A DNA stretch of 64,000 nucleotides, taken from contig CAVOYK010000009.1 of assembly GCA_963700665.1 (NCBI GenBank), forward strand, positions 52,324 through 116,323, written 5' to 3'. The notes under the pieces were generated by a model. The model was not told the DNA's origin. It was given only the letters and a program-made list of their open reading frames with translations, and did no database searches. The stretch comes from an uncultured Actinomycetes bacterium (GTDB lineage Bacteria > Actinomycetota > Coriobacteriia > Anaerosomatales > PHET01). This document shows, in pieces, positions 1-64,000 of this stretch (position 1 is the first letter of the stretch; each line of letters opens with the position of its first letter). Made by a program: the position numbers and the translations under genes.

Positions 1-1827
1 CCCGCCGCCTGGAAGCCCCACAGCACGTTGTTGATCAGGGCGCGCTGCGCATGCTGATTGCCAGACGTGTTGCCTGCTGCAGCCAGCTGCGCCCCCGCGC
101 CGTCGTAGACCTGCAGGACGTCTTGGTTGTCGCCGCCTATCGCGACCGCTATCTCCGCCTTGCCGATACCATCAAGGTCACCCACCGAGGGTCCTCGAGG
201 GAGATGACCGTTGACGAGATACGAGCCGTCGAGCGCGAGGGAGCCGGAGCCTCCTGTGGCCACGACGATGCGGTTGTCGGCGTCAGCGGCGCCCGTGGTG
301 GTGGCCACGATATCGTCGGCGGTGGTCCCCACAACATCACCGGTGGTGATCCCGGTGATTGTGGACGTGGCCGAGACGGCAGCCACCGGGGCGAGCGCGA
401 CACCGTTCCACCGATACACCCTCAGAGTCGAGCCGTCAGCAGCTACGACCTCGTTGAGGTTTCCGATATCGCTGAGAACGTCGCCCACTGCGATGAAGGC
501 GGGCTCGGCCAGAAGCGTGAACGGTCCAGGCCTCGAGGTGACTCCCGCCAGAGCCGAGCGCCGAATGATCGACACGGTCGGCGACCCCGCACGAGTCACG
601 AGGACTTCCGCCTTGCCGTCGCCGTCGATGTCGCCGCTCGTCATCGGACCGATGTCAGCTTCCAGCGCAGGCCGAGGGCCGAGCAGGCTCGTCGACGCGG
701 CGGTCTGCCGCGTGTAGACCTGCGCCAACCCGTACTGCTTGAGGTTCGTCGCGGCCCCATAGGCCCCGACGACCTCGAGAACGGGCGCACCGGCCGTAGC
801 GTAGACGGAGGCCACGTCGGTCGCGATCGTCGAGCCGGTCCCGTGGCAGCCGTAGCACAGCCCGTCGCCGTCAGCCTTCGCGAGCTTGGCGATCGGAGCG
901 CCCGATCCGTCGTCGGCGCCCATCGCAACGTGGCACGTCTGGCATTCGCCGACGAGACGCTCGGCGTCCGGGTCGCCCACCGGCAGCCGTGTGGCCCACT
1001 CGGTGCCCACGGGGACCGTCTGCGATGTCAGCCCGTGAGAAGAGGCCTTGATGGACGAGCCCCCCGGCGTAGGTCGCCTGCGCATTCGCGTGACAGCCGT
1101 AGCACAACCACCGATCGTTTGCGGGCACGGCGGTCGTATCGGTCACCGACGGCGTGGGCGGAGCCAGTTGCGTGACGACGAGTGCCGTATTGCTGGAGCC
1201 GTGCGGCTCGTGGCATATCGAACATGTGATCTTCGTCCCATCCGTGCGAGCCAAGGCGCGCGCATGAGCGGTCTGGTCCCATACCGAGGTGCCCGGGAAC
1301 AGGTTTCCTGGTCGCACCCCGTGACACGCCGAGCAGTACGCGTCCCCTGAGCGGTAGTACGTTCCTGAGGGGTTTCGCGATTCCAGCAGCGCCGGATATG
1401 GGTCACCGTTCGTGTCGCGCTCGGACCCATGACTGTCGTGACACGAGTAGCAGCCCTTGGGTGAGGGTCCGTAGTCCGAGGTGTCCGGGGCGATCAGATG
1501 AGCGGAGTCCGACTGGAATTCCGTGTAGGTGTCGTAGTCAGAGCCGAGTCCGTCGTGACACGAGAAGCACAGCTGCGTGTCACCAGCCGCACCATCGTAC
1601 GTCCCGACGATCAGCGCGTTGACCTCCGCGCCGAGCGTCAACGTGGGATCGGCAGTGATCGTAGACGCAGAGGAGTGGCTTCGGTGGCAGATCGCGCACG
1701 TATCGGTGTCGCGAGTCAACGCAACGTGAGGGGTCACGGCCAGCGCCGGCCGTGCGGATAGAGCCGCTGTCGCGCACAACAGCGCCGCGGTCGAGACGAA
1801 GAGCGTTCTCCGAATCGTCCTCATCAT
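1..1827 (-). pseudogene. Secreted multihaem c-type cytochrome (8 CxxCH) fused to FG-GAP/VCBS-like repeats; 3' end runs off the window; 1 frame change
   Basis: ORF 871..1827 gives signal peptide MMRTIRRTLFVSTAALLCATAALSARPALA and motifs CAICH, CFSCH, CYSCH, CSACH, CSICH, CYGCH. My manual translation of the minus-strand frame from ~1060 to base 1 has no stop, so it is absent from the ORF track. It gives CQTCH and CYGCH, then repeats such as GDIDGDGKAEVLV and GDLDGIGKAEIAV. The frame change falls in the C6 run at 1061-1066. Confidence 0.8.
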
Positions 1828-1930
1828 GCGTCCCAGTTCCGCGCATCCTTCAGTGGCTCAACGGCTCGCGCCGACAAGCCTGCGGGTGGTACTCAAGCCT
1901 TCAGTGTAGCCCCTTGCACGCCGGTAGGCA

Positions 1931-4035
1931 TCACCGCACCGTCACATAACGCCAGCTGGAGTATGTCGGGAGGTGTCCGCCGTCGTCGTGATAGGCACGG
2001 ACACGCCACCTGCCCTTGTAGGGAATCGCGTAGCGTGCCTTGACCCGAGAATACGAGGAGTAGTTGTACGCGCTCGCATACCTGGTCGTGTAGTGACGCC
2101 ACTTGCCCTTGTAGTAGCGCTGGAAGTACATCTTCACGGGCTTGCCGGAGTGGCGTGGCTTCAGGTTGGCGTACCAGCTGTACGTCCGCTTGCGGTATAC
2201 CCTGCTCTTGTGCGGCCACGGCCTGCTCAGATACACCTTGGGATCGACGTAGCGGCTGACGGTCCACACGCCGTCGTAGCCCGTCGCGCCGGCGAAGAGC
2301 AGGCGGTAGTAGGTCTTGGTGTAGTTGTAGCCACTCGAGCTCGCGGGAACGGAGAACCGCACGTAGCCGTTCTCGTCCGTCTCCGCCGAGGTGACGTCGA
2401 TCCACGAGCCCGAGGTGCGCCCGGACAGTCTCTGGAGTATGACGGTCTGACCCTCCAACGGCGTGTCCCCACTCTTGAGAACACCGGAGAACGCAGCTGT
2501 GCGGCCGTAGGAAACCCGCTGGTAGCCGCTGAGGTACGAGAACCACGACGTCGCGTTCGCCACCGAGAAGTTGATCGTCTTCGTGGGTGACCAGTTCCCG
2601 TCTGCGTCCTTGACCTTGAAGGCGATGCTGTAGGGATCTTCGCGTGGTCCGAAGACTAGTTCTTTCGTCGCCGCGTTGACGGTCTGAGGTGCCCCGCCAT
2701 CCAGTCGATACTCGATGGCCGCGATGGGCTGACCGGGTCCACGTATCGGCGATGGTGAGCTGCTTCTCGGAGTGCTGGCCGTAGCCCGAACCCTGACCCA
2801 TCGGGTCCCACGCCTGGACTGCGTACGTGTAGGTGCCCGGCGCTGCGGCATCAGGCATCTCTCGGACGCTGGCTCGCTCCGACTCGCTCGTGAGCTCGGC
2901 CCATGCGCCGGTCCCGGACTTGCGCCACACGCGGTAGCTCATCGGGCGCGTATCGTCAGACGCATCCGTCGGCGAGTTGGGTGGGCGGCCCCACACGAGC
3001 TTCACCTGGCCCGAGTCCGTGCCCGAGAGGTTGACGGTGGCAGTTCCCTCGTAGTTCTCCTGGTAGTCCGCCATGGCAACCGGGATCCCGCTACCAGGAA
3101 CCAGCGACATCGAACCCGCGGGCACCGGGCCGTACTTGTAGCCAGATGACCTTCAGGTCGTCGATCGCAGGTCCTTGGCCGTTCTTGACGCCACCCGCGC
3201 CGGGGGTCATGTCGAAGAACTGGAACCACAGGGTACCCGCCTTGCGCGCGAGCTTGACGGTGTTGCCGTTGGACAGCTCGCGGGTCACGCCTTGCCACGA
3301 GCTCCCCGTGGGGAATCCGTAGACGCTCTCGTTGGTACCCGGGGCGCCCGATGCTTCCCAGTGAAGGCTGAAGATGTCGTTCGTGCCGAGGCTTGGCATC
3401 AGGTAGTAGTAGGAGAGCCACGACCGGTAGTACTCCGACAGCTGTGGCAGCTGGATGGTCGCACTGCCGCGCGTGCCAGAACTCGGCCACTTGTAGTTGA
3501 CGTAGACCGTGGCTCCGTTCGGAATCACCGTGTTCTTGCGAGCGATGGTCGTGTAGCCCTGGGCGTTCACGCGCGACCACGTAGTCCGTGTCCCTCTTGT
3601 ACTTGACGCCACCGACGGCCAGGCTCCAGACCTCTATGCTCGACACCTCGCCGCCGAAGGCCCTTGGAAGGTGAGGGCCGTGGGGTTGGTGCTGGTGAGC
3701 TTGATCGGCTCCCTCGTCTGCTGAACGTAGTCGTAGAAGGCAGGGTAGAGCGGGAAGAACGTCGAGGGGCCGAGCGTCGGGTACTGCTGCGTGCCGGCAC
3801 ACCACAGGCTGTATCCGGACGTGCCTCGACGTACGTTGGTGATCCTGCCCCAGTACGCGCGGGCAGGGCGCTCGCTGGGAATCTCGGCGAGGGCGAATCC
3901 GCCTGCATCCGAGTTGAAGTCCGCCGATACGATCGTCTGCTGCGCGGTGGGTGGATCACCTGCCCACGCGCTCGGAACGAGTGCGAGCAGAAGAGCAAGT
4001 GCGATAGCGACGATCCATGGACTTCTCGGAGGCAT
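1931..4035 (-). pseudogene. Secreted ~700-aa surface protein with FN3-like and Ig-like domains and a Tyr/Arg-rich C-terminus; at least 4 frame changes
   Basis: ATG at 4035 is preceded by AGGAGGG and followed by signal peptide MPPRSPWIVAIALALLLALVPSAWAG. Fragments 3634..4092, a short stretch of the 3002..3805 frame (FGGEVSSIEVWSLAVGGVKYKRDTDYVV), 3091..3612, 1893..3125 (VKLVWGRPPNSP...TYTYAVQAWDP) and 1931..2851 join into one protein. Confidence 0.6.
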
Positions 4036-4048
4036 TGCCGGATCCCTC

Positions 4049-4810
4049 CTACAGGGTGTCCGGGAAGGCCTTGGCAGCCTTCTCGGCTTCATTGCTCAGA
4101 CTCGACGGCTTTCCATCGAGCGTGGTCAGGACTACTTCGAACACGTAGCGTCCGCGCACGTAGACGACTGTCGCAAAGCGCGTGCCGTCAGTGCCGAAGT
4201 ACGCAGTAGAGCCGTCGACCTTGAGCGTCTTGGGGTTCTTGGCGTACAGGCTCTTGCTCACCTTGTTGACGAACGTGAGGGCGTCCTTGTTGCTCTTTCG
4301 GTAGTGAACCGCCCACAGCGCCCGAGATCCGATCAGGTCGGGTCCGTTTGGGGTCCCCGAGACCGTCGCATCGTCATCGACGACGACCTTCTGGCCCAAC
4401 GAGTAGCCTTCTGCTGACGGCGGCAGAAGCACGCCGAGATCGTCAGTTGGCTTGCTGAACGCCGGGTCGTCGGCCTTGGGGGCCGCAGGCTTCGGCTTCT
4501 GGCTGCTCGAGCTGCTTGCGCCGCCCGATGAGGAAGCCGCCGCGTTCGACTGAGTCGTCCGCGCGACCTGCAGAGTCTGCACCGCCTGTTGATTCGTCGG
4601 GTCCGCGGCGACAACCTGTTCGAGCAGGGCGATCGCTGCGGTCGTATCGCCCGACTGCAGTGCCAGCTGAGCACGTCCGTAGAGAAGATCAGCCTCGGTT
4701 GCGGCGTCGGTGGTGGCCGCGAGGTTGGTGTCGGGCGCCTGCGTGGCCTGTGGCTCAGAGAGGGCCGATCCGACAACGATCACACCGGCCAGGATCAGCA
4801 CACCGACCAC
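4049..4810 (-). CDS. Membrane-anchored protein with TPR-like segment, Ser/Ala/Pro linker and C-terminal globular domain
   Basis: 253-aa ORF with TM helix VGVLILAGVIVVGSAL and LYGRAQLALQSGDTTAAIALLEQVVAADP. The in-frame upstream stretch to 4903 encodes a basic tail but has no canonical start codon, so the true start is uncertain. Confidence 0.5.
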   Translation of the reverse strand: MVGVLILAGVIVVGSALSEPQATQAPDTNLAATTDAATEADLLYGRAQLALQSGDTTAAIALLEQVVAADPTNQQAVQTLQVARTTQSNAAASSSGGASSSSSQKPKPAAPKADDPAFSKPTDDLGVLLPPSAEGYSLGQKVVVDDDATVSGTPNGPDLIGSRALWAVHYRKSNKDALTFVNKVSKSLYAKNPKTLKVDGSTAYFGTDGTRFATVVYVRGRYVFEVVLTTLDGKPSSLSNEAEKAAKAFPDTL

Positions 4811-4906
4811 GCCCGCGAGAACGCCCCGCGCCTTCTTGGGAACCCTCTCGACCAGACGCGCGAGGCCTCTTCGAATCTCGGATACTTGTCTGAACTCTCC
4901 TGCTCA

Positions 4907-6264
4907 CTACGCTCCAGTTCCCTCTGTGGCAACGGCTCGTCCCGCCTCCAGGGCGTCGTCGTCCAATGAGGCGGCTCCTCGTGACGCAGCATCCTCGATC
5001 GCCGCGGCAGCCATCGTCACAAAGGAAGTCAGGCTTCCTTGGGCTTCCCTCGCAAGTTCTGCGAGCACGGGGTCTGCCATCGTCATGGGAGGTTGCGAGA
5101 TCGACGCAGCTTCAAGCCACAAGTCGATCATGTCGACTGCTATCTCATCTGGCGCGTCCTGGAAACGCTCCAACCCCGGGAAGTCCCACTTGAGCTGTGT
5201 GCCGGCCGCGAACTGCTCTTCGAGTTCCGGGACTCCGCCCTCGTCAAGCAGGAAGACGAAGACCGCGTCGATCCTGCAGCATCCAGCGCATCTCATTGAG
5301 CGTCACGACGATCGTCTGGCGCAGTTCCGGGGCGATCTGCATCCAGCTCTCGAAGCTGTCGTAGATGATCACCAGCTTGTCGAAGCGGGTGGTGGCCAGG
5401 TTCGCGACAGCCGAGAGGGTCTTTCGCGGAGCCTTGGTCACCTTCCACTCGGTCGACAGCGCAGCAAGCCCGCGATCGCGATAGACGCGCAGGCCGCGCG
5501 CAACCACCTTGGACAGGTGGGTGGAGGTGTACTCGATCAAGATAGTCGACGACCGCCTGCCGCTTGAGGTCTTCTTCCTCTTCGGCCGAGGGAATGGCGG
5601 CGGCCGTCCCCGGGGCGTCGCCGATCGTGACGTCCACCTCGGCAGAGTCCTCCGACTCGTCGGCGTCCTGATCCAAGCCCGCGACGCGGATGTCGGCCAA
5701 CTGCGCCAGCGCGGGCTGTCGCTCGATCTCAGGCGTCCCAAAGTACTCTCGAGTGACCGCGACCGGATCCGCCGCGAACAGGTCTGCGAACTCGGACAGT
5801 CCTTCTGCGCCCAAGACCTGGAAGGCAGCCAGCTGCTCGTCAGGCTCGGCGAGCATCGTCGCGATGTAGGAGGCAAGCGTCTCATCGAAGGAGCGGAAGG
5901 CGACACGCTCCCCAACGGCTCCCAGCGTGGAGCGCACGCGTCCCTTGCGCATCATGTAGAGCTGGATGTAGGCGTGAACCACGTTCAGCGAGTCGTCGCT
6001 GCCGATGGCGTGCTCGACGTTGCCGATAGCGCGCAGCGAGTACGAGGAGGGGACTTCGGCTCTTGGAGACGACGATCGGCTTGGCCTCGATCGGTCGCGG
6101 CGGCCGCGGCGATCGCAGCAAGCAGGCGATTCGAGGCGGCCGCGACTTCGAGAAGGGTTCCCAGTGCCCCAACCTTCCGTTGTAGGAGCTGCGAAGGGAT
6201 TCGCGACCAGCCCCAAAGAGCGGTACCGAGCAATGTCGTGGGAAGCTTCCGAGTCGTTCGTCAC
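4907..6264 (-). pseudogene. Hypothetical ~450-aa acidic cytoplasmic protein, possibly a degenerate P-loop NTPase-like fold; at least 5 frame changes
   Basis: GTG at 6264 follows GAGGAGAG. Stitching frames of ORFs 5293..6417, 5985..6233, 5882..6364, 5244..5915 and 4907..5296 gives MTNDSEASHDIARYRSLGLVANPF..., a Walker-B-like KLVIIYDSFESW and an acidic linker DQDADESEDSAEVD. No intact Walker A is visible. Confidence 0.3.
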
Positions 6265-6377
6265 GGTCTCTCCTCGAATCGTGGTCGAAGTACGTTTCAG
6301 CATAGCGTGATGTGATGGAGAAGCTGTGTACGCGGTGCGTGATGAACCTGTGCGCTCCGTGCACGACAGCCGACGAA

Positions 6378-6406
6378 GGGCCCCGGACCGTTTGGTCCAG
6401 GGCCCC
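6378..6406 (-). terminator. GC-rich hairpin about 50 nt downstream of the hydrogenase-operon cytochrome
   Basis: Plus strand reads GGGCCC-C-GGACC-GTTT-GGTCC-A-GGGCCC: 6+5 bp stem with one mismatch and a 4-nt loop. There is no clear U-tract. Confidence 0.45.
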
Positions 6407-6456
6407 ATCGTCCTCAACAGGTCTCGAAGAGCAGACCCGCAGCGCTCAGATGAACG

Positions 6457-7824
6457 CTACTTGTTGTGGCAACGCTCGCACACGCCGCGCTCGTTGGCAC
6501 GGAGCAGTGCGCTGGTACCGACGATAGCCGGATCGCCAGGGATGCCAGGTGCACCGGACTTGTCCGGGCTCACGCCAGGAACGCCGTCCTGGACAGGAAC
6601 GACCGTGCCGGCCGAGTTCGTGGTCAGGCTAGCTGCAGCCCATCCGCTCATCGACGTGGAGGCACCGTGTGCCCTGTGGCAGGTCAGGCAGCCGATGTAG
6701 TTCTGGTAGAAGAGCGAGGTGTCGCCAGGGGTGTTGCCCTCGTCAAGCTCGAGCGGCACCCAGTCGCCGTCTTCTCTGACCTGCTCCTGCAGAGCACGGC
6801 CAGGACCGAAGCCGGCGGCCAGCGTGACGTCAACCGGGTGACGGTGACGACGCTGAGCACCAACAACGCCGTCCTCCGAGTTCGGAGCACCGGCGCTGCC
6901 GTCGTAGTCATACGTGGCCAAGAGACCACCGTTGGCGGCGGTGTTGCCCGCAGACGTGGCGTAGTTCTCGTGGCACGCAGCACACCAGACCGACATCGAC
7001 TCGGCACCGGTAGCATCCTGGTGCAGGATCTTGGTACCGCCGGTGTAGTCCGGCTTGTAGGCCGCCATCTGAGCAGCGCCGTCCTCGTGCTTCAGCCAAC
7101 CCTTGTTGGCGCCCGCAGGATCCGGGTAGCCGGTCTCGTACGAGAACACGAACGCATCCGGGGTCTCGCCGTCGGCCTCGTAGCCACCGACGGTGTTGCC
7201 GTTGACCTCAGCCTTGAGCAGGCGGTAGTTCGACGTGCCGTGAGGATCGTGGCAGTCGGTGCAGGTCAGGTTCGCCCACGTCGGGCACGGAGGTGCCGGC
7301 GCCCCAGAGGGGACCAGCGGCTTCCATGCTGTGAGCCGACGTGGCAGCGGCGTAGCTGACAGTCGCGCGTGTCTCCCACACGTACGGGTCTGGCATCTGA
7401 GTGAAGCCACCACCGTTGAGCGGAGCGTCGAACGTCGACTCGGACTCGTACTGCGACGACAACGCCGCCGTTGTCCGCCGCCGACGAGCATCGCCGATCA
7501 GCACCCGTGGGGCCGCAGTCGAAGACGCCGGAAACGACGTTGGTCGAAGCGCCAGGAGCGAGGTCGCCGTGACACGCGTTGCAGAACTCGGTCATCGTCG
7601 TCGCGGAACCGACGAGCAACGCGCTCTCGTGCTCGGTGCCGAGCTGGTCGGTCCAGCCGACGAGTCGAGAACGACGTGTGTGCGCGGTGACAACCGGCAC
7701 ACGAATCAGTGTCGTCGACGTAGCCACCGTGAGGGCCGAAGTTCGCGTAGGCCGCCCCGGCGAAGACGAGCGACAGACCGATTGCCAGAACGAGAATGGT
7801 AGAGATTCGCTTCAAGATCTTCAC
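6457..7824 (-). pseudogene. Secreted multihaem c-type cytochrome (at least 6 CxxCH), third gene of the [NiFe]-hydrogenase operon; at least 3 frame changes
   Basis: Signal peptide MKILKRISTILVLAIGLSLVFAGAAYA, then GPHGGYVDDTDSCAGCHRAH. Further motifs are CNACH, CTDCH, CAACH, CLTCH and C-terminal CERCHNK. Fragments are 7498..7824, 7266..7727, 7208..7504 and 6457..7491. The SD AGGAGG lies between the hydrogenase large-subunit stop (7835) and the start. Confidence 0.75.
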
Positions 7825-7834
7825 CTCCTAGTGG

Positions 7835-9793
7835 CTAGTGGACCGCGCAAGCGATGCACGGGTCGAAGGACTGGGCAACACGCAGGGCCTCGACTCCACC
7901 CTGGCCGGAACCGGCGGTCCCGTCCTGCTTGGTGAAGCTGCCCGAGTTTCCGGCGTACGGAACACCGATCATGGCCTGCTCGATCGGGCCACGGTTGCCA
8001 AGGTAGTCCTTGGGCGAGACGTTCCACGTCGTCGGAACGATGCACTGGTACTTGGTGATCTTGCCGTTGACGATCGTGCACTGGTGCATGAGGGCACCAC
8101 GCGGAGCCTCGGTGCCGCCCCAGCCCTGCTTCGTGCCAGTCGGGATCGGCTTGTCTCTTCCACGTATCGCCAGTGGCGTACTTGAGACCACCGATCCAGC
8201 CAGCCGTGTCGTCCGCGCCGAACGCCAGCGTGGCGCCGGACTTGTCGACGGCACCGAGAATCGCCTGAACGAGGACGAGCGACTCGAGTGCGCGAGCGCG
8301 AAGGCGGTCGATGGTGGAGAGACCACCGTTGATGCCGACCACGTGACCGGCAATGGCGCCGCCGATGTAGGAGCCGGCCTCGCCGTAGAGTCCCGAGATC
8401 GTGGCAGCCGAGCCAGGACCGGTGGGACAGTTGGCCTGAGTGACCGGCACTCCGAGGCTCGAGCCCTCGAGCGTCGCCAGACCCGCGCGAATCAGCGCGA
8501 CGGCGATATCGGCAGCGACCATCTTGGGATCGAGACCCGCAAGCTTGGTGTAGTGCGCGTGTAGCCAGGAACCGTTGCCGGCAAGCGGCGTACCGTCGAT
8601 CGGATAGTAGCCGGCGACGACGAGGCGAGCGAACGGACCGACCTCGCGAGCGACGCCGCCCCAGCGCGGGGCCTTGATGTACGTGTAGCCGTTGGCACGA
8701 TTCGGCTCGGTGCGGGAAACGTCACCAGGATAGGCCTGGCAGGTTCGCCATCGTACTCACCGAGGCTGTCGCGCGTAGCGCGAGTTGGTGATGTCCTCTT
8801 GAGGTTCGTCGGGACGCTGTTGGCGCCAGCGACGAAGTTCGCGAGAACGCCGGCCTTGTCGGTGACGACAAAGTCGGTTCCGCCGGCCGGCTCCACCGGT
8901 CCACACGCCACCGGGAAGGGCGAGCGTGTCGTCGGCGGGGTTCGGGAACGCGCCCCACGCGAGGAAGTTGCCCACGCCGGCGCCGTAGCCCAGGCCGCCG
9001 GTGTTGTTGGTGTTGTCGAACGTCGGGTAGAGCACGCCGAGCGCCAGAACGATCGGCACGTACTCCTGGACGACGAAGCGTCCGACCTCTTCCATGATCG
9101 CACGGAACTTGTCGCAGCGTGTCGGCGAGGTCTTGCGGTCTTGTCGACGGTGACGCCGCCACCGATGTAGCACGAGGTCATCGGCATGCGTCCGGCGAAC
9201 AGCGCGCCGGCCTCGAAGGTGAGGCGACGGATGCGCAGCGCCATGACGTAGCTGCGGATGACGGTCGACCAGACGTCGGTCGAGCAGGCCATCGTCGTTG
9301 TCCGGAACGCGCACGGCCGTTGGACAGCAGCGCTGCGGTGTAGTCGGCGGTGGCGAAGTACGGGGTCCACGGCGGAATGGCCGGGCCCTGAACGTAGCTC
9401 GGTGCAGCCAGGTGATAGAAGTGCGTGATGCTCGACATCAGGAACTCGGAGCCCAGCACGAGGTTGCGGATGTAGACCGCCTTGGCCGGCACGCCGTAGG
9501 TCCCGTCGTCGGCGAACGTGATGTGGTTCTGGCTGTAGCCGAGAACCGCGTCAGCGGCGTACGTCGACGTCATGCCGTGAGGAACCGGGCAGACGCCGCA
9601 GATGCGCTGCGTGAACGTGATCGCGTCGTTGACCTCGCGGCCGAGCAGGAAGTTCTCGAAGCCACGCCACAGGTTGCCGTGGACGTCGGCTTCGGTGATG
9701 ATTCCGCCGGCCTCGGTGACCTTGACGCCCAGGTGACCCTCGATACGTGAGATCGGGTCGACTTCGATACGTTGCCTAGCTCGATCTAGCCAT
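7835..9793 (-). pseudogene. [NiFe]-hydrogenase large subunit; at least 7 frame changes
   Basis: ATG at 9793 follows GGAAGGAGGG. Manual translation gives RIEVDPISRIEGHLGV and RICGVCPVPHG (N-terminal Ni-binding motif). The C-terminus is SFDPCIACAVH followed by a stop. Fragments from ORFs 9178..9573, 8492..9370, 8757..9314, 7821..8522 and 7835..8353 lie in all three frames. Confidence 0.85.
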
Positions 9794-9814
9794 TATTCCC
9801 TCCTTCCCAGTTCT

Positions 9815-11159
9815 CTAGCGCGCCACGAACGGCACGAAGCTGTCAGGATAGCCCTTCTCGGTGCACGCCATGCAGGGGTGACCAGCCGCGTGCAGTGACC
9901 GCCGGTCTTCTGACCGTTGGGGGCTAGGTTCGTCGTCGGACCGCCGTAGTTCCAGGCGTCCGGGTTCTCCGGCTGCTGGTTGTTCCAGCCGTGCATGCCA
10001 CACAGCGAGTTCGTCGCGGGGCCCTTGCATCCGATCTTCTGCAGGCAGCCGGGGTCGCCGGGCTTGGCCGCGAAGTCGCCCTTGACGTAGTCGCGATAGC
10101 GCGGGCAGTACGGGCCGTGGATCGGCGTGCCGTAGACCATCTTGAGGCGACGATCGCCGTCGATGGCGTTGGCGTTGAACGACAGGTCCTGGTTGACGAT
10201 GCCCAGAGGACCGTCGGTCGCCGCGAGCGGGCCGTTGACGAGGTCGACGAGGAACAGCACGACCGTGAGGGTGAACCACCACGGGTTGGTCGGGCAACCA
10301 GGAACGTTGACGACCTTGTTGGCGGCGGCCGTGTGGCCGTGCGCAACGAGGTAGTCGTAGGTGCCCATGGCACCGGTCTGCGACTGCAGCGGATCGAAGC
10401 CCGCGGTTGCAGCGCTGATCGGGGGCTTGCAGCCCGGATAGCCGCCGAAGGTGGCGCACTGACCGATCGGGATGACCGCGACGCAGGTCGCCTTGGTCGG
10501 CGAGCGTCGACGACCGTCTCGGCCATGTCGTGCTCGATCGGTGCCGTCGGCAGACATGCCGATGGAGCACCACGGAACGCTCGTGTCGCCGTGTCGCCCC
10601 ACGCGCCGCCACCGGCAGCGTCCTGAAGCGCACCCTCGACGACGAGCACGAACGGCCGTCGCCGGGTTGGGCCGCTGATCCGGGCACGTAGTTCCTGAAG
10701 TCCTCGAGCCACTGGGCCGCGAGGTCGCCGCCCATGCCCATGACGGTCTCGTGGTACTGCAGGTCGATGACGTCGACGACGACGTCGGCGATGTTCATCG
10801 CCGAGCTGTCGCCCTCGACGTTGTAGCCCGGTCGCGTGAAGCGTGAAGTCGCGCGCCACCGAGCTGCGTCGGCAGGATGCCCGCGCAGGCCCGCGGCCGC
10901 ACCTGTCGTGATGTCGGTGCCCTCGACCGCGATGCCGCCGGTGTCCTCGAAGATGCCGAGAAGCGACGTCGAACAGCCAGTGCACTCCGCGCCGTGGATC
11001 CAAACGACCCGCGGCTTGCCGAGCGTGCCGCCGAGATCGGTGCTGCCGGTGCCGAAGGCGAACGCTCTCGACGAGCTTCGAGACTTCGGCCTGGCTCATC
11101 CCGACGGCGGCGGCGAGCGCACCCAGGCGGGTGACGAACTGTCGCCTGGTTATAGCCAT
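9815..11159 (-). pseudogene. [NiFe]-hydrogenase small subunit, Tat-exported, no C-terminal membrane anchor; at least 4 frame changes
   Basis: ATG at 11159 follows GAAGGAGGAG. Twin-arginine leader MAITRRQFVTRLGALAAAVGMSQA. Manual translation gives VVWIHGAECTGCSTSLL. Later fragments give GQCATFGGYPG, NVPGCPTNPWW and GCKGPATNSLC, ending HPCMACTEKGYPDSFVPFVAR. Confidence 0.85.
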
Positions 11160-11456
11160 ACTCTCTCCTCCTTCACATTACTCGTGAACAGTCCTCAAAT
11201 TGCATACGTGCCCGTGACTCCGAGCGTGACGAGTAAGAAAACGCCACCTCCTTTCGATCCACAGCTCAGAGGACCGGATGGAGATGGCGCGTCATCGACG
11301 CTATGAAGGCTGCTGGCGGACCCTTACCCTTGCGACGACTAGACTGCAGCGAGGTATGAGACGTCTCCGACCAGGCGGGTCTTCGTGCCGGCTCCAACCC
11401 GTTGGTCCTTCTCGGAATACCCCTCCTTCTCGGGTAACGGTGCACGTGCGAACGAC

Positions 11457-11508
11457 TTGTAACAGAAGTTACAACTGAGACTCTAAGCCCTGCGACGCCC
11501 TGCGTCAA
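11457..11508 (-). promoter_or_regulatory. Putative sigma70-type promoter (TTGACG-17nt-TAGAGT) followed after 5 nt by palindrome TTGTAAC-N4-GTTACAA
   Basis: Read on the minus strand: -35 at 11508..11503, -10 at 11485..11480, perfect 7-4-7 palindrome at 11474..11457. It lies about 300 nt upstream of the hydrogenase small-subunit ATG in a visibly lower-GC 455-bp gap. Confidence 0.45.
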
Positions 11509-11614
11509 CACCGAATCTCCATCACGAGTCCAACAGTTCTCCGAACGACTTCTCAGCTCCACTCGCGCAATGCGCCCCCGAGGGCTCATGCCGACCCCGG
11601 GGGCGCCGTGACGT

Positions 11615-13137
11615 CTACTCTTCGATCGGACCGTCAGTGGGCTGGTCCGCCTTCTTCGTGAAGCGCTCGATGAACTCGACGCGGTTGACGACGTCGACTT
11701 CGAGCGTCTTGGCCAGACGCCGCAGCTCGGCGTCCTCGGTGGCGAAGACGCGCGAGCGCTGCGCAAGCGACAGGACGATCGCCTGCTCCTCGGTGATCTC
11801 GAGCTTCTCCACGAGCGCCCGGACGTCGGACTCCGAGTACTCCATCTCGGTGAGCAGCTCGCCATGTCGACGTCGTCCTGCGTGATGTCCTTGAGCCGCT
11901 CGTAGTCCTCGGCGGTCACGAACCACTCTGCGGTTGCGAGCAGGCATGAGATGCGCCTCCTCGTTGTCCACCATGATCTGGACGAAGTCCGCGGTGGCGA
12001 AGAACTTCTTCTTGCGCAGCAGCAGCAGCAGCGGCAGGAGCAGCAGCGGCAGCAGGCACCAGCCACCAGTTCTGCGGCAGGCGGGGAATCGGCACCGGGG
12101 AGACCTGGTCCGGCCAGCCCCACACCTGCACGCGCCCGTTGGCCGTGTCGGTGATGAAGATCTTGTTGCGCCCGCCGACGCTGACGCCGTTGGGATAGCT
12201 GAACTCGCCGTCGAGCACGCCCTGCTCGCCGAAGTTCACGAGCTTGTCGCCGTCGGACGACCACATCGTCCCGTCGTGTGCGAGCGTGTCGACCACGACG
12301 AAGCGCGCGGTCTTGGTGGTCTCGTCCGACGGGAACGGCGCCAGGAACGAGATGCCTCTCGGCAGACCCTGGGTCACGATGATGCGATCGAACTCTCCGT
12401 TCTTGTCGAAGACCTGCACGCGACGGTTGTTGCTGTCCGTCACGTAGACCTCGTCCGCGGCTGAACGCGATCCCGTTGGGGAACTGGAAGAGCTCGGGCC
12501 CTGCTCGGCATCGTCGACGATGCCCGAGCGTGCCCACCGACTTCTGGAACTCGCCGTCGGGGTTGAAGATGAGCAGCCGGTGGCCGTTGAGGATCTCGGT
12601 CACGTACATCGTCCCGTCGTCGCCGAACGCGATCGCGACCGGCGCCCACTGGACTCCCGCCGGTCTCGAACGTCGGGCAGCTCGTCCTTGGGCAGCTTGG
12701 GGTCGAACTCGCCGCAGGTACTTGCCCGTCGGGCTGAAGATGTGGATGGTGCGCGCGCGCCGGTCGGACACGTAGAAGTTGCCGTCCTTGGGGTTCTTGG
12801 CGATGTAGAGCGGGACGACCGTCTCAGACGTGCCGAAGCTCCGCAGGTAGTCCCCGTCGGGATTGAAGACGCCGATCGTGTGGCGCGCCGAGTCGACCAC
12901 GTAGACGTTGGCGCCGTCGGCGAGCACGCCGACCGGACGCTGCATCCGCTGATCGGCCGCGCCGCCGTTGAACGAGTAGAGGAACTGCGGCGGCTCGATG
13001 ATGTCGCCGCTGACCGGGGCGATGTCGAACCCGAGCTTCTGCGTGCTCTGGTAGTACCTGTAGTAGAGCGCAAGGAGCAGCAGCAACAGCAGCATCGTCA
13101 CGACTATCACGATCTTGCGCTTCTGTGCCTTGGTCAA
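11615..13137 (-). pseudogene. Membrane protein: N-terminal TM, extracytoplasmic NHL-repeat beta-propeller, second TM, ~130-aa cytoplasmic C-terminal domain; at least 5 frame changes
   Basis: TTG at 13137 follows GGAGG. Sequence begins MTKAQKRKIVIVVTMLLLLLLLALYY. NHL-like blades include VYVVDSARHTIGVFNPDGDYL, FYVSDRRARTIHIFSPTGKYL, MYVTEILNGHRLLIFNPDGEF and IFITDTANGRVQVWGW. The second TM (LLPLLLLPLLLL) is encoded by a (CAG/CTG)n run at 12017-12055, where one frame change occurs. The tail comes from ORF 11615..11974. Confidence 0.65.
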
Positions 13138-13174
13138 CTGAGCCTCCGGTTCGATCAGTCGACGGGCCGACTGG

Positions 13175-14323
13175 CTACTTCGATGCCTTCTTCAGTCGAG
13201 CGACTGTCTTCTTGAGATCCTCGTTGGCGGGGTCTTCCTTGAGTGCCTTCTGGTAGACCGCGAGCGCGTCTCGTGGGTGCTCGGACTCGATCTGAGCGAT
13301 GGCTGCGAGGACGGCAGCGTCCTTCGCATCGATCGCGAGCCCCTTGCGGTAGACCTCGAGTGCGTCCCGGAAGTCCTTGCGCGCCAAGAGCACCTCGCCG
13401 TGGGCCTTGACCGCTTCGACGCTCTTGGGATCGAGATTCGTCGCGATGAGCGCCGCGTCGAGCGCCTCGTCGATCGAGCCGGCTTCGAGCTCGCTGCGCG
13501 ACCGTTCAACCCAGTCGGACGAGGGGCCGAACGCCGCCAGCGCCTCCTGCGGCAGCTCCTCATCGGGAGCGAGGTTCGCGGCCTGGAAGAAATGGTACGA
13601 GGCGTTGACCTTGTCGCCCTTCTGCTCGTAGACCTGCCCGAGCGTGTAGTGCGCCTCGGCGAAGCCCGGATCGAACGCGAGGGCGAACTCGAGATTGGAG
13701 ATCGCCGCGTCGTAGTCTTCCAGACCGCGAAGCGCGCGCGCGAGGTAGCAGGTAGGTGTCCGAGGCGTCCTTCCGGATGCGCAGCGCGCCCTTGAAGTAG
13801 CCGGCCGCCTCCTCGTACTCCTCTTGCTGCAGCGTGATCACGCCCAGGTTGTACAGCGCATTCTCCCGGCGCTCGTCGACCTGCGAGAACTGGGCCGCCT
13901 TCGGTGAGCTCCAGGACCTTCTTGAAGTAGAGCTTGGCCTTGTCGTCCTGATCGTCGAGCATCGCCACCATGCCCAGATCGAGATAGGCCCCGATGTGCT
14001 TGGGGTCGATCTTGAGTGCGGCGTTGAACTGCTCGATCGCCTCGGGGTACTTGCCGGCAGCACCGAGCGCCTCGCCGAGCCTCACGCGCAGGATCACGTC
14101 GTTCGGCGACTTGCGTACCTGCGCCTCGAGGGCCTTGATGACTCGAGTGGGTGCGTTGGTCAGCTCCTGGCGCTGCATGTTCTGCCACACGCGTGTAGCC
14201 GAACCACGCCGGCCAAGCGCAACGACGGCGACCACGAGCGCGACAACGGCCACGTTCAGGCCGGTATCGAGACTCCTGGCGGGGCTCAGCTGGCTGCGGC
14301 ATCTCCTCGTACGCTTCAGTCAT
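13175..14323 (-). pseudogene. Membrane-anchored TPR-repeat protein; at least 4 frame changes
   Basis: ATG at 14323 (MTEAYEEMPQPAEP), TM helix VAVVALVVAVVAL, then repeated TPR units from ORFs 13192..14253, 13560..14063 and 13175..13393 (e.g. AIEQFNAALKIDPKHIGAYLDLG and ALEVYRKGLAIDAKDAAVL). Confidence 0.65.
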
Positions 14324-14406
14324 GCTCTCTGCAACCTCGATTCGTCTCTGGCGCGGAACGACAGAAGCCTGGCCGTGCCAAGCACGAGCACAGAGGTAGA
14401 TGCAAA

Positions 14407-16001
14407 CTAGACTCCAACGTCCGTGTGACAGCGAATACAGAGCGACGCGCCCTTGTAGGGGGCTATCTGCCGGTTGAACGGGTCGAGCGCACCGTGGCAA
14501 TCGTAGCAGAGCCGCAAGTCGTGCCCTTGCTGTGCAGCCGCCTTCTGGGCCGCCTCGACTCTCACCAAAGCTCACGTGACACTCGTAGCACTTGTAGGGC
14601 TTGCCCTTCTCTTTGGCAACGTTGAAGTGAACGGCGTGCTCGGCGATCCCCTTGTGCTGGATCGACGTCGCCGGCTTCTGCTTCGCGATCGGGTGACACG
14701 GCGACGCAGTTCTTCTCGACCAGCTCGGCGTTCTTCACGTTGCCGTGGTGGCAGTCTTGCAGCTCTTGCGGTCACGATGGCAGATGAAGCAGTCGCTCGA
14801 CTCCGACGCCCGGAGGCGGCCTGTGGTCGGCGATGAAGGCCGGCGTGTGCGGGACCACGGTCTGGTGACACCTCTGGCACGACGGGCCCGTGTGGCAGAC
14901 CCCGCACGTCCAGGAGCCCTCAAGGAAGAGCTTGCCGTGCTGGCTCCGCCACTTCGCGTCCTTGTGGTCGGCCGGGAATCACCGGCTTGTCGGGGGCGTA
15001 GGGTCCGCTCCCCTTGCCGTTGTGACAGTCGATGCAGAACTTCTCCCCGTGACACATCGCGCAGTACGCGGGGTCTTTGAGCGCTCTGTTCTTGTGCTTG
15101 CCCTTGGCGAACTTCTTCGTGTGGTTGGCGGGCTTGAGTTCGAACGACTTGGGGTGGCACTTGTCGCAGTCCTCTGTTGCGATCTGGCCGCCTCTCGCGT
15201 GCTGGAGTCCGTGACAGCGGTAGCACGACAGCATGTCGGGCGTCTGCACGCCGTCGGGGTTGTGCGGGAACTCCTGGTGACACGCCTCGCACTGGTAGTT
15301 GCGAACGAGGTGGTCGGCGTGGGCGAAGATCACCGTCCCGGGAGTGATCGCGTCGAGGTCGGGGTGACAGTACACGCACTGCGACATCGAGACCGGGCCG
15401 TCGGGGTAGATCTTGACCGACGGCGTCCTTGGGTCGCGGCTGGAACACCGTGTGGTAGGCGTCGGGCATCTCGGGTACGTCCGGCGCCTCGTCCGCATGA
15501 CACTCGTTGCAGTCGGTCGATGCGTTGTGGCACATCATGCACGAGTTGACTCCCTGCGCGATCGCCGGCCTTGGCATGAGGCTTCTTGGCCCAGTCGTCG
15601 CCGTGGTCCTTGGGACGCAGATCGAATGACTTGGTGTGGCAGTCCTTGCACTCGCTCGTGGCCAGCTCGCCTTGGGGGCCGTGCTCGACTCCGTGGCAGG
15701 CGAAGCACACCTCCATGGGGATGCGCTCGGTCACGCCGTCTCTGTGCGGCAAGCGCGAGTGGCAGCCGTCGCAGCTGACCAGCAGGTGGTTGCCGTGACT
15801 GAACTTCAGCCCGGGCACGTTCACCGATCCAAGATCCAGGTGACACGGTGCGCACTGTGTCGGCTCGACCGGCGCCGCTGTGTCGATCACCGGGTCCTCG
15901 GCGGCGTCTCCCATGGGCGCGGACGCAAGCAGGAAGGCGGCCGCGATAGCAATCGCGACCACCCCCCAGAGCAGTAGCCTTCTGTTGGTCCGGCGCAGCA
16001 A
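14407..16001 (-). pseudogene. Secreted multihaem c-type cytochrome with about 20 CxxCH motifs; at least 6 frame changes
   Basis: TTG at 16001, sequence MLRRTNRRLLLWGVVAIAIAAAFLLASA. Motifs by manual stitching of ORFs 15330..16001, 14735..15577 and 14920..15498 plus other frames: CAPCH, CDGCH, CFACH, CKDCH, CMMCH, CNECH, CVYCH, CEACH, CYRCH, CDKCH, CAMCH, CIDCH, CGVCH, CQRCH, CFICH, CKDCH, CVACH, CYECH, CYDCH, CIRCH. Stop is TAG at 14407. Confidence 0.7.
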
Positions 16002-16032
16002 CCCTGCCGCCCGTCTCCTTATGTTGCGACCC

Positions 16033-17344
16033 CTAGCCGCCGCCGGTGATTCGCGAAATCAGCTGCAGCAGCGGATTGTCCTGGGTCTTCTGCGCTTTCG
16101 TATGGATGAGCTCAGCAGCAGCCGCGCCAAACTGCTCGTTGGAGCCCTGATGGCATCCTTCTTTGCCGCACGTCTCCCCGACGTTGGCGGGATTGACGCT
16201 CGATTCGGGGTCTTCTTTGGACAGCACTTTGTGTGAGTTGTGGCAGTCCCAGCACGCCGGCGCGTCGGATGCGCCGGACTTGTACGCCCTGCCGTGGTAG
16301 TAGTCGTCGTAGGTGTCGTACTCGTCGCCGTGCTGCTTGCAGCGCGCGCACACGCGATACGAGGACATGTGCATCCGCTGCTTGGCGAGCTCGGTGTCGA
16401 GGCGGTAGATGTAGTGGCCGCCATGGCACGACCCGCACGTCGCCGAGTCGTAGTTGCCATCCTCGAGCGCCGCCGCATGGGTCGACTTGTTGTACGCCGG
16501 CACCACGTCGCTCAGGTTCTTCTCCTTCTGCTCCTCGTGACAGGCGCCGCACGCATCACTGGCGTTGACGGTCCACAGCTGACTCGCCTGCGCCTGGTCG
16601 TCGTAGCGGTAGTCGGGGTGGCACTCCTGACACGTGACGTCGGTGTGCGCCGAGGCGTTCAGGCCAACGACCTCGAACGACCTCATCCCGGTGGCCGAGC
16701 GCTTGTTGAGCGCGTCTCCGTGGCACGCAAGGCACCCGTCACCGGCGTTGTAGTCCCAGCTCGCGGGCGCCCAGACGACACCCTCTTGGTCGTGACACTC
16801 GGTGCACGACTCGGGCTTGTGGCACATCGCGCACCTGGTGTTGAACTCCTTCTCGGCGGGAGCCACGTGCTCCTTGCCTGCCCAGCCGTACGTGTGGAAG
16901 GCGGGACGCAGTCGCTCCTTGGGGGTGACGTGGCAGTCCTCGCATGCGTCAGAGGCGATGATGCCCATCGGCCCGTGCCGTACGCCGTGACAGTCGAAGC
17001 AGCCCTTCATGTCCGGCCGCTCGATCGTCGCGTCCGCTCTGTGAGGGAAGCGCGGGTGACAGGCGCTGCACGACACGAGCTGGTGATAGCCGTGCTGGAA
17101 GATGATCGACGACGAGTAGTTCTTCGTCTGCGCGATGTTGCCATGGCACGTCAGAGTGCACGCGTCCTTGTAGACCGGCGTGTCCTGAAGCGTCTGGAAG
17201 AGCTGCTCGAACGATTGCGGGTCGGCATCGGTGGGTGCCTCGGCGGCCATCGCGACGCTCGCACCGAGAACCGCCGGCGAACGCCAAAGCTGCGAGAGCG
17301 ACCCCGAGCATCCTGCCGAGGCGATGTCGGAACCTGATCGCCAT
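16033..17344 (-). pseudogene. Secreted multihaem c-type cytochrome (10 CxxCH plus CX3CH, CxxCK and CX4CH variants); 1 frame change in the signal peptide
   Basis: ATG at 17344, MAIRFRHRLGRMLGVALAALAFAG. After a 1-nt shift near 17270 it joins AVLGASVAMA-AEAPTD of ORF 16033..17559. Motifs: CTLTCH, CSACH, CFDCH, CEDCH, CAMCH, CTECH, CLACH, CQECH, CGACH, CGSCH, CARCK, CWDCH, CGKEGCH. Confidence 0.75.
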
Positions 17345-17387
17345 GTCGTCGTACCCCTTCTTCCCTGCGGAGCGGACCCCGCAAACG

Positions 17388-18307
17388 CTACTGGAACAAC
17401 GCTGCTATGTTCTCCAGCGCCGCCGAAATACCTTGCTTCGCCGAGTCGTAGAGTGCCCACAACGGGTTCTGCTCGAGAGCGTCTTGCTTGCCGTGAATCA
17501 GCTCGGCGTACTCCACGAACTCCTCGTTCACGTCCTGGTGGCAGCCCTCTTGCCCGCACGTCTCAACGAGATTGTCCGGGTGGACGGGCGAGGCCTTGTC
17601 GCTGGCGGGCAGAACCAGATGGGCGCCGTGACAGTCCCAGCAGGCTGGGGCGTCCCACGGAGCGCCCTCCCGATAGGCCGCACCGTGGTAGTAGTCGCTG
17701 TAGGTCTCGGCGCCGTCCGTGTGGCAGTCGCCACAGATCTCGATGCCATCCTTCTGGAACGCCACCTGTGCGGCAGTGTCCTCCTTCGACGGCACTGCGT
17801 GACCTCCGTGGCACCCGCCGCACGTCGGGATCTCGGTAGGCTTCCCCTCGGCCTCTCGCACTGCGGCCTGCTGCTCGGCCGTGACGTTGGGCGGGAGAAC
17901 CGGCGAGTGCGCGACCGCCGTTGATCTCATCCTTCTGCCCGACGTGGTCCTTGCAGCTCTGGCACGACGCTGTTTGCCACCGCCTTCCACGCGTAGCTGT
18001 CCCCCGCGTTCTCGTGCGGAGTCTTGAGCGCGAAGTCGACGTGGCAGCCCGTACACAGAGCCTCAGGGTGAGCCGACGCGTCCAAGACCACCTGGTCAAC
18101 GTAGAGCGACGACGTCGTCTCCGCGCTGGTCTGCTGCAGGCCGGGATCCCCATGGCACACCATGCAGCCGGACTTGCCGGCCGTGGGCAGCGTCCAGTCC
18201 AGGTTGTAGGTCCGGCTCGACTCCTTCGACGAAGCCGCGTACGCCGCACACGGCAGCAAGAGCAAGAACGCCGCAACCAAGACCACTATGGCGTGCCGTG
18301 CTCTCAC
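17388..18307 (-). pseudogene. Secreted multihaem c-type cytochrome, shorter paralogue of 16033..17344; 2 frame changes
   Basis: Signal peptide MRARHAIVVLVAAFLLLLPCAAYA. Motifs CMVCH, CTGCH, CQSCK (in a short frameshift-flanked segment), CGGCH, CGDCH, CWDCH, CGQEGCH. The C-terminal half aligns by eye with the neighbouring paralogue (YYHG.AY..G...APACWDCH). Confidence 0.7.
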
Positions 18308-18324
18308 GTGCGCGCGAACCTCCC

Positions 18325-19149
18325 TTATGCGTGTTCTGCCGACGCGTACGAGGGAGCCGGCTCGTGACCGTCTCCGCCGTGCTCGTCTTCGTCAGTGTGT
18401 GCAACTTTCCGGCCGAGACCGCTCATACCGAAGAAATCAAGGAACGCCGGGAAGTCCTCGGTGACCGAGAGGTACACGTGGATCGTGGTCAGGATGATGA
18501 AGAGCCAGTTCACGATGTAGTGGCCGGTCCGAACCCAGAAGATGCCCTCGGCGCCGATGAGTCCGGCGGAAAGCTGGTACAGACTCGCGTTGATGATCGG
18601 CAGCGGCAGACGCCACAGCATCAGACCCGTGATCGCCTGCACTATCAGAAGCGGCACGAACAGCGTGTAGGTGCCCTTCTGCATGACGTTGTACTTGCCG
18701 AGGTGGGGCTTGGAGGGCTTGACGAAGATGTAGTAGAGGATGACTTGGGGCGCGGTCGTGATGTCGCGCTTGGTGATCGCGAACTCCTTGTAGTCACGCT
18801 GCCGAGAGGCGAACGCGTACCACAGGCGCCAGATGAGGTTCACGATCACGATCCACATGAAGATGTAGTGGGCCCAGCGCATCGGAGTCCGGTTGAACTG
18901 GGGGAACCGGATGAGCAGGCCCGTGACGGCGAGCATGATCATGCTGAAGACGTGCATGAAGTGAAGGAACTTGGGCAGGAAGGGAGGATGGCTGTCGTGG
19001 TGAGGCCATTCCCACTGCTTGCCAAAGCGGCGCTTCGCGCGCCCGCTCAGGATATTGCCGATGAAGTGACACGACAACGCGATCAAGATGACCACGTAGA
19101 GCGACGTGAACACCACATCGAGCCAGACATTCAGTTGCGTCAGTCCCAT
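18325..19149 (-). CDS. Integral-membrane b-type cytochrome (Ni/Fe-hydrogenase CybH / FdnI-like family)
   Basis: Intact ORF with ATG at 19149 (MGLTQLNVW...). It has multiple TM helices with His residues (HFIGN, HFMH, HYIFMW, HYIVNW, IHVYL). It is the first gene of the cytochrome operon. Confidence 0.6.
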   Translation of the reverse strand: MGLTQLNVWLDVVFTSLYVVILIALSCHFIGNILSGRAKRRFGKQWEWPHHDSHPPFLPKFLHFMHVFSMIMLAVTGLLIRFPQFNRTPMRWAHYIFMWIVIVNLIWRLWYAFASRQRDYKEFAITKRDITTAPQVILYYIFVKPSKPHLGKYNVMQKGTYTLFVPLLIVQAITGLMLWRLPLPIINASLYQLSAGLIGAEGIFWVRTGHYIVNWLFIILTTIHVYLSVTEDFPAFLDFFGMSGLGRKVAHTDEDEHGGDGHEPAPSYASAEHA

Positions 19150-19266
19150 CGACTGACACCCCCTACTCCCGTGTCGCGCCCGGCCTGGGCATGATGACCC
19201 CTCAGCTCCCGTGGCGTGACTCCACCTAGCGACGCTGTCCGGGCGCCGAGATACGGGGCTGAAGGC

Positions 19267-19315
19267 TTGTAACACCAGTTACGAGCAGAATAGGGGCGCT
19301 GAGCAGGAGTGTCAA
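19267..19315 (-). promoter_or_regulatory. Putative sigma70-type promoter (TTGACA-17nt-TATTCT) followed after 2 nt by palindrome TCGTAAC-N4-GTTACAA
   Basis: Read on the minus strand: -35 at 19315..19310, -10 at 19292..19287, palindrome at 19284..19267 (plus strand TTGTAACACCAGTTACGA). It lies about 130 nt upstream of the cytochrome b ATG. Confidence 0.45.
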
Positions 19316-19329
19316 CGAGAACGCAGTCT

Positions 19330-19581
19330 CTACACATCTTCGATAAGGGTCTTTCCTGCCACCATTATCGCTGCCCGCTCCAGGTACTCCTCGGCACGTT
19401 TTGCCTGCTCAGGCGGTATGCGCAGGGCGATTCCGCACAGAGCGCCGACGGCCGCTGGTGACGGAATCGGGACCACGTCGAGCCCCATGTCCTCGAGCAG
19501 CGCCTCCGCTCCCAGAGCGTCGTGCGTCGACGAGAAGCCGAGCACGACGAAGGTGCGCGGACGTCGACCGTCGTCAGCCAC
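19330..19581 (-). CDS. DUF3343-like small protein (family described as putative Se/S carrier-like)
   Basis: 83 aa: MADDGRRPRTFVVLGFSSTHDALGAEALLEDMGLDVVPIPSPAAVGALCGIALRIPPEQ. The start overlaps the LysR stop by 8 nt. Confidence 0.5.
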   Translation of the reverse strand: MADDGRRPRTFVVLGFSSTHDALGAEALLEDMGLDVVPIPSPAAVGALCGIALRIPPEQAKRAEEYLERAAIMVAGKTLIEDV

Positions 19582-20467
19582 GGGATGCGCTCAATAGGTA
19601 CTCACGAAACGCCTGGGCAGCCCGCGTCGGGGTTCCTTTGGGCAGTACGACGAGGAGCGGACGCGAAAGCGGGAGCCCGTCGGCATCGACCCGAGCGACC
19701 GAGCCAAGGCTGATCGCCTTCTCGGCGACATGCCGACTCACGATCGCTACTCCAAGCCCGCCCTCAACCGCGCTCACCACGGCCTCACCGGTACCCAGCT
19801 CGACCACGACCCTGAGCTCTTGAGGTTCGACGCCACTTTCGGCGAGCAGGGCCTCGGCCACTTGGCGCGTCCCTGAGCCCTGCTCTCGCTGGACCCACGG
19901 CTCGTCGGCGAGATCCGCGAGGGGCACCGACGTGCGCGACGCGAGCGGACTGCTCGGCGGGCAGATCAGCACCAGATCGTCGCTGCCGAACTGCTCGAAC
20001 TGCACCCTCGCTCCCTTGACGACAGCGCCCGTGATCCCCAACTGGGCACGGCCCGCTTCGATGTCCTCGACAACGTCATAGGAGTCGCGAACCTTGATGG
20101 TCACCGTGACCTCGGGGTGCTCGGCGAGGAAGCTTCCCAGGAGCCGAGGCACCACGTAGTCGCCCGGCGTTGTGCTGGCAACGATGTTCAGGTGTCCGGA
20201 GACGGTCCCGGACAGCGACGAGATCTCCTCGCGCGCCTCATCGAGCTGCTCCAGGACTCGCTTCGCGTGCGGAAGAAGGGTCCGCCCGGCCTCGGTGAGG
20301 TCGACCTTCCGATAGCGGCGGTCGAGCAGTGTCGTGCCCAACGCGGCCTCGAGCGCCTGCACCTGCATCGTGACCGCAGGCTGCGAGATATCGAGCTCAC
20401 GGGCCGCCTCGGAGAACGAACCGCGCTCGACGACGGCGACGAAGGTGCGAAGCTGCGTGATGTTCAT
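19574..20467 (-). CDS. LysR-family transcriptional regulator
   Basis: 297 aa, intact. N-terminal HTH MNITQLRTFVAVVERGSFSEAARELDISQPAVTMQVQALE followed by a substrate-binding domain. Confidence 0.85.
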   Translation of the reverse strand: MNITQLRTFVAVVERGSFSEAARELDISQPAVTMQVQALEAALGTTLLDRRYRKVDLTEAGRTLLPHAKRVLEQLDEAREEISSLSGTVSGHLNIVASTTPGDYVVPRLLGSFLAEHPEVTVTIKVRDSYDVVEDIEAGRAQLGITGAVVKGARVQFEQFGSDDLVLICPPSSPLASRTSVPLADLADEPWVQREQGSGTRQVAEALLAESGVEPQELRVVVELGTGEAVVSAVEGGLGVAIVSRHVAEKAISLGSVARVDADGLPLSRPLLVVLPKGTPTRAAQAFREYLLSASRG

Positions 20468-20498
20468 AAGCGCATGCCTTCCTCGGTGACTGAAACGA

Positions 20499-20513
20499 TA
20501 AGAACAGACTATG
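20499..20513. promoter_or_regulatory. Candidate LysR-type T-N11-A box ATAAGAACAGACTAT
   Basis: Dyad ends ATA...TAT with T-N11-A spacing, 32 nt upstream of the lysR start, in the lysR/fur divergent region. Confidence 0.25.
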
Positions 20514-20558
20514 GACCGATTCTACGCGCATCCGGACTCGAAGGGGCGAAACGTGGGG

Positions 20559-20586
20559 TATACTCACTTAGTGAGAATGATTCTCA
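20559..20586 (+). promoter_or_regulatory. Possible -10 (TATACT) followed by a perfect 7-1-7 Fur/Zur-type box TGAGAATGATTCTCA
   Basis: TATACT at 20559-20564. The palindrome at 20572-20586 lies 31 nt upstream of the Fur-family gene ATG. Confidence 0.55.
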
Positions 20587-20616
20587 TTTGGCTTGGGGCG
20601 CGCGAGGGGGCGAGAC

Positions 20617-21042
20617 ATGGGCGATGAGCTGCGATCCGCGTACGGGCGTGGACGACTCACCGCTCAAAGAGCCGCGATCGCCAGAGCGGTCACCGGCATC
20701 CCCTCCGCCTTCACGGTGGAAGAGCTCGCCGCAGTCGTCCGACGAGCCGACTCCGGCGCCGGCGCCACCGCCACGGTCTATCGGGCAGTAGCTGCGATGG
20801 AGTCATCCCGTTTCGTAGAGCGTGTCGGCTCTCGCAACGGCAGCGTTCTGTACGCACGCTGTGCGACCCCCTCTCACCACCACCATATCGTCTGCGACGG
20901 CTGTGGCCGTATCGCCCACGCCGAGTGTCCCGTCGTCGCGGGCGTGGAAGCGAGACGCGGCGACGGCTTCGTGATCACCAGGCACGAGGTCACGCTCTAC
21001 GGGCTGTGCCCCGAGTGCGCCGAGAAGAACGGCGGGGCGTAG
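20617..21042 (+). CDS. Fur-family metalloregulator (Zur/Nur-like)
   Basis: ATG at 20617 follows GAGGGGG. Sequence includes LTAQRAAIARAV...TVEELA...TVYRAVAAMESSRFVERV and HHHHIVCDGCG...GLCPEC. Confidence 0.75.
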   Translation: MGDELRSAYGRGRLTAQRAAIARAVTGIPSAFTVEELAAVVRRADSGAGATATVYRAVAAMESSRFVERVGSRNGSVLYARCATPSHHHHIVCDGCGRIAHAECPVVAGVEARRGDGFVITRHEVTLYGLCPECAEKNGGA

Positions 21043-21043
21043 C

Positions 21044-21842
21044 GTGTCTCACATCCACATCCCCGACGGCATCTTGCCACTCTGGCTGGTAGCGCTGGGC
21101 TGGCTTGCGACCGCTGCGCTGGTGACCGTCGCGGTTCGACGTGCCAGCGCACAGGACGTGCGCCGGCGCATCCCACTTGTGGGAGCCGTCGCCGCGCTGA
21201 TGCTCGTGGGCATGTCGAGCGAGATCATCCCGATCGCCTACCACATCAACCTCACGGTGCTCGCGGGAATCCTGCTCGGACCCTGGCTGTCCGTGATCAC
21301 GGCGCTCGTGGTCAACGTGATGCTGGGGCTGGTGGGCCATGGCGGCGTAACGGTGATCGGCCTGAACACCCTGGTGATCTCTGCGGAGATGATCGTGGGC
21401 TGGGCGCTGTTCCGCGGATTCGCCAGGGTCCTGGGGCGGCGCCGGGCCGGGCTCGCCGCTGGGGCGGCAACGATCCTTGCGCTGGCCGTGTCGACCTCAC
21501 TGCTCGTGGTCATCGTCGCGCTCGGGGGCAGCCCCTCGGCAAGCCGTGAATCGGGCGCCTTCGACCCGGGGACGCTGAGCTTCGAAAACCCGCTGCGCGG
21601 TGGAGTGTTCACCAACGTCATCGTCGCCGGCGAGCAGGAGGCCGAGGCCCCGCAGCAACTCTCGGTCGCACGCTTCGCCGTGACGGTGTTCGCGCTCGGA
21701 TCGATCGGCTGGATACTCGAGGGCCTGATCACCGGCATTGATCGTCGGATTCGTGGCCAGGGTACGGCCGGGGCTCGTGTTCGATGGCGCTCAGGCTGAG
21801 CCTACACGAGGGCCCGTTGGCGACGAGGGGGTGCACACGTAG
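21044..21842 (+). pseudogene. cbiM: CbiM/NikM-type ECF transporter substrate-capture subunit (Ni/Co); 1 frame change near 21745
   Basis: Sequence VSHIHIPDGILPLWL... with multiple TM helices. After a 1-nt shift the C-terminus reads LIVGFVARVRPGLVFDG, ending at TAG 21840-21842. Confidence 0.65.
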
Positions 21843-22651
21843 TGGACCTCTCCCGAGTCGATACGTCCGCCACTCTGGGTACCTCAGCCCTGCACCGCAC
21901 AGTCCCGAGAGCCAAGCTAGCCGCGTTCGCACTGGTGCTCGTGGCGGTCGTGGTGAGCTCGAACGTGCTCATCGTTGTGACCGTTGGCTGCTGTCTGATG
22001 GCAGCGGTTGTGGCACTTCGGCTGCCGCTGAGACCCATCGCGCTGCTGGCGGCATACCCGGGCATCTTCGCCGCGATCTTCGCCTTCGCGGCCGCGACCG
22101 ACCTGCTCTCCGCGTCACTGATCGTCGCAAAGGCGGTCACGGCGGCGCTCGCCGCCGTGATTCTCATGTTCACCACCCCGTACCCGCAGGTGTTCGCGCC
22201 CGTACAGCGCGTGGTACCGGAAGTGATCGCCGACGCGCTGCTCATGACGTACCGTTCGCTCTTTCTGCTTCTCGAGCGGTTCGGTCACACGCTGACAGCC
22301 GCACGGCTTCGGGCGGGCGTAGTCGGCCGCAACCCCCTGAGATCCGCGGGCACGATCACTCGCTCGCTGGGCGGCGTGCTGCTCTACTCGATCGACCTGT
22401 CGCAGCGCACCCACGACATCATGCACCTGCGCGGCTACGACGGCAGGCTGGTCGTCACCGCGCAACCATCGGTGTCACGGCGGCTCGATCTGGCCACCGT
22501 GGCGTTTGCCGCGTCACTGTGCGCCGTCGCGATTGCTTGGCGGCTGTGGTGGCCGGCCCTCAACCCCTATGCATGGGTGCCGCTCGCGGTCTCGCTGGCG
22601 GCGCTGCCTGTGGCCCTGCTCCTCGGCGTGCTTCGAAAGGACCACCCGTGA
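21842..22651 (+). CDS. cbiQ: CbiQ-type ECF transporter transmembrane (T) component
   Basis: 269 aa, intact and hydrophobic, with ARLRAGVVGRNPLR and SIDLSQRTHDIMHLRGY. Start and stop overlap the neighbouring genes. Confidence 0.65.
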   Translation: MDLSRVDTSATLGTSALHRTVPRAKLAAFALVLVAVVVSSNVLIVVTVGCCLMAAVVALRLPLRPIALLAAYPGIFAAIFAFAAATDLLSASLIVAKAVTAALAAVILMFTTPYPQVFAPVQRVVPEVIADALLMTYRSLFLLLERFGHTLTAARLRAGVVGRNPLRSAGTITRSLGGVLLYSIDLSQRTHDIMHLRGYDGRLVVTAQPSVSRRLDLATVAFAASLCAVAIAWRLWWPALNPYAWVPLAVSLAALPVALLLGVLRKDHP

Positions 22652-23536
22652 TGGACGCGCATACCCACGCCCACGCCCACGAGCTCTTGCACGCCACGCT
22701 CGACGAGGTGGCGCGTGTAAGCTGCGTGCGCCACCGCTACGAAGACGGCACCGAGGTCGCGCTGTGCGGTCTGGACGTCGTCGCGCACAAGGGCCAGCGC
22801 GTGGCCGTTCTGGGCCCGAACGGCTCGGGCAAGACGACGCTGCTCTACCACCTCCTGGGGCTGCTTCGCAGCGAGGAAGGCCTGGTGCGCGTCTTTGGTG
22901 TGGATCCCGCTCGCGAATGGAAGAGTATCCGCCAGCGGGTCGGTGTCGTGCTGCAGAACGTCGACGAGCAGATACTGGCCCCCAGCGTGCTCGACGACGT
23001 CGCCTTCTCCCCTCGGCAGTACGGTGTGCCGGAGGCACAGGTCCGCGAGATGGTCCAAGAGGCGCTCGCCCGCCTCGGCATCGAGCACTTGGCGGGGCGC
23101 GTCCCGCACAACCTCTCCGGCGGCGAGAAGCGCAAGGTCGCCCTGGCCGGCGCGCTGGTGATGCGCCCCGAGCTGCTCGTCCTCGACGAGCCGTTCGAGG
23201 GCCTCGACCCGGCGAGCCGCGACGAGCTGATCGCGATCGTGGGCGAGCAGGCCAAGGGCGGCGGCACCGTGATCATGTCGACACACGACATCGACACCGT
23301 GCCGGAGTTCGCCGACTACTGCTACGTGCTGCTCCAAGGGCGGTACCATCGTGCTCGAGGGCACCCCGGCCGACGTGTTCGCGCAGGCCACGATGCTCGC
23401 CGGCGACAACATCCGACCGCCCCTGATCGCCGAGATGTTCGCGCGTCTGGCCGAGCTCGATCCCAGCGCGCCACCTCCGGCGCTCACCGTCGAGGACGCT
23501 GCCGAGAAGCTCGCCGAGTGGAAGCGCGGAACCTAG
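22651..23536 (+). pseudogene. cbiO: CbiO-type ECF transporter ATPase; 1 frame change near 23340
   Basis: ATG at 22651 overlaps the cbiQ TGA. Walker A GPNGSGKTT, signature LSGGEKRKV, Walker B LLVLDEPFEGLD. The C-terminus comes from ORF 23351..23536. Confidence 0.8.
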
Positions 23537-23554
23537 CGCGACGTGCGGATGCGA

Positions 23555-24783
23555 CTACTCGTCGTCCGAAGCGGCCGGCATCCGACCCATCTCGAGCACG
23601 CGCTCGCCGAACGCCGCTCCCCACGCACGCGCGGCCTCGATGTCCGTCGGCGACGGCGCGTACTTGCAGGTGAGGTCGGGTTCGGGCATCTCGAAGCCCG
23701 ATCTCCTCGAGCCGCGCCGTCATCTGCTTGGTGGCTCCGCTCGACCAGCCGTAGCTGCCGAAAGCGCCCGCGATCTTGTCCTTGGGCTTGAGCCCGCACA
23801 GGTACTGCAGGTAGCCGGCCGGGCGGTACAGCATGCCGTGATGCAGCGTCGGCGAACCCACGAAGCAGAGCTCGCGCGTCGAAGACGTGGCGCGTGACGT
23901 GCGCGTAGGGTGTCGACGCGAGATCGAACAGGCGGACGTCGACGCCGGCTCGACGTAGCGCCATCCGCGATCTCGCGGGCCAGGACGTCGGTCGAGCCCC
24001 ACATGGTCCCGTAGGCGATGACGAGCTTGTCGAACGTGTCGCCCGAGATGCAACGGTCGTAGGCGTCGACAAGGGTGGGTACTTCTCGGCCACGCCAGAT
24101 GACACCGTGGCTCGGCGCGATCGTGTCGCACGTCCAGCCTGCCTCGATGACCTTCGCAACCGCCTTGCCCACCTGAGCGCTGATGCGGCATCAGGATGTT
24201 GGCGAAGTAGACGATGAGCTCCTCGACTGCTAGCTCCAGGCCGACCTCGTCGGCGAAACGTGAGCTCGAGGCAAGGTGCTGCCCGAAGGCGTCGTTGGGC
24301 ATGAGGGTGCAGCGCTCAGGGCAGTAGGTGAACATCGAGTCCGGCCAGTGCACCATAGGCATCGGCATGAACTTGAGGGTGAGGCCACCGAGGTCGAGCG
24401 AGTCGTCGGGACCGACGGCTGCCACCTCGATGTCGTCGCCGTGGTAGCTCGGCGATGCCACGAACGCCGCCGGCGCTCGCGACGAGCTTGGCGTTGGGCA
24501 TGCGCTCGGCGACCATGCGCATGCCGCCGTTGTGGTCGGGCTCGATGTGGTTGACGACGATGTAGTCGATCTGGTCGAGCGGAACCACGCTCGCGACGCG
24601 CTCGAGAAGCTCGGGCACGAACGGCACCTTCACGGTGTCGACGAGAGCGATCTTGTCGGCACCGACCACGAGGTAGGCGTTGTACGTCGAGCCGCGAGGC
24701 GTCTCGAAGCCGTGGAAGTCGCGCAGGTTCCAGTCGATCGCACCTACCCAGTGAATATCTGGCGCAATGGGGACAGCATGCAT
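23555..24783 (-). pseudogene. Flavodiiron protein (FprA-type O2/NO reductase: metallo-beta-lactamase-like plus flavodoxin-like domains); at least 3 frame changes
   Basis: ATG at 24783 follows GAGGAG. Sequence MHAVPIAPDIHWVGAIDWNLRDFHGFETPRGSTYNAYLV...VVNHIEPDHNGG. The flavodoxin-like part comes from ORFs 23720..24172 and 23484..24461. Manual translation of the end gives GFEMPEPDLTCKYAPSPTDIEAARAWGAAF, with TAG at 23555. Confidence 0.75.
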
Positions 24784-24866
24784 TGGTTGGCTCCTCGAAA
24801 GTGGTGTTCGTGATTCCTTGTACCCGTTCGAACCGCGATGATAGGCCCGCTCGGCCGCTTTCGTCG

Positions 24867-26021
24867 CTAGAACGCGCCCTCTAGAGTCCGGGCGATGATG
24901 TCTCGGCTGTCCTGGTTGACGCGTTTGAGGGACTCCAGCGTCGCGCGCAGGTTGTCGACGTTCTCGTCGACCGAAGCAGCCGCTACCACGTCGTCGACAG
25001 GCCCGCCAACGGACTCGTCCATACCCGCGAGGCGGAGCAGCGGTGTGTCGACGGCCTCGGCCAGGCCCGTGAACTTGAGCCGGTAGTACTCGCTCGTGAA
25101 CAGGGCGACGACCGGCGTGCCCACGTAGAGCGAGACCAATGCGACGTGGTAGCTCGTGGTGATGGTGGCCCGACACGCCGCGAGACGCTCGGCGAGTTCG
25201 GCGAAGCCCGTCGGCCGAGCGAGTGATCGAATCCTCGGCGAGCCGCTGGCCTCGATTCCCCGCTCGATCGCAACGCTCTCGTCGAAACGGGGGTTCTTGA
25301 CCATCCCGAAGGCGATGGCATCGAGACCGCCGGCTTCGAGGAATCGATCCACCGACCTGACCAGTGCCTGAGCGCCCTCGTCGTCGAGCCCGATGTAGGT
25401 GCCGGTCCTGAAGTTGAAGGCCACTGTCCGACTGTTGTCGCCGCGGTGCCGCGTCATCGACGGAGAGTACAGCGCGATGCTCTCGTCGAACGTGAAGTCC
25501 CCGCCGACCCCGTCGACCACGCTGCGGTCTCTGGTCCCGAAGACAAGTGACTCACGCGCGATGCCAGCGAGTTCCTCGGCTTGCGAGCCCTTGAACGGCC
25601 CGAGGCCAAGCCCGGTGAAGGCGACCCGGTTTCTCGGCAACCCCTGGGATATCAGGTGGCGGTAGAGTCCGATCTTGGCCTCGTACCAGTACTCGTTGAA
25701 GTAGCCGCCGCCGTAGTAGTGCAGAAGCGCGATCCGGGACGGATCGATCTCAAGCGCGTCGAACGCTCGGGAGTCTTCGCCGACGTAGATGAAGCCGTCG
25801 TCAGCCCGTTCGGGCGGGTTGATCATCGCGACTACGACGTTGAACCTGTCGAGATAGTCGCGGTAGAACCGCAGCGTGGATTCGAGCAAGAACTCGTCGC
25901 CCAGGTTGCCAAAGCCCCCCTCACTGCCCGTGACAACGATGTAGGGGCGAGACAACGTGCCGGTCGTGCGCCGTCTCCACCACTCCCGGTGCCAGGGTCT
26001 ATGCGAAGAGCGTGGACTCAC
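24867..26021 (-). CDS. Polysaccharide pyruvyl transferase family protein (CsaB-like)
   Basis: Intact 384-aa ORF with IVVTGSEGGFGNLGDEFLL...HYYGGGYFNEYW...TTSYHVALVSLYVGTPVVAL. The exact start is uncertain (GTG 26021 abuts the upstream stop). Confidence 0.6.
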   Translation of the reverse strand: MSPRSSHRPWHREWWRRRTTGTLSRPYIVVTGSEGGFGNLGDEFLLESTLRFYRDYLDRFNVVVAMINPPERADDGFIYVGEDSRAFDALEIDPSRIALLHYYGGGYFNEYWYEAKIGLYRHLISQGLPRNRVAFTGLGLGPFKGSQAEELAGIARESLVFGTRDRSVVDGVGGDFTFDESIALYSPSMTRHRGDNSRTVAFNFRTGTYIGLDDEGAQALVRSVDRFLEAGGLDAIAFGMVKNPRFDESVAIERGIEASGSPRIRSLARPTGFAELAERLAACRATITTSYHVALVSLYVGTPVVALFTSEYYRLKFTGLAEAVDTPLLRLAGMDESVGGPVDDVVAAASVDENVDNLRATLESLKRVNQDSRDIIARTLEGAF

Positions 26022-27035
26022 CTACGAGCTGCGCTTGACGAAGAAGTCGGCCATCGACAGCAGGAGTCCCTTGGCCTTGGTCTTGGGCAGCGCTGCGTCC
26101 AGCGCGTCCTTCGCCGAGACGACCAGGTCGCGCGCGTAGCCGTTTGCGAACTCGCACGGAGCCGGACTGCTGCATGATCTCGACAGCCTCGCGCCAGTAC
26201 CGCAGGATCCGTCTCGCGGGCCGAGAGGATCGCGAGCAGCCTGTCTCGATGTGGCGAGTTCTGCAAGGCGTGCACGGCGACGAGCGTGCGCTTGCCCTCG
26301 GTGATGTCGCTGCGGAAGTCCTTCTTGGTGGCCTCGCGCGTGCCCACGAGGTTGAGCACGTCGTCTTGGATCTGGAACGCAAGGCCCGCAGCCATGCCGA
26401 AGGAGCGCAGCGCGTCGACCTGCTCATCGGTCCCGCCGCCGACGATCGCGCCGATCGCCAGCGGCACGGCGCCGGAGTAGAACGCGGTCTTGTGGTTCGC
26501 CATGACGAGGTAGTCGTCGACTGACAGGTCGAAGCGGTCGTCGCGCGCCCAGCCGATGTCGAGCGCCTGCCCCTCGATGGTGCGGGTGGTCATCTCGACG
26601 AGCTCGTGGAGGACCTTGAGCTTGGTGGCGTCGTCGAGAGCCGGATCGTCGACGACGGTGCCGGTGACGAGCGAGAGCGCCAGGTCGCCCGCGTTGATCG
26701 CAAGTCCCTCGCCCTCGCTGACGTGCATGCACGGCTCTCCTCGGCGCGTGAGCGAGGAGTCCTCGATGTCGTCGTGGATGAGCGCTGCGGTGTGGAAGTG
26801 CTCGATCGCCGCGGCCGAAGTGCGCGCCTTCTCGGCGTCGCCACCGACCGCCTCGCAGGCGAGCAGGCAGATGAGCGGACGGTGGCGCTTGCCGGCGTTG
26901 TTGCTGTAGCGCAGCCAGCGGACCGTAGAGGTAGCGCTTCATGTCGGGATGCGTTCCGTCGATGAAGAAGGTCGCCAAGTAGTCGTCGAACTTCTTCGAG
27001 TTTCGCTTCAGGTAGAGCTCGAACCCGGTCAGCAC
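26022..27035 (-). pseudogene. Polyprenyl (geranylgeranyl-type) diphosphate synthase; at least 3 frame changes
   Basis: GTG at 27035 follows GGAGGGG. First Asp-rich motif IHDDIEDSS (manual translation), second motif FQIQDDVLN (ORF 26018..26728). The C-terminus was reconstructed through two more shifts, ending FFVKRSS with TAG at 26022. Confidence 0.75.
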
Positions 27036-27186
27036 TGACCCCTCCTCGGCGGTTTCGGGCGTAATCGTAGCAGACCGGGATGCCCGCAGTGCGCCACCGC
27101 GGCGAACGGACGAACCGACAAACAGGTAGGATATGGGGCAGGGATAGGGAGCCGCGCGCGGTGCGGCGACACAGGAGGGGGGACAG

Positions 27187-27763
27187 ATGGATCCGACTAC
27201 GTCGTACGACCCAGCTGCCGCAGCAGGACTGGCTGCCTTCTGGACCACGTACATGTTCGTGCTGCTCGGCTGTGGCGATCCTCATGATCGTCGCGTACTG
27301 GAAGGTCTTCACCAAAGCGGGTGAAGCGGGGTGGCAGTCGATCATCCCGATCTGGAACACGATCGTGTTGCTCAAGATCGCGGGACGACCCTGGTGGTGG
27401 CTCCTGCTGATGCTGATCCCCTTCGTGAACATCGTCATCTTGATCATCTGGTACAACGACGTCTCGAAGTCGTTCGGTCATGGCTTCGGATTCACACTCG
27501 GCCTCATCTTCCTCGGGCCGATCTTCTGGCTGATCTTGGGCTTTGGCGGATCGAGATACGTTGGCCCTGGTGGCATGGCGATGGCCCCGCCGGTCCCGGC
27601 GTACGCACCGCCCGTACCGGCTGCGACGCCAACTCCAGCTCCGGCTCCGCCCGCACCGGCGGCCCCGGTCATGGAGCCCGCTCCGCCGGCACCACCGCTT
27701 GAGAGCGCTCCACCGGCAGCGCCGACCGAGCCTCCGGCACCACCCGCGCCACCGGCCGAGTAG
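27187..27763 (+). pseudogene. DUF5684-like small membrane protein with Pro/Ala-rich tail; 1 frame change near 27270
   Basis: ATG at 27187 (MDPTTSYDPAAAAGLAAFWTTYMFVLLG) joins ILMIVAYWKVFTKAGEAGWQSIIPIWNTIVLLKIAGRPWWW of ORF 27080..27763. Confidence 0.55.
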
Positions 27764-27794
27764 CCGCTCGAAGCCGATCAGCGCTCAGAACCAC

Positions 27795-27832
27795 GCGCCG
27801 CCTCCGAGCCAACGGGGGCGGCGCTTCTCGTT
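27795..27832 (+). terminator. Rho-independent-like terminator hairpin with T-rich tail
   Basis: GCGCCGCC...GGCGGCGC stem (at least 8 bp) at 27795-27824, followed by TTCTCGTT. It lies between convergent genes. Confidence 0.5.
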
Positions 27833-27847
27833 GCATGCAGCCCGCGT

Positions 27848-28660
27848 CTATCGCGCGTCGGCGCGTCTGCCCTTCTCGAGAAAGACGCCATCGGAACTGA
27901 ACCGACGCTTGTAGGTCAGCAGAACCGCCACCACGCTCCCCAGCGCAGTTGCAGCCGCGACCATGAGCATCACGACGATCTGATAGCCGGTCGCGGTCAC
28001 CGGGTCGGCTCCGGCGAGAATCTGTCCCGCCATCATGCCGGGGATGAAGACGATGCCGACCGCAGCCATCGCGTTGATGGTCGGGATGAGACCGGCTCGC
28101 AGCGCATCGCGCACCGAGGTGTGCGCCGCCTCCCATGGAGTCGCACCGAGGGCTGTCAGTGCGAGCACTTCGTCTTGCCGCAAGTCGAGATCCGAGAAGA
28201 CGCGCTCGAGCGCGAGTGCGATGCCGGTCATCGAGTTGCCGAGCACCATACCCGCAAGCGGAATCACGTATCGCGGCTCGTACCATGGGTCGACCTGAAC
28301 GATAAGCCCGGTCACCGCGAAGGTGACGATGAAGCACGTGACAGCCATGGCGATCACCGATGAGGTGAAGATGCGCCCCGGAGCATCGGGGCTGCGTTTC
28401 ACGATGATCTGCGCGGCCATCAGAACCATGAGCACGAGGATGCCGAGCACGAGCCACGGCGAGTCGATACCGAAGACCCAGCGCAACACGAGCCCCAAAG
28501 CCAGCAGCTGAAGGTACGTGCGGACCGTCGCGATCGCGAGGTCCTTCTCGATACCCAGTGACAGTCTGATCGAGATCACGCCCACGAACAGCACGAACCC
28601 GGTGGCGAGCAGGAGCTGCGGCCAGCCGATGACGATGGCGCCCCCTGCCACCTCACTCAC
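27848..28660 (-). CDS. fetB: FetB-type (UPF0014) ABC iron-export permease
   Basis: 270 aa from GTG 28660, which overlaps the fetA TGA. Hydrophobic, with GNSMTGIALALER and ALGATPWEA. Confidence 0.65.
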   Translation of the reverse strand: MSEVAGGAIVIGWPQLLLATGFVLFVGVISIRLSLGIEKDLAIATVRTYLQLLALGLVLRWVFGIDSPWLVLGILVLMVLMAAQIIVKRSPDAPGRIFTSSVIAMAVTCFIVTFAVTGLIVQVDPWYEPRYVIPLAGMVLGNSMTGIALALERVFSDLDLRQDEVLALTALGATPWEAAHTSVRDALRAGLIPTINAMAAVGIVFIPGMMAGQILAGADPVTATGYQIVVMLMVAAATALGSVVAVLLTYKRRFSSDGVFLEKGRRADAR

Positions 28661-29352
28661 GACTCCACCTCCGCGAGTCGGCCTGCCTGCAGCCGCAGCC
28701 GTCGCGACGCAAGGCCGTCGCTGCTGCGGTGCCGCACGCGCACGACCCCGCCGCCCGCAGCCGCGAACTCGCGCGCGATGCACGCCACGGCGTCGGCGCT
28801 CGCTTCGTCGAGCGCCGCGTCCGGCTCGTCGAGCAGCAGCGCGCGAGGAGAGGTGAGCAGCACGCGGCACAGTGCCACGCGCGCCTGCTGCCCGACCGAG
28901 AGCCGGGCGGCATCGCGCTCGAGGGCGATCTCCCCGAGACCCACCGCGGCCAGCTGTTCGAGCAGGCGCTCGTCGCTGGGTGGCGTCTCGGCGGCCCGTA
29001 CCTTGAGCTTCCACGGGAGAGAGAGGTTTTCTCGGACAGAGCCCTTGGCGATCGCGGGCTTCTGCGGCAGCAGCGCCACGGCCGAACGCCACCTCTGCGG
29101 CGTCATCTTCTCGGCCGGCATCCCGTCGAGCTCGAGGTGCCCGCGAACGCCCGGGAGCAGCCACGCCAGCGCGAGGACGAGCGTGGTCTTGCCCGCGCCG
29201 CTGGGTCCGGTGACATCGACGATCTCGCCGGTCGCTACATCGAGCGAGATGCCATCGAGCACCCGTACGTCACCCGAGTCTCCCGCCACGATGGCGTTGA
29301 GGTCGCGTGCGCGAAGCAGAGGTGTAGCGTCCTGGGCAGGCATGCCTGCCAT
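28657..29352 (-). CDS. fetA: FetA-type ABC transporter ATP-binding protein
   Basis: 231 aa, intact. Walker A GPSGAGKTT, signature LSVGQQARV, Walker B LLLDEPDAALD. Confidence 0.7.
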   Translation of the reverse strand: MAGMPAQDATPLLRARDLNAIVAGDSGDVRVLDGISLDVATGEIVDVTGPSGAGKTTLVLALAWLLPGVRGHLELDGMPAEKMTPQRWRSAVALLPQKPAIAKGSVRENLSLPWKLKVRAAETPPSDERLLEQLAAVGLGEIALERDAARLSVGQQARVALCRVLLTSPRALLLDEPDAALDEASADAVACIAREFAAAGGGVVRVRHRSSDGLASRRLRLQAGRLAEVES

Positions 29353-29353
29353 G

Positions 29354-29869
29354 CTACTCGCTCCAGCGCTCCTGGCACACGTACGCGGGCTCGAAGCGCT
29401 CTGCGGGCGGCTTGGTCGCCGCGGGATGACCGATCGCGATCATCGCCATCGGTTCGATGCCCTCGGGGATCTCGCAGATTCGCCGGATGGTGCCGGCGCG
29501 GTCGGCGATAGGATGAACGCCGATCCATACCGCTCCCAAGCCCGTGGCGTGAATGGCCAGCAGCGCGTTCTCGATCGCCGCCGAGCAGTCCTGGACCCAG
29601 TAGCCGGGATGCTTCTCGTTGCGCGTGTCGCCGCAGACCACCAGTGCCACGGGCGCGCTCGCGATCATGCCCGAGTAGGGAGTCGCCTTGGCGAGCACCT
29701 CGCGCCTCTCGGCGCTGCGTACCACAACGAAACGCCAGGACTGATTGTTGCCGGCACTGGGGGCGGCCATCGCAGCGCGCAACACCACCTCGAGCTGTTC
29801 GTCGGTGACGGGCTCGTCGGTGTAGCTCCGAATGGAGCGGCGGGACATGATCGCGTCGAGGCAGTCCAT
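29354..29869 (-). CDS. Nitroreductase-family protein
   Basis: 171 aa, intact: IMSRRSIRSYTDEPVTDEQLEVVLRAAMAAPSAGNNQSWRFVVV. Confidence 0.8.
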   Translation of the reverse strand: MDCLDAIMSRRSIRSYTDEPVTDEQLEVVLRAAMAAPSAGNNQSWRFVVVRSAERREVLAKATPYSGMIASAPVALVVCGDTRNEKHPGYWVQDCSAAIENALLAIHATGLGAVWIGVHPIADRAGTIRRICEIPEGIEPMAMIAIGHPAATKPPAERFEPAYVCQERWSE

Positions 29870-29929
29870 AGCGGTTCCCCCTTGGTCACTGGCGGTCCGG
29901 GTCGGCAGTCCGCCGCTGGTTCAGCGCCC

Positions 29930-30391
29930 CTACTGGACGGCGGTCACCACGTAGTCGAGCTGGGTCGTCGATGTCTCGATCCGCGAGACTGTCACGAAGC
30001 CCTCGAGGGCATCACCCGTCACCGTCAGCACGACGCTTCCGGCATCCTCCCCGCCCGTTTGCTCCTGCGCGACCTTCCACCCGGCCTGCTCGAATCCGGC
30101 GGCGATACCGCTGAGCACGTCCTCATAGGGGTCTGAGGTCACCAGCGTCAGACCGTACGCATCTTCGGTACCCGCGGACTCGAGCACCTCAGCTCCGGGC
30201 CACAGGGGCAGACCCTCAGGGGTGTCGGCTGACAGCTCCCCCATCACCTCGGCACCAGCGACGGCTACCGTCGCTTCTTGAGTGACGACCTTGGGGGGAG
30301 GCGTGAATCGCTCCTCGAGGCTCTTGCAGCCAACCAGCGCGAACAACAGGACGGCTGCCAGTGCGGACAGTGTGATGGTTCGGCGGTTCAT
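29930..30391 (-). CDS. Lipoprotein of unknown function
   Basis: ATG at 30391, MNRRTITLSALAAVLLFALVGCKS lipobox. Acidic mature part. Confidence 0.5.
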   Translation of the reverse strand: MNRRTITLSALAAVLLFALVGCKSLEERFTPPPKVVTQEATVAVAGAEVMGELSADTPEGLPLWPGAEVLESAGTEDAYGLTLVTSDPYEDVLSGIAAGFEQAGWKVAQEQTGGEDAGSVVLTVTGDALEGFVTVSRIETSTTQLDYVVTAVQ

Positions 30392-30631
30392 GCGAAGTCT
30401 CCTCGGACGGTCACCGCAGCGCCGCGACGAGTCGGGCGCAGACCTGTATGTGGCGGAAGCGTCTGGAAATCGAATCCAGCCAGGAGGCTCTTCACCCCCC
30501 ACGACGGTTTTGAAGACCGCGGAGCCCACCAGGACCCATCCGCCTCCGTCGGACGATTGTGGAGAGGACGCCGGAGCGTGTCAAACACACCGCACAATTG
30601 GGCAGCTACTGCACGACGAGAGGGGTTCGAA

Positions 30632-31537
30632 GTGGCGAAGAGGCCGTTGGTGGTTGCGGTGACCGTATTCCTGGTGATCGCGGCACTCATCGCCGCGTTC
30701 GTGGGAACGGCGCTCGCGACCGACAGACCGCAGTTCTGTCCTACGTGTCACGAGATGAAGCCCTACTTCGATGCGTGGGCCGCTGGTCCCCACAACGAAA
30801 CGTGGTGCATCGACTGCCACGTCGAGCCCGGGATGACTGCGCGATTCGCCCACAAGTTCGTTGCGCTCCAGGAGGTCTACTCCCACGTCATCGGCAACAC
30901 GTCGTTTCCCCGCGCCGTTCCGCCCGTAGTCCCCGACGCCCGGTGCCTTTCGTGCCATCCAAGCGTACCCGCCTCGATCGACGGATTCCCGCACGCGGCG
31001 CACGCCGAGAAGGGCTACTGCGCGCAGTGCCACTACAACACCGGCCACGATGTCACCGACGAAGCGCTACAGGCTGCGGGTGTATTCGATCCGGCGGCCA
31101 CGCCGCAACGGCTCGGCGGCGAACTGGCCACCGTCGGCAGCGGCAAGGCGAACCTCGCCGGCCACAAGGCCGTGAGCTGCTCGAAGTGCCATGACATGCA
31201 GGCGACCCCCTGCGCTTCGTGCCATTCGCCGCGCGGCGACGAGCATCCCAAAGTCGGCAAGGTGGCCTGCACGGAGTGCCACCCGACAGACGGCGGGTCG
31301 TGGGCGTTCGCACACCCAAACGTCAAGGGCGATTGCGCTGAGTGCCACAAGGCCCCCGCGAAGCACCCGGCGGGCGCCTGTGAGGCATGCCACAAGAACT
31401 CCGGCCGCTCGTGGTCGTTCGCGCACCCGCGCGCCGGCGAGCACTCGTACCGCAGCTTCCCGTGCAAGAAGTGCCACCCAAGTACCTACGACAAGGTGTA
31501 CTGCACCTGCCACAAGGGCCGTCCTCCTCGCGACTAG
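30632..31537 (+). CDS. Membrane-anchored NrfH/NapC/NirT-type multihaem cytochrome (10 CxxCH plus terminal CTCH) with one di-haem SWAF module
   Basis: GTG at 30632. TM helix VVAVTVFLVIAALIAAFVGTALA, then FCPTCHEM (the CxxCHxM signature of NrfH), CIDCH, CLSCH, CAQCH. The extension carries CSKCH, CASCH, CTECH, CAECH, CEACH and CKKCH. The ORF is intact. Confidence 0.75.
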   Translation: MAKRPLVVAVTVFLVIAALIAAFVGTALATDRPQFCPTCHEMKPYFDAWAAGPHNETWCIDCHVEPGMTARFAHKFVALQEVYSHVIGNTSFPRAVPPVVPDARCLSCHPSVPASIDGFPHAAHAEKGYCAQCHYNTGHDVTDEALQAAGVFDPAATPQRLGGELATVGSGKANLAGHKAVSCSKCHDMQATPCASCHSPRGDEHPKVGKVACTECHPTDGGSWAFAHPNVKGDCAECHKAPAKHPAGACEACHKNSGRSWSFAHPRAGEHSYRSFPCKKCHPSTYDKVYCTCHKGRPPRD

Positions 31538-31640
31538 GAGGCGTTGGCGCTGCTAGCGGGCGTGAGAGGTTTCTCATCCTGGTCTCATGTGGCGTTCACC
31601 GTGCGAGCCGATGCTAGGTGTTGCACGCGCCTCGGCAACC

Positions 31641-33254
31641 ATGGAGAACCGCATGTCTCAGGTACGGAGTTGGGCGGCATCGCACAAAGGACTGGCGGCC
31701 ACGTTCGTTGTGGTGGCCGTTCTGCTGTCTCTCGCCGCCGCCATCGGGGTCGCCCAGGCAACCGACAAGCCCGCCTTCTGCGGCGCGGCTTGCCACGAGA
31801 TGGGTCCGTACCACTCGGCGTGGAGCCAGGGGCCCCACAGCGAGATCGAGTGTGTCGAGTGCCACGTAGAGCCGGGCACCGTTGCACGGCTCACACACAA
31901 GGCCGAAGCGATGCGCGAGCTATGGGTGCACCTGTCGGGCGACCCCAAGTTCCCGCTGCCGAGCACGTCCGTCGTGCCCAACGAGCGCTGTATTCGATGC
32001 CACGAAACGGTCAAGACCAGCGATCTCGACCACGCGAAGCACGCCAAGGACCGACTGTGCATCGACTGCCACTCCGATGCGGGACACAAGGTCGACACCG
32101 CAGCGCTCAGCCAGGCCGGCGTGTTGAGTACCGCGACCAGCCAGACCACGGTGGCCAGCGATACCGCGGTCGCGGTCGTGAACGGTGGATCCGCCAACGT
32201 CGCGGGACACGTCCCGGTTTCGTGCTCGCGCTGTCACGACATGGCCAAGACCGGGTGCGACGCGTGCCACGACTCCAAGCACGAGAAGACGGGACCCGCC
32301 GAGAAGAGCGCCGAGTGCACTACGTGCCACGCACCCGGCACGGAGTTCACCTTCGTGCATCCCGAGGGCAAGTTGGACTGCAGCTCGTGCCACGACCAGC
32401 CCACGACCGATCACGAGTTCACCGGTGAGTGCACTGACTGCCACGCTCAGCAGGGAGCGTCGTGGGCATTCGATCACAGCGGGCGCTCCCAGTGTCAGAA
32501 CTGTCACGAGGCTCCCGAGAAGCACCGCGCGGGAGCCTGCTCCAAGTGTCACAAGCCCGGCCCGAAGTGGACCTTCAAGCATCCGGGTTCGTCCTCACAG
32601 TGCACCGCGTGCCACACGAAGCCCGCGGGACACCGCGCCGGTGCCTGCGCGACGTGCCATCGCACCGGTAGCTCCTGGGCGTTTCGCCATCCCAGCAACA
32701 GGTCGTGCACGAGCTGTCACAACCGCCCGTCCGGGCACCGCTCCGGCTCCTGCACGTCGTGTCACCGCGCCGGTGGCTCGTGGGCGTTCCGTCACCCCAG
32801 CTCAGGCTCGTGCTCCAGCTGTCACAAGCGCCCCTCGGGGCACAAGTCCGGGTCGTGCTCCTCGTGCCACCGCTCGGGCCGCTCGTGGGCGTTCCGTCAC
32901 CCTGGCTCGGGCGCGAAGTGCACGAGTTGTCACAAGCGCCCCTCGGGGCACAAGTCCGGGTCGTGCTCCTCGTGTCACCGCACGGGTCGCTCGTGGGCGT
33001 TCCGTCACAGCAGCTCGAGCCGGTGCTCTTCATGCCACAAGGCACCCTCCAAGCACTACGGATCGTCGTGCTCGTCGTGCCACTCGCCCAGCAGGTCCTG
33101 GCGGAATGCCAAGTTCAGCCACCCACGGATCCGTGGCGGAGAGCATTCGTATCGCAGTTTCGCTTGCACGAAGTGCCACCCAAACGGGTATGGTTCGGCT
33201 ACGTGTCGAGCGTGTCACAGCACTTCGGGCGGTCCAAAGGATGACGACGATTAA
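31641..33254 (+). CDS. Membrane-anchored NrfH/NapC-type multihaem cytochrome paralogue with about 23 haem motifs, including a tandem array of 36-aa di-haem modules
   Basis: Start is ATG 31641 or 31653. TM helix LAATFVVVAVLLSLAAAIGVAQA, then FCGAACHEM (CX3CH), CVECH, CIRCH, CIDCH. Nineteen more CxxCH follow. The ORF is intact (the track lists it from 31587). Confidence 0.75.
   Translation: MENRMSQVRSWAASHKGLAATFVVVAVLLSLAAAIGVAQATDKPAFCGAACHEMGPYHSAWSQGPHSEIECVECHVEPGTVARLTHKAEAMRELWVHLSGDPKFPLPSTSVVPNERCIRCHETVKTSDLDHAKHAKDRLCIDCHSDAGHKVDTAALSQAGVLSTATSQTTVASDTAVAVVNGGSANVAGHVPVSCSRCHDMAKTGCDACHDSKHEKTGPAEKSAECTTCHAPGTEFTFVHPEGKLDCSSCHDQPTTDHEFTGECTDCHAQQGASWAFDHSGRSQCQNCHEAPEKHRAGACSKCHKPGPKWTFKHPGSSSQCTACHTKPAGHRAGACATCHRTGSSWAFRHPSNRSCTSCHNRPSGHRSGSCTSCHRAGGSWAFRHPSSGSCSSCHKRPSGHKSGSCSSCHRSGRSWAFRHPGSGAKCTSCHKRPSGHKSGSCSSCHRTGRSWAFRHSSSSRCSSCHKAPSKHYGSSCSSCHSPSRSWRNAKFSHPRIRGGEHSYRSFACTKCHPNGYGSATCRACHSTSGGPKDDDD
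32493..33101 (+). repeat. Coding tandem repeat: about 6 copies of a 105-108 bp (35-36 aa) unit, C..CH.(K/R)P.GH..G.C..CHR.G.SWAF.HP
   Basis: Units start at CQNCH, CTACH, CTSCH, CSSCH, CTSCH and CSSCH. The copies at ~32820 and ~32928 share a long near-identical DNA stretch (tgtcacaagcgcccctcggggcacaagtccgggtcgtgctcctcgtg). Confidence 0.85.
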
Positions 33255-33705
33255 GCGACGACCAGCACGTGAGGGAGCCCTGCAGGCGCCCGCAGCGCAG
33301 AGGACGGTGGTGATCGCAGGCGCCGTCCTACTGCTCGTTATGGGGAGCGGTCTGGCGGTCGCCGCCGGAGCGGGCAGCACCACACGCGCGTCGACTCCGA
33401 CGGTGATCAGGTCGGACCGCACCGTCGAGCCGGTCCCTGTCGCAGCAACGCCTGAGTCCCTCGCCACCGACGCACAGCAGGCGCCCAAGACCACCAAGCC
33501 GCGCGCGGACAAGCCGTCCGCCGCCGGCTCTGGCCCAGCAGCGAAGAAGAGTTCGCGTAAGTCATCGGCCAAGCGCGCCGAGAAGAAGGACGACGATAAT
33601 CGTGAAACCGTTCGTCCGCCCGTTCGCGACGAGGACGACGACGAGGAACACGAGACCGTTCGTCCGCCCGTTCGCGACGAGGACGACGAGCACGACTCCG
33701 ACTAG
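33241..33705 (+). CDS. Small single-pass membrane protein with disordered Lys/Asp-rich tail
   Basis: ATG at 33241 overlaps the cytochrome stop by 14 nt. Sequence MTTIKRRPAREG..., TM helix VVIAGAVLLLVMGSGLAVAAGAG, tail with ETVRPPVRDEDD twice. It was read from the distal part of ORF 32185..33705. Confidence 0.4.
   Translation: MTTIKRRPAREGALQAPAAQRTVVIAGAVLLLVMGSGLAVAAGAGSTTRASTPTVIRSDRTVEPVPVAATPESLATDAQQAPKTTKPRADKPSAAGSGPAAKKSSRKSSAKRAEKKDDDNRETVRPPVRDEDDDEEHETVRPPVRDEDDEHDSD
33607..33689 (+). repeat. Perfect 35-nt direct repeat, period 48 nt
   Basis: accgttcgtccgcccgttcgcgacgaggacgacga occurs at 33607-33641 and again at 33655-33689. Confidence 0.85.
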
Positions 33706-33780
33706 CTCGGTCAGAGCACGCTGAGGGGAATGTAGTGTCGAGGGCAAAGCTCGTGCGCCCAGCGCCGCAAGGGAGTCGCA

Positions 33781-34449
33781 TTGAACATCCTGCTCGTCGA
33801 AGACGAGGACAACATCGCCTCGTTCATGTCCAAAGGCCTCACAGCCGAGGGCCATCACGTCGAACGCGCGGCAACGGCCGGTGACGGCGCGGCGCTTGCC
33901 GTGACCTACGACTTCGATGTCGTGCTGCTCGATCTCATGCTGCCTGATGCCAGCGGACGAGACGCGCTCGAGCGCATACGGCAGGTCAAGCCGGATGTCC
34001 CCGTCATCGTTGTCTCGGCTCTGGGTGAGACCGAAGACAAGGTCGACCTGCTCGACCTTGGCGCCAACGACTACCTCGTCAAACCATTCGCTTTCGCCGA
34101 GCTTGCTGCGCGAGTGAGGGCGGCGGGCAGACAGGGCGCAGCGTCCGGCCGTCTGCTTGAGGTGACGGATCTGACCCTCGACACGAAGACCCGAGTCGCT
34201 TCGATGGGCGATGGCCGCAAGGTGGACCTGCCCACACGCGAGTTCACGCTACTGGAGTATCTGATGCGGCACCCCGGCCAGATCTTGAGCCGACAGCAGA
34301 TCCTCGACGCCGTATGGGGCATCGACTTCGACACGGACAGCAACGTCGTCGACGTCTACGTGAGCTACCTTCGCCGCAAGCTGGATCTCGGCGATGGGCC
34401 TTCGGTGATCGAGACCGTGCGCGGAGCCGGCTACCGTGTCAGGGCGTAG
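33781..34449 (+). CDS. OmpR-family response regulator
   Basis: 222 aa, intact. TTG start follows AAGGGAG. Receiver domain LLVEDE...VLLDLMLPD, winged-helix C-terminus TVRGAGYRV. Confidence 0.9.
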   Translation: MNILLVEDEDNIASFMSKGLTAEGHHVERAATAGDGAALAVTYDFDVVLLDLMLPDASGRDALERIRQVKPDVPVIVVSALGETEDKVDLLDLGANDYLVKPFAFAELAARVRAAGRQGAASGRLLEVTDLTLDTKTRVASMGDGRKVDLPTREFTLLEYLMRHPGQILSRQQILDAVWGIDFDTDSNVVDVYVSYLRRKLDLGDGPSVIETVRGAGYRVRA

Positions 34450-35845
34450 GCAGCACTTCTCGGCAAGTGCGCGCGTCCTGTTCGCGATGGCGGGCATGCT
34501 CGCGACCGCGATAGCGCTGCTCGTCTTGCTTGCCTATACGGTCACGTGGCAAACGCTCACGTCTTCGCTCGACGAGACGCTCTTCCGCGAATCCCAGGCC
34601 TACTCGGCGGCCATGAAGGGCGCTCCTGCGGGCGACGCGCTCTCGGATGCCACCCGTTCCTACCTGAGCGGGCGCACCGGTGGAGAGGCTGGCGGCGTGT
34701 CCCCCATCTTGCTCGTCAGGCTCAACAACGGGCGAGTGATATCGAACTCGAACCTCCGCATCGAGGACGCGGCGGGGTCACCAGCCACCGCCACTGCGGC
34801 CCCGGTCTATACGACAGTGACCCTCGGCGGCGACGTCTATCGCACGCTCGCGACACCGCTGTTCGCGCAAGGCGAGCAGGTGGGCCTCTTCGAGGCCGCT
34901 CTCGCCTTGGGTCCCATCCAGCAGACGGCGTCCAACGTGGCGACGACGCTGTCCGCGGCGGGTCTGATCGCACTCGCGATCATGTTGCCCCTCGCCTACT
35001 TCGCCACCCGAAGAGCGCTCTCCCCACTCAGGCGCATGGCCCAAGATGCCGCCGTGGTATCGCACGCTCAACCTGGTCGGCGCATCGACTACAACGGGCC
35101 GCGCGACGAACTCGGATCGCTGGCCGACTCGCTCAACAGCATGCTGATGCGACTTGAGAACTCCTTCGACGACCAGCGCCGTTTCGTCGCTGACGCGAGT
35201 CACGAGCTGCGCACGCCCGTAGCCGTTGTGCGCGGCAACGTCGAGCTTCTGCGCTCCGGGAGGTCCACTGGCGCGGAGGCCACCGAGAGCCTGGCGATGA
35301 TCGAGAACGAGGCCGTGCGCATGACTCGGCTGCTCGACGAGATGCTCGCGCTTGCCCGGCTCGAGGACCCGGATCGTCTTCAGTTCCAGCCGCTCGACGC
35401 CAAAACGCTCGTTGAAGAGGCCGCTGCCCGTGCGAAGACGCTCGGGACGCGGCAGATCGTACAGGCCGATGTGTGCGACATGTGGGTCGAAGGCGACCCG
35501 GACCTGCTAGACCGCGCACTGCTGAACCTCGTGAAGAACGCGGTCGCCCACACGCATGAAGGTGGCCGGATCGTACTGGGGTGCACGGCCGACACCAAAC
35601 ACGTGCGGATCTCGGTCACCGACGACGGTCCCGGCATCCCCGCGCCAGAGCTTGACCGGGTCTTCGACCGTTTCTATCGCGCTCACGGTGGGCGCCGAGA
35701 CGACGCGACCGGCGGGGCGGGGCTCGGCCTGGCCATCGTCCGCCGGCTTGTGGAACTGCACGGCGGCACGGTGCAGGCAGAAAACGTCGATCCCCACGGG
35801 GCTCGCTTCACCATCGAGCTTCCCCGGATCACCACGCCGACCTAG
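34436..35845 (+). CDS. Sensor histidine kinase (two TM segments, HAMP, HisKA, HATPase_c)
   Basis: 469 aa, intact. H-box ADASHELRTP, N-box LLNLVKNAVAH, G-boxes DDGPGIP and GGAGLGLAIV. Confidence 0.9.
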   Translation: MSGRRQHFSASARVLFAMAGMLATAIALLVLLAYTVTWQTLTSSLDETLFRESQAYSAAMKGAPAGDALSDATRSYLSGRTGGEAGGVSPILLVRLNNGRVISNSNLRIEDAAGSPATATAAPVYTTVTLGGDVYRTLATPLFAQGEQVGLFEAALALGPIQQTASNVATTLSAAGLIALAIMLPLAYFATRRALSPLRRMAQDAAVVSHAQPGRRIDYNGPRDELGSLADSLNSMLMRLENSFDDQRRFVADASHELRTPVAVVRGNVELLRSGRSTGAEATESLAMIENEAVRMTRLLDEMLALARLEDPDRLQFQPLDAKTLVEEAAARAKTLGTRQIVQADVCDMWVEGDPDLLDRALLNLVKNAVAHTHEGGRIVLGCTADTKHVRISVTDDGPGIPAPELDRVFDRFYRAHGGRRDDATGGAGLGLAIVRRLVELHGGTVQAENVDPHGARFTIELPRITTPT

Positions 35846-35871
35846 CCTACGTCGCCGTGCGTCTGGGGCTC

Positions 35872-37791
35872 CTACCCGGACCTCAGCACTCTGAGGTCGC
35901 CTTCTCGGCGAGTGACGCCCTGGGCGTCGAAGTACTCCAGCAACGGTATCGCGTACTTGCGGCTCACGCCGAGCACATCACGCAACTCAGCGGCGGTTGC
36001 ACCGGTGGGATGCTCCTCGAGGTAGCGAATCAGACCCGCCTTCGCGCCGTCCATCGCCGTGGCCGAGAAGTGGAGCTCGCTCGAGACCCGTACGACGGCG
36101 CCGTTGCTCACCAGTCGGCCCAAGACCTTGCGCGCGGTGCCCGCGTCGGCTCCCGCCTCGGCCGCCAACTCGGCCACACTAGCCGGAGCGAGGCCTTGGC
36201 TTTCGAGCAACGGTAGCAGTCGCGCCTCGGCCTGGGCCTCGGCCGCCAATGCACTCACTGCGGCCTTTGGATGGCGGACCCGGCCCTTCTCGGAGATCGC
36301 CACGCCGCGATCCTGGGCGACGCCGAGCACCGCGTCGAACGCCTTGGGTGAGAGACGCCGGTCGACTCGATCTCGAAGTGCCAGCGTTGCGATGCCCGTG
36401 GCCTTGGGGTCGGCCTCGTGGAACGAGACGAGCTCGGTGTCCACCTGACCGACGAGCCGGTCGAGCGCCTCGGGTGTGACGAACGCCGTCTCGCCTGCGA
36501 CCTTCACGCGCTCGAGCGTGGCCTTGTTGAGCTCGTCGGCAACCTGCGCCCTTGGCACCCCCAAAGCCGTGGCGACCTCGGCGCTGGTCATCGGCAGGCC
36601 GCGCGATGCCAGTAGCCCCACGCTTGCCGAGGACAGATCGTGTGCGAGCAGCGCATCGAGTAGTTCGCGTTCGTGCGCTCTCAAGACAGTGCGCCGAGGC
36701 GGCAGTGCGTCGAGCACGACTCCGCCACCGATGGTGTAGACCGGCGAGTAGCTCCGCACGATGAAGCGATCGTCGTACCTGGGCGCGAGCGGCTGCTCGA
36801 GCCGAACCTGGGCCAGCGCGCTAGCGCCGGGCACAAGCTTCGCGGCATCCATGAGCAGTACGCGGCCGAGCACCTCCCGCGTCCCGTGGTGGACGTGCAC
36901 GCGAGCGCCGGACTCGAACGGCCTGTCTTCGCCAGGCGTGCCGAGGTAGGTGAAGCGCGCATCGAAGCGGTCGGTGACGGTGAGCGTGCCCGGCGCGGCG
37001 ACGATGTCGCCACGGCGGATCTGGTCGCGCTCGATGCCCGTGACGTTCATGGCGACGCGCTGGCCCGCATGCGCGCGCTCCACCCCCTGCCCGTGAACCT
37101 GCACGCCTCGAACACGACCGCCCACGCGGCCCGGGTAGATCTCCACGGGATCGTCCTTGGCGGCGGACCCGGACCACATGGTGCCCGTGACCACGGTACC
37201 CGCACCGGCGATGGTGAAGACCCGGTCGACAGGCAGGCGCAGGGGGGAGTCCGCGTGTTTGCTCGGCGCATCCACGGCGACGGCGTCCAACGCCGCGAGC
37301 AGCTCGGGAAGACCGGCGCCGGTCTTGGACGACACGCCGACGATGGGCGCCCCCGCGATGGAGGTGCCCGCGAGTAGTTGCTCCACGTCCGAGCGAACGA
37401 GCGCGAGCCAGTCATCGTCGACGAGGTCGGCCTTGGTGAGCGCGACGACGCCCCGCTCGACGCCGAGCAGGTCGATGATGGCGAGATGCTCGCGCGTCTG
37501 CGGCATGACACCGTCGTCTGCCGCGATCACGAGCAGCACCACGTCGATGCCGGTCGCGCCGGCGACCATCTGACGCACGAACTTCTCGTGCCCTGGCACG
37601 TCGACCACGCCCATGGACCGGCCGCTGGGAAGCTCAAGGCGGGCGAAGCCCAGCTCGATCGTGATGCCGCGGTCCTGCTCCTCCTTCAAGCGATCCGGGT
37701 CGGTCCCGGTAAGCGCCTTGATCAAGGAGGACTTGCCGTGGTCGATGTGTCCTGCGGTACCGAGAACGAGCGAGGGCATGGGCGCACCCAA
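35872..37791 (-). CDS. selB: Selenocysteine-specific translation elongation factor SelB
   Basis: 639 aa, intact. GTPase motifs [21 protein letters not shown]. Long C-terminal winged-helix region ending [10 protein letters not shown]. Confidence 0.85.
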
Positions 37792-38001
37792 TCTGGTCGA
37801 CCTGCGGATTCGCGTAGCGTATCAGGAAAGACCGTTCGCCGAGGAACGCTGCCGCAGCGTCGAGGTTGGCCAGCACGCAAAGCCTTCTCGGATGTCGTAC
37901 CATTGACCGGCGTACCGCACGTGCAATGCGCGTTGGGGTCGAACGGGTCTCGGGGCCCGACTGTGGCCGCCGTCCACATACACCTGCTCAGGAGGTTGCC
38001 T

Positions 38002-38522
38002 GTGTCGAAACGAGTGATGCTGAGTCTTGCGATCGTGCTTGCCCTGCTTGGTCTCATCTTCGCGGCCGGCTGTAGCGCCACGCCCGCCGAAGAGACCCAG
38101 GAGCCACCCGCCGTACAGACAGAGCCGGAGCAACCGGCGGCCGAACCACCGGCGGCGAACCGGCGTTCCCTCAGTCACAGGCAGAGCTGGACCAGACCAC
38201 GGAACTCAAGATCGAGGACCTCGTGGAAGGGACCGGCGCCGAGGCCAAGACGGGCGACCTCGCAACCGTTCACTACACCGGCTGGCTGACGGACGGAACG
38301 AAGTTCGACTCCTCACTCGATTCGGGCCAGCCGTTCCAGTTCAAGATCGGCGAGGGCCGCGTGATACCGGGATGGGAAGAGGGCGTTGCCGGAATGAAGG
38401 TGGGCGGAACTCGCAGGCTCATCATCCCGCCCGATCTGGCCTACGGTGCCCAAGGTGCCGGCGGAGTCATCCCTCCCAACGCCGTCCTGGTCTTCGAGGT
38501 CGAACTGACAGGCGTCAACTAG
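38002..38522 (+). pseudogene. Lipoprotein FKBP-type peptidyl-prolyl cis-trans isomerase; 1 frame change near 38160
   Basis: GTG at 38002 follows AGGAGG. Sequence VSKRVMLSLAIVLALLGLIFAAGCS. The FKBP domain comes from ORF 38223..38522 (VHYTGWLTDGTKFDSS...GEGRVIPGWEEGVAGMKVGGTRRLIIPPDLAYG). Confidence 0.8.
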
Positions 38523-38618
38523 CGGTTCGATTCCGGTAAGCACCTCCCCGTACCGTCCCCCCATCGCCGGATCGCTGGCACGAGGCCAGTGACGGCGCGT
38601 CGCTTGGGGGGATGCGTC

Positions 38619-39417
38619 ATGAAGCGCTCGTTTGTTCGATTCACGCTTGCCACGCTGCTGTTGTTCTCGACTCTCACGGGCACGGCGAACGCCGCCAGCG
38701 CACGAAGCGGCGCCCTGCTCAACGAGCCCGGTCTCTCGGCCGAGAGCGAAGCTGGGATGCGTGAAGCGACCGCCCAGAAAGAAGCCGCGTACGGAATCGG
38801 GGGCGGCGGCGGGTTCCGCGCCCTGTCCTTGAACAAGTACGGGCTGCAGACCCGACCGGTCACGAACTACAAGCAGGAGAGAACGTACTGGTGCGGACCT
38901 GCATCCGTGCGTCAGAGCCTGAGCTTCCACCGGAAGGACAGCGGATCGGGTACGAGCCTTCCCTCGCAGACGACGCTTGCCAGCGAAGATCGGCACGACC
39001 AGTAGCGGAAGCTCGACCGCCGCGATGGCCTCCGCTCTCAACCGCTACAGCGGCATCTTCGGCACGGTCAGCTACATCGCCTCCGACATCACGAACACCT
39101 CGAACCCCTACGAGACGTTCGTGAACCGCGTCGGGACGATGCTGCGCTCGATCACCGTGAATGCCACAACGCCGATCATCCTTGCTCAGACCAAGTACAT
39201 CCCGCGCTACAAAGGCGTGTCTTCTCGGCACTACATGACGGTGTGCGGGATCAACGACAACGTGAGCCCCATGCAGATGCGCAGCGCGGACCCCCACTAC
39301 AGCAGCGCCTACTACGGCGTCCGGTGGGAGAACGTCGGGTCGACGAGCACCAACGGCCTGTGCAAAGCGTGCTACGAGGCGGATCGCGCAGGCACGAACA
39401 AGGCGATGGCATGGTAG
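38619..39417 (+). pseudogene. Secreted papain-like (C39-like) cysteine peptidase domain protein; 1 frame change near 38985
   Basis: Signal peptide MKRSFVRFTLATLLLFSTLTGTANA. Candidate catalytic Cys context ERTYWCGPASV. Continues in ORF 38977..39417 (SRHYMTVCGIND). Confidence 0.45.
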
Positions 39418-40457
39418 CCCGCCGCTGGCTTCGATGTTTGCTGGTCGCCTCGCTCGGCTTGATGGCGGCAGCGTCCGTCGGATGTGCGCAGCCCGGGGGC
39501 AGAACCGGCCACGCGAGGGCCGAGGACGCCGTCCCGTACACGGTCTCGACCGTGGAGCTGCCCTATCGCGCCTGCACCAAGCCGCAGAAGGTCGGCTCGA
39601 GCATCTACACGGCGGTGAGCCGTGGCCAGGACGAGGGAAGCTCCATCGTTCGCTACGACCTGGACTCGAAGCGCATCGAGACACTGGTCGAGACGCTGGA
39701 CCCTGATTCAATCGGCTGGTTCGTTGTCAACGAACGGTGGCTGGTGTGGAGCGTGGGGCGCCAGCTGTTCGCGCGCTCGCTCAGCACCGGCGACGACCAG
39801 CTGCTCTCCGAATCGCGTGACCTCTACGCCCCTGCGCTCTACGGCGACCTCGTCGCATGGGACGATCTGACCGAGCAGCGCACTCACCAGATCGTCGTTC
39901 GCGACCTGGCGAGCGGGGACTCCACGGTTGTAGCGCCTGTCGCACTCGCCGACCTGTACAACAACTTCCCGGCGTGGGACGAGGGTCGACTCGTGTGGAC
40001 CGACGTGGTCGACGGGATCGGCGTCTACCGTTCCTACGATTCGAGTAGCGGCATGATAGATGATCACGCCCTGACGGAGGGGGACTTTCGCTACCCTGGC
40101 TACGCGCAGGCCGCGGGAGAACGCATCTACTCGATCAACTTCGACCGGATAGGCGTATGGGACTGGGGGGTACAGCGCGTAGGCTACTTCTCGGTGCCTG
40201 AGCAGCGCTTCGTCCCGATCGTCCCCGAAGGCTTCGTAGCGAACTCGCTCGACGTTGCCGGCGGGCTTGTGGCGATCGTCGACAGCGAGCAGGAACTCAC
40301 CCTGCGGTCGATTGACGAGCCCCAAGGCACCATCTATCGCCCGGTTGGCGGGAGAGTCGACTTCGTCCAAGTCTCTTGGGACGGCACGCTCATCGCGTGG
40401 CGAGAAGCGGCCACCGACTCCGGGCGCTGCCGGTTGTTCCTTATCGAGAAGTCCTGA
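39411..40457 (+). CDS. Lipoprotein, probable beta-propeller-like repeat protein
   Basis: ATG at 39411, MVARRWLRCLLVASLGLMAAASVGC lipobox. Recurring WLVWS / LVAWDD / RLVWTD / LIAWRE strands. Confidence 0.4.
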   Translation: MVARRWLRCLLVASLGLMAAASVGCAQPGGRTGHARAEDAVPYTVSTVELPYRACTKPQKVGSSIYTAVSRGQDEGSSIVRYDLDSKRIETLVETLDPDSIGWFVVNERWLVWSVGRQLFARSLSTGDDQLLSESRDLYAPALYGDLVAWDDLTEQRTHQIVVRDLASGDSTVVAPVALADLYNNFPAWDEGRLVWTDVVDGIGVYRSYDSSSGMIDDHALTEGDFRYPGYAQAAGERIYSINFDRIGVWDWGVQRVGYFSVPEQRFVPIVPEGFVANSLDVAGGLVAIVDSEQELTLRSIDEPQGTIYRPVGGRVDFVQVSWDGTLIAWREAATDSGRCRLFLIEKS

Positions 40458-40460
40458 CAA

Positions 40461-40488
40461 GGCCGTGGCGTCCCGGCGCGCCACGGCC
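40461..40488 (+). terminator. Perfect 10-bp GC hairpin immediately after the lipoprotein stop
   Basis: GGCCGTGGCG-tcccggcg-CGCCACGGCC. No U-tract. Confidence 0.45.
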
Positions 40489-40567
40489 TCATCCCTCGGC
40501 CGACGCAGCACGGTGGTGACACAATGGTCGGTGCGTCACGGAGTCTGACCACGACCACATCGGAGAG

Positions 40568-41146
40568 ATGGTGGAGACCGAGCGGCAGCGTGTCGAGAGA
40601 GTGACACGAGAGCGCATCGCGATCGCAGAGTACGACGAGAGCTGGCCCGCGCTCTTCGAGCGGGAGCGGCGCCACCTGCTGACATGCCTTCCTGACGACG
40701 TCATCGTCCGGATCGAGCACTTCGGCAGCACGGCGGTCCCCGGACTCGCGGCGAAGCCGATCGTCGACATGCTTGTCGAGGTGCGCGACCTTCAGGCCGT
40801 CAAGGACAGAGTCGTCCCGATTCTCGAAGCGCAGGGCTACGAGTACTTCTGGCGCCCGAGCTTCGGAGATGACGGCGAGCCGTTCTACGCGTGGTTCATC
40901 AAGCGCGACCAGCGCACGGGTGAGCGCACGCACCACATCCACATGGTCGAGGGGAGCTTCACGGAACACTGGGACCGACTGCTGTTTCGCGACTACCTGA
41001 TCGAGAACCCCGAGACGGCCGCCCGCTACGAGCGACTCAAGAGAGAGGCGGCTGCAGCCTCGCCCGACGACCGGGTCAGGTACACGCAGGACAAGACGCA
41101 GTTCATCACCGAAGTGACCGAGCAGGCGAAGCGGCGTCGGCCCTAG
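40568..41146 (+). CDS. GrpB-family protein (UPF0157)
   Basis: 192 aa, intact: IEHFGSTAVPGLAAKPIVDMLVEV and HHIHMVEGSFTEHWDRLLFRDYL. Confidence 0.7.
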   Translation: MVETERQRVERVTRERIAIAEYDESWPALFERERRHLLTCLPDDVIVRIEHFGSTAVPGLAAKPIVDMLVEVRDLQAVKDRVVPILEAQGYEYFWRPSFGDDGEPFYAWFIKRDQRTGERTHHIHMVEGSFTEHWDRLLFRDYLIENPETAARYERLKREAAAASPDDRVRYTQDKTQFITEVTEQAKRRRP

Positions 41147-41349
41147 TCACGCCGGGGCCGCTGCGGGCCACCTGCCGCTCGCGCGAGTACGAGCGCGAGA
41201 GGACCCAGCACGCGGAGATGGCCTGAGACGCCCGCTGGGTACCCGCGCGAGTGGGGTACTCTTGGGAAAGAACACGAATCGTCGAGAGCACGACCGCCAC
41301 GAATACGACGCCGCTGGACGCTCTCGGCCATCAAGAAGGGCAGCAAGGA

Positions 41350-41886
41350 ATGCGGACCAACATCGTGCTCACCCTGACCGGCCCCGATCGCGTAGGAATC
41401 GTCGAGGAGGTCACAAAGATCCTCTTGGCCGCCGATGCGAACGTAGAGACGAGCCGCATGGCGCACCTGGGCGGCGAGTTCGCGATTCTCATGCTGGTCG
41501 CTCTCCCCGCAGAGCAAAGCGCGGGAATCGACGAAGCCTTCGGCGGTCTTGTAGCCCAGGGCTACGTCGTCAGCACTCGCCCGACTCAGCAGTCCTACGC
41601 GCAGGCACACCCTGGCTGGGTCCCGTATCGCATCGAAGTGCGGGGGGCCGACCACGAGGGCATCATCCACGAGATCGCTCACGGCCTGTCCCAAAGCGGC
41701 ATCAACATCGAGTCGATGGAAACCGGCACGAGCCCGGCATCTGTCAGCGGCGCGCTGCTGTTCACGATGAGGGCGGTTGTTGCCGTTCCGACGCGTCTGG
41801 CCGACGGTAGCTGGATCTCCGATCTTGAGGAGGCGTGCCGGCAGGCGAACGTGGATGTGGTGATCGCGCCGGCCGACAGTGACTGA
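41350..41886 (+). CDS. Tandem ACT-domain protein (GcvR-like)
   Basis: ATG at 41350 follows AAGGA. Sequence MRTNIVLTLTGPDRVGIVEEVTKILL; second ACT domain YRIEVRGADHEGIIHEIAHGLSQSGINI. Confidence 0.6.
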   Translation: MRTNIVLTLTGPDRVGIVEEVTKILLAADANVETSRMAHLGGEFAILMLVALPAEQSAGIDEAFGGLVAQGYVVSTRPTQQSYAQAHPGWVPYRIEVRGADHEGIIHEIAHGLSQSGINIESMETGTSPASVSGALLFTMRAVVAVPTRLADGSWISDLEEACRQANVDVVIAPADSD

Positions 41887-41946
41887 GACGGACCTCGCTC
41901 TTCTCGCCGAGCACGCCTCTTTGTCCACGACCCCTTCGCCTGCGGG

Positions 41947-43344
41947 CTAGGGAGCGATCGCCCTGGAGAGTGCCGCAGCGACGAGCTCGTCCTCGCCTGT
42001 GACAAGCGTGCGCGGATCGAGCAGCAGACGACCGTCCTTGACTCGGGCCACGATCGCGGGCTCAGCGGCGAGTCGCAGACGCTCCTCGAGTTCGACCACG
42101 CTGACCGTGCGGGGAGCAACCGCTGCAACCGCCGTGGGAATGTCGGTGATCGGGAGAGCGCCGCCGCCGGCGCGTGCGATGTCATCGAGCACGACGACGT
42201 CTGCAGCATCGCCCACCGCCGAGCGGACCTTGTCGGCAAGGTGCTGTGCGAGCACGCGGCACTCTTCCAGCGGCATCGCCAGCATCCGCAGGGTCGGTAT
42301 CTCTCTGACGGCCTGCTCCTCGTCGAGATAGGCGCGCAGGGTGGCCTCAAGCGCCGCAAGCGTCATCTTGTCCAGCCGTAGCGCGCGGGCCATGGGGTGC
42401 TTCTTGAGGCGCTGGATCACGTCGAAGCGCCCCACCAGAATGCCCGCTTGCGGGCCCCCCAGGAGCTTGTCCCCGCTGCAGGTCACGACTGCAGCGCCCT
42501 GCGAGACGCTCTCGGCGACGGTGGGCTCGTACGGAAGTCCGTAGTGTCTGAGGTCGACAAGCACGCCAGAACCCTGGTCCTCCATCACCGGCACGCCGTG
42601 CGTAGCACCGAGCTCGGCCAGATCGCGCACTTCGACCTCGGCGGTGAAGCCGACGACTCGAAAGTTGCTCGAATGGACCTTGAGGAAGAGTCCCGTGCGC
42701 TCGGTCAGGGCCGACTCGTAGTCCGATAGGTGCGTCTTGTTCGTGGTCCCGACCTCGACCATCGTTGCTCCGGACTCGCGCATGATGTCGGGGATGCGGA
42801 ACGACCCGCCGATCTCGACGAGCTGTCCGCGACTCACTATCGCCTCTTTGTCGCGGGCGAGCGCGGCAAGCCCGATCATCACCGCTGCGGCGTTGTTGTT
42901 GACGGCCATGGCCGCCTCGGCACCGGTGAGCCGGCACAGCAGCTGTTCGCAGTGCACATGCCGGCTGCCGCGCTCGCCGCTTTCCACGTCGTACTCGAGA
43001 GTCGAGTAGTGCGTGGCAACCTCGTTGACCGCGCGCGAGGCAGCCTCGGAAAGTACGCTGCGGCCGAGATTGGTGTGCACGATGATGCCGGTGGCGTTGA
43101 CCACTCGCCTGAGAGACGGCCGCGACGCGAGGGCGGCCCTGCCAGCTGCATCTCGCGCAGCGTCTTGGGCTGAGTACTCGATCTGCTCGCCGCCGAGGAT
43201 GCGGGCCCGGGCGTCTTCGATCGCAGACCGCACGGCGTCGACCACCAAAGCGCGAGGCATACCCTCAAGCGAATCGGAGAGTTCCGGACGTGCGAGAACC
43301 TCGTCGGTCTTGGGGAGCGCCCTGAGCAGCGAGTTGGTGTCCAT
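41947..43344 (-). CDS. selA: L-seryl-tRNA(Sec) selenium transferase SelA
   Basis: 465 aa, intact: VVNATGIIVHTNLGRS...NNNAAAVM...SGDKLLGGPQAGI (PLP-Lys context). Confidence 0.85.
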   Translation of the reverse strand: MDTNSLLRALPKTDEVLARPELSDSLEGMPRALVVDAVRSAIEDARARILGGEQIEYSAQDAARDAAGRAALASRPSLRRVVNATGIIVHTNLGRSVLSEAASRAVNEVATHYSTLEYDVESGERGSRHVHCEQLLCRLTGAEAAMAVNNNAAAVMIGLAALARDKEAIVSRGQLVEIGGSFRIPDIMRESGATMVEVGTTNKTHLSDYESALTERTGLFLKVHSSNFRVVGFTAEVEVRDLAELGATHGVPVMEDQGSGVLVDLRHYGLPYEPTVAESVSQGAAVVTCSGDKLLGGPQAGILVGRFDVIQRLKKHPMARALRLDKMTLAALEATLRAYLDEEQAVREIPTLRMLAMPLEECRVLAQHLADKVRSAVGDAADVVVLDDIARAGGGALPITDIPTAVAAVAPRTVSVVELEERLRLAAEPAIVARVKDGRLLLDPRTLVTGEDELVAAALSRAIAP

Positions 43345-43415
43345 GCGCTCGATTCTACCCGAGCCGCAGCAGGAGCGGCTCGCCTTCAGGTACCCTCACC
43401 GTCGGAGGTGATTGT

Positions 43416-44027
43416 GTGGGACCCGTCATCATCGAGACGCAACGACTGAACCTGCGCGGATGGACCGCCGAGGACGTGCCGGCCTTCGTCGAGCTGTTCA
43501 GCCACTCGGACGTCAACCGCTTCATCAGTCGCGGAAGACCCGTCACCCCCAGCGAGGCGGCGACGTTCGTCGAGCGCTCCCAGCGCTTGCAGCACGAGCG
43601 CGGATGGTGCCGGTGGGCTATCGAGCCCAAGGAGGCCCCAGGAGAGATCGCCGGATTCTGCGGCGTCGGGTGCACCTTCGCCCCCGACGCGGAGCTCGGC
43701 TGGACCCTGAGGCGCGACCGGTGGGGACACGGGTTCGCCACCGAAGCCGCACGCGGCGCCCTTGCGTACGCGTTCGGAGTCATCGGTTTCACCGCGATGA
43801 TCTCGGCGATCGACCCTACGAACGCACGCTCACGAGCGGTCGCGGAACGCCTCGGCATGCGCGTTGTCGGCGAGATCGACTTCGAGGGCTCCGCGCTTCT
43901 GCGCTACGCCATCGACAACCCGCTGCCTGTGGGGGAATGCGATCCACGCTATCGGCGCGACTGCGAGGGAGAGACGCCGGGGAGCTCGCTCGCCCCGCCG
44001 GAAGCGCGGGGGGACACATCCGCCTAG
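43416..44027 (+). CDS. GNAT-family N-acetyltransferase (RimJ/RimL-like)
   Basis: 203 aa, intact: IETQRLNLRGWTAEDVPAF...RRDRWGHGFATEAARGALAYAF. Confidence 0.75.
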   Translation: MGPVIIETQRLNLRGWTAEDVPAFVELFSHSDVNRFISRGRPVTPSEAATFVERSQRLQHERGWCRWAIEPKEAPGEIAGFCGVGCTFAPDAELGWTLRRDRWGHGFATEAARGALAYAFGVIGFTAMISAIDPTNARSRAVAERLGMRVVGEIDFEGSALLRYAIDNPLPVGECDPRYRRDCEGETPGSSLAPPEARGDTSA

Positions 44028-44362
44028 CAGATCGTGACCACGTCGTCTGCGCTCAGAAGCCCGGCGACGCTGTCGGGCATCGTCCCTACCTCCCCGACAG
44101 CGATGCTGTCTTTGAGGTGCAGGAAGTCCAGACACGTGCCGCATGCTGTAACGACCACACCCTTCTCGGCGAGTAGTCGCAGATCGTCAAGCGAGTCGGA
44201 CCCCTCGCAAGCCAGGCGCACGCCCTCGTTCATCAGGACGATAGCCTTGGGAGTCGCGTCATTTCGCGCCAACGAGTACAGGAAGCTCTTCATCAGGATC
44301 CGCCCGAGTTCGGCGTCACCGCTGCCCAGGCGATCCGACAGGACAAGCATTCGTTTCGACAT
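44024..44362 (-). CDS. DsrE-like domain protein resembling the C-terminal domain of selenium-metabolism protein YedF
   Basis: ATG at 44362 follows GGAG. Sequence MSKRMLVLSDRLGSGDAELGRILMKSFLYSL...IVLMNEGVRLA...VTACGTCLD. It lies directly downstream of selD. Confidence 0.5.
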   Translation of the reverse strand: MSKRMLVLSDRLGSGDAELGRILMKSFLYSLARNDATPKAIVLMNEGVRLACEGSDSLDDLRLLAEKGVVVTACGTCLDFLHLKDSIAVGEVGTMPDSVAGLLSADDVVTIC

Positions 44363-44456
44363 ATGTGGCTCCATAGGTACTCGTGCCTGAACAGTATCCA
44401 TTCGGGTTGTAGTAGTCCTCACGACCACACGGCACCAAGCGCGTGCCATCCACCGG

Positions 44457-45500
44457 TCAGGACACGGTGATCGTGCCGGCAGGACCCGCGACCGCGCGCC
44501 CCACTCGGGCCGCCAGTACCCCACGGACCTCGAGGGCCACGCGCAGCTGATCGACCGCGTCTTCGCTCACGGCCATCAGGAGTCCGCCGCTCGTCTGGGG
44601 ATCGCACAGCACCCGCATCCACAGGTCGCGCTCCGCGGGATGCCGCCACTCGACGAAGTCGTCAGCCCACGCGACGACCTCGGCCGTCCGCCCGGGAACA
44701 ACGTCGCTCTGCGCCCATTCGAGCGCCCGCTCGAAGAGCGGGACCGACCCGAGCGCCATGTGCGCCGAGCAGCCACTTGCCGTCACCATCTCGTGAAGGT
44801 GGCCGAGAAGGCCGAAACCCGTGACGTCAGTCGCCGCATGAACGCCGATCTCGACCATCGCCTCGCACGCCGCCTTGTTGAGCGCAGCCATCGACTCGAT
44901 GACCTCGCGGGCGTCGTCCTCGTCGACGAGCCCGCGCTTGAGTGCGGTGCCCCATAGCCCGGTGCCGATGGGCTTCGTGAGCACGAACGCGTCCCCGGGT
45001 AGCACTCCCGTGTTGCGAACCACCTTGTCAGGGTGAACGACGCCAAAGACCGAGAGACCGAACTTGGGCTCCTTGTCGTCGATCGTGTGCCCGCCCACCG
45101 TGACCGCACCGGCTTCCGTGACCTTCTCGGCGCCTCCCCGAACGACCTCACCGACGATGTCAGGGCCCATCGAACAGGGGAACGCAAGCATGTTGAGGGC
45201 GGTCAGCGGCGTGCCCCCCATCGCGTAGATGTCGGACAGCGCGTTGGCGGCGGTGATGCGGCCGAAGTCGTAGGGGTCGTCCACGATCGGCGTGAAGAAG
45301 TCGACGGTGAGCAGCGCCGCAGTGTCGTCGCTCAACCGGTACACGGCGGCGTCGTCGCTGGTCTCGAAGCCGAGAATGAGCGCGTCCGAGTTGCCGGGCG
45401 CGATTCGGTCGAGCACTGCCTGCAGGTCCTCCGGACCCCACTTGGCTGCTCAACCGGCCTTGCTCGACATCTGTGTGAGCTTCACGCGCTCCGCGTCCAC
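44457..45500 (-). CDS. selD: Selenide, water dikinase SelD with in-frame UGA (selenocysteine) at 45452..45450
   Basis: The track ORF 44457..45416 starts at an internal GTG. Manual upstream translation in the same frame gives (GTG 45500) VDAERVKLTQMSSKAG-U-AAKWGPEDLQAVLDRIAPG. This is the G(C/U)xxK active-site loop of SelD. SD GGGGGAGG lies 6 nt before GTG 45500. Confidence 0.8.
45425..45452 (-). promoter_or_regulatory. UGA codon plus downstream hairpin (candidate bacterial SECIS)
   Basis: Twelve nt after the UGA lies GGUCC-GGA-GGACC (45437..45425). The flanking GCA...UGC could extend the stem. Confidence 0.4.
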
Positions 45501-45534
45501 GTCGCCTCCCCCCGTGACCTGGCAAGCCTCTCCA

Positions 45535-47550
45535 TCAGTAGCCGAGCTTCAGGGCAACCGCAGCGTTGGGACCGATCGGCACACCGAAGACCTTGCCGTT
45601 CACAGCCACGGGTGTGCCTCCTCGTACGTCTGCAACGGACTTGACGCGCCGATCGGTGGACAGGGCGACGTCGAGTTTGGCCGTGGAGTGGTTGAGCAGC
45701 ACGAGCACGTCGTCTTTCTCGCCTTGGAACAAGGCGACCTCCACGGCCGGCTCGCTGCAGGCCACAGGAGCACCGCACCCCGCGCCCCGGGCGACCGCGC
45801 CGTACACCTCGCGAATCATCCTGCGAACCGGTGCGGGCGTCGCCCACGGATCTCCCTGTGCGATCGCGCGCTCGATGGGTACGGCGACATAGACAGCTCG
45901 CCCTTGACCCACCTGATCGACGGTGAGCAAGCGGGTTGCCCTCGGCGTCGGTCGCGACCACGGTCGCGGAGTGGCTCGACAGCAGTGCGTAGTTCGGGAC
46001 GTCGAGCGACACGTCGAAGCTCCCCAGATCCCCGAGAACGTCAGGCTGCGCGACGCGGCACGACAGCGTTGGCCGAGGACCCCCGTCGCCGAGGAACTCC
46101 AGGCCGAACAGATCGCGGATCGCCGGGTGGGCATCGCCTCCGCCGTAGCTGAGTAGCACCGTTCCGCCACTCTGGACGAAGGAGGCCAGCCTCTCCCACG
46201 TGTCATCAGACAGCTCGAATACGCTCGGCACGATCAGAACGAGGTAGTCAGAGAAGTCATCGGACTCGCGGATGACCGTGACCGGCACCTGCGCGCGCTT
46301 CGCGGCGACGTAGGCCGCAAGACAGGCGCGGGGATCGTAGAGCCCCGCAAGGCTCGGCAACGGACGGTAGCGCTCGTCGGGCATCACGACTGCGGATCGC
46401 TCGGCGATGAGCGAATGCGTGCTCAAGTCGATTCTCGCCGTGACCTTGATGAACGACCCGATCTCCGAGAAGGACGGCTTCACGTTGCCGCCCGAGTCCG
46501 CGAGGCCCACGAGCGACTCGAACGGGTCCGAGAAGTACGGCTCGCGTCGCTCGGTGTCCATGTCGCGCATCCGCCGGCCCATCGCGCCCGCGGCGCGATT
46601 CATGAAACCGCCCCACAGCCCCATCCGCATGGCAGTCGCCTCTTCGGCGGCCGAGTGGTCCAAGCCAAGCGTCCCGACGTCGTCGAGGAGGACGGGGCGA
46701 CCCCTGTGCGCCACCCGCAGCAGGAACGAGTCGAGGTAGGTCGACGGGCCGCTGGTCAGCGGGCCCTCGGCGGCATACGCGCGATACGCCGCAGTCTGAT
46801 GTGAGACCACGAAGTCGGACGCGTCCACGGTCTCGCGCGCATCGACGCCGGTCAGCGCGAAGAGTGCCTCCGCATCCAATCCGACGCCTATCGGTCTGAC
46901 GTCATCGACTTCGCGGATCGCATCGCGCAGAGACCTCGCTCCACTGCGCCAAGTCCTCGGCCGAGCCGAACCTCGACAGAAACGCTTCGTTGCCCAGTTG
47001 CCACGCGAAGACGCCCTTCTCTCCCGCGAGATGCGACACGACCTTGGTCACCAAGGCGGTCTCGCGCTGGATGAGGTATGAGTCCGTCCGTCGGGTCGCG
47101 CTTCGTGCCCCACGAGACATCGGTGAGCTCTGAGTGACGGTCGTCGGCGAAGAAGACCACGATCGCCTGCATCTTGCGCTCGCTGATCTGAGCGACCATC
47201 TCGGCAAGCCGATCGAGCACTTCAACGGAGTACTGCGCGACCTGTGGCTCAAGAATGCGCCAGCTGACGAAGATTCGAACGAGCGAGCAACGGGCCGACG
47301 CCAAGGCGTCCAGATCGTCGGTGAGGTCGCGCGCGTACCAGTCCTCTGGGCTCTGCGTCTCCGAGTCGAGCGGGTAGAGCGACACGCCGACCGGGAAGAG
47401 GCGGTTGCGCGAGACCCGGGGCGCCTTGGCGGGCTTCGGCGCTGACTCGGCTGGGGCCGGCTCGGAGGGCTGCTGCTCGGCGACCGGCTCGGGGGTCGGC
47501 TCCGGACGGCTCGGTCTGGATGGCCTCGGTCCGCCTTTGCGGGTGGGCAT
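45535..47550 (-). pseudogene. Glycoside hydrolase, GH42-like (TIM barrel plus trimerisation-like domain); at least 3 frame changes
   Basis: ATG at 47550 follows GGGGAGG. Sequence VGVSLYPLDSE...VRIFVSWRILEP, WQLGNEAF (candidate acid/base Glu), DYLVLIVPSVFELSDDTWERLASFVQSGGTVLLSYG. Fragments are 46888..47967, 46902..47252, 45482..46879 and 45535..46206. Confidence 0.5.
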
Positions 47551-47552
47551 CG

Positions 47553-49385
47553 CTACTGCCTCCCCTCGGCGTATGCGTCGTAGAGCCGCCAGAACAGCCC
47601 TTGGCGTCGGGTGTCGTGGTACGCGGCTCGACGGATCTCGTGGACGCGCGGGTGCGTACTCACCTTGCGTGAGCAGCGCCGCCGCGAGCCCGAAGCGCGC
47701 CCGCACCAGCGTCGGATCGAGTTCGACCGCCGCGTGGTACTCATGTCGCGCCTGGCCGTAGCGCTGCAAGCCGAGCAACGACTCAGCGAGCAGCACGTGC
47801 GGCATCGGATGCTCGGGGACCGCCCTGGCGAGCGCGCCGAAGACCCTCGCAGCGTTGCGGTTGAGTCCCGGACGCTTGGCGAAGGCAGCGCCGAGCACGT
47901 AGACCGCGGTCGGCGTCTTGGTGGACACGGAGAGAGCCCTCAGGCCCACCGCCATCGCCTCGTTCACCGAGTCCTGCTTGAGATACAGGTAGCCCGCGAG
48001 CGCGAGCGCCTCGGCGTCAGTCGGGGTTCTCGTCCAAGATCAGGCGAATCAGGTCGACAGCGCTGAAGTAGTCCTCCTCGTAGGCGAGCGAGAAGGCTGC
48101 ATCGAGGCGGCTGTTGCGGTCGGCGCGACACGTCGGCGGGATGAGGCGCCGGTACGCCGTCGTCGTAGACGCCCGCGAGCGCGAAGAAGAAGTCGTCTTG
48201 GCTCGGGTCGAGTTCGCCGGCGCGCCGGAATCCCGGCAGAGCCGTGGCCATCCCCTCCCGCTTGAAGGGCCGCGACCGCGAGGTTGTACATCGCGCGAGC
48301 CTCGTGGGGGTCGATCTCGAGCGCGCGCTTCCACGCCTCGATCGCCTCCTCGTCGAAGGCCGCGGCAGCGAATGCCTCCCCCAGCTGAACGTGAGCGGTC
48401 ACGAGGTCGGGAACGACCTCGGCCAGCTCGTGCCACACCAGTATCGACTGGTCCCACATGCCGCCGCGGCGGTCGTAGGCAAGACCGAGCGACAGGTAGG
48501 CAGGAGCGCACTCCGGATCGAGTTCGATCGCCCTGCTCGCTGCCGATATCGCCTGCTCGAAGAAGTCGCCCTCCAAGAACAGGTCGGAGAGCAACGCGTG
48601 CACGAGGGGGTCGGACTCCTCGTCGCCGAGCGCCTCGTAGCACGCCGACGACCGCCGGCGCGACCTGGCCCTGACGTGCAAGGTCCTCGGCAAGGATGAC
48701 GGCGGCGCTGCGGGCGATCACCGCGCCGCCTCCCGTGTGCTTGGCGGGGAGCCCGACGCGCGCCACCAGCTTGAGTGCGCTCTCGGCACCTCGGATGACT
48801 CCGTTGGCACCCACGCTCTTGGCCAGACCGACATCGGCCGAGAACGGCGCTCCGGCGACGAACAAGGCGAGGTCCTCTCGGCCGCTCGCGCGAAACATCT
48901 CCCGTACCCGCGACGACATCGCGCGCCGTGCCGATCGTCTGCGCGAACACGATGACGATCCGAGCACCCGTCTCCTCGGCGCGCTCGAGAAACTCGGACG
49001 GCCGCACGTCGACTCCCAGGTCGATCACCCGATGCCCGGCCTCTTTGAGCGCTCCGGCCGTGATGTCCTTGTCGATGGCGTGGAGGTCGTGGTGCATCGT
49101 GCCGACAAGAACCGTGACGCCCGAGTCTTGAGCGGTCGACGGTGCGATCACGAAGCTCGTGACCTGCTCGGCCACGACCGCCGCCTGCGTGAAGGTGTAC
49201 TCGTCTATCTCGCCGCTCGCCCACGCGCCACCGAGGATCGACATGGCAGGCGCGAAGAGCTGGTCGAACAGTCGCCGCTGCGCTACCCCGGCGGCACGCT
49301 GGCGACTCGATGACGGAGATGGCACCGTGCGGGGTCCTGACTGACGAAGGCCTGGTACAGACGCGCACGCAGCGTCATCTGCCAT
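47553..49385 (-). pseudogene. Cobalamin (B12)-binding domain protein fused to a long TPR-repeat region; at least 5 frame changes
   Basis: B12-binding_2-like LFDQLFAPAMSILGGAWASGEIDEYTFTQAAVVAEQV. Rossmann-like TVLVGTMHHDLHAIDKDITAGALKEAGHRVIDLGVDVRPSEFLERAEETGARIVIV...LFVAGAPFS. TPR units then follow, from ORFs 48049..48693, 47964..48251, 48017..48967, 46888..47967 (its N-terminal part) and 47553..47744. The start is ATG 49385 or 49378. Confidence 0.55.
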
Positions 49386-49520
49386 TTCGACCAGACCTCC
49401 CTTCGCTCGCTGTCCCCATCAGCCGCCCAGATTCCCCGTTCAGCGGAGCTGCGTGTCTCAGTATCGCACTCACGCCTCGCGCGCCTCCACGACTCCGGAC
49501 AAATGCACGCGATCCCACGC

Positions 49521-49608
49521 TGGTGGCGGCGGTGGGATTCGAACCCACAAGCCCCTGGGGGCCAGCGGATTTTAAGTCCGCCTCCTGTGCCCGTTCGGAT
49601 ACGCCGCC
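49521..49608 (-). tRNA. tRNA-Leu (anticodon UAA), class II with long variable arm, CCA encoded
   Basis: Folded by hand: acceptor GGCGGCG/CGCCGCC, anticodon stem GCGGA/UCCGC with loop CUUAAAA, T-arm GUGGG-UUCGAAU-CCCAC, 16-nt variable arm. Confidence 0.9.
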
Positions 49609-49663
49609 CGTGACGCGTGGTGACCTCCGTCGCCGCGCATGCCGGCGACTTCGTCGTCTGACT

Positions 49664-50620
49664 TCATTCCTGCAGGTCGCGGTAGGTGTCCAGTAGTATC
49701 CCATACAGAATGTCGTGCTCGCTGACGGTCATCCGGTCCAGACCCGAGAGCGCGAGCACGGTCTCGAAGATGAGCGCACCCGCAACGATCACGCCTGCCC
49801 TCTCGGGATGCAGGCCAACCACGTTCCGGCGCCGTGCGAGCGGCAGAGCTGCGAGCATCTCCACGCAGTTCCGCAAGGTCGGAGCCGCTCAACTCGTAGC
49901 CGTGGACCTTCTCGGCATCGTAGTCGGCCAGCTCGAGCTGGATCGCCGCCAGCGAGGTCGCCGTGCCCGCGAGCCCGATCATCCGACGCGGTCGCTCGAT
50001 CGAGCCGGTCGAAGAACGTGCGCAGCTCGCCGGTGGCCCATTCTCGCGCCGCGTCGAGTTCGGCTCGCGTCGGCGGGTCAGTGTGCAGGAACATCTCGGT
50101 CATGCGTCGGCTGCCCACGTCGACCGATCGCGCCGAGTCCACGGTGCGCACGCGTGTGTGGCCGTCGCGAACCGCACTTCCGACGATCAGCTCGGTCGAG
50201 CCGCCGCCGCAGTCCACCACCAGCAGTCCCTCGCCATCGCACCGGGCGGTCGCGCCGATGAACGCGAGTTCGGCCTCGCGTGCACCGTCGATCACGGTGG
50301 TGGCAACGTCGCGCTCTGCGAGCATCGCCACGAACTCCCGGCCATTGTCGGCGTCTCGACTCGCGCTTGTCGCAAGCGCCGTGATAGCGATCGACGTCGA
50401 GAGCGCGCATCACTTCAGCGTACGATTCGATCACCAGCGCGACTCGCCGCATCGCATCGGTACCGAGACGACCGGTGGCGGCAAGTCCCTCGCCAAGGTG
50501 CGTGATGTCGGTCGACCTCGCGACCTCCTCCTCGACGCCATCGGGCCCCACGTCGGCGACGAGCAGCCTCGTCGTCACCGTTCCGATGTCGATGGCCGCG
50601 ATGCGCCGAACGTCACTCAT
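49664..50620 (-). pseudogene. Ppx/GppA-family phosphatase; at least 3 frame changes
   Basis: ATG at 50620 follows GGGGGAGGA. Sequence MSDVRRIAAIDIGTVTTRLLVADV, then VVDCGGGSTELIVG, and a C-terminus from ORFs 49572..49982 and 49664..49876. Confidence 0.75.
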
Positions 50621-51183
50621 CCATCCTCCCCCTCGCTCGCCCGGGCTGCGAGCGCCGCGCACCTCTCATCGGGACACGTGCAACCTATCTTCCCGAGCAC
50701 GCTCTCGCCGATCGGGTCGGCGACTCCAGCGAGCGCGAGTGCCGCGTGCGCGTGCAGGCACTTCACGCCCAGGGGGTCGCGCTGTCCGGCGATGCCCACC
50801 TCAGCGCACGCGTCGGTGCCGCCGCTTTCGACCGCACGTCTCGACCGCACCTCCGCCTCTGTCGCTCGCAGCGCGGCAGCCAGAGACGGGTCCTGCGCGG
50901 CCCGGCGAGACCACGCAGACGTCTCGCCCGCGGACTCCAGTTCGCCGAGGCGATCGGTCAGCCAGGGACACGTGAGCCAGGCCAGGGTCGGGAATCGAGA
51001 GCCATCGTCTAGGACGGCCGGCGATACGATCGCGCTCGGGTAGCCGAAGGGACAGCGCGCCGCCACGCGCCACGGATCACGCGGCACGCGACCCAGCTGG
51101 GCTGCGACAAGCGATAGCTCGCAGAACCGACCTGCCGAGCGGTTCACTGCACGCCAAACACGATATCGAGAAAGGCGGTCCAC
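50617..51183 (-). CDS. DUF501 domain protein
   Basis: Sequence CPFGYPSAIVSP...FPTLAWLTCPWL...GVKCLHAHAALALAG. Its position between ftsB and ppx matches the actinobacterial gene order. The exact start is uncertain. Confidence 0.65.
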   Translation of the reverse strand: MDRLSRYRVWRAVNRSAGRFCELSLVAAQLGRVPRDPWRVAARCPFGYPSAIVSPAVLDDGSRFPTLAWLTCPWLTDRLGELESAGETSAWSRRAAQDPSLAAALRATEAEVRSRRAVESGGTDACAEVGIAGQRDPLGVKCLHAHAALALAGVADPIGESVLGKIGCTCPDERCAALAARASEGEDG

Positions 51184-51755
51184 GGTCCGACCGGCCCCTC
51201 TACCGCCTCGTCGCCGTCGATCTGGGGGACCGCAAGAGCGGCCGACGCTTTGGCGGCCTCGTTGCCATCGACGACCATGGCCACGCTCTCACCACGCTTG
51301 ACCAGGCCGAGCTGGCTACGAGCGTAGTCCTCGACCCCTTCGGGAGTCCTGAGCCGAGCAACCTCGGCACGCAGTCTCGAGTTGCGGGCCTGCAACGCGG
51401 ACAGCTCGGCCTCGAGTCGCGCCTTCTCCCGTGTCTCGCGGTACTGGACGCGAGCAACGGGGTAGTAGGACCACGCGAACGCAGCGAGCAGGACCACCAC
51501 AGCAACCGGCAGCGCCCACCATCTGCGTGCCTCAGCCTGCGATACTCCGCGCGCTTTGGGGTCCGCGCCACGCGTACCGGTCTGCTTGGGACGTTTTGCG
51601 GCCGAAGAGCGTGACGCCGATGACTGCCTCTTGGCGCCACCACGGCTGGCCGATGAGTCTCTCGAACGCGACGAGGACGACGAGCGCGAACTACCCTTGG
51701 CGGGCGTGCGCTTCGTCGCCGTCGTAGCCCCGGTGCGCGTGTTCCTCGGTGCCAT
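51144..51755 (-). CDS. ftsB: Septum formation initiator FtsB/DivIC-family protein
   Basis: ATG at 51755. Basic Ser-rich N-terminus, TM helix WWALPVAVVVLLAAFAW, coiled coil REKARLEAELSALQARNSRLRAEVARL, then EDYARSQLGLVKRGE. Confidence 0.7.
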   Translation of the reverse strand: MAPRNTRTGATTATKRTPAKGSSRSSSSSRSRDSSASRGGAKRQSSASRSSAAKRPKQTGTRGADPKARGVSQAEARRWWALPVAVVVLLAAFAWSYYPVARVQYRETREKARLEAELSALQARNSRLRAEVARLRTPEGVEDYARSQLGLVKRGESVAMVVDGNEAAKASAALAVPQIDGDEAVEGPVGPWTAFLDIVFGVQ

Positions 51756-51935
51756 GAGCCCCTGAGAAGTCGTGTGAGAAGGCCAGCGATGACGATCCGA
51801 CCACGGCGGCCGGAACTGACAGAATCGTAGCACGTGCAGGAACCGATGTCGCCTAGACGTCTACTTGAGGCTTAACCATACGAACACCTGTTCGTGAGCT
51901 GTCCTCCGAGGGTGCCTGGTGACCAGAGGTTCCTA

Positions 51936-53331
51936 CTAGACGGTCCGAACGTGGATGAAGTCGGTGCCCCCGCGAGTGCGTGTGGACAGACCGGCGGTGA
52001 TCGCCACCAGCTCGCCGCGCTCGACGAAGCCTGCCGCGGCGAGTGCCGAGGCCCCCTGGTCCAGGAGCACGGACGTCTCGTCCGAGAAGGGAAAGACCAC
52101 CGCTTGCACCCCCCACGCCAGGGCGAGCCTTCGCACCGTCTCCACGAACGGGGTCGCCGCCACTATCTGCACGTCGGGGCGATAGCGAGCGACCGACATC
52201 GCCGTCGCGCCGGACTGAGTCAACGGCACGATCGCAGCGAGTTCGAGGTCGGCAGCCAGATCGCTGACCGCGGCGCTCACCGCCGCTTGGACGTCGCTGC
52301 CGTGCGCACTGCGAATCGGCCGAGGCGGAGGCGACGCCTCCTCGGCTGCGACGATGATTCTCGCCATCGTCTCGACGGATTCGGTGGGGTAGCGGCCCAC
52401 CGCGGTCTCGCCGGACAGCATCACGGCGTCGGCTCGGCCGAAGATCGCCGTGGCCACGTCGCTGGCCTCGGCTCGGGTCGGGCGAGGGTGTTCCCGCATC
52501 GAATCCAGCATCTCGGTCGCGATCACGACCGGCTTGCCGGCAGCCCGTGCGCTCGCGACGATCTCGCGCTGCAGCACGGGCACTCGCTCGGGCGAGGTCT
52601 CGACGGCCAGATCGCCTCGCGCAACCATCACCGCGTCGGCCGCCGCGACTATGCGCTCGATGTCCCCAGCAGCCTCGTGCTTCTCGATCTTCGCGAGAAT
52701 CGGGATCTCGCGTGTGGTCATGTACTCGCGCATCTGGTCGACATCGTCAGCGGATCTGACGAACGACTGGCCGATCCAGTCGATCTCGTTGACCATCGCC
52801 CATGCCAAGACCGTCTTGTCGTAGCCGGTGATCACATCAACCGACAGGGTCACTCCCGGTACGTTGACACCCTTGTGGCTGCTCAACGGACCGCCGTTGA
52901 CGATCTCGGTTCTCACCTCGCCCATCGCCGTTCCCAGCACGCACAGTTCTATCAACCCGTCGTCGAGCAAGATCCTGTCGCCGGATCGCACATCGTTGGC
53001 CAGCTCGCGGTGAGAGATGCACGCGTGGGCCGAGTCTCCAACGCACTCCTCGGCAAGCAGACGAAACGGGGTGCCGGCCTGCAAGCACCGTGCCGGGCTC
53101 GACGTCGCCTACGCGGATCTTGGGTCCGGGGAGATCGAGCAGCACGCCGATCTCGCGCCCCACGCGCCGCGCGGCCTCACGCGCCGACCGAAGACGCGTC
53201 GCGAGCTCGCCGGGACCGGCATGCGCTGCGTTGAGGCGTACGACGTCGGCGCCGGCCGAGATGATGGCGTCCAGGACTTCGGTGCCGTCCGTGGCGGGCC
53301 CTAGAGTCGCAACGATCTTGGTGCGGCGCAT
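51936..53331 (-). pseudogene. pyk: Pyruvate kinase; 1 frame change near 53085
   Basis: MRRTKIVATLGPAT...LDLPGPKIRVG (ORF 52837..53331) joins LQAGTPFRL...KGVNVPG...MVARGDLAVE (ORF 51936..53084). Confidence 0.85.
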
Positions 53332-53392
53332 GAACGCTCCTCGCTAGGGGCTGGTGGCCGACGAGCAGTACCTACCCTCTAGCGCGCCGGCA

Positions 53393-54283
53393 CTACTCGA
53401 CCGCGCGGGGAAGTCTGACCAACTGGATGCCTTCATCGGCTCTTCTGACGGTCACTTCGTCCCGAGCCAGCCTATGCGCGGCAGTACGCAGGTTGCCGTA
53501 GAGTCGCTCGGCTCCCTTCGCGTCGGTCTTTACCAGAATCGCTCGATCGCCGCCGGTCAGGAAGTAGCGGACCAGGCGGGTCGCCGAACCCCTGGGCGCA
53601 GGGTACGGCACCTCAACCACGCGGGCACCGAGCTCCCACACGTCGTCGGGCAGACACTCCTTGCACCACGACGAGACCCCCGCTTCGAGGAGTATCGCCC
53701 GCTTCTGATCCTGCTCCCCGCACACGCCGTTGGTGACGATTCTGAGCCTGACATCGAATCCTTGCATCGCTGCAGAACGGGCAAGATACGCCCAGTCCAT
53801 CGATCCGTCGTCGTCGAGCAGCATGATGATCCGGTCGGCCACATGCTCCGCAAGGACTGTGAGTAGCGTCAGAAGCCCGACGCCTCTTCGGGGCGTGAAC
53901 GTCACCACCGCGGCGTCGAAGAAGGCTGCCTCGGTGAGGTCCTCTACCATGCCGAGCATAGTCCCAAGTCGAGGATCGTTTCTGACGTCCGAGGAGAGCA
54001 GACGTCGCAGCATCCCCTCGGAAGGTTCGAGCGCGGTCAGCGACTTGGAGACCTGCAGCAAAGGCCGCGTCAGCAACCCAGCCGCGGCGCCTACCTCAAG
54101 GATGTGGCTGTCTCGCGGAACGGCTTCGAGCAACGCCTCGACGAGTTCAGGGAAGACCCGCTCTTGACCGAACGTGTAGTCGTAGCGATCGGCCAGGCGC
54201 TCTCGGCGGGCCAGAACCGACTCTATGGGCACACCGAACTGGTTGTTCGATGCCTCGTTGGGTCTCCTGGTCCTGTCCTTCAC
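53393..54283 (-). CDS. Class I SAM-dependent methyltransferase
   Basis: 296 aa, intact. Motif I ILEVGAAAGLLTRPL. Confidence 0.6.
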   Translation of the reverse strand: MKDRTRRPNEASNNQFGVPIESVLARRERLADRYDYTFGQERVFPELVEALLEAVPRDSHILEVGAAAGLLTRPLLQVSKSLTALEPSEGMLRRLLSSDVRNDPRLGTMLGMVEDLTEAAFFDAAVVTFTPRRGVGLLTLLTVLAEHVADRIIMLLDDDGSMDWAYLARSAAMQGFDVRLRIVTNGVCGEQDQKRAILLEAGVSSWCKECLPDDVWELGARVVEVPYPAPRGSATRLVRYFLTGGDRAILVKTDAKGAERLYGNLRTAAHRLARDEVTVRRADEGIQLVRLPRAVE

Positions 54284-54314
54284 TCAGCCGCCTCCACCGC
54301 AGAGCCGATCGGGG

Positions 54315-56390
<2,076 letters not shown>

Positions 56391-56406
56391 GACCGCCGCG
56401 CGCCGG

Positions 56407-57384
56407 TTACGGGGTCGCTGTGGTCGTGTTCGACGCGGCCGGAAGCTTGAGCTCCTCGACGAGAATCTCGATCTTGGCGTTCTTGCGCAGATCGTCCAGG
56501 TACTTCTGATAGGCGTCGGCCCGGGTCTGCTGGACGAGGATCTGCTGGATCTGATCCTTGACGTCGGCCAGCTTCTGCTGCGAGCCCTTGCGCTCGTCGG
56601 TCACCCTGATGATGTGCCATCCGTAGGGTGTCTGCACCAGAGCGGAGGTCTCGCCCTTGTCGAGCTTGGCGAGCGCGGTCTCGAACTCGGGAACGTAGGG
56701 CGTTGTCGGCCAGCCCAGATCGCCGCCCTTGCTCGCCGTGGCGGTGTCGACCGAGTTCGCCTTTGCCAGCGCCGCGAAGTCCCCGCCATCCTCGACCTGC
56801 TTCAAGACGGACTCTGCCTTCTTCTTGTCCTCCGGCTTGAACAGGATGTGTGAGGCGCGCTTGGCTTCCTTCTGGAAGAACTGGGTCTTGTTCGCGTCGT
56901 AGTACGCCTTGATCTCGGCGTCAGAGGCCGTGCTGTCCTTGGCAAGCGACTCCACGATCTTCTGGGTGAGCAGCTGCTCTCTGACCTGCGCCTTGAGGGA
57001 CTCCTCGGTCATGCCGGCGCTCTGTAGCGCCGAAGTGAACTGAGCGTCGTCCTTGAAGCCGGCCTTGAGCTGATCGATCTGGGTCTGCACGGCAGCGTCG
57101 TCGATCTCGATGCCCTTGTCCTTGGCCGCCTGTTCCAGCAGCTTCTGGTTGATCAGGTTGTCCAGGATGCGCTGCTTGAAGTCGAGCAGTCGACCCTCAG
57201 CGTCGGCTCCCTCGAACATCTGCGGGTACTGCTTCTTCAGCTGATCGACCTGCACCTGCAGCTCTTCGACGGTGATGACCTCGTCGTTGACCTTCGCAGC
57301 GATGTTCTTCTGGCTGCAGCCGACGACACTGACTGCGAGGAGGGCCGCAAGGGCGGCGGCCAGGGCGAGACGAAGCGGCTTCAT
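56407..57384 (-). CDS. Lipoprotein parvulin-type peptidyl-prolyl isomerase (SurA/PrsA-like)
   Basis: ATG at 57384, MKPLRLALAAALAALLAVSVVGCS. PpiC domain ASHILFK...GGDLGW...GWHIIRV. Confidence 0.8.
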   Translation of the reverse strand: MKPLRLALAAALAALLAVSVVGCSQKNIAAKVNDEVITVEELQVQVDQLKKQYPQMFEGADAEGRLLDFKQRILDNLINQKLLEQAAKDKGIEIDDAAVQTQIDQLKAGFKDDAQFTSALQSAGMTEESLKAQVREQLLTQKIVESLAKDSTASDAEIKAYYDANKTQFFQKEAKRASHILFKPEDKKKAESVLKQVEDGGDFAALAKANSVDTATASKGGDLGWPTTPYVPEFETALAKLDKGETSALVQTPYGWHIIRVTDERKGSQQKLADVKDQIQQILVQQTRADAYQKYLDDLRKNAKIEILVEELKLPAASNTTTATP

Positions 57385-57388
57385 CGGG

Positions 57389-60300
57389 TCATTCCTTCCA
57401 AGGAGTGCGATTGGGCTCAGCAGAGTATATAGCACCAAGGATACCGAGAACGGCTCCGGACACGGAGTCTCCATAACCTATCGACGAGGACAACTCCTTC
57501 TTGCGCTCGACGTAGACGGCGCCCAGCGCACCCATGCGGCCCATCTGTTCGTCGTCGAGATCGACCTTGGACACCGTGATTCGGTGCCGGACGACCGCCA
57601 CGTTCGTGATTCCAAGGTCTGCGGCCAGCGCCTTGATTCGAGCTATGTCCACGAGGTTGCGCGCCGGTTCGGGGAGCGCGCCGTAGCTCTCCCTGAGCTC
57701 GGCTGAGACCGCGTCGACCGACTCGATGGTGGGCGACCCGGCCAGGCGCCGGTAGTAGCGGACCCGCTCGTCGACCTCGGCCAGGTACTCCTCGGGGATG
57801 AAGGCGGAGATCGGCAGATCGACTCGGACGTCTGGGTGAGCGACCAGGGGTTCGCCTCGCGCTTCGGTGACCGCCTCCATCAGCATCTGGGCGAACAGGT
57901 CGAAGCCGACCGCGGACAGGTTGCCGCTTTGCTCGGCGCCGATGAGCGAACCGGCCCCCCGGATCTCGAGGTCTCGCATCGCGATCTTGATGCCGCTGCC
58001 CAGGTCGTCGTGGTCCCGGATCGCAGTCAGGCGTTCGACAGCCTGCTCGGTGAGCGATGCGGTGCGCGGGAACAGGAAGTACGCGTACGCCTTGACATGG
58101 CTGCGACCCACCCTGCCCTTGAGCTGGTAGAGCTGTGCCAGGCCCAAACGCTGCGAGTCCTCGATGATGAGCGTGTTGCTGTGCGGATTGTCGATGCCGC
58201 TCTCGATGATCGTCGTGGCCACGAGCACATCGGCCTCGTTCGCGGCGAACTGCTCCATCACGGCCTCGAGTTGCTTCTCGGACATCTGCCCGTGCGCTAC
58301 CGCGATGCGCGCCTCCGGTGCCGCGTCGCGCACGCGCGCCACGGCGTCGTCGATGGTCCTGACGCGGTTGCTGACGTAGTAGACCTGGCCACCACGCTCG
58401 AGCTCGCGACGGATCGATCCGGACACGACGTCCTCGTCCCACTCGCCTACATGCACCTGCACGGGAAAGCGGTTGGGCGGCGGCGTGTCGATGACCGACA
58501 TGTCCCGGACTCCAGAGAGCGACATCTGCAGGGTGCGAGGTATCGGCGTCGCCGAGAGGGTCAGAATATCAACCTGCTCGCGCAGGTTCTTGAGTTGCTC
58601 CTTGTGCTCCACACCGAAACGCTGCTCCTCGTCGATGACGACGAGGCCGAGGTCTTTGGGGGTCACGTCGCGAGACAGCAGCCTGTGCGTACCCACGAGT
58701 ACCGCGACCTCGCCGACGGCGAAGCCCTCAAGCGCGGCTTTCTGCTCGGTGTCGGTCCGAAAGCGGCTCATGACCTCCACTCGCACGCCGAACGGCTCGA
58801 ACCTCTCCGAGAAGTTCGTGTAGTGCTGTTGCGCAAGAATCGTGGTGGGACACAACACCATGACCTGCTTTCCGTCTTGCGCCGCCTTGAATGCGGCACG
58901 GATCGCAACCTCGGTCTTGCCGTATCCAACGTCGCCACAGACCAGACGGTCCATCGGCTTGTCTGACTCCATGTCCACCTTCACGTCCGCGATGGCCGCA
59001 AGCTGGTCCGGCGTCTCCTCGTAGGGGAACATCGCCTCCATCTCAAGCTGCCACGGCGTGTCTTGTCCGTATGCGTGGCCGGTCACGGTCGAGCGTCGCG
59101 CGTACAGGTCGACCAGGTCGAACGCGAGCGCACGAGCGGCCTTGCGAGCTTTGCCGGTAGCGCGACTCCAGTCCGCGGTGTTGAGCCGAGTGATCCGCGG
59201 AGCGCCGCCATCGGGGCCGACGAACTTGGTCACACGGTCGATCTGCTCGGCCGGCACGAAGAGGCGATCGCCCTTCGCGTACTCGAGAAGCAGGTAGTCG
59301 CGCTCGGCGCCCAGCACCTCTTGGCGCACCACGTCTCGGAAGAGCGCGATGCCGTGGACGGCATGCACGACGTAGTCGCCGGGCACGAATGCGAACGTCA
59401 CCCGGGTCGGATCGATCTCTCGGCGGCGCCGGCGCTGCGTCGAGCGCGGGTAGACGTCGTCGATCGACACGACAGCGAGCCTCGCGTCGGGCACGACGAA
59501 GCCCGCCGGCACGTCGACGTCGGTCAAGTCGACAGTGCCCGGCTCGAGCCGACCGAGAACGGGCAGATCATCACCGGAGGTTCGGTCGCGTTCCTCTGCG
59601 ACGGAGAGGCCAGCCTCGGCAAGGGCGTCGCCGACCTTGCGCCGAGTACGACGATCGGGCACGGCCAATGCGACTCCGTAGCCTGCCGAAAGCAGCGACC
59701 TCACGCCACCGACGAACTTTTCCTCGCCTCCCGATACCTCGGGCCTGCGAGCGACGAGTTCCCCGTCCACGCCCGCGCCGGCGCGGAGCAACGAAAGCAG
59801 GGTGAGACGCTGGCGGTCGCCAAAGTCGATCTGCGCCGGCGAGAGGTAGAGCCCTTCCAGGGCCGGCTTGGCAGGTGCTACCGAATGGTATCCCGCGGCT
59901 TTCGCCGCGGTCTCGAGCTCTTCTCTGCGCCGGACGGTGTCGTCGAACAGCGAGCGCGGCTCGGCCACCACTACGAGGACCTCCGAGCCCAGGTACTCCG
60001 TGGGCGCCGCCGTCCTCTTGTAGAGCAGAGGCAGGAAGCGTTCGACACCGTTGAACGGGATACCTTGGCCGAGCATCTCGAGCTGGCGTGCCAGTTCGGG
60101 GTCCTTGAGGGCTCGATCGCCGAGGGCTCGCTCGGCTGCTTCAGCGCCGCGTTGGGAGAGAGTCAGCTCGCGGCACGGGTAGGCCTCGACCGGCTCGCTG
60201 TCGCCGATCGTCTGGCCGGTGCCCGGCACGTAGCGCTTGAGCGTCTCGATCTCGTCGCCGAACAGCTCGGCTCGTACCGGATGCTGGCTGCCGGCGCTGT

Positions 60301-60850
60301 AGACGTCGAGGATGCCGCCTCGGATCGCGAAGGTCCCCGGCTCGTCTGCGGCCTCGGCTCGGCTGTAGCCCATGCTCACCAGCCGCACGGCGGCAGCCTC
60401 GAGGTCTACGGTCCCGCCCACCGCGAGAGTGAGGGGATCGAACACGCGGCTGCCCTGGGGCGGGACCGCGCGCAGAAGCGCGCGCGCGGCGGCCACCACG
60501 ACCACGGGGCGATTCTTGTCCAGCGCGTACAGGGCGCGAGCGCGAGCGCCGACCTCGCCCAGGTCGGGGGCGCTTGACGACCACGGAGTGTCCGACCGAT
60601 CGGTCAGCAGCAGCACTCGCTCCCGGCCGAGGAAGGCAGCTGTCTGGCGCCAGAAGCGCTCGGCTACCTCGGTCCCCGCTACCACGACGAACATCGGACG
60701 AGGGCTGAGGCGGTAGAGCGCTGCAACAAGCGCCGGGCGCACGAGTCCGGGCGCCGAGAGCGTCGCGTCCGAGCCGTGCGAGAGTAGTTCGGCTATGGCA
60801 CCGAACGAGGGCGCCTGGCGTAGAGAGGCTGCGAGTCTGTCGATGAGCAT
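57389..60850 (-). CDS. mfd: Transcription-repair coupling factor Mfd
   Basis: Intact 3.46 kb from ATG 60850 (the track ORF extends to 61117). Sequence includes GDYVVHAVHGIA, DRLVCGDVGYGKTEVA, VIDEEQRFG and QLYQLKGRVGRS. Confidence 0.9.
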   Translation of the reverse strand: MLIDRLAASLRQAPSFGAIAELLSHGSDATLSAPGLVRPALVAALYRLSPRPMFVVVAGTEVAERFWRQTAAFLGRERVLLLTDRSDTPWSSSAPDLGEVGARARALYALDKNRPVVVVAAARALLRAVPPQGSRVFDPLTLAVGGTVDLEAAAVRLVSMGYSRAEAADEPGTFAIRGGILDVYSAGSQHPVRAELFGDEIETLKRYVPGTGQTIGDSEPVEAYPCRELTLSQRGAEAAERALGDRALKDPELARQLEMLGQGIPFNGVERFLPLLYKRTAAPTEYLGSEVLVVVAEPRSLFDDTVRRREELETAAKAAGYHSVAPAKPALEGLYLSPAQIDFGDRQRLTLLSLLRAGAGVDGELVARRPEVSGGEEKFVGGVRSLLSAGYGVALAVPDRRTRRKVGDALAEAGLSVAEERDRTSGDDLPVLGRLEPGTVDLTDVDVPAGFVVPDARLAVVSIDDVYPRSTQRRRRREIDPTRVTFAFVPGDYVVHAVHGIALFRDVVRQEVLGAERDYLLLEYAKGDRLFVPAEQIDRVTKFVGPDGGAPRITRLNTADWSRATGKARKAARALAFDLVDLYARRSTVTGHAYGQDTPWQLEMEAMFPYEETPDQLAAIADVKVDMESDKPMDRLVCGDVGYGKTEVAIRAAFKAAQDGKQVMVLCPTTILAQQHYTNFSERFEPFGVRVEVMSRFRTDTEQKAALEGFAVGEVAVLVGTHRLLSRDVTPKDLGLVVIDEEQRFGVEHKEQLKNLREQVDILTLSATPIPRTLQMSLSGVRDMSVIDTPPPNRFPVQVHVGEWDEDVVSGSIRRELERGGQVYYVSNRVRTIDDAVARVRDAAPEARIAVAHGQMSEKQLEAVMEQFAANEADVLVATTIIESGIDNPHSNTLIIEDSQRLGLAQLYQLKGRVGRSHVKAYAYFLFPRTASLTEQAVERLTAIRDHDDLGSGIKIAMRDLEIRGAGSLIGAEQSGNLSAVGFDLFAQMLMEAVTEARGEPLVAHPDVRVDLPISAFIPEEYLAEVDERVRYYRRLAGSPTIESVDAVSAELRESYGALPEPARNLVDIARIKALAADLGITNVAVVRHRITVSKVDLDDEQMGRMGALGAVYVERKKELSSSIGYGDSVSGAVLGILGAIYSAEPNRTPWKE

Positions 60851-61023
60851 CTGGCGATGGCTCCTCATTCGGGTCAAGAACAGCACGAAAGCCCGCGAAC
60901 GGGCGCTCGTGCGCTTCCGTTCGCGGGGACGGTTGAGACTATCCCCGCTCTCGGCGCGGGTCAAGCGACGCACGCTCGACACAGATTCGCGCCGCCCGGC
61001 CGGAGAGACTAGACTTCCTCGCC

Positions 61024-62429
61024 ATGGACACAGAACAGGAGCAGCGGGCGAGCAAATCCGAGACGGGCGACAGTCCGGCGCTCGAAACCCGCGAAGCCGA
61101 CGTCGAGGCTCCGCCACAACCCATCGTTCGAAGAGCCGGCACGTTCGAGTCCTTCAAGCACCGCGACTTCGTCTGGTTCTGGTTCGGCGCGCTGGTGAGC
61201 AACGTGGGCACGTGGATGCAGAACTACGCACTGGGCATCGTCGTGTTCGCATTCCGAAAATCCGAGTTCGACCTGGGTCTCATCAACTTCATCTCGGGAA
61301 TCCCGGTGCTGTTCCTCGCCATCGCAGGCGGTGCACTCGCGGACCGCGTGAACCGGCGCAAGCTCCTGATCTGGGTACAGGTGGTGCTCATCGCACAGGC
61401 CACCGCGCTCGGCTGGCTCTACACATCCGGCCGGCTCTCTGGATCGGACCCCGTCGTTTCGCTTCTGTGGGTGGCTCTGCTCGGCGCCATCGCCGGCGTG
61501 TTCGCCGCATTGCAGTTCCCCGCGTGGCAGGCGATGCTTCCCGACCTCGTTCCGCGTGCAGTCGCTCTTGAACGGCATCGCGCTCAACTCAGCCCAGTTC
61601 CAATCATCACGCCTCATCGGCCCGCTTGTCGCGGGAGCACTGGTCGTGGCCGGGGCCGGCATGGGCGAGATCTTCTACGTGAATGCGGCGTCGTTCCTGT
61701 TCGTGATCGCGTCGCTGTGGGTCATCAGGCCGAATCAGGACCGTAGCCACGCGCCGCGACGAGGCAAGACCATCGAGACGCTCCTGGGCGGTCTGAGCTA
61801 CGCGCGCAAAGAAGACACGGTCAGTCGGCGTGCTGCTTCTGAGCACCGCGATCATGACGATCTTCGGCTTCCCGTACATGACGCTGCTACCCGCCATCGC
61901 CGACAAGTCCCTGGGCTTCGCCTCGGGCACCGACAGTTACAACCGCGCGGTCGCGGTGATCATGGCCGCGAACGGCTTGGGGGCCATGGTCGGCGCGCTC
62001 TCCGTCGCGAGCCTGCCGTCCACCGTTCGGCGCAACCGGATCATCCCGCTGTCACTGCTGAGCTTCGGCGTGCTGCTCTTCGGCTTCTCTCTCTCACGCA
62101 CACTGTGGGTGAGCGTGGTGATCTCCGCGTTCGCGGGAGCGGCGCTCATGACTACGAACTCGCTCGCGAACACGTCTATCCAAGCGTCGGTGCCTGCGCA
62201 GCTTCGCGGCAGGGTCATGGGGCTGTTTGTCATGTCCTTCATGGGCATCATGCCAATCTCAGGACTGGCCTTTGGAGCTGTCGGCGAATTCATCGGTCCA
62301 TCCAATGCAGTGCTCGTGGGTTCGATCGCGCTCATCGCATGGGCGGCTCTCCTGGTCGCTAAGCCCAAGTGGCTGCAGTCGAGCAGTGATGAACCGACGT
62401 CCCGGACGGGTATGGGTTCCACGAACTGA
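61024..62429 (+). pseudogene. MFS transporter (EntS/DUF894-like); 2 frame changes (~61555, ~61825)
   Basis: Fragments 61024..61746, 61556..62362 and 61830..62429 join into a protein with about 12 TM helices (FVWFWFGALVSNVGTWMQ..., ALADRVNRRK). Confidence 0.7.
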
Positions 62430-62451
62430 CCGACGAGCCACGGGAGTCCCC

Positions 62452-63156
62452 ATGTCCGCTGCGCGAGCCGCCGAAGAACCCATCCCCGACCTGCCGCAAG
62501 AGGAGCGAGAGCGACTCGCACCGATCTACGCCGAGCGGCTCGCCGACGCGTACGGCGACCCGCATGCAGCGCTGCACTTCGAGAACGCGTACCAGCTGCT
62601 GATAGCCGTGATCCTGTCCGCGCAGACCACCGACGTCGGGGTCAACAAGGCGACACCTGCGCTGTTTGAGCGCTACCCCACGCCCGCGGACCTTGCGGGC
62701 GCACAGCAGGAAGAGGTGGAGGGGTACGTCAAGACACTCGGCTTCTACCACCAGAAGGCCAAGCACATCATCGCGACAGCGCAGTGCATCGTCGCCGAAT
62801 TCGGAGGCCACGTGCCCGACACGATGGAGGGACTGACGTCGCTGTCAGGGGTGGCTCGCAAGACAGCGAACATCGTGCTCGGTGAGGCGTTCGGCAAGGT
62901 CGAAGGCATCGCAGTCGACACTCACGTGTTCCGACTGGCACACCGCTTTGGCCTCTCCACGCACAACGATCCCAACAAGGTCGAGCGAGACCTGATGTCG
63001 CTCTTCCCACAGGACCACTGGCACAGGGTCAACTACGATCTCATCACGCACGGGCGTCAGGTGTGCACCGCCAAGCGACCGGCGTGCGGAGCGTGCTTCC
63101 TCTCCGACGAATGCCCCAGCGCGTTCAAGCCCGCCAAGTGGCGGCAGGAGGTCTGA
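62452..63156 (+). CDS. nth: Endonuclease III
   Basis: ATG at 62452. Sequence LLIAVILSAQTTD, HhH GVARKTANIV, catalytic DTHV, and FeS cluster C-x6-C-x2-C-x5-C (CTAKRPACGACFLSDEC). Confidence 0.9.
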   Translation: MSAARAAEEPIPDLPQEERERLAPIYAERLADAYGDPHAALHFENAYQLLIAVILSAQTTDVGVNKATPALFERYPTPADLAGAQQEEVEGYVKTLGFYHQKAKHIIATAQCIVAEFGGHVPDTMEGLTSLSGVARKTANIVLGEAFGKVEGIAVDTHVFRLAHRFGLSTHNDPNKVERDLMSLFPQDHWHRVNYDLITHGRQVCTAKRPACGACFLSDECPSAFKPAKWRQEV

Positions 63157-63201
63157 GCGCCAAACGCCCGAAGCGCGATCGACACCAGCCCGGCGCGAAC
63201 G

Positions 63202-63936
63202 CTACTCCGCGACTTTTCGCTCCTCACGTACCTGTGCGCCCGCAACACGTTCGAGGGTCTCGGTGTACTCGACAAGCTCGATCTCGCATCCCTCGCCGAG
63301 CGTGACGCGTGCTCCACGCACGACCTTCGCTGTCGTGCTGATCAGGTAGACGTCGTCGGCCTCGATCGAGTCCGCCACCAGGCGCCGGTCGGAGAACATC
63401 GAGAATATCGACGTGAAGCCCTCGGGTACGCGCAGGGTGATGCGCTCGCCACCGATCTCACGAGCCGAGCTACGGCCGTGGAGCTTCAGGTCGATCACGT
63501 CGGCGTTGAGCAGGCCGTTGACCACAAAGCGGCCCTCGCCGGTGAACGACTCGCTGGTCAGGTCGCCCCCGACACGAAGCTCACCGCGAACGTCGACCTC
63601 GTGGGCGGCCAGCCCGCCGTCGAGTCCACAGGTGCCTCGAACCAGCAGACGGCCCACGCCCACTCCGGCGTGTATGTCGGTCGAGCCGTTGACCTGCATC
63701 TCGCCGGCCTGCACGGTTCCATCGAAGGTGCCGGCGCCGTTCACAGAGATCGAGTCGGCCTTGACCGAGCCCTTGCACTTTGCCGCGCCGTTCATCTTGA
63801 GCTCGCGACACTGTACGTCGCCGGTCACTGTCCCCGCACCGTTTATGGTTATTGCGCCGTAGACGCCGCCAGAGATGGTGCCGTCGCCAGCGACTCGCGC
63901 ATCGTTCAGAGTCTCAGCCATCACAGATCCTTTCAC
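63202..63936 (-). CDS. Bactofilin-like polymer-forming cytoskeletal protein
   Basis: 244 aa with repetitive beta-helix pattern (ITINGAGTVTGDV, ISVNGAGTFDGTV, MQVNGSTDIHAGV). Confidence 0.6.
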   Translation of the reverse strand: MKGSVMAETLNDARVAGDGTISGGVYGAITINGAGTVTGDVQCRELKMNGAAKCKGSVKADSISVNGAGTFDGTVQAGEMQVNGSTDIHAGVGVGRLLVRGTCGLDGGLAAHEVDVRGELRVGGDLTSESFTGEGRFVVNGLLNADVIDLKLHGRSSAREIGGERITLRVPEGFTSIFSMFSDRRLVADSIEADDVYLISTTAKVVRGARVTLGEGCEIELVEYTETLERVAGAQVREERKVAE

Positions 63937-64000
63937 TACTTCAAGCGGGCGCCGAGCGCCTCTGTCGCTTCCTGCAGGTTGATGCGCGCGAGCAGCTTGG
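63936..64000 (-). CDS. 3' end of an unidentified gene running off the right edge
   Basis: Manual translation gives ...KLLARINLQEATEALGARLK followed by TAG (63938..63936), which overlaps the next GTG. Confidence 0.3.
   Translation of the reverse strand, partial: KLLARINLQEATEALGARLK

Follow-up and report, generated by a model that had tools for sequence, protein, structure and literature searches.

NrfH of Desulfovibrio vulgaris (PDB codes 2J7A and 2VR0) is a menaquinol dehydrogenase of the NapC/NirT family with an N-terminal membrane helix, four CxxCH motifs and the signature CxxCHxM at haem 1. The same general features are found in cyt1 and cyt2, two cytochromes encoded in the 64,000-nucleotide stretch of DNA analysed here (the window), and NrfH is the only significant match to their head domain in both sequence and fold. 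The NrfH quinol-site residues Lys82 and Asp89 correspond to Lys75 and Glu81, which are invariant in the family of cyt1 and cyt2. However, the chain of NrfH ends after four haems, while that of cyt1 or cyt2 continues with 7 or 19 more, respectively. NrfH works bound to NrfA, which provides the distal ligand of haem 4, while cyt1 and cyt2 have no nrfA gene nearby; and haem 1 of cyt2 has the motif CxxxCHxM in place of CxxCHxM. CymA of Shewanella and TorC/DorC are also membrane quinol dehydrogenases of the NapC/NirT type feeding extracytoplasmic redox partners, as is proposed for cyt1 and cyt2. TorC is a member of the family with a C-terminal haem extension. Unlike cyt1 and cyt2, CymA (four haems) and TorC (five) are periplasmic and belong to double-membrane bacteria; the matches of TorC models to the two proteins are weak and limited to the head. 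In a published survey, CymA homologues were not found in Actinobacteria (PMC6295460).

In Gram-positive bacteria, Thermincola ImdcA (one high-spin haem) is a proposed quinol oxidase, and a 20-haem 'putative Q-oxidase' is constitutively produced by Carboxydothermus ferrireducens (PMC7911101, PMC7829351). Both are membrane-associated proteins of iron reducers and, as in the proposal made below for cyt1 and cyt2, would oxidise the quinol pool and start electron transfer across the wall. They belong to another phylum, Bacillota, and are compared with cyt1 and cyt2 by description, not by sequence; a step-of-two haem series, a terminal CxCH motif and a two-component cassette are not described for them in the literature. 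The repetitive part of the cyt proteins is a compact form of the widespread di-haem repeat of about 35-40 residues known from doubled-CXXCH or 'nanowire-like' proteins, for example GSU1996 (PDB code 3OV0). Such proteins have no NrfH-like head, while in cyt1 and cyt2 the wire is fused to a membrane quinol-site domain. The repeat part, with 17.5 residues per haem, is also denser than GSU1996, which has about 26 residues per haem. A phmmer search found the rod repeat in further large multihaem proteins, hundreds in number and up to 2005 residues long. A contracted CXCH motif is reported to be functional in a tetrahaem cytochrome of Kuenenia stuttgartiensis (Ferousi et al. 2019, J Biol Chem 294:16953, as cited in PMC11492766). 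The CTCH motif of cyt1 is comparable, C-x-C-H standing where relatives have CxxCH. However, the Kuenenia cytochrome is an unrelated protein from another phylum, and CTCH in cyt1 is the last haem site, which swaps with CxxCH between paralogues and orthologues.

The features of the locus are presented in Table 1. The host is an uncultured subsurface bacterium of the Coriobacteriia, of Gram-positive (single-membrane) type and close to the order Anaerosomatales. The genes from cyt1 to the kinase are packed in an operon-like manner, with the tRNA-Sec gene 85 nt upstream of cyt1 and selB, selA and selD downstream of the cassette. Further multihaem cytochrome genes are located 12-30 kb from cyt1 and cyt2. 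The window also contains a cytochrome b561-like gene with multihaem cytochrome genes after it, the gene of an MtrC/MtrF-domain cytochrome and pieces of a NiFe(Se) hydrogenase. Parvivirga hydrogeniphila, a cultured relative that lives as an obligate H2/formate-oxidising Fe(III) reducer, has 17 multihaem cytochromes. A gene pair conserved in the cultured Anaerosomatales is annotated as 'two putative quinol oxidizing multihemes' (PMC9686372); it may belong to the same family as cyt1 and cyt2, to which it is likened by annotation, not by sequence.

Table 1. Features of the cyt1/cyt2 locus (positions in the window).
Feature	Position	Strand	Description	Evidence
tRNA-Sec (selC)	30451..30547	-	upstream border of the cassette	ARAGORN; Rfam RF01852, 63.7 bits (threshold 47)
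tRNA-Sec promoter	30584-30556	-	TTGACA-17-CACAAT	promoter scan
cyt1	30632..31537	+	301-aa membrane-anchored multihaem cytochrome c, 11 haem motifs	ORF and motif search
cyt1 head	30737..31033	+	haems 1-4 (CPTCHEM, CIDCH, CLSCH, CAQCH)	family alignments
cyt1 terminal haem motif	31502..31513	+	contracted motif CTCH (CxCH)	
cyt2	31653..33254	+	533-aa paralogue of cyt1, 23 haem motifs	ORF and motif search
cyt2 head	31779..32072	+	haems 1-4; haem 1 expanded, CGAACHEM (CxxxCH)	
cyt2 haem rod	32316..33152	+	repeats C..CH..P..H..G.C..CH..G.SWAF.HP....	
Tandem duplication in cyt2 rod	32653..33016	+	105-bp period, 3.4 copies, 82% matches	Tandem Repeats Finder
cyt2 conserved cap	33138..33218	+	GEHSYRSFACTKCHPNGYGSATCRACH; the equivalent cyt1 cap ends in CTCH	
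Small membrane protein	33241..33705	+	single-pass, 154 aa	
Response regulator	33781..34449	+	OmpR family	PF00072 and PF00486
Sensor histidine kinase	34436..35845	+		HAMP, HisKA and HATPase domains

The first-pass annotation had described two intact paralogous cytochromes, each with a membrane helix and the CHEM signature in the head, and this is borne out by the reading frames, by the motifs and by a residue identity of 39% (BLASTP E 1e-65). The cyt1 gene starts at GTG 30632, 7 nt after the ribosome-binding site GAGAGGGG; an identical database protein (P0001) is called from a later start. For cyt2 the most probable start is ATG 31653, which GGAGAA precedes by 5 nt. Each protein has one hydrophobic helix at the N-terminus (residues 6-30 in cyt1). 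The haem motifs are ten CxxCH and the terminal CTCH in cyt1, and 22 CxxCH and the CGAACH of haem 1 in cyt2. Common to both are FC..(.)CHEM, three further CxxCH, CS.CHDM..T.C..CH and GEHSYRSF.C.KCHP. The chain of cyt1 consists of the membrane helix, the tetrahaem head, two conserved haems, a half module and one di-haem module, and a two-haem cap; cyt2 has the same head and cap with a tail of six to seven di-haem modules. The first-pass counts of 11 and about 23 motifs agree with these numbers. Its single SWAF module in cyt1 and its six or so in cyt2 are found as full modules by the strict pattern, which adds a half module in cyt1 and a degenerate seventh module with a half module in cyt2. The common ending that it gave, GEHSYRSF.C.KCHP...C..CH, is correct as a shared signature but not for the last motif of cyt1, which is CTCH rather than CxxCH. 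In this alignment column C[TS]CH occurs in 81 of the 114 homologues of the first search; among 207 complete family members, 107 have C[TS]CH and 100 have CxxCH. The CTCH of cyt1 is therefore not a sequence error.

All of the cysteine residues (22 of 22 in cyt1 and 46 of 46 in cyt2) lie inside the haem motifs, which are all C-terminal to the membrane anchor. The non-motif histidines number 12 for the 11 haems of cyt1 and 26 for the 23 haems of cyt2. The c3/c7 models PF14537 (56.6 bits) and PF14522 (49 bits) match cyt2 above their gathering thresholds, and the family profile weakly matches a 16-haem high-molecular-weight cytochrome c and the dodecahaem structure 3ov0. With the doubled-CXXCH model PF09699, neither cyt1 nor cyt2 was matched at E <= 0.01; a match is on record for P0113, P0127 and P0146, which belong to the family, and many doubled-CXXCH proteins have this repeat pattern in common with it. 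The complete placement of cysteines in haem motifs, together with the Pfam matches above threshold, allows a chance occurrence of the motifs to be dismissed. On sequence grounds cyt1 and cyt2 are c-type multihaem cytochromes, and the motifs, CTCH and CGAACH included, are predicted to bind haem covalently.

The repeat of the cyt2 rod has 35 residues for two haems and exactly one non-motif histidine per haem, and residues 211-533 are net basic (pI 9.2). The modules at residues 352, 387 and 423 have mutual identities of 83-93%, closer to one another than to any orthologue module, and the tandem duplication inside the rod is evidently recent. The first-pass annotation had suggested that module copy number be compared across relatives. 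In the 207 complete relatives, all from uncultured Coriobacteriia/Actinomycetota, the haem counts are 9, 11, 13 and so on up to 25, odd in 196 proteins and even in 11. The protein length follows 18.7 residues per haem plus 107 (r = 0.98). Module number, as these sequences indicate, changes via tandem duplication, with haems gained or lost in steps of two. Paired orthologues always comprise one short protein (12-15 CxxCH motifs, full-length) and one long protein (19-29 motifs, 29 being the largest count). The short and long paralogues are, to all appearance, an old and conserved pair, which agrees with their earlier description as long and short versions of one device.

The NapC/NirT model PF03264 (gathering threshold 24.1) matches cyt1 with 44.4 bits and cyt2 with 36.5 bits. 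Haems 1-4 are invariant across the family alignments, as are Met42, Lys75 and Glu81 (cyt1 numbering); the expanded CxxxCH at haem 1 is found in 57 of the 207 complete members. The family profile matches NrfH (2j7a_C) with E 4.6e-16 over residues 22-146, and in this alignment the three residues correspond to Met49, Lys82 and Asp89 of NrfH, the acidic position of the quinol site being a conservative change. AlphaFold2 models were used in the comparison of folds. The cyt1 model has a pLDDT of 86.9 and a pTM of 0.68, and the cyt2 model a pLDDT of about 90 over residues 1-210. Foldseek searches with both models returned only NrfH (2j7a_C, the best for cyt1, and 2vr0_F), with E 5e-5 to 1e-4 and target-normalised TM values of 0.58-0.63 covering the head only. 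The scores for the NrfH equivalog TIGR03153 (58.8 bits for cyt1 and 71.4 for cyt2) are below its cut-off of 134.2; the alignment to cyt1 spans model positions 2-138 of 138. The sequence and model comparisons identify the predicted head as a tetrahaem domain of the NapC/NirT/NrfH type, as the first-pass annotation had claimed.

These data allow us to propose, as a reasonably probable reading, that cyt1 and cyt2 are the membrane entry module of extracellular electron transfer, a wire with an NrfH-like head. The sequence, family relationship, architecture and synteny are directly established, and we infer that the haem sites are occupied and quinol is oxidised, which way the electrons flow, how far the wire reaches and how the genes are regulated. 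Each protein would be anchored in the cytoplasmic membrane by its one uncleaved N-terminal helix and, since this helix is single, would face outwards. The tetrahaem head would be located beside the membrane, where the Met of the haem 1 CxxCHxM, the Lys and the acidic residue would be the equivalents of the NrfH menaquinol site. The electrons could come from menaquinol or from a different donor in the membrane, for example the cytochrome b of the uptake hydrogenase. For the two cultured Anaerosomatales, respiratory quinones are given as 'not detected' (PMC9686372), so quinol may not be the donor. From the head, electrons would follow a bis-His haem chain through the two conserved haems, n di-haem modules of 35 residues and the two-haem cap. 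A single chain of haems leading outwards from the membrane pool suggests a membrane-tethered wire into or through the cell-wall zone. Its reach beyond the head would be, very roughly, 6-7 nm for cyt1 and 15-19 nm for cyt2, at the ~0.8-1 nm per haem of known haem wires; the linear rod shape and length of cyt2 are an assumption, the pLDDT of the model being 40-70 in the repeats. Even the 19 extra haems of cyt2 may be too few to cross a wall of the 'thick bilayered' kind. The recipients of the electrons would be other cytochromes of the wall or surface, or external acceptors, for example Fe(III), and this hand-over would place cyt1 and cyt2 at the membrane side of a chain for extracellular electron transfer.

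It is important to compare this proposal with a classical arrangement, in which quinol oxidation feeds soluble or wall-zone reductases encoded elsewhere (for sulfur compounds or nitrite, for example) and the extra haems are docking or buffer sites. The homology of the head to NrfH is in line with it, and a short family member adjoins a NapH-like Fer4_5 protein in locus L040. Anaerosoma tenue, reported to carry the common cluster of two putative quinol-oxidising multihaems, respires thiosulfate and sulfur and does not reduce Fe(III) (PMC9686372). If its pair is the cyt1/cyt2 genes, the pair does not suffice to reduce iron and may work with different acceptors. However, no nrfA or other reductase gene adjoins the cytochromes in the window or in any of the sampled syntenic loci; the first-pass annotation had already remarked on the missing terminal reductase, and none is found within ~10 kb in the window. 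In addition, the distal ligand that NrfH receives from NrfA at haem 4 could be provided by the cyt family itself, which has enough invariant histidines, and docking would hardly explain why di-haem modules were gained steadily, to as many as 29 motifs. We consider this arrangement rather unlikely.

Still less likely is the opposite direction of flow, with Fe(II), cathodes or partner cells as the source of electrons for the membrane pool, or a use of the haems as a capacitor when acceptors are scarce. Haem chains are reversible, and a storage function of long multihaem proteins is discussed in the literature (PMC11492766). In a related Coriobacteriaceae biocathode strain multihaem cytochromes are highly expressed and uptake was proposed (PMC7943316), but those genes are likened to cyt1 and cyt2 by description, not by sequence. 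The cultured relatives, moreover, are H2/formate oxidisers that depend on external acceptors (PMC9686372), which speaks against this reading.

A small membrane protein and an OmpR/histidine kinase pair had been placed on the same strand in the first-pass annotation, and the Pfam domains and coordinates confirm this. The start of the small protein gene overlaps the stop codon of cyt2 by 14 nt. The protein has a linker rich in Pro, Ala, Ser and Thr and an acidic C-terminal box, [DN][HR]E[TV]V.PPVRD[ED]DD, which is duplicated in the window copy, and it matched no Pfam or NCBIfam family. The kinase has two membrane helices flanking an extracytoplasmic domain of ~125 residues, followed by HAMP, HisKA and HATPase. 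A heavy-metal system of the CusRS/CopRS/CzcRS type is not supported. The regulator scored 209.5 bits with the nearest NCBIfam model, CztR/SilR/CopR (cut-off 279), and the kinase 225.4 bits with the heavy-metal subfamily (cut-off 292.6); the sensor domain, itself conserved, has no conserved Cys, His or Met across 11 orthologues. The suspected linkage of the cytochromes to the two-component system is real: the short and long cytochromes, small protein, regulator and kinase are kept together, with rearrangements, in at least 14 species-level genomes, and the regulator orthologues in syntenic loci are 64-90% identical. The five genes are co-oriented and tightly spaced, and are therefore probably co-transcribed. 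The small protein, regulator and kinase probably regulate the operon in answer to an extracytoplasmic signal.

This linkage, and a kinase sensor domain without cofactor-binding residues of its own, could also mean that the cytochromes inform the kinase of the redox state outside the cell or of acceptor availability, possibly via the small membrane protein, and are not a main respiratory route. We find this improbable. Family members without any two-component system occur at the same locus and elsewhere (L042, L008, L040 and L038), 23 haems far exceed the needs of sensing, and the small protein tracks the two-component system, not the cytochrome: its gene is always directly upstream of the regulator and is missing where the two-component system is missing.

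The tRNA-Sec and sel genes around the cassette were absent from the first-pass annotation. The position of the cassette between tRNA-Sec and selB/selA (with selD) raises a role in selenium metabolism, with the cytochromes reducing selenite or selenate outside the cell for supply or detoxification. In relatives, selB and selA are the immediate neighbours of the cassette or of a lone family cytochrome, also in loci that have no two-component system (L042, L008), and the tRNA-Sec sequence is seen upstream of cyt1 orthologues in four loci. However, synteny is just as strong for the housekeeping genes on the flanks (polyprenyl synthase, ABC transporter, nitroreductase). The arrangement therefore looks like an inherited gene order, and part of the linkage within the cassette would likewise reflect vertical inheritance. 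Other family members have unrelated contexts, and Anaerosoma tenue reduces neither selenate nor selenite (PMC9686372), which makes a selenium role very improbable. Practically no weight is given to the CxxCH repeats being Cys/His metal-binding sites rather than haem sites, a formal possibility raised in the first-pass annotation, since no cysteine lies outside the motifs and there is one extra histidine per motif. The repeats are extracellular, after the membrane anchor, and run on from a genuine NrfH-like head; they are also found in many further multihaem proteins, and Pfam cytochrome models match above threshold.

The proposed membrane-tethered wire is a known kind of system, for which an annotation-level role was suggested earlier in cultured Anaerosomatales (PMC9686372), while the present variant is undescribed. 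Tentatively, one polypeptide may combine a membrane quinol (or hydrogenase-linked) outlet with a wire for the Gram-positive wall, its reach being set by duplication of a 35-residue module (9 + 2n haems, from 9 to 29), with the terminal CxCH as a possible exit site and with short and long paralogues for two envelope depths. If this is true, cyt1 and cyt2 would represent the first defined membrane-to-wall electron export route in Actinomycetota, and their haem-wire family would be a natural ruler series.

The neighbouring paralogous genes cyt1 and cyt2, coding for membrane-anchored cytochromes with 11 and 23 haem motifs, open a five-gene cassette that continues with a small membrane protein, a response regulator and a sensor kinase. 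The G+C content of the window is 64-69%. The two cytochromes share 39% identity (E 1e-65), and one hydrophobic helix is found at the N-terminus of each. The start of the small protein gene overlaps the stop codon of cyt2, the start of the kinase gene overlaps the 3' end of the regulator gene, and the remaining intergenic gaps are about 75-115 nt. A promoter and terminator scan of the region 30300-36000 found no intrinsic terminator and no sigma-70-like promoter for cyt1. From the overlaps, the size of the gaps and the lack of a terminator-like site, the five genes look like a single operon. Sequence conserved upstream of cyt1 was considered as a regulator binding site; this was rejected, since it proved to be the oppositely oriented tRNA-Sec gene with its promoter.

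Positions of the cassette, selenocysteine and other redox features in the window
Feature	Position	Strand	Remarks
tRNA-Sec (selC)	30451-30547	-	85 nt upstream of cyt1; canonical promoter on opposite strand
cyt1	30632-31537	+	301 aa
cyt2	31653-33254	+	533 aa
Small membrane protein	33241-33705	+	
OmpR-type response regulator	33781-34449	+	
Sensor histidine kinase	34436-35845	+	
selB	35872-37791	-	downstream of cassette
selA	41947-43344	-	downstream of cassette
SelD-like AIRS-domain gene	44460-45416	-	downstream of cassette
Cytochrome b561-like gene	18328-19275	-	
Multihaem cytochrome genes	3-1857 and 6457-7827	-	possible cell-surface terminal reductases
Multihaem gene	871-1857	-	six CxxCH; MtrC/MtrF domain II/IV match above Pfam cut-off
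Overlapping other-phase reading frame	3-1142	-	FG-GAP repeats and doubled-CXXCH motif
NiFe/NiFeSe hydrogenase fragments	7838-8353, 9796-10602	-	only C-terminal part of large subunit; small subunit

Both cytochromes match PF03264 (NapC/NirT) above the Pfam gathering threshold, and the NrfH equivalog model aligns to them over nearly its full length with a score under its cut-off. The profile of the family, that is, of the relatives that join an NrfH-like tetrahaem head to a haem tail and a two-haem cap, matches D. vulgaris NrfH (2j7a_C) with E 4.6e-16. In the profile alignment the family-invariant residues Met42, Lys75 and Glu81 correspond to Met49, Lys82 and Asp89 of NrfH; in the NrfHA structures, Met49 ligates haem 1 on the proximal side, and Lys82 and Asp89 line the menaquinol/HQNO site. 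The head is modelled confidently by AlphaFold2 (pLDDT 86.9 overall for cyt1 and about 90 for residues 1-210 of cyt2), and NrfH was the only match in a Foldseek search of the PDB, with target-normalised TM of 0.58-0.63. By profile and by model, cyt1 and cyt2 are thus members of the NapC/NirT superfamily with a predicted NrfH-like quinol-site geometry. An assignment as NrfH proper was rejected because of the sub-cut-off score, the lack of an NrfA gene nearby and the presence of sufficient His ligands in the proteins themselves.

The haem motifs comprise ten CxxCH and a terminal CTCH in cyt1, and 22 CxxCH with CGAACH at haem 1 in cyt2. The motif description in the first-pass annotation was correct overall; a few details needed revision, mainly the last motif of cyt1, in which a single residue separates the cysteines. 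The same column reads C[TS]CH in 107 of 207 complete relatives and CxxCH in the other 100, so the contracted motif is a trait of the family and no sequence error. All cysteines lie inside haem motifs (22/22 in cyt1, 46/46 in cyt2). Histidines outside the motifs number 12 for the 11 haems of cyt1 and 26 for the 23 haems of cyt2, and the repeats supply exactly one spare histidine for each haem. This full use of the cysteines, together with the one spare histidine per haem, is the predicted signature of bis-His c-type haems as opposed to a generic Cys/His metal-binding repeat, and it argues against the rival explanation that the repeats are non-haem.

The alignment of relatives gives a fixed plan for the family. 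The four-haem head is followed by two haems in the motif CS.CHDM..T.C..CH, then by a variable number of modules C..CH..P..H..G.C..CH..G.SWAF.HP...., each of 35 residues with two haems, and finally by the cap GEHSYRSF.C.KCHP......C(x1-2)CH and a short acidic end. Among the 207 complete members the motif counts run 9, 11, 13 and so on to 25, being odd in 196 and even in 11, and protein length follows 18.7 residues per haem plus 107 (r = 0.98). The maximum, 29 motifs, is found in the long orthologues of two genomes. Some modules are positional orthologues across species; others arose by recent duplication. A 105-bp unit of cyt2 is present in 3.4 copies with 82% identity, and three modules are 83-93% identical to one another, closer than to any module of an orthologue; the modules of locus L010, from a relative's genome, have the same duplicate pattern at 87-97% identity. 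The rod, the run of 35-residue modules in the tail, is basic (pI 9.2), as expected if its charge has to offset the haem propionates. The AlphaFold2 model of the rod in cyt2 is of low confidence (pLDDT 40-70), and Foldseek found no significant structural neighbour for this part.

The SWAF module was considered as unique to the family. This was rejected, since many large cytochromes unrelated to it contain comparable di-haem repeats. When the rod was used as query in an exhaustive phmmer search, 932 cluster representatives were retrieved, among them proteins of 700-2005 residues with similar di-haem repeats and no NrfH-like head. In a word-indexed search, nearly all of the best 120 matches also have the NapC/NirT domain, and the names given among these 120 are all of Coriobacteriia or Actinobacteria metagenome-assembled genomes. 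The headless proteins of 700-2005 residues are metagenomic (P0211-P0226, P0213, P0263, P0271, P0279, P0317 and others in the database). Their repeat of about 35-37 residues reads C..CH..P..HY.G.C..CH.T..W....F.H, and several have an N-terminal helix as well as a long helical domain. Most of these large proteins are probably uncharacterised.

At 90% identity the family still forms at least 325 clusters, and every named match is from subsurface or sediment Coriobacteriia/Actinomycetota. In species-representative genomes 35 loci were found, and each belongs to an uncultured member of the Coriobacteriia or Actinomycetota from groundwater, sediment or soil. Synteny was assessed by tblastn of the window proteins against these 35 loci, together with gene calls. 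Of these loci, L009 is nearest to the window; it belongs to a Danish genome assembled from long reads. At least 14 species-level genomes have the full cassette adjoining selB and selA, and among these the regulator is 64-90% identical. In L001 and L010 one cytochrome gene, long or short, is followed by the small protein, regulator and kinase genes and then by the other cytochrome gene; in L015 and L016 the cytochrome pair is divergent. The orthology is clean: in each pair the first gene is nearer to cyt1 and the second to cyt2, which makes the duplication an old one. A minimal family member of 289 residues with nine haem motifs lies at 6162-7870 of L040, directly after genes for a NapH-like Fer4_5 polyferredoxin and a TetR regulator. 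This context suggests a different electron input for short paralogues outside the sel locus.

Other redox genes are found in the window. In the section 14400-19300 of the minus strand, about 30 CxxCH motifs come after the b561-like gene and are distributed among all three minus-strand frames, with frame switches inside seemingly continuous multihaem genes. These switches are either indel errors of the long-read assembly or pseudogenes; split genes also occur in L002, a related long-read contig. The hydrogenase fragments adjoin multihaem genes and look broken up like the cytochrome cluster. The hydrogenase and its multihaem neighbours would fit H2 oxidation coupled to extracellular electron transfer. 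Judging by its b561-like, multihaem, MtrC/MtrF-type and hydrogenase genes, the organism appears to be rich in machinery for such transfer. It is similar to the cultured Anaerosomatales: their G+C content is 66.6-67.7%, they have 17-18 multihaem cytochromes, and for growth they combine H2 or formate with either Fe(III) or compounds of sulfur (PMC9686372, PMC11708057).

The best-supported reading of cyt1 and cyt2 is that of a membrane-tethered haem wire. Electrons would enter at the NrfH-like site close to the membrane, would then travel through the chain of bis-His haems to the wall zone (the rod shape and reach being assumed), where other cytochromes or external acceptors could receive them. 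By annotation, "two putative quinol oxidizing multihemes" are common to both Anaerosomatales isolates (PMC9686372), and the proposed role agrees with the annotation-level role of that pair, which may belong to the same family. It also agrees with the proposals for Thermincola ImdcA and a 20-haem Carboxydothermus protein (PMC7911101, PMC7829351). Two caveats come from the isolates: quinones were "not detected", which bears on a quinol-fed wire, and Anaerosoma tenue, with a reportedly comparable pair, does not reduce iron (PMC9686372). Rival explanations are that the pair is a hub serving a reductase whose gene lies elsewhere, or that it serves inward electron transfer or storage.

A further rival, that the cytochromes provide sensor input, concerns their association with the two-component system. 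An extracytoplasmic domain of about 125 residues is conserved in the kinase, but no Cys, His or Met within it is. The nearest models for the two-component system are heavy-metal sensor families; heavy-metal sensing was rejected, given scores under the cut-offs and no conserved metal ligands in the sensor domain. The small protein gene is always directly upstream of the regulator gene, with positional orthologues in L004-L007, L009-L012, L016, L017, L020, L021, L029, L039 and L041. It is absent wherever the two-component system is absent, in L042 and apparently L008, where a single short cytochrome occupies the cassette position. For these reasons the small protein seems to be an accessory to the two-component system, and it may assist the kinase as a co-sensor or in another accessory role. 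It gave no matches in protein family scans. Its conserved features are a single membrane helix, a short box that contains Pro, lies immediately beyond the membrane and has a (D)RP end in most orthologues, a Pro/Ser/Thr/Ala-rich linker, and an acidic C-terminal box [DN][HR]E[TV]V.PPVRD[ED]DD, which is duplicated in the window.

A selenium-related role is the remaining rival. The cassette is embedded in a selenocysteine gene cluster, with selC upstream and selB, selA and selD downstream, and it is placed beside selB/selA in most relatives, even as a single cytochrome without the two-component system (L042). By tblastn, neighbouring housekeeping genes are equally syntenic in the relatives' loci, so this placement is probably inherited gene order with no functional link. 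On the other side of cyt1, the ORF listed at 29930-30529 on the minus strand overruns the tRNA-Sec gene. The real gene is most likely 29930-30385 (minus strand), starting at MNRRTITLSALAAVLLFALVGC, a putative lipoprotein signal; relatives keep it beside their cassette, and it matches no family.

The proposed haem wire is of an already known kind, a NapC/NirT-type quinol dehydrogenase with extra haems in Gram-positive extracellular respiration, which has been suggested for this lineage. The literature searched did not describe a fixed plan of head and cap that gives 9 + 2n haems, the CxCH/CxxCH swap at the last haem and the CxxCH/CxxxCH swap at the first, the conserved short/long cytochrome pair, or the cassette with the small protein and two-component system. 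A preprint on peat cytochromes does not mention the host taxa of the family. To our knowledge, the electron route from the membrane through the thick Gram-positive wall is known in outline for a few Bacillota only, and for no Actinomycetota. The host group of this family includes an obligate iron reducer. Besides the anammox case, the CxCH of cyt1 type would offer a second, independent one for testing haem binding by this motif. In the family the best-understood quinol-oxidising head is fused to a haem chain that varies in clean length steps, and this series is a natural test of wire length against envelope architecture and electron transfer rate. The cassette, with its small protein and two-component system, offers a handle on the regulation of the pathway.

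Follow-up and report, generated by a model that had tools for sequence, protein, structure and literature searches.

A di-haem repeat array of labile unit number in a membrane-anchored multihaem cytochrome from an uncultured Anaerosomatales bacterium

The presence of tandem di-haem units within a multihaem cytochrome gene of an uncultured bacterium of the Coriobacteriia (order Anaerosomatales) raises the question as to whether the array was recently amplified, whether its unit number is labile and what such a chain of haems would do for the cell. The window analysed here is a 64,000-nt stretch of a metagenome-assembled genome (MAG), and all positions, collected in Table 1, refer to its forward strand. 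The cytochrome carries 22 CxxCH motifs and one CGAACH in the motif map of the frame 31653-33254, arranged as an NrfH/NapC-like four-haem head followed by a three-haem linker, seven di-haem units (u0 to u6) and a two-haem tail. Judged from sequence, the true start of the gene is the ATG at 31653 and not 31587; a GGAG lies 7 nt 5' of this ATG, and in the orthologue alignment the first Met of the orthologues is the equivalent of its Met. The anchor, which aligns with the anchor region of NrfH, appears in the AlphaFold2 model as a helix at residues 12-36 with a pLDDT of ~90.

Table 1. Positions of the cytochrome gene, its parts and its neighbours within the window
Feature	Position	Strand	Remarks
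Upstream paralogue, 10 CxxCH	30632..31537 (start approximate)	+	Same head and tail, ~1.5 di-haem units
Gene of the 533-aa membrane-anchored multihaem cytochrome	31653..33254	+	23 haem sites
N-terminal transmembrane anchor	31686..31760	+	Residues ~12-36
NrfH/NapC-like tetrahaem head	31764..32100	+	CGAACHEM 31779, CVECH 31851, CIRCH 31989, CIDCH 32058
Three-haem linker (CSRCH, CDACH, CTTCH)	32223..32378	+	From the motif map
u0, 38 aa	32379..32492	+	Old, conserved in position
u1, 36 aa (…KPGPKWTFKHP)	32493..32600	+	Old, conserved in position
u2, 35 aa	32601..32705	+	From DNA identities
u3, 35 aa	32706..32810	+	Partly homogenised with u4 and u5
u4, 36 aa	32811..32918	+	First ~90 nt homogenised with u5; position-specific tail HPGSGAK
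Exact 47-nt run in u4	32820..32866	+	Identical to 32928-32974; proposed conversion tract
u5, 35 aa, last middle unit	32919..33023	+	Tail RHSSSSR without Pro, a feature shared with the last middle units of orthologues
Exact 47-nt run in u5	32928..32974	+	Identical to 32820-32866
Terminal u6 (…APSKHYG…SPSRSW…FSHPRIRGGEHSYRSFA)	33024..33164	+	Conserved, outside the variable core
Two-haem tail (CTKCH, CRACH), acidic end GPKDDDD	33165..33251	+	From the motif map
Small single-pass membrane protein, acidic tail	33241..33705	+	Overlaps the cytochrome; conserved neighbour
OmpR-type response regulator	33781-34449	+	Conserved downstream neighbour (ORF list)
Histidine kinase	34436-35845	+	Conserved downstream neighbour (ORF list)

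Three Pfam families, PF03264 (Cytochrom_NNT), PF14537 and PF14522, exceed their cut-offs on the protein, the first of them on the head (36.4 bits vs a cut-off of 24.1, residues 39-118 of the 555-aa frame). The head was matched by phmmer to NrfH of D. vulgaris (2j7a_C, E 1.6e-9), and Foldseek aligned it with 2vr0_F and 2j7a_C over 136-138 columns at E 4e-5 to 5e-5, with a TM of 0.66-0.67 when normalised to the length of NrfH; in the Foldseek search against the PDB, the full-length model had no structural match besides NrfH. In terms of nomenclature, the head belongs to the NapC/NirT/NrfH family by its PF03264 score, its single N-terminal helix with four motifs and its NrfH fold, and falls outside NrfH proper, with 71.4 bits against the cut-off of 134.2 of the TIGR03153 equivalog. 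Its first motif is CX3CH rather than CxxCH, yet H-E-M is retained, and F42, C43, C47, H48, E49 and M50 are invariant among 85 homologues. Such a head would act as a menaquinol dehydrogenase, and the genome itself encodes the MqnA/D family of the futalosine pathway; the cultured relative Anaerosoma tenue gave no detectable quinones (PMC9686372), an absence that, if valid here too, would question this role. Cytochrome c assembly proteins are present in the genome (77% complete), in which ResB of System II cytochrome maturation was not found.

The C, C and H of all three linker motifs are invariant in 85 homologues, and nearly all orthologues end in an acidic C-terminus. The last two linker motifs resemble a degenerate, stretched di-haem unit with an FTFVHP end. 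Between linker and tail, the first-pass annotation had placed six consecutive di-haem units from 32493, each added unit bringing two haems, and both points stand, the second at the level of haem sites: u1 to u6 (108, 105, 105, 108, 105 and 108 nt) run from 32493 to ~33131, every one of them with two CxxCH motifs and two further His, and a seventh unit, u0 (114 nt), lies directly 5' of u1. The unit takes the form CxxCH-x5-H-x4-CxxCH-x5-W-x-F-x-H(P) over 35-38 aa. In a profile of 103 units, C1, C4, H5, H11, C16, C19, H20, W26, F28 and H30 are invariant and P8 is nearly so; 10 invariant columns out of 31 point to strong purifying selection. Both haems of each unit are probably bis-His, since each unit offers two extra invariant His (H11 and H30). 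PF14537 (40.6 vs a cut-off of 25) and PF14522 (32.2 vs 24.8) match the array alone, and these scores, together with one extra His per CxxCH, place it among the class III multihaem cytochromes c (c3/c7-type). PF09699 (Paired_CXXCH_1, a doubled CXXCH) is borderline on the array, with 19.8 vs a cut-off of 20.6 in three stretches; a precomputed match to this family is present in some homologues. The 103-unit profile found no relative of solved structure, its best hit (E 0.039) covering the CxxCH motif only. In the full-length AlphaFold2 model, pLDDT reaches 84-91 in the head and merely 60-78 in the array; a model of the array alone was poor (pLDDT 59.9) and had no PDB match in the structure search.

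The array had been described as a recent tandem amplification, with copies near-identical in their DNA and little divergence in the flanking units. This picture is overstated: only u4 and u5 are close (87-88% DNA identity), followed by u3 against u4 or u5 (77-81%) and u2 against u3 (73-74%), and all remaining pairs lie at 50-65%, u2 being ~65% identical to u4/u5 and u0, u1 and u6 at most 62% identical to any other unit of the array. Tandem Repeats Finder reported just 3.4 copies (32653-33016, period 105, 82% matches). The stretch of more than 45 identical nucleotides noticed between the units near 32820 and 32928 does exist, as the exact 47-nt run shared by u4 and u5. Comparison with relatives sets the edges of the array apart from its middle. 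Old, one-to-one orthologues are seen at the edges (u0, u1, u6 and the tail) and not among the middle units: in every relative, u0 finds its best DNA match in the orthologous u0 (61-76%, vs merely 50-62% to the other units of its own array), u1 is 63-81% identical to orthologous u1 vs 50-59% to its own other units, and u6, many columns of which are invariant or nearly so, is 67-79% identical to orthologous terminal units vs 53-59% to its own other units. Further in, u2 is 71-72% identical to the orthologous u2 of P0001 and P0002. Units of the same array are more alike than orthologues in the case of u4 and u5 (88%, vs 66-76% to any orthologous unit) and weakly so for u3, but not for u0, u1, u2 or u6.

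Convergence, in which constrained residues and a strong GC3 codon bias would have yielded the likeness of u4 and u5 with no recombination, would suit units under strong purifying selection in a genome of 65-69% G+C; it is nevertheless extremely improbable, as the codon usage of the window gives a probability of about 1e-6 for identical codons at all 16 same-residue sites of the run, and u4 and u5 share the same codon at 24 of 27 same-residue sites (89%) against 9/23 to 16/24 (39-71%) for orthologous units. The corresponding fractions for u3 are 17/24 against u4 and 19/24 against u5. Codon bias alone as the source of the run is ruled out by this codon-level test. It is also very improbable that the true unit number or sequence differs through collapse, expansion or homogenisation of the array during assembly. 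The gene of one same-genus genome (G002) is cut at contig ends within its array and u4 of G003 has a 1-nt frameshift, both of which speak for artefacts of this kind; here, however, the frame is intact and collinear throughout with 528-534-aa orthologues of the seven-unit layout, the genome lies in just 13 contigs, and the longest exact repeat, at 47 nt (the next being 22 nt), is shorter than typical reads and large assembly k-mers, which makes an assembly error unlikely. In practical terms, short-read assemblies can break within the array, as in G002, and the unit count of one such gene should not be assumed for its relatives.

Recent whole-unit tandem duplication could also account for u4 and u5 (and u3), in which case copy number was raised and the array is unstable and may differ between strains. 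Such a history would agree with a pair more alike than either is to any orthologous unit, with the six units of P0002, the nearest relative by head and tail, and with the clear recent duplications that exist in relatives; unequal crossing-over would spare the outer tails as well. Against this, seven units are common to this genome and P0001, P0003, P0006, G008, G014 and G015, six being found in P0002/G003 only among the nearest relatives, and a net gain over its sister lineages is not supported; moreover, a divergence of 12% is not "recent" at population scale. The seven-unit state is old, because the same seven units are present in P0001, where no two of them exceed 71% identity, and seven is the common, apparently ancestral count for the clade. 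The positions of u4 and u5 likewise predate the split, because their tails correspond to those of the penultimate and the last middle unit, respectively, in relatives: the GSGAK of u4 has its counterparts in GSSAK (u4 of P0003), GQSAR (P0006) and SSSSK (P0001), and a His without a following Pro, as in u5, is found in 13 of 55 last middle units vs 3 of 138 other units. A recent duplication appears doubtful to us, if still a serious possibility.

The two units form a mosaic, matching at 56/60 nt, then at 28/33 nt, after which their tails differ; homogenised first ~90 nt with position-specific 3' tails fit gene conversion or unequal exchange. In our reading, the similarity reflects gene conversion between neighbouring units that are both old, and no net recent amplification. 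Non-reciprocal exchange over the first ~90 nt of neighbouring old units would have produced the 88% identity and the 47-nt run of u4 and u5 as well as the ~80% identity of u3 to both, leaving the position-specific 3' tails untouched and adding no new unit; the residual 47-nt identity could allow a rare in-frame deletion or duplication of 108 nt. What survives of the proposed recent amplification is that u4 and u5 are more alike than orthologues; the net gain does not, as relatives share the seven units. A unit lost and then regained by duplication (7 to 6 to 7) would look much like conversion, the nearest relative, P0002, having six units.

The expectation of a labile copy number was well founded, as regards differences between species. 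Counted from the C-terminus with a spacing check, unit number is 4-11 in 69 of 71 architecture-matched orthologues, the two outlying rows having been parsed as 1 and 2 units from parsing alone; on a tree of the non-repeat parts, these 71 orthologues require at least 34 changes in unit number, compared with 42.8 for shuffled labels. The comparison of orthologues that the first-pass annotation had proposed as a check thus did reveal variation, even within the genus, where unit number is 10 in one genome, in which a block of two units is duplicated (91-92% DNA identity), and 6 in another; several relatives carry two-unit duplications at 92-98% DNA identity. The protein collection held no relative above 72% protein identity over the whole protein (74% in the MAFFT alignment). 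It is the middle units that turn over, through unequal recombination, which gives the 4-11 units of the orthologues, and the data support an evolutionarily labile copy number of the di-haem module, each unit adding two predicted haem sites. A more far-reaching idea, which we regard as unlikely, is that the array serves as an evolvable molecular ruler: its length, growing by about two haems with each unit, would be matched to wall thickness or to the distance of partner cytochromes by frequent in-frame gain and loss of units, conversion between middle units would preserve the identity needed for recombination, and populations would hold length variants under selection.

Relatives keep the order of the paralogue and the cytochrome gene, and an ORF of the acidic-tail membrane type lies 3' of the cytochrome in 27 of 30 loci. 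Scaling of this acidic membrane protein with the array was rejected, its length and the unit number showing no correlation (rho -0.24, p 0.22, 27 loci). The syntenic genes of L025 bear the Pfam labels Response_reg/Trans_reg_C and HisKA/HATPase_c, and no nrfA-like ORF occurs among the neighbours of the cytochrome.

Cultured Anaerosomatales are Gram-positive, H2- or formate-driven reducers of Fe(III) or sulfur whose 17-18 multihaem cytochromes include "putative quinol oxidizing multihemes" (PMC9686372). The likely role of the present protein, as far as its sequence tells, is that of a single-protein haem wire leading from the menaquinol pool out through the Gram-positive wall. The one N-terminal helix would anchor it in the cytoplasmic membrane, with head, linker, units and two-haem tip outside; the head would take electrons from the quinol pool, and these could pass from haem to haem along a closely packed row of about 19, crossing the wall of monoderm Gram-positive type, to surface cytochromes or minerals, the reverse direction also being possible. 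Alternatively, the array could store electrons as a capacitor or serve for the docking of a partner reductase at the membrane surface, with a unit number that drifts neutrally. Unit number is indeed nearly as scattered as shuffled labels, as neutral drift gives, and neither a partner reductase nor a cell-wall anchor motif was found beside the cytochrome gene. We nonetheless consider this quite unlikely: each unit is kept functional, because its ligand and aromatic residues are invariant in every unit, the units hold one haem per about 18 residues, a very high density, wire-like cytochromes typically have a linear repeat architecture (PMC5566968), and the host is a member of a Gram-positive group that reduces Fe(III). 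Wire and capacitor roles can coexist. On the whole, it seems to us reasonably probable that the array forms the variable core of a haem wire built from one polypeptide, and that its u4 and u5 were converted and not newly added.

The passage of electrons across the thick Gram-positive wall is only partly understood, and known models use several separate cytochromes. If the haem-wire reading is true, a quinol-oxidising head and an adjustable haem chain in one protein would be the simplest such conduit, and the orthologues of 4-11 units would form a natural wire series relating chain length to electron transfer, in a cytochrome family widespread in iron- and sulfur-reducing subsurface Coriobacteria.

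With NrfH, NapC, NirT and CymA (D. vulgaris NrfH, PDB 2J7A/2VR0), the protein has in common an N-terminal membrane helix with a four-haem domain and the C…CHxM signature of the first haem; in contrast to them, 19 extra haem sites are fused C-terminally here, and, unlike for NrfH and NapC, no NrfA- or NapAB-type partner gene lies close to the cytochrome. Among repeat-built wire cytochromes, Geobacter GSU1996 is a dodecahaem protein of four c7-type domains. The PCC3 extracellular and periplasmic cytochromes, which have been interpreted as molecular wires (He et al. 2017, PMC5566968), are alike in their low residue-to-haem ratio, in low-complexity sequence rich in Ser/Thr/Gly/Ala and in tandem haem-bearing repeats, with a haem number that differs between species. 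Unlike in PCC3 and GSU1996, the unit here measures 35-36 aa with its own W-x-F-x-H-P signature, and the putative wire carries a quinol-dehydrogenase head of its own, in a monoderm host and without a porin. In the same order Anaerosomatales, Anaerosoma tenue and Parvivirga hydrogeniphila have a tandem pair of putative quinol-oxidizing multihemes (PMC9686372), adjacent genes like the pair here, the likeness being one of description and not of alignment. Carboxydothermus ferrireducens constitutively produces a 20-haem protein from a gene of ~1.4 kb (Ga0395992_02_135863_137242), also proposed to be quinol-oxidising (PMC7829351), for which homology with the present cytochrome is a lead by description only. 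The di-haem repeat unit and its copy-number variation are not described in either report (PMC9686372, PMC7829351). Finally, multihaem cytochromes have been proposed to gain haems through the insertion of haem-binding peptide modules, by "grafting and pruning" (Soares, Paquete and Louro, bioRxiv 10.1101/2025.05.29.656830); whereas that process concerns module gain and loss between families over long time scales, the changes described here are in-frame duplication, deletion and conversion of one unit, visible in the DNA between close relatives.

The long cytochrome gene starts at the ATG at position 31653, which has a GGAG 7 nt upstream and corresponds to the methionine at which the orthologues begin; the product is thus 533 amino acids long. 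It carries a membrane anchor and 23 haem motifs (22 CxxCH and one CGAACH), and is ordered as an NrfH/NapC-like four-haem head, a three-haem linker, regular units with two CxxCH each (u0 to u6) and a tail. Pfam assigns NapC/NirT (PF03264) to its N-terminal part and c3/c7-type multihaem models to its C-terminal part. The head matches Desulfovibrio vulgaris NrfH in sequence (E 1.6e-9) and in fold (Foldseek, E 4e-5, TM 0.66 on NrfH length); NrfH proper is ruled out by a score of 71 bits against an equivalog cut-off of 134 bits and by the lack of a nearby nrfA. The first head motif (31779-31796, CGAACHEM) is a CX3CH, and this FCxxACHEM spacing is common among orthologues, while the upstream paralogue and some relatives (genomes G028, G029 and G039) have the usual CxxCHEM. 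The last two linker motifs (32256-32378; CDACH…CTTCH…FTFVHP) resemble a di-haem unit that has degenerated and been stretched, and a single unit may have given rise to all of the C-terminal two-thirds of the cytochrome. An acidic run (…GPKDDDD) closes the protein, and nearly all orthologues have an acidic end.

Positions of the cytochrome gene, its repeat units and the adjoining gene
Feature	Position	Strand	Remark
Long multihaem cytochrome gene	31653-33254 (frame from 31587)	+	533-aa product
u0	32379-32492	+	114 nt
u1	32493-32600	+	108 nt
u2	32601-32705	+	105 nt
u3	32706-32810	+	105 nt
u4	32811-32918	+	108 nt
u5	32919-33023	+	105 nt
u6	33024 onward	+	108 nt
Two-haem tail	33165-33251	+	downstream of unit u6
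Small single-pass membrane protein gene, acidic tail	33241-33705	+	overlaps cytochrome gene

Splitting at CxxCH pairs recovers the six units described in the first-pass annotation (u1 to u6), with the same coordinates and 105-108-nt period, and its long exact repeat between u4 and u5 is present (32820-32866 equals 32928-32974, 47 nt). The copies had also been called near-identical in DNA; their identities are instead graded, from 87-88% for u4/u5 through 77-81% for u3 against u4 or u5 and 73-74% for u2/u3 to 50-65% for all remaining pairs, and Tandem Repeats Finder reports only 3.4 copies (32653-33016, 82% matches). In a profile of 103 units, C1, C4, H5, H11, C16, C19, H20, W26, F28 and H30 are invariant and P8 nearly so; each unit thus has two haem sites and two spare histidines, which, judging from sequence, would be enough for two bis-His haems. 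The array alone exceeds the Pfam cut-offs of PF14537 and PF14522 and falls just under that of the "doubled CXXCH" family PF09699 (19.8 against 20.6). A search of solved structures by sequence with the 103-unit profile found no relative (best E 0.039, motif only). AlphaFold2 pLDDT is 84-91 for the head and 60-78 for the array, and a model of the array alone is of poor quality.

As the longest exact repeat in the array is 47 nt and the next 22 nt, and as the reading frame runs unbroken and aligns collinearly with seven-unit orthologues (528-534 aa), a mis-count of units by the assembler appears unlikely. In the same genus, the gene of genome G002 is split over two contig ends (C231, or locus L022, and C247) with the middle of the array missing; this short-read assembly apparently broke within the repeats. 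The orthologue in genome G003 (loci L009 and L032) is disrupted by one extra base at the start of u4 (GCACCG-A-GCTG) when judged against the intact contig encoding P0002, 92.5% identical, which points to a sequencing error or else to a true pseudogene.

The array had been read as a recent tandem amplification, an interpretation that is not supported here, given the age of its layout and its conserved, position-specific unit tails. Seven units are common to this genome, the orthologues P0001, P0003 and P0006, and genomes G008, G014 and G015; in P0001 no pair of the same seven exceeds 71%, and the seven-unit layout is therefore old. One-to-one orthologues are clear for u0, u1 and u6 and less sharp for u2 and u3. 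Units u4 and u5 are 88% alike and only 66-76% alike to any orthologous unit, which dates their sequence exchange to the time since the P0001/P0003 lineages diverged. Constraint combined with codon bias does not explain this identity: the codon is shared at 24/27 sites where u4 and u5 have the same residue (9/23 to 16/24 in orthologous units), and under the codon usage of the window the probability of finding identical codons at all 16 same-residue sites of the 47-nt run is about 1e-6. The likeness is a mosaic in which the first 60 nt are identical at 56 positions and the next 33 nt at 28, after which the tails differ. The 3' ends of units are position-specific: the penultimate middle unit, of 36 aa, ends HPG(S/Q)(G/S)A(K/R) in this genome, P0003, P0005 and P0006, and the last one has RH(S/T/A)... 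without proline in this genome, P0001, P0002, P0003, P0005 and P0006 (a histidine without following proline occurs in 13/55 last middle units vs 3/138 others). The simplest reading, and in our view the probable one, is gene conversion over some 90 nt between two old neighbours. Loss of a unit followed by re-duplication would also produce such a pair, and the nearest relative, P0002, has six units, as does genome G003 of the same genus; we consider this course of events rather unlikely, and gene conversion is preferred.

Copy number, which the first-pass annotation had expected to be unstable, in steps of two haems, and perhaps to differ between strains, is labile at the level of species and genera. 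When orthologues are divided at CxxCH pairs, all have the head, linker, u0, u1, an HYG-type terminal unit and the tail, and they differ in the number of middle units; 69/71 proteins of this architecture have 4-11 units, the two outliers being parsed as 1 and 2 and not re-checked. On a tree built from head and tail columns alone, unit number changed at least 34 times (42.8 with shuffled labels), and a one-unit difference is frequent between sister pairs. Units are thus turned over between relatives. The best intra-array pair over the 34 arrays with DNA ranges from 60 to 98% (median 73.5) and reaches 85% or more in seven, the top four being i/i+2 pairs and therefore two-unit duplications. Pair similarity rises with array length (rho 0.61), although longer arrays offer more pairs to choose from and related genomes do not count as independent data. 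Genome G001, of the same genus, has 10 units, among them a two-unit block that occurs twice (u3u4 and u5u6) at 91-92% DNA identity; loci L033 (that of G001), L043, L045 and L077 hold duplicated two-unit blocks (about 210-216 nt) that are 92-98% identical in DNA and share exact runs of 51-69 nt, much fresher than anything in the window.

The conserved gene order is short paralogue, long cytochrome, small acidic-tailed membrane protein, response regulator and histidine kinase; an ORF of the membrane-protein kind lies 3' of the cytochrome in 27/30 related loci, and its length bears no relation to unit number across them. The sole sigma-70-like promoter match within 30000-34000 (TTGACA-17-CACAAT, 30556-30584, minus strand) faces left, towards a minus-strand ORF (29930-30529) that may encode a lipoprotein; the region yielded no terminator-like site. 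Homologues derive from Coriobacteriia/Anaerosomatales-type MAGs. The genome itself (2.45 Mb, 13 contigs, 77% complete) encodes cytochrome c assembly proteins, and ResB was not found in this 77%. Cultured Anaerosomatales are Gram-positive rods using H2 or formate. Of the two, one is an obligate Fe(III) reducer and the second reduces sulfur or thiosulfate; each has 17-18 multihaem cytochromes, and "putative quinol oxidizing multihemes" occur among these in pairs (PMC9686372); Carboxydothermus ferrireducens constitutively makes a 20-haem "putative quinol oxidizing" protein (PMC7829351). On the electron donor of the NrfH-like head the evidence is mixed: the genome encodes the MqnA/D menaquinone family of the futalosine route (C5:153194-153958), yet quinones were not detected in the cultured relative Anaerosoma tenue (PMC9686372).

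By analogy with NrfH-type proteins, the head would oxidise menaquinol and electrons would travel along the haem chain; NrfH-type topology and c-type haem attachment would place the whole haem part outside the membrane. At about 1 nm per haem, as in the haem wires GSU1996 and MtrA, each unit could add roughly 2 nm, and the 19 haems beyond the head might reach roughly 15-20 nm. Unit counts are scattered almost at random over the tree, a pattern that fits neutral drift as well as selective tuning. Modular gain of haem peptides has been stated as a rule for how multihaem cytochromes evolve (bioRxiv 10.1101/2025.05.29.656830), and cytochrome repertoires change rapidly in Geobacter (PMC12977616). 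With the multihaem cytochromes of PCC3 clusters (PMC5566968), the present protein shares construction from repeats and a variable haem number; what is new is the combination seen here in monoderm Coriobacteriia, in which a di-haem unit of 35-36 aa with a W-x-F-x-H-P signature is fused to the protein's own predicted quinol-dehydrogenase head and there is DNA-level evidence of ongoing duplication, deletion and conversion.

Follow-up and report, generated by a model that had tools for sequence, protein, structure and literature searches.

Selenophosphate synthetase (SelD) is the second most widespread selenoprotein family of prokaryotes (PMC1794560; PMC13188914). In the selenocysteine (Sec) form of the enzyme, this residue belongs to a flexible loop near the N-terminus that binds selenium (Zhang et al. 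2006, PMC1794560; PMC13188914), and the corresponding genes co-occur with selenoprotein FdhA (PMC1794560; PMC13188914). The Sec form has already been reported in Actinobacteria, e.g., in Rubrobacter xylanophilus (PMC1794560). The selD gene that we analyze here resembles the family as published, with a predicted Sec in the N-terminal loop and FdhA-like genes with an in-frame UGA in the same genome. Hence, it is one more case of a known kind of selenoprotein, and the kind itself is already well known. The original prediction, made from the DNA letters, had stated that Sec-containing variants of SelD exist, and the published family confirms this (PMC1794560, PMC13188914). Neither this gene nor the class-wide set of Coriobacteriia genes described below is named in PMC1794560 or PMC13188914.

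Among the SelD proteins of known structure, that of Aquifex aeolicus (PDB 2yye and 2zod), an organism of a different phylum, belongs to the same family and provides a template for the fold. The product of selD aligns to 2yye with residues 6-320 covered (E 6.7e-67). The loop S-x-G-[U/C]-A-A-K-x-G-P-x-D-L is nearly identical in the two proteins, SKAGUAAKWGPEDL in our product resembling SSGCAAKVGPGDL in 2yye. We take the native A. aeolicus enzyme (2yye/2zod) to be a selenoprotein with Sec at this position of the loop, crystallized as a Cys mutant. The SelD of Escherichia coli (PDB 3u0o) shares with our product Lys20 and the downstream Asp-rich motifs that bind ATP, but it has Cys (GAGCGCK) where Sec is predicted here (KAGUAAK). 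Its selD therefore has neither a UGA nor a SECIS element, and is independent of its own product. For the E. coli enzyme, Cys17 and Lys20 are both indispensable.

The selD reading frame and its in-frame UGA

In the window (the whole stretch of 64,000 nucleotides that we analyzed, from an uncultured Coriobacteriia-like bacterium), selD is encoded on the minus strand, from a GTG start at 45500..45498 to a TGA stop at 44457, with a single in-frame TGA at 45452..45450 (Table 1). On this strand, the called ORF 44457..45416 can be extended upstream in its own frame as VDAERVKLTQMSSKAG-[TGA 45452..45450]-AAKWGPEDLQAVL, and GTG 45500 is the sole in-frame start codon between the upstream stop and a conserved (V/I)(K/R)LTQ motif. 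On direct reading, all the coordinates and frame statements of the original prediction were correct. Downstream of the TGA, the reading frame is unbroken over 330 codons.

The product obtained by reading through the TGA matches the SelD model TIGR00476 with 372.1 bits (cut-off 125) over positions 1-310 of the 311 of the profile, a match that spans the TGA, and the model NF002098 with 331 bits (cut-off 299). It aligns with E. coli SelD (3u0o) over about residues 4-342 (E 7.5e-70). An alignment with Sec- and Cys-containing SelD had been proposed as a check. It puts U17 on Cys17 of 3u0o and K20, three residues further, on Lys20, next to the near-identity with the A. aeolicus loop, so that the UGA does fall at the catalytic Cys/Sec site as had been claimed.

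Table 1. Features of the selD locus and of the Sec-decoding genes, in coordinates of the window.
Feature	Position	Strand	Evidence or remark
Full-length selD, selenide, water dikinase, 347 codons and stop	44457..45500	-	TIGR00476, NF002098, PDB 3u0o
In-frame UGA, predicted Sec codon (U17)	45450..45452	-	Aligned with Cys17 of E. coli SelD
Shine-Dalgarno-like GGGGGGAGG	45505..45513	-	4-nt spacer to GTG 45500
Gly16 codon GGU, directly 5' of the UGA	45453..45455	-	Synonymous site invariant, 28/28
SECIS core (candidate), stem GGGUCC/GGACCU (6 bp including G-U), apical loop GGA	45424..45438	-	MFE -8.2 kcal/mol
Predicted extended SECIS stem-loop, lower helix includes the UGA (CGGUUGAGCAGCC ... GGC..UGCUCGACCG)	45406..45456	-	RNAfold
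yedF-like gene, 112 aa, directly downstream of selD	44024..44362	-	TIGR03527 118.9 bits, positions 93-194 of 194
selA, L-seryl-tRNA(Sec) selenium transferase	41947..43344	-	TIGR00474 591.6 bits, full length
selB, Sec-specific elongation factor	35872..37791	-	TIGR00475 370.5 bits, positions 2-580 of 581
selC, tRNA-Sec, anticodon UCA	30451..30547	-	ARAGORN; Rfam RF01852 63.7 bits (gathering score 47)

Gene callers yield a shorter product, an ORF of 319 aa starting at GTG 45416, and one could regard this ORF as the real gene, with the 16 codons upstream being non-coding or encoding a leader peptide. The truncated ORF alone still clears the cut-offs of the SelD models (344 bits for TIGR00476). However, its profile match starts only at position 35, and the product lacks positions 1-34, including the loop with Sec/Cys17 and Lys20 that mutants of E. 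coli SelD identify as essential for catalysis. Moreover, the peptide encoded by the 16 upstream codons (xRLTQxSxKxG) is conserved in all the relatives of the codon-level alignment (28 loci). Orthologues that start at the internal GTG and lack the N-terminal loop, named in the original prediction as an observation that would speak against it, were not seen among these loci. Finally, a search for a second, complete selD in the source genome, a 2.45-Mb metagenome-assembled genome (MAG) that is 77% complete, found none. We therefore regard a genuine 319-aa SelD as highly improbable and retain the full-length frame.

Conservation of the UGA among relatives

A six-frame search found selD in 38 of the 40 relatives from the same order. 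The gene has an in-frame TGA in 37 of the 40, and exactly one TGA in 35; the two relatives with more than one have broken or divergent copies. At the codon level, the TGA occupies the identical codon in 28 of 28 loci, always flanked as G-[U]-A-A-K, in independently assembled genomes whose SelD proteins go down to 63% identity. At the level of the class, 120 of 151 genomes have selD, and about 104 of the 121 matches contain exactly one in-frame TGA. The 17 matches that lack it are the most distant ones (43-49% identity), except for one partial match without the N-terminus. As judged from these genomes, the Sec form of SelD is the rule in Coriobacteriia.

These counts bear on a mundane explanation of the TGA, according to which sequencing or assembly went wrong, or selD recently acquired a nonsense mutation, so that the gene is a pseudogene or truly encodes Cys. 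The source genome is a MAG with 77% completeness, and the gene upstream of selD seems split over several frames, both of which could be taken as signs of such an origin. Yet, the same codon is TGA in all 28 independently assembled relatives, about 104 matches across the class have exactly one TGA, the downstream frame remains open over its 330 codons, and the synonymous sites around the UGA are frozen (see below). The conservation of the TGA across genomes practically excludes that it stems from faulty assembly or from a nonsense mutation private to this genome, and we assign to this explanation a vanishingly small probability. The TGA is thus treated below as a genuine codon of selD.

A candidate SECIS hairpin downstream of the UGA

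The original prediction had pointed to a hairpin, GGUCC-GGA-GGACC, as a candidate SECIS element. Its sequence (45437..45425) and its distance of 12 nt from the UGA were right, but the helix has 6 bp rather than 5, as one G-U pair extends it to 45438..45424, and it has 7 bp (GGGGUCC/GGACCUC) in most relatives. To this hairpin we applied four criteria for bacterial SECIS elements taken from PMC13188914. In this model, the apical loop has 3-9 nt and the upper stem 4-16 bp, a G is found within the first two positions of the loop, the distance from the UGA to the apical loop is 16-37 nt, and the minimum free energy is -7.5 kcal/mol or lower (PMC13188914). The selD hairpin has a loop of 3 nt (GGA) on a stem of 6 bp. 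The loop opens with GG, the first G being the third base of a Pro codon CCG that is kept in 27 of 28 genes. The UGA lies 17 nt from the apical loop (GCAGCCAAGUGGGGUCC). The 17-nt core has an energy of -8.2 kcal/mol, and the 43 nt starting at the UGA one of -19.6 kcal/mol. All these values lie within the published ranges.

A known element of this type is the SECIS of E. coli fdhF. Like this element and the bacterial consensus, selD has a stem-loop at the UGA with a small loop that starts with G and a spacing of about 17 nt. In the fdhF element, the UGA is also part of a lower helix, which must unwind, and folding of the selD RNA likewise predicts a lower helix containing the UGA. There are two differences. 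The loop in selD is GGA (3 nt) instead of the GGUC-type loop of fdhF, which is the type found in the genome's own FdhA genes, and the bulged U of fdhF-type elements has no evident counterpart in the selD hairpin.

Folding energies by themselves discriminate little. RNAfold gives -41.9 kcal/mol for a 91-nt stretch of selD (z = -1.8), and the z-scores of local folds range from 0.07 to -1.8 depending on the folded length, i.e., they are barely better than those of shuffled sequences, since high-GC coding sequence folds well anyway. Searches with Rfam found no SECIS family at the gathering threshold. When E values of up to 10 were allowed for 45350..45520, the only matches were noise (MIR531, HOTTIP); Rfam apparently has no model for this candidate element.

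Frozen synonymous sites next to the UGA and in the hairpin

The upper helix has standard pairs in 96% of the cells of the alignment of 28 genomes. For the lower helix, the share of paired cells across relatives is 79.5%, with no compensatory change. More precisely, we found no compensatory (double) change anywhere in the hairpin among the 28 sequences, and shuffled alignments did as well as the observed one. The invariance of the upper helix is partly imposed by the conserved peptide WGPxDL. Since the helix is nearly invariant, covariation is uninformative, and we used a test based on synonymous sites instead. This test covers the 76 four-fold degenerate columns in which 26 or more of the 28 selD genes share the amino acid. 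The mean entropy of the third position over these columns is 1.29 bits, and only three columns are below 0.3 bits: Gly16 (GGT in 28/28), the Gly of the hairpin (GGT in 28/28), and the Pro of the hairpin (CCG in 27/28). GGT accounts for only 17% of the Gly codons in the same 28 genes.

As an outside control we used 78 selD loci from many phyla. All 19 Sec-type genes that encode G-P-x-D use GGT for this Gly and are able to form a GGUC(C)/(G)GACC stem, and they span Bacillus, other Bacillota, Chloroflexota, and Pseudomonadota. In contrast, GGT appears in just 15 of the 46 Cys-type genes that have the same GPxD peptide, and GAT and TTR are employed freely in these genes. The codon contrast between the two types implies that the constraint acts at the level of the RNA and goes together with the UGA. 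Evolutionary support for an RNA structure, beyond what the protein demands, is thus provided by the freezing of synonymous sites. This constraint, specific to Sec-type selD, and the agreement with the four published properties of bacterial elements both favor the hairpin as a SECIS element, as originally proposed.

The Gly16 codon shows a similar bias in the same outside set, with GGT in 19 of 23 Sec-type genes versus 8 of 55 Cys-type genes. The GGU before the UGA may be required as 5' codon context, or may pair within the lower helix of the SECIS element. From the comparison we derive a signature of Sec-type selD that can be reused in other searches, GGU-UGA-N12-GGUCC-GNN-GGACC.

Two Sec-type genes of the outside set, from a Nitrospirota MAG (L093) and a Dehalococcoidia MAG (L105), lack the GGUCC/GGACC core at about 3030-3090 of their loci and carry other hairpins, GGCCAAA-GGU-UUUGGCC and GGACCUC-GGC-GAGGUCC; the SECIS element of selD is therefore not uniform across phyla. 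Separately, the Cys-type SelD of Bacillales (loci between L045 and L108) retain the peptide GPADL, which the SECIS stem encodes in Sec-type genes. Conversions from Sec to Cys have been described in SelD (PMC1794560), and GPADL in these proteins may be a relic, at the protein level, of an ancestor with Sec.

Sec machinery, neighboring genes, and clients

The genes selA, selB, and that of tRNA-Sec are all found within the window (Table 1), which thereby encodes the machinery for decoding Sec. This matters for the last explanation that we considered, in which the UGA of selD is decoded in another way, either by a reassignment of UGA in the lineage, or by near-cognate read-through, independent of a SECIS element, with insertion of Trp or Cys. 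Bacteria are known to read through UGA at a low level without Sec, and such read-through could restart a SelD that is otherwise purely Sec-dependent. Against this, TGA serves as the normal terminator of selD itself and of the neighboring genes, each selD has only one in-frame TGA, and the locus combines complete Sec machinery with a constrained hairpin that conforms to the published SECIS model. We reject a reassignment of the code outright, as TGA ends selD and its neighbors, and consider decoding by any route other than Sec insertion very unlikely.

On every testable count that defines SelD and its Sec type, the gene behaves as a member, as far as its sequence can tell. The claim that selD is itself a selenoprotein gene is thus supported by the position of the UGA, the fit of the hairpin to the SECIS model, the conservation among relatives, and the Sec machinery. 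We conclude that the gene very probably encodes a selenophosphate synthetase of 347 residues in which the catalytic position 17, within the glycine-rich loop near the N-terminus, is occupied by Sec, specified by UGA 45452..45450.

The gene directly downstream of selD is related to yedF but encodes only the C-terminal DsrE-like half of YedF, without the TusA-like N-terminal domain. Such a half-size gene comes after selD in 34 of the 42 Coriobacteriia-type loci and in none of 68 loci from other phyla, and its product is a candidate selenium-delivery partner of SelD in this lineage. On the other side, the gene upstream of selD (45482-47967, minus strand) is apparently split over at least three frames (ORFs 45535-46206, 45482-46879, 46888-47967, and 46902-47252), and is either a pseudogene or affected by indel errors of the MAG.

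To locate clients of the pathway, we searched for the motif U-H-[GSAT] and found two FdhA-like genes with an in-frame UGA elsewhere in the genome, with the contexts ARI[U]HSSTVAG and ARL[U]HSSTVAG. They lie at G000:C3:122164-126123 (L113) and G000:C1:41464-44880 (L115), and the copy in L115 seems frame-broken. Their hairpins are of the type GUGGCC-GGUCU-GGCCGC, with the GGUCU loop 18 nt past the UGA, so the spacing is comparable to that in selD (18 versus 17 nt), and the loop starts with G in both. The selenouridine synthase SelU (TIGR03167) was not detected in the 77%-complete genome, which gave only fragments of 21 bits. As far as the genome is assembled, the visible consumer of selenophosphate is therefore the Sec pathway. 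A Sec-type selD is expected in an anaerobe that metabolizes formate and hydrogen.

Implications for annotation and selenium metabolism

The case of selD matters mainly for annotation. As the original prediction anticipated, gene callers annotate a SelD truncated at the N-terminus, and the public collections of NCBI and ENA hold exactly the 319-aa product, which clusters with two more 319-aa members from other contigs. The read-through protein was not found in these collections by identity look-up, a method that does not find records containing U. SelD as publicly recorded for this genome and its close relatives hence lacks the catalytic loop, and metabolic reconstructions based on such records would score an inactive or "partial" enzyme. 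In the same way, surveys of selenoproteomes would overlook SelD across a class of uncultured Actinomycetota from the subsurface and the gut. The by-products of the analysis are modest refinements, namely the class-wide prevalence of the Sec form, the SECIS core of selD shared across phyla, and the invariant GGU 5' of the UGA. The comparative data also illustrate how a SECIS element within a coding region freezes synonymous sites.

Concerning the mechanism, SelB with GTP and Sec-tRNA(Sec) would bind the apical part of the stem-loop that starts at the UGA, recognizing the core GGGUCC-GGA-GGACCU whose loop lies 17 nt downstream of the UGA. It would compete with RF2 at the ribosome and deliver Sec there, for insertion at codon 17. 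The resulting SelD would produce the selenophosphate used by SelA, and in feeding SelA it would supply selenium for its own synthesis and for that of the two FdhA-like formate dehydrogenases with a UGA. We infer all three elements of this scheme, i.e., Sec insertion, binding of SelB, and autocatalytic feedback, from the locus and its relatives.

Positive feedback on selenium through SelD is reasonable to expect, because the sole selD per genome would need its own product. Several relatives with genomes that are 99-100% complete have just one match at the level of SelD each. One may go further and speculate that the use of selenium in this order rests on an obligately self-referential loop, in which the only selD is Sec-dependent and a cell that has run out of SelD regains it only through Sec-independent decoding of UGA17; we hold this to be rather unlikely. 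Such a Sec-independent leak might be tuned by the invariant GGU-UGA context and by the predicted lower helix, in which the UGA would be sequestered. If the self-referential loop is real, it would imply hysteresis or bistability in the expression of selenoproteins and of formate dehydrogenase.
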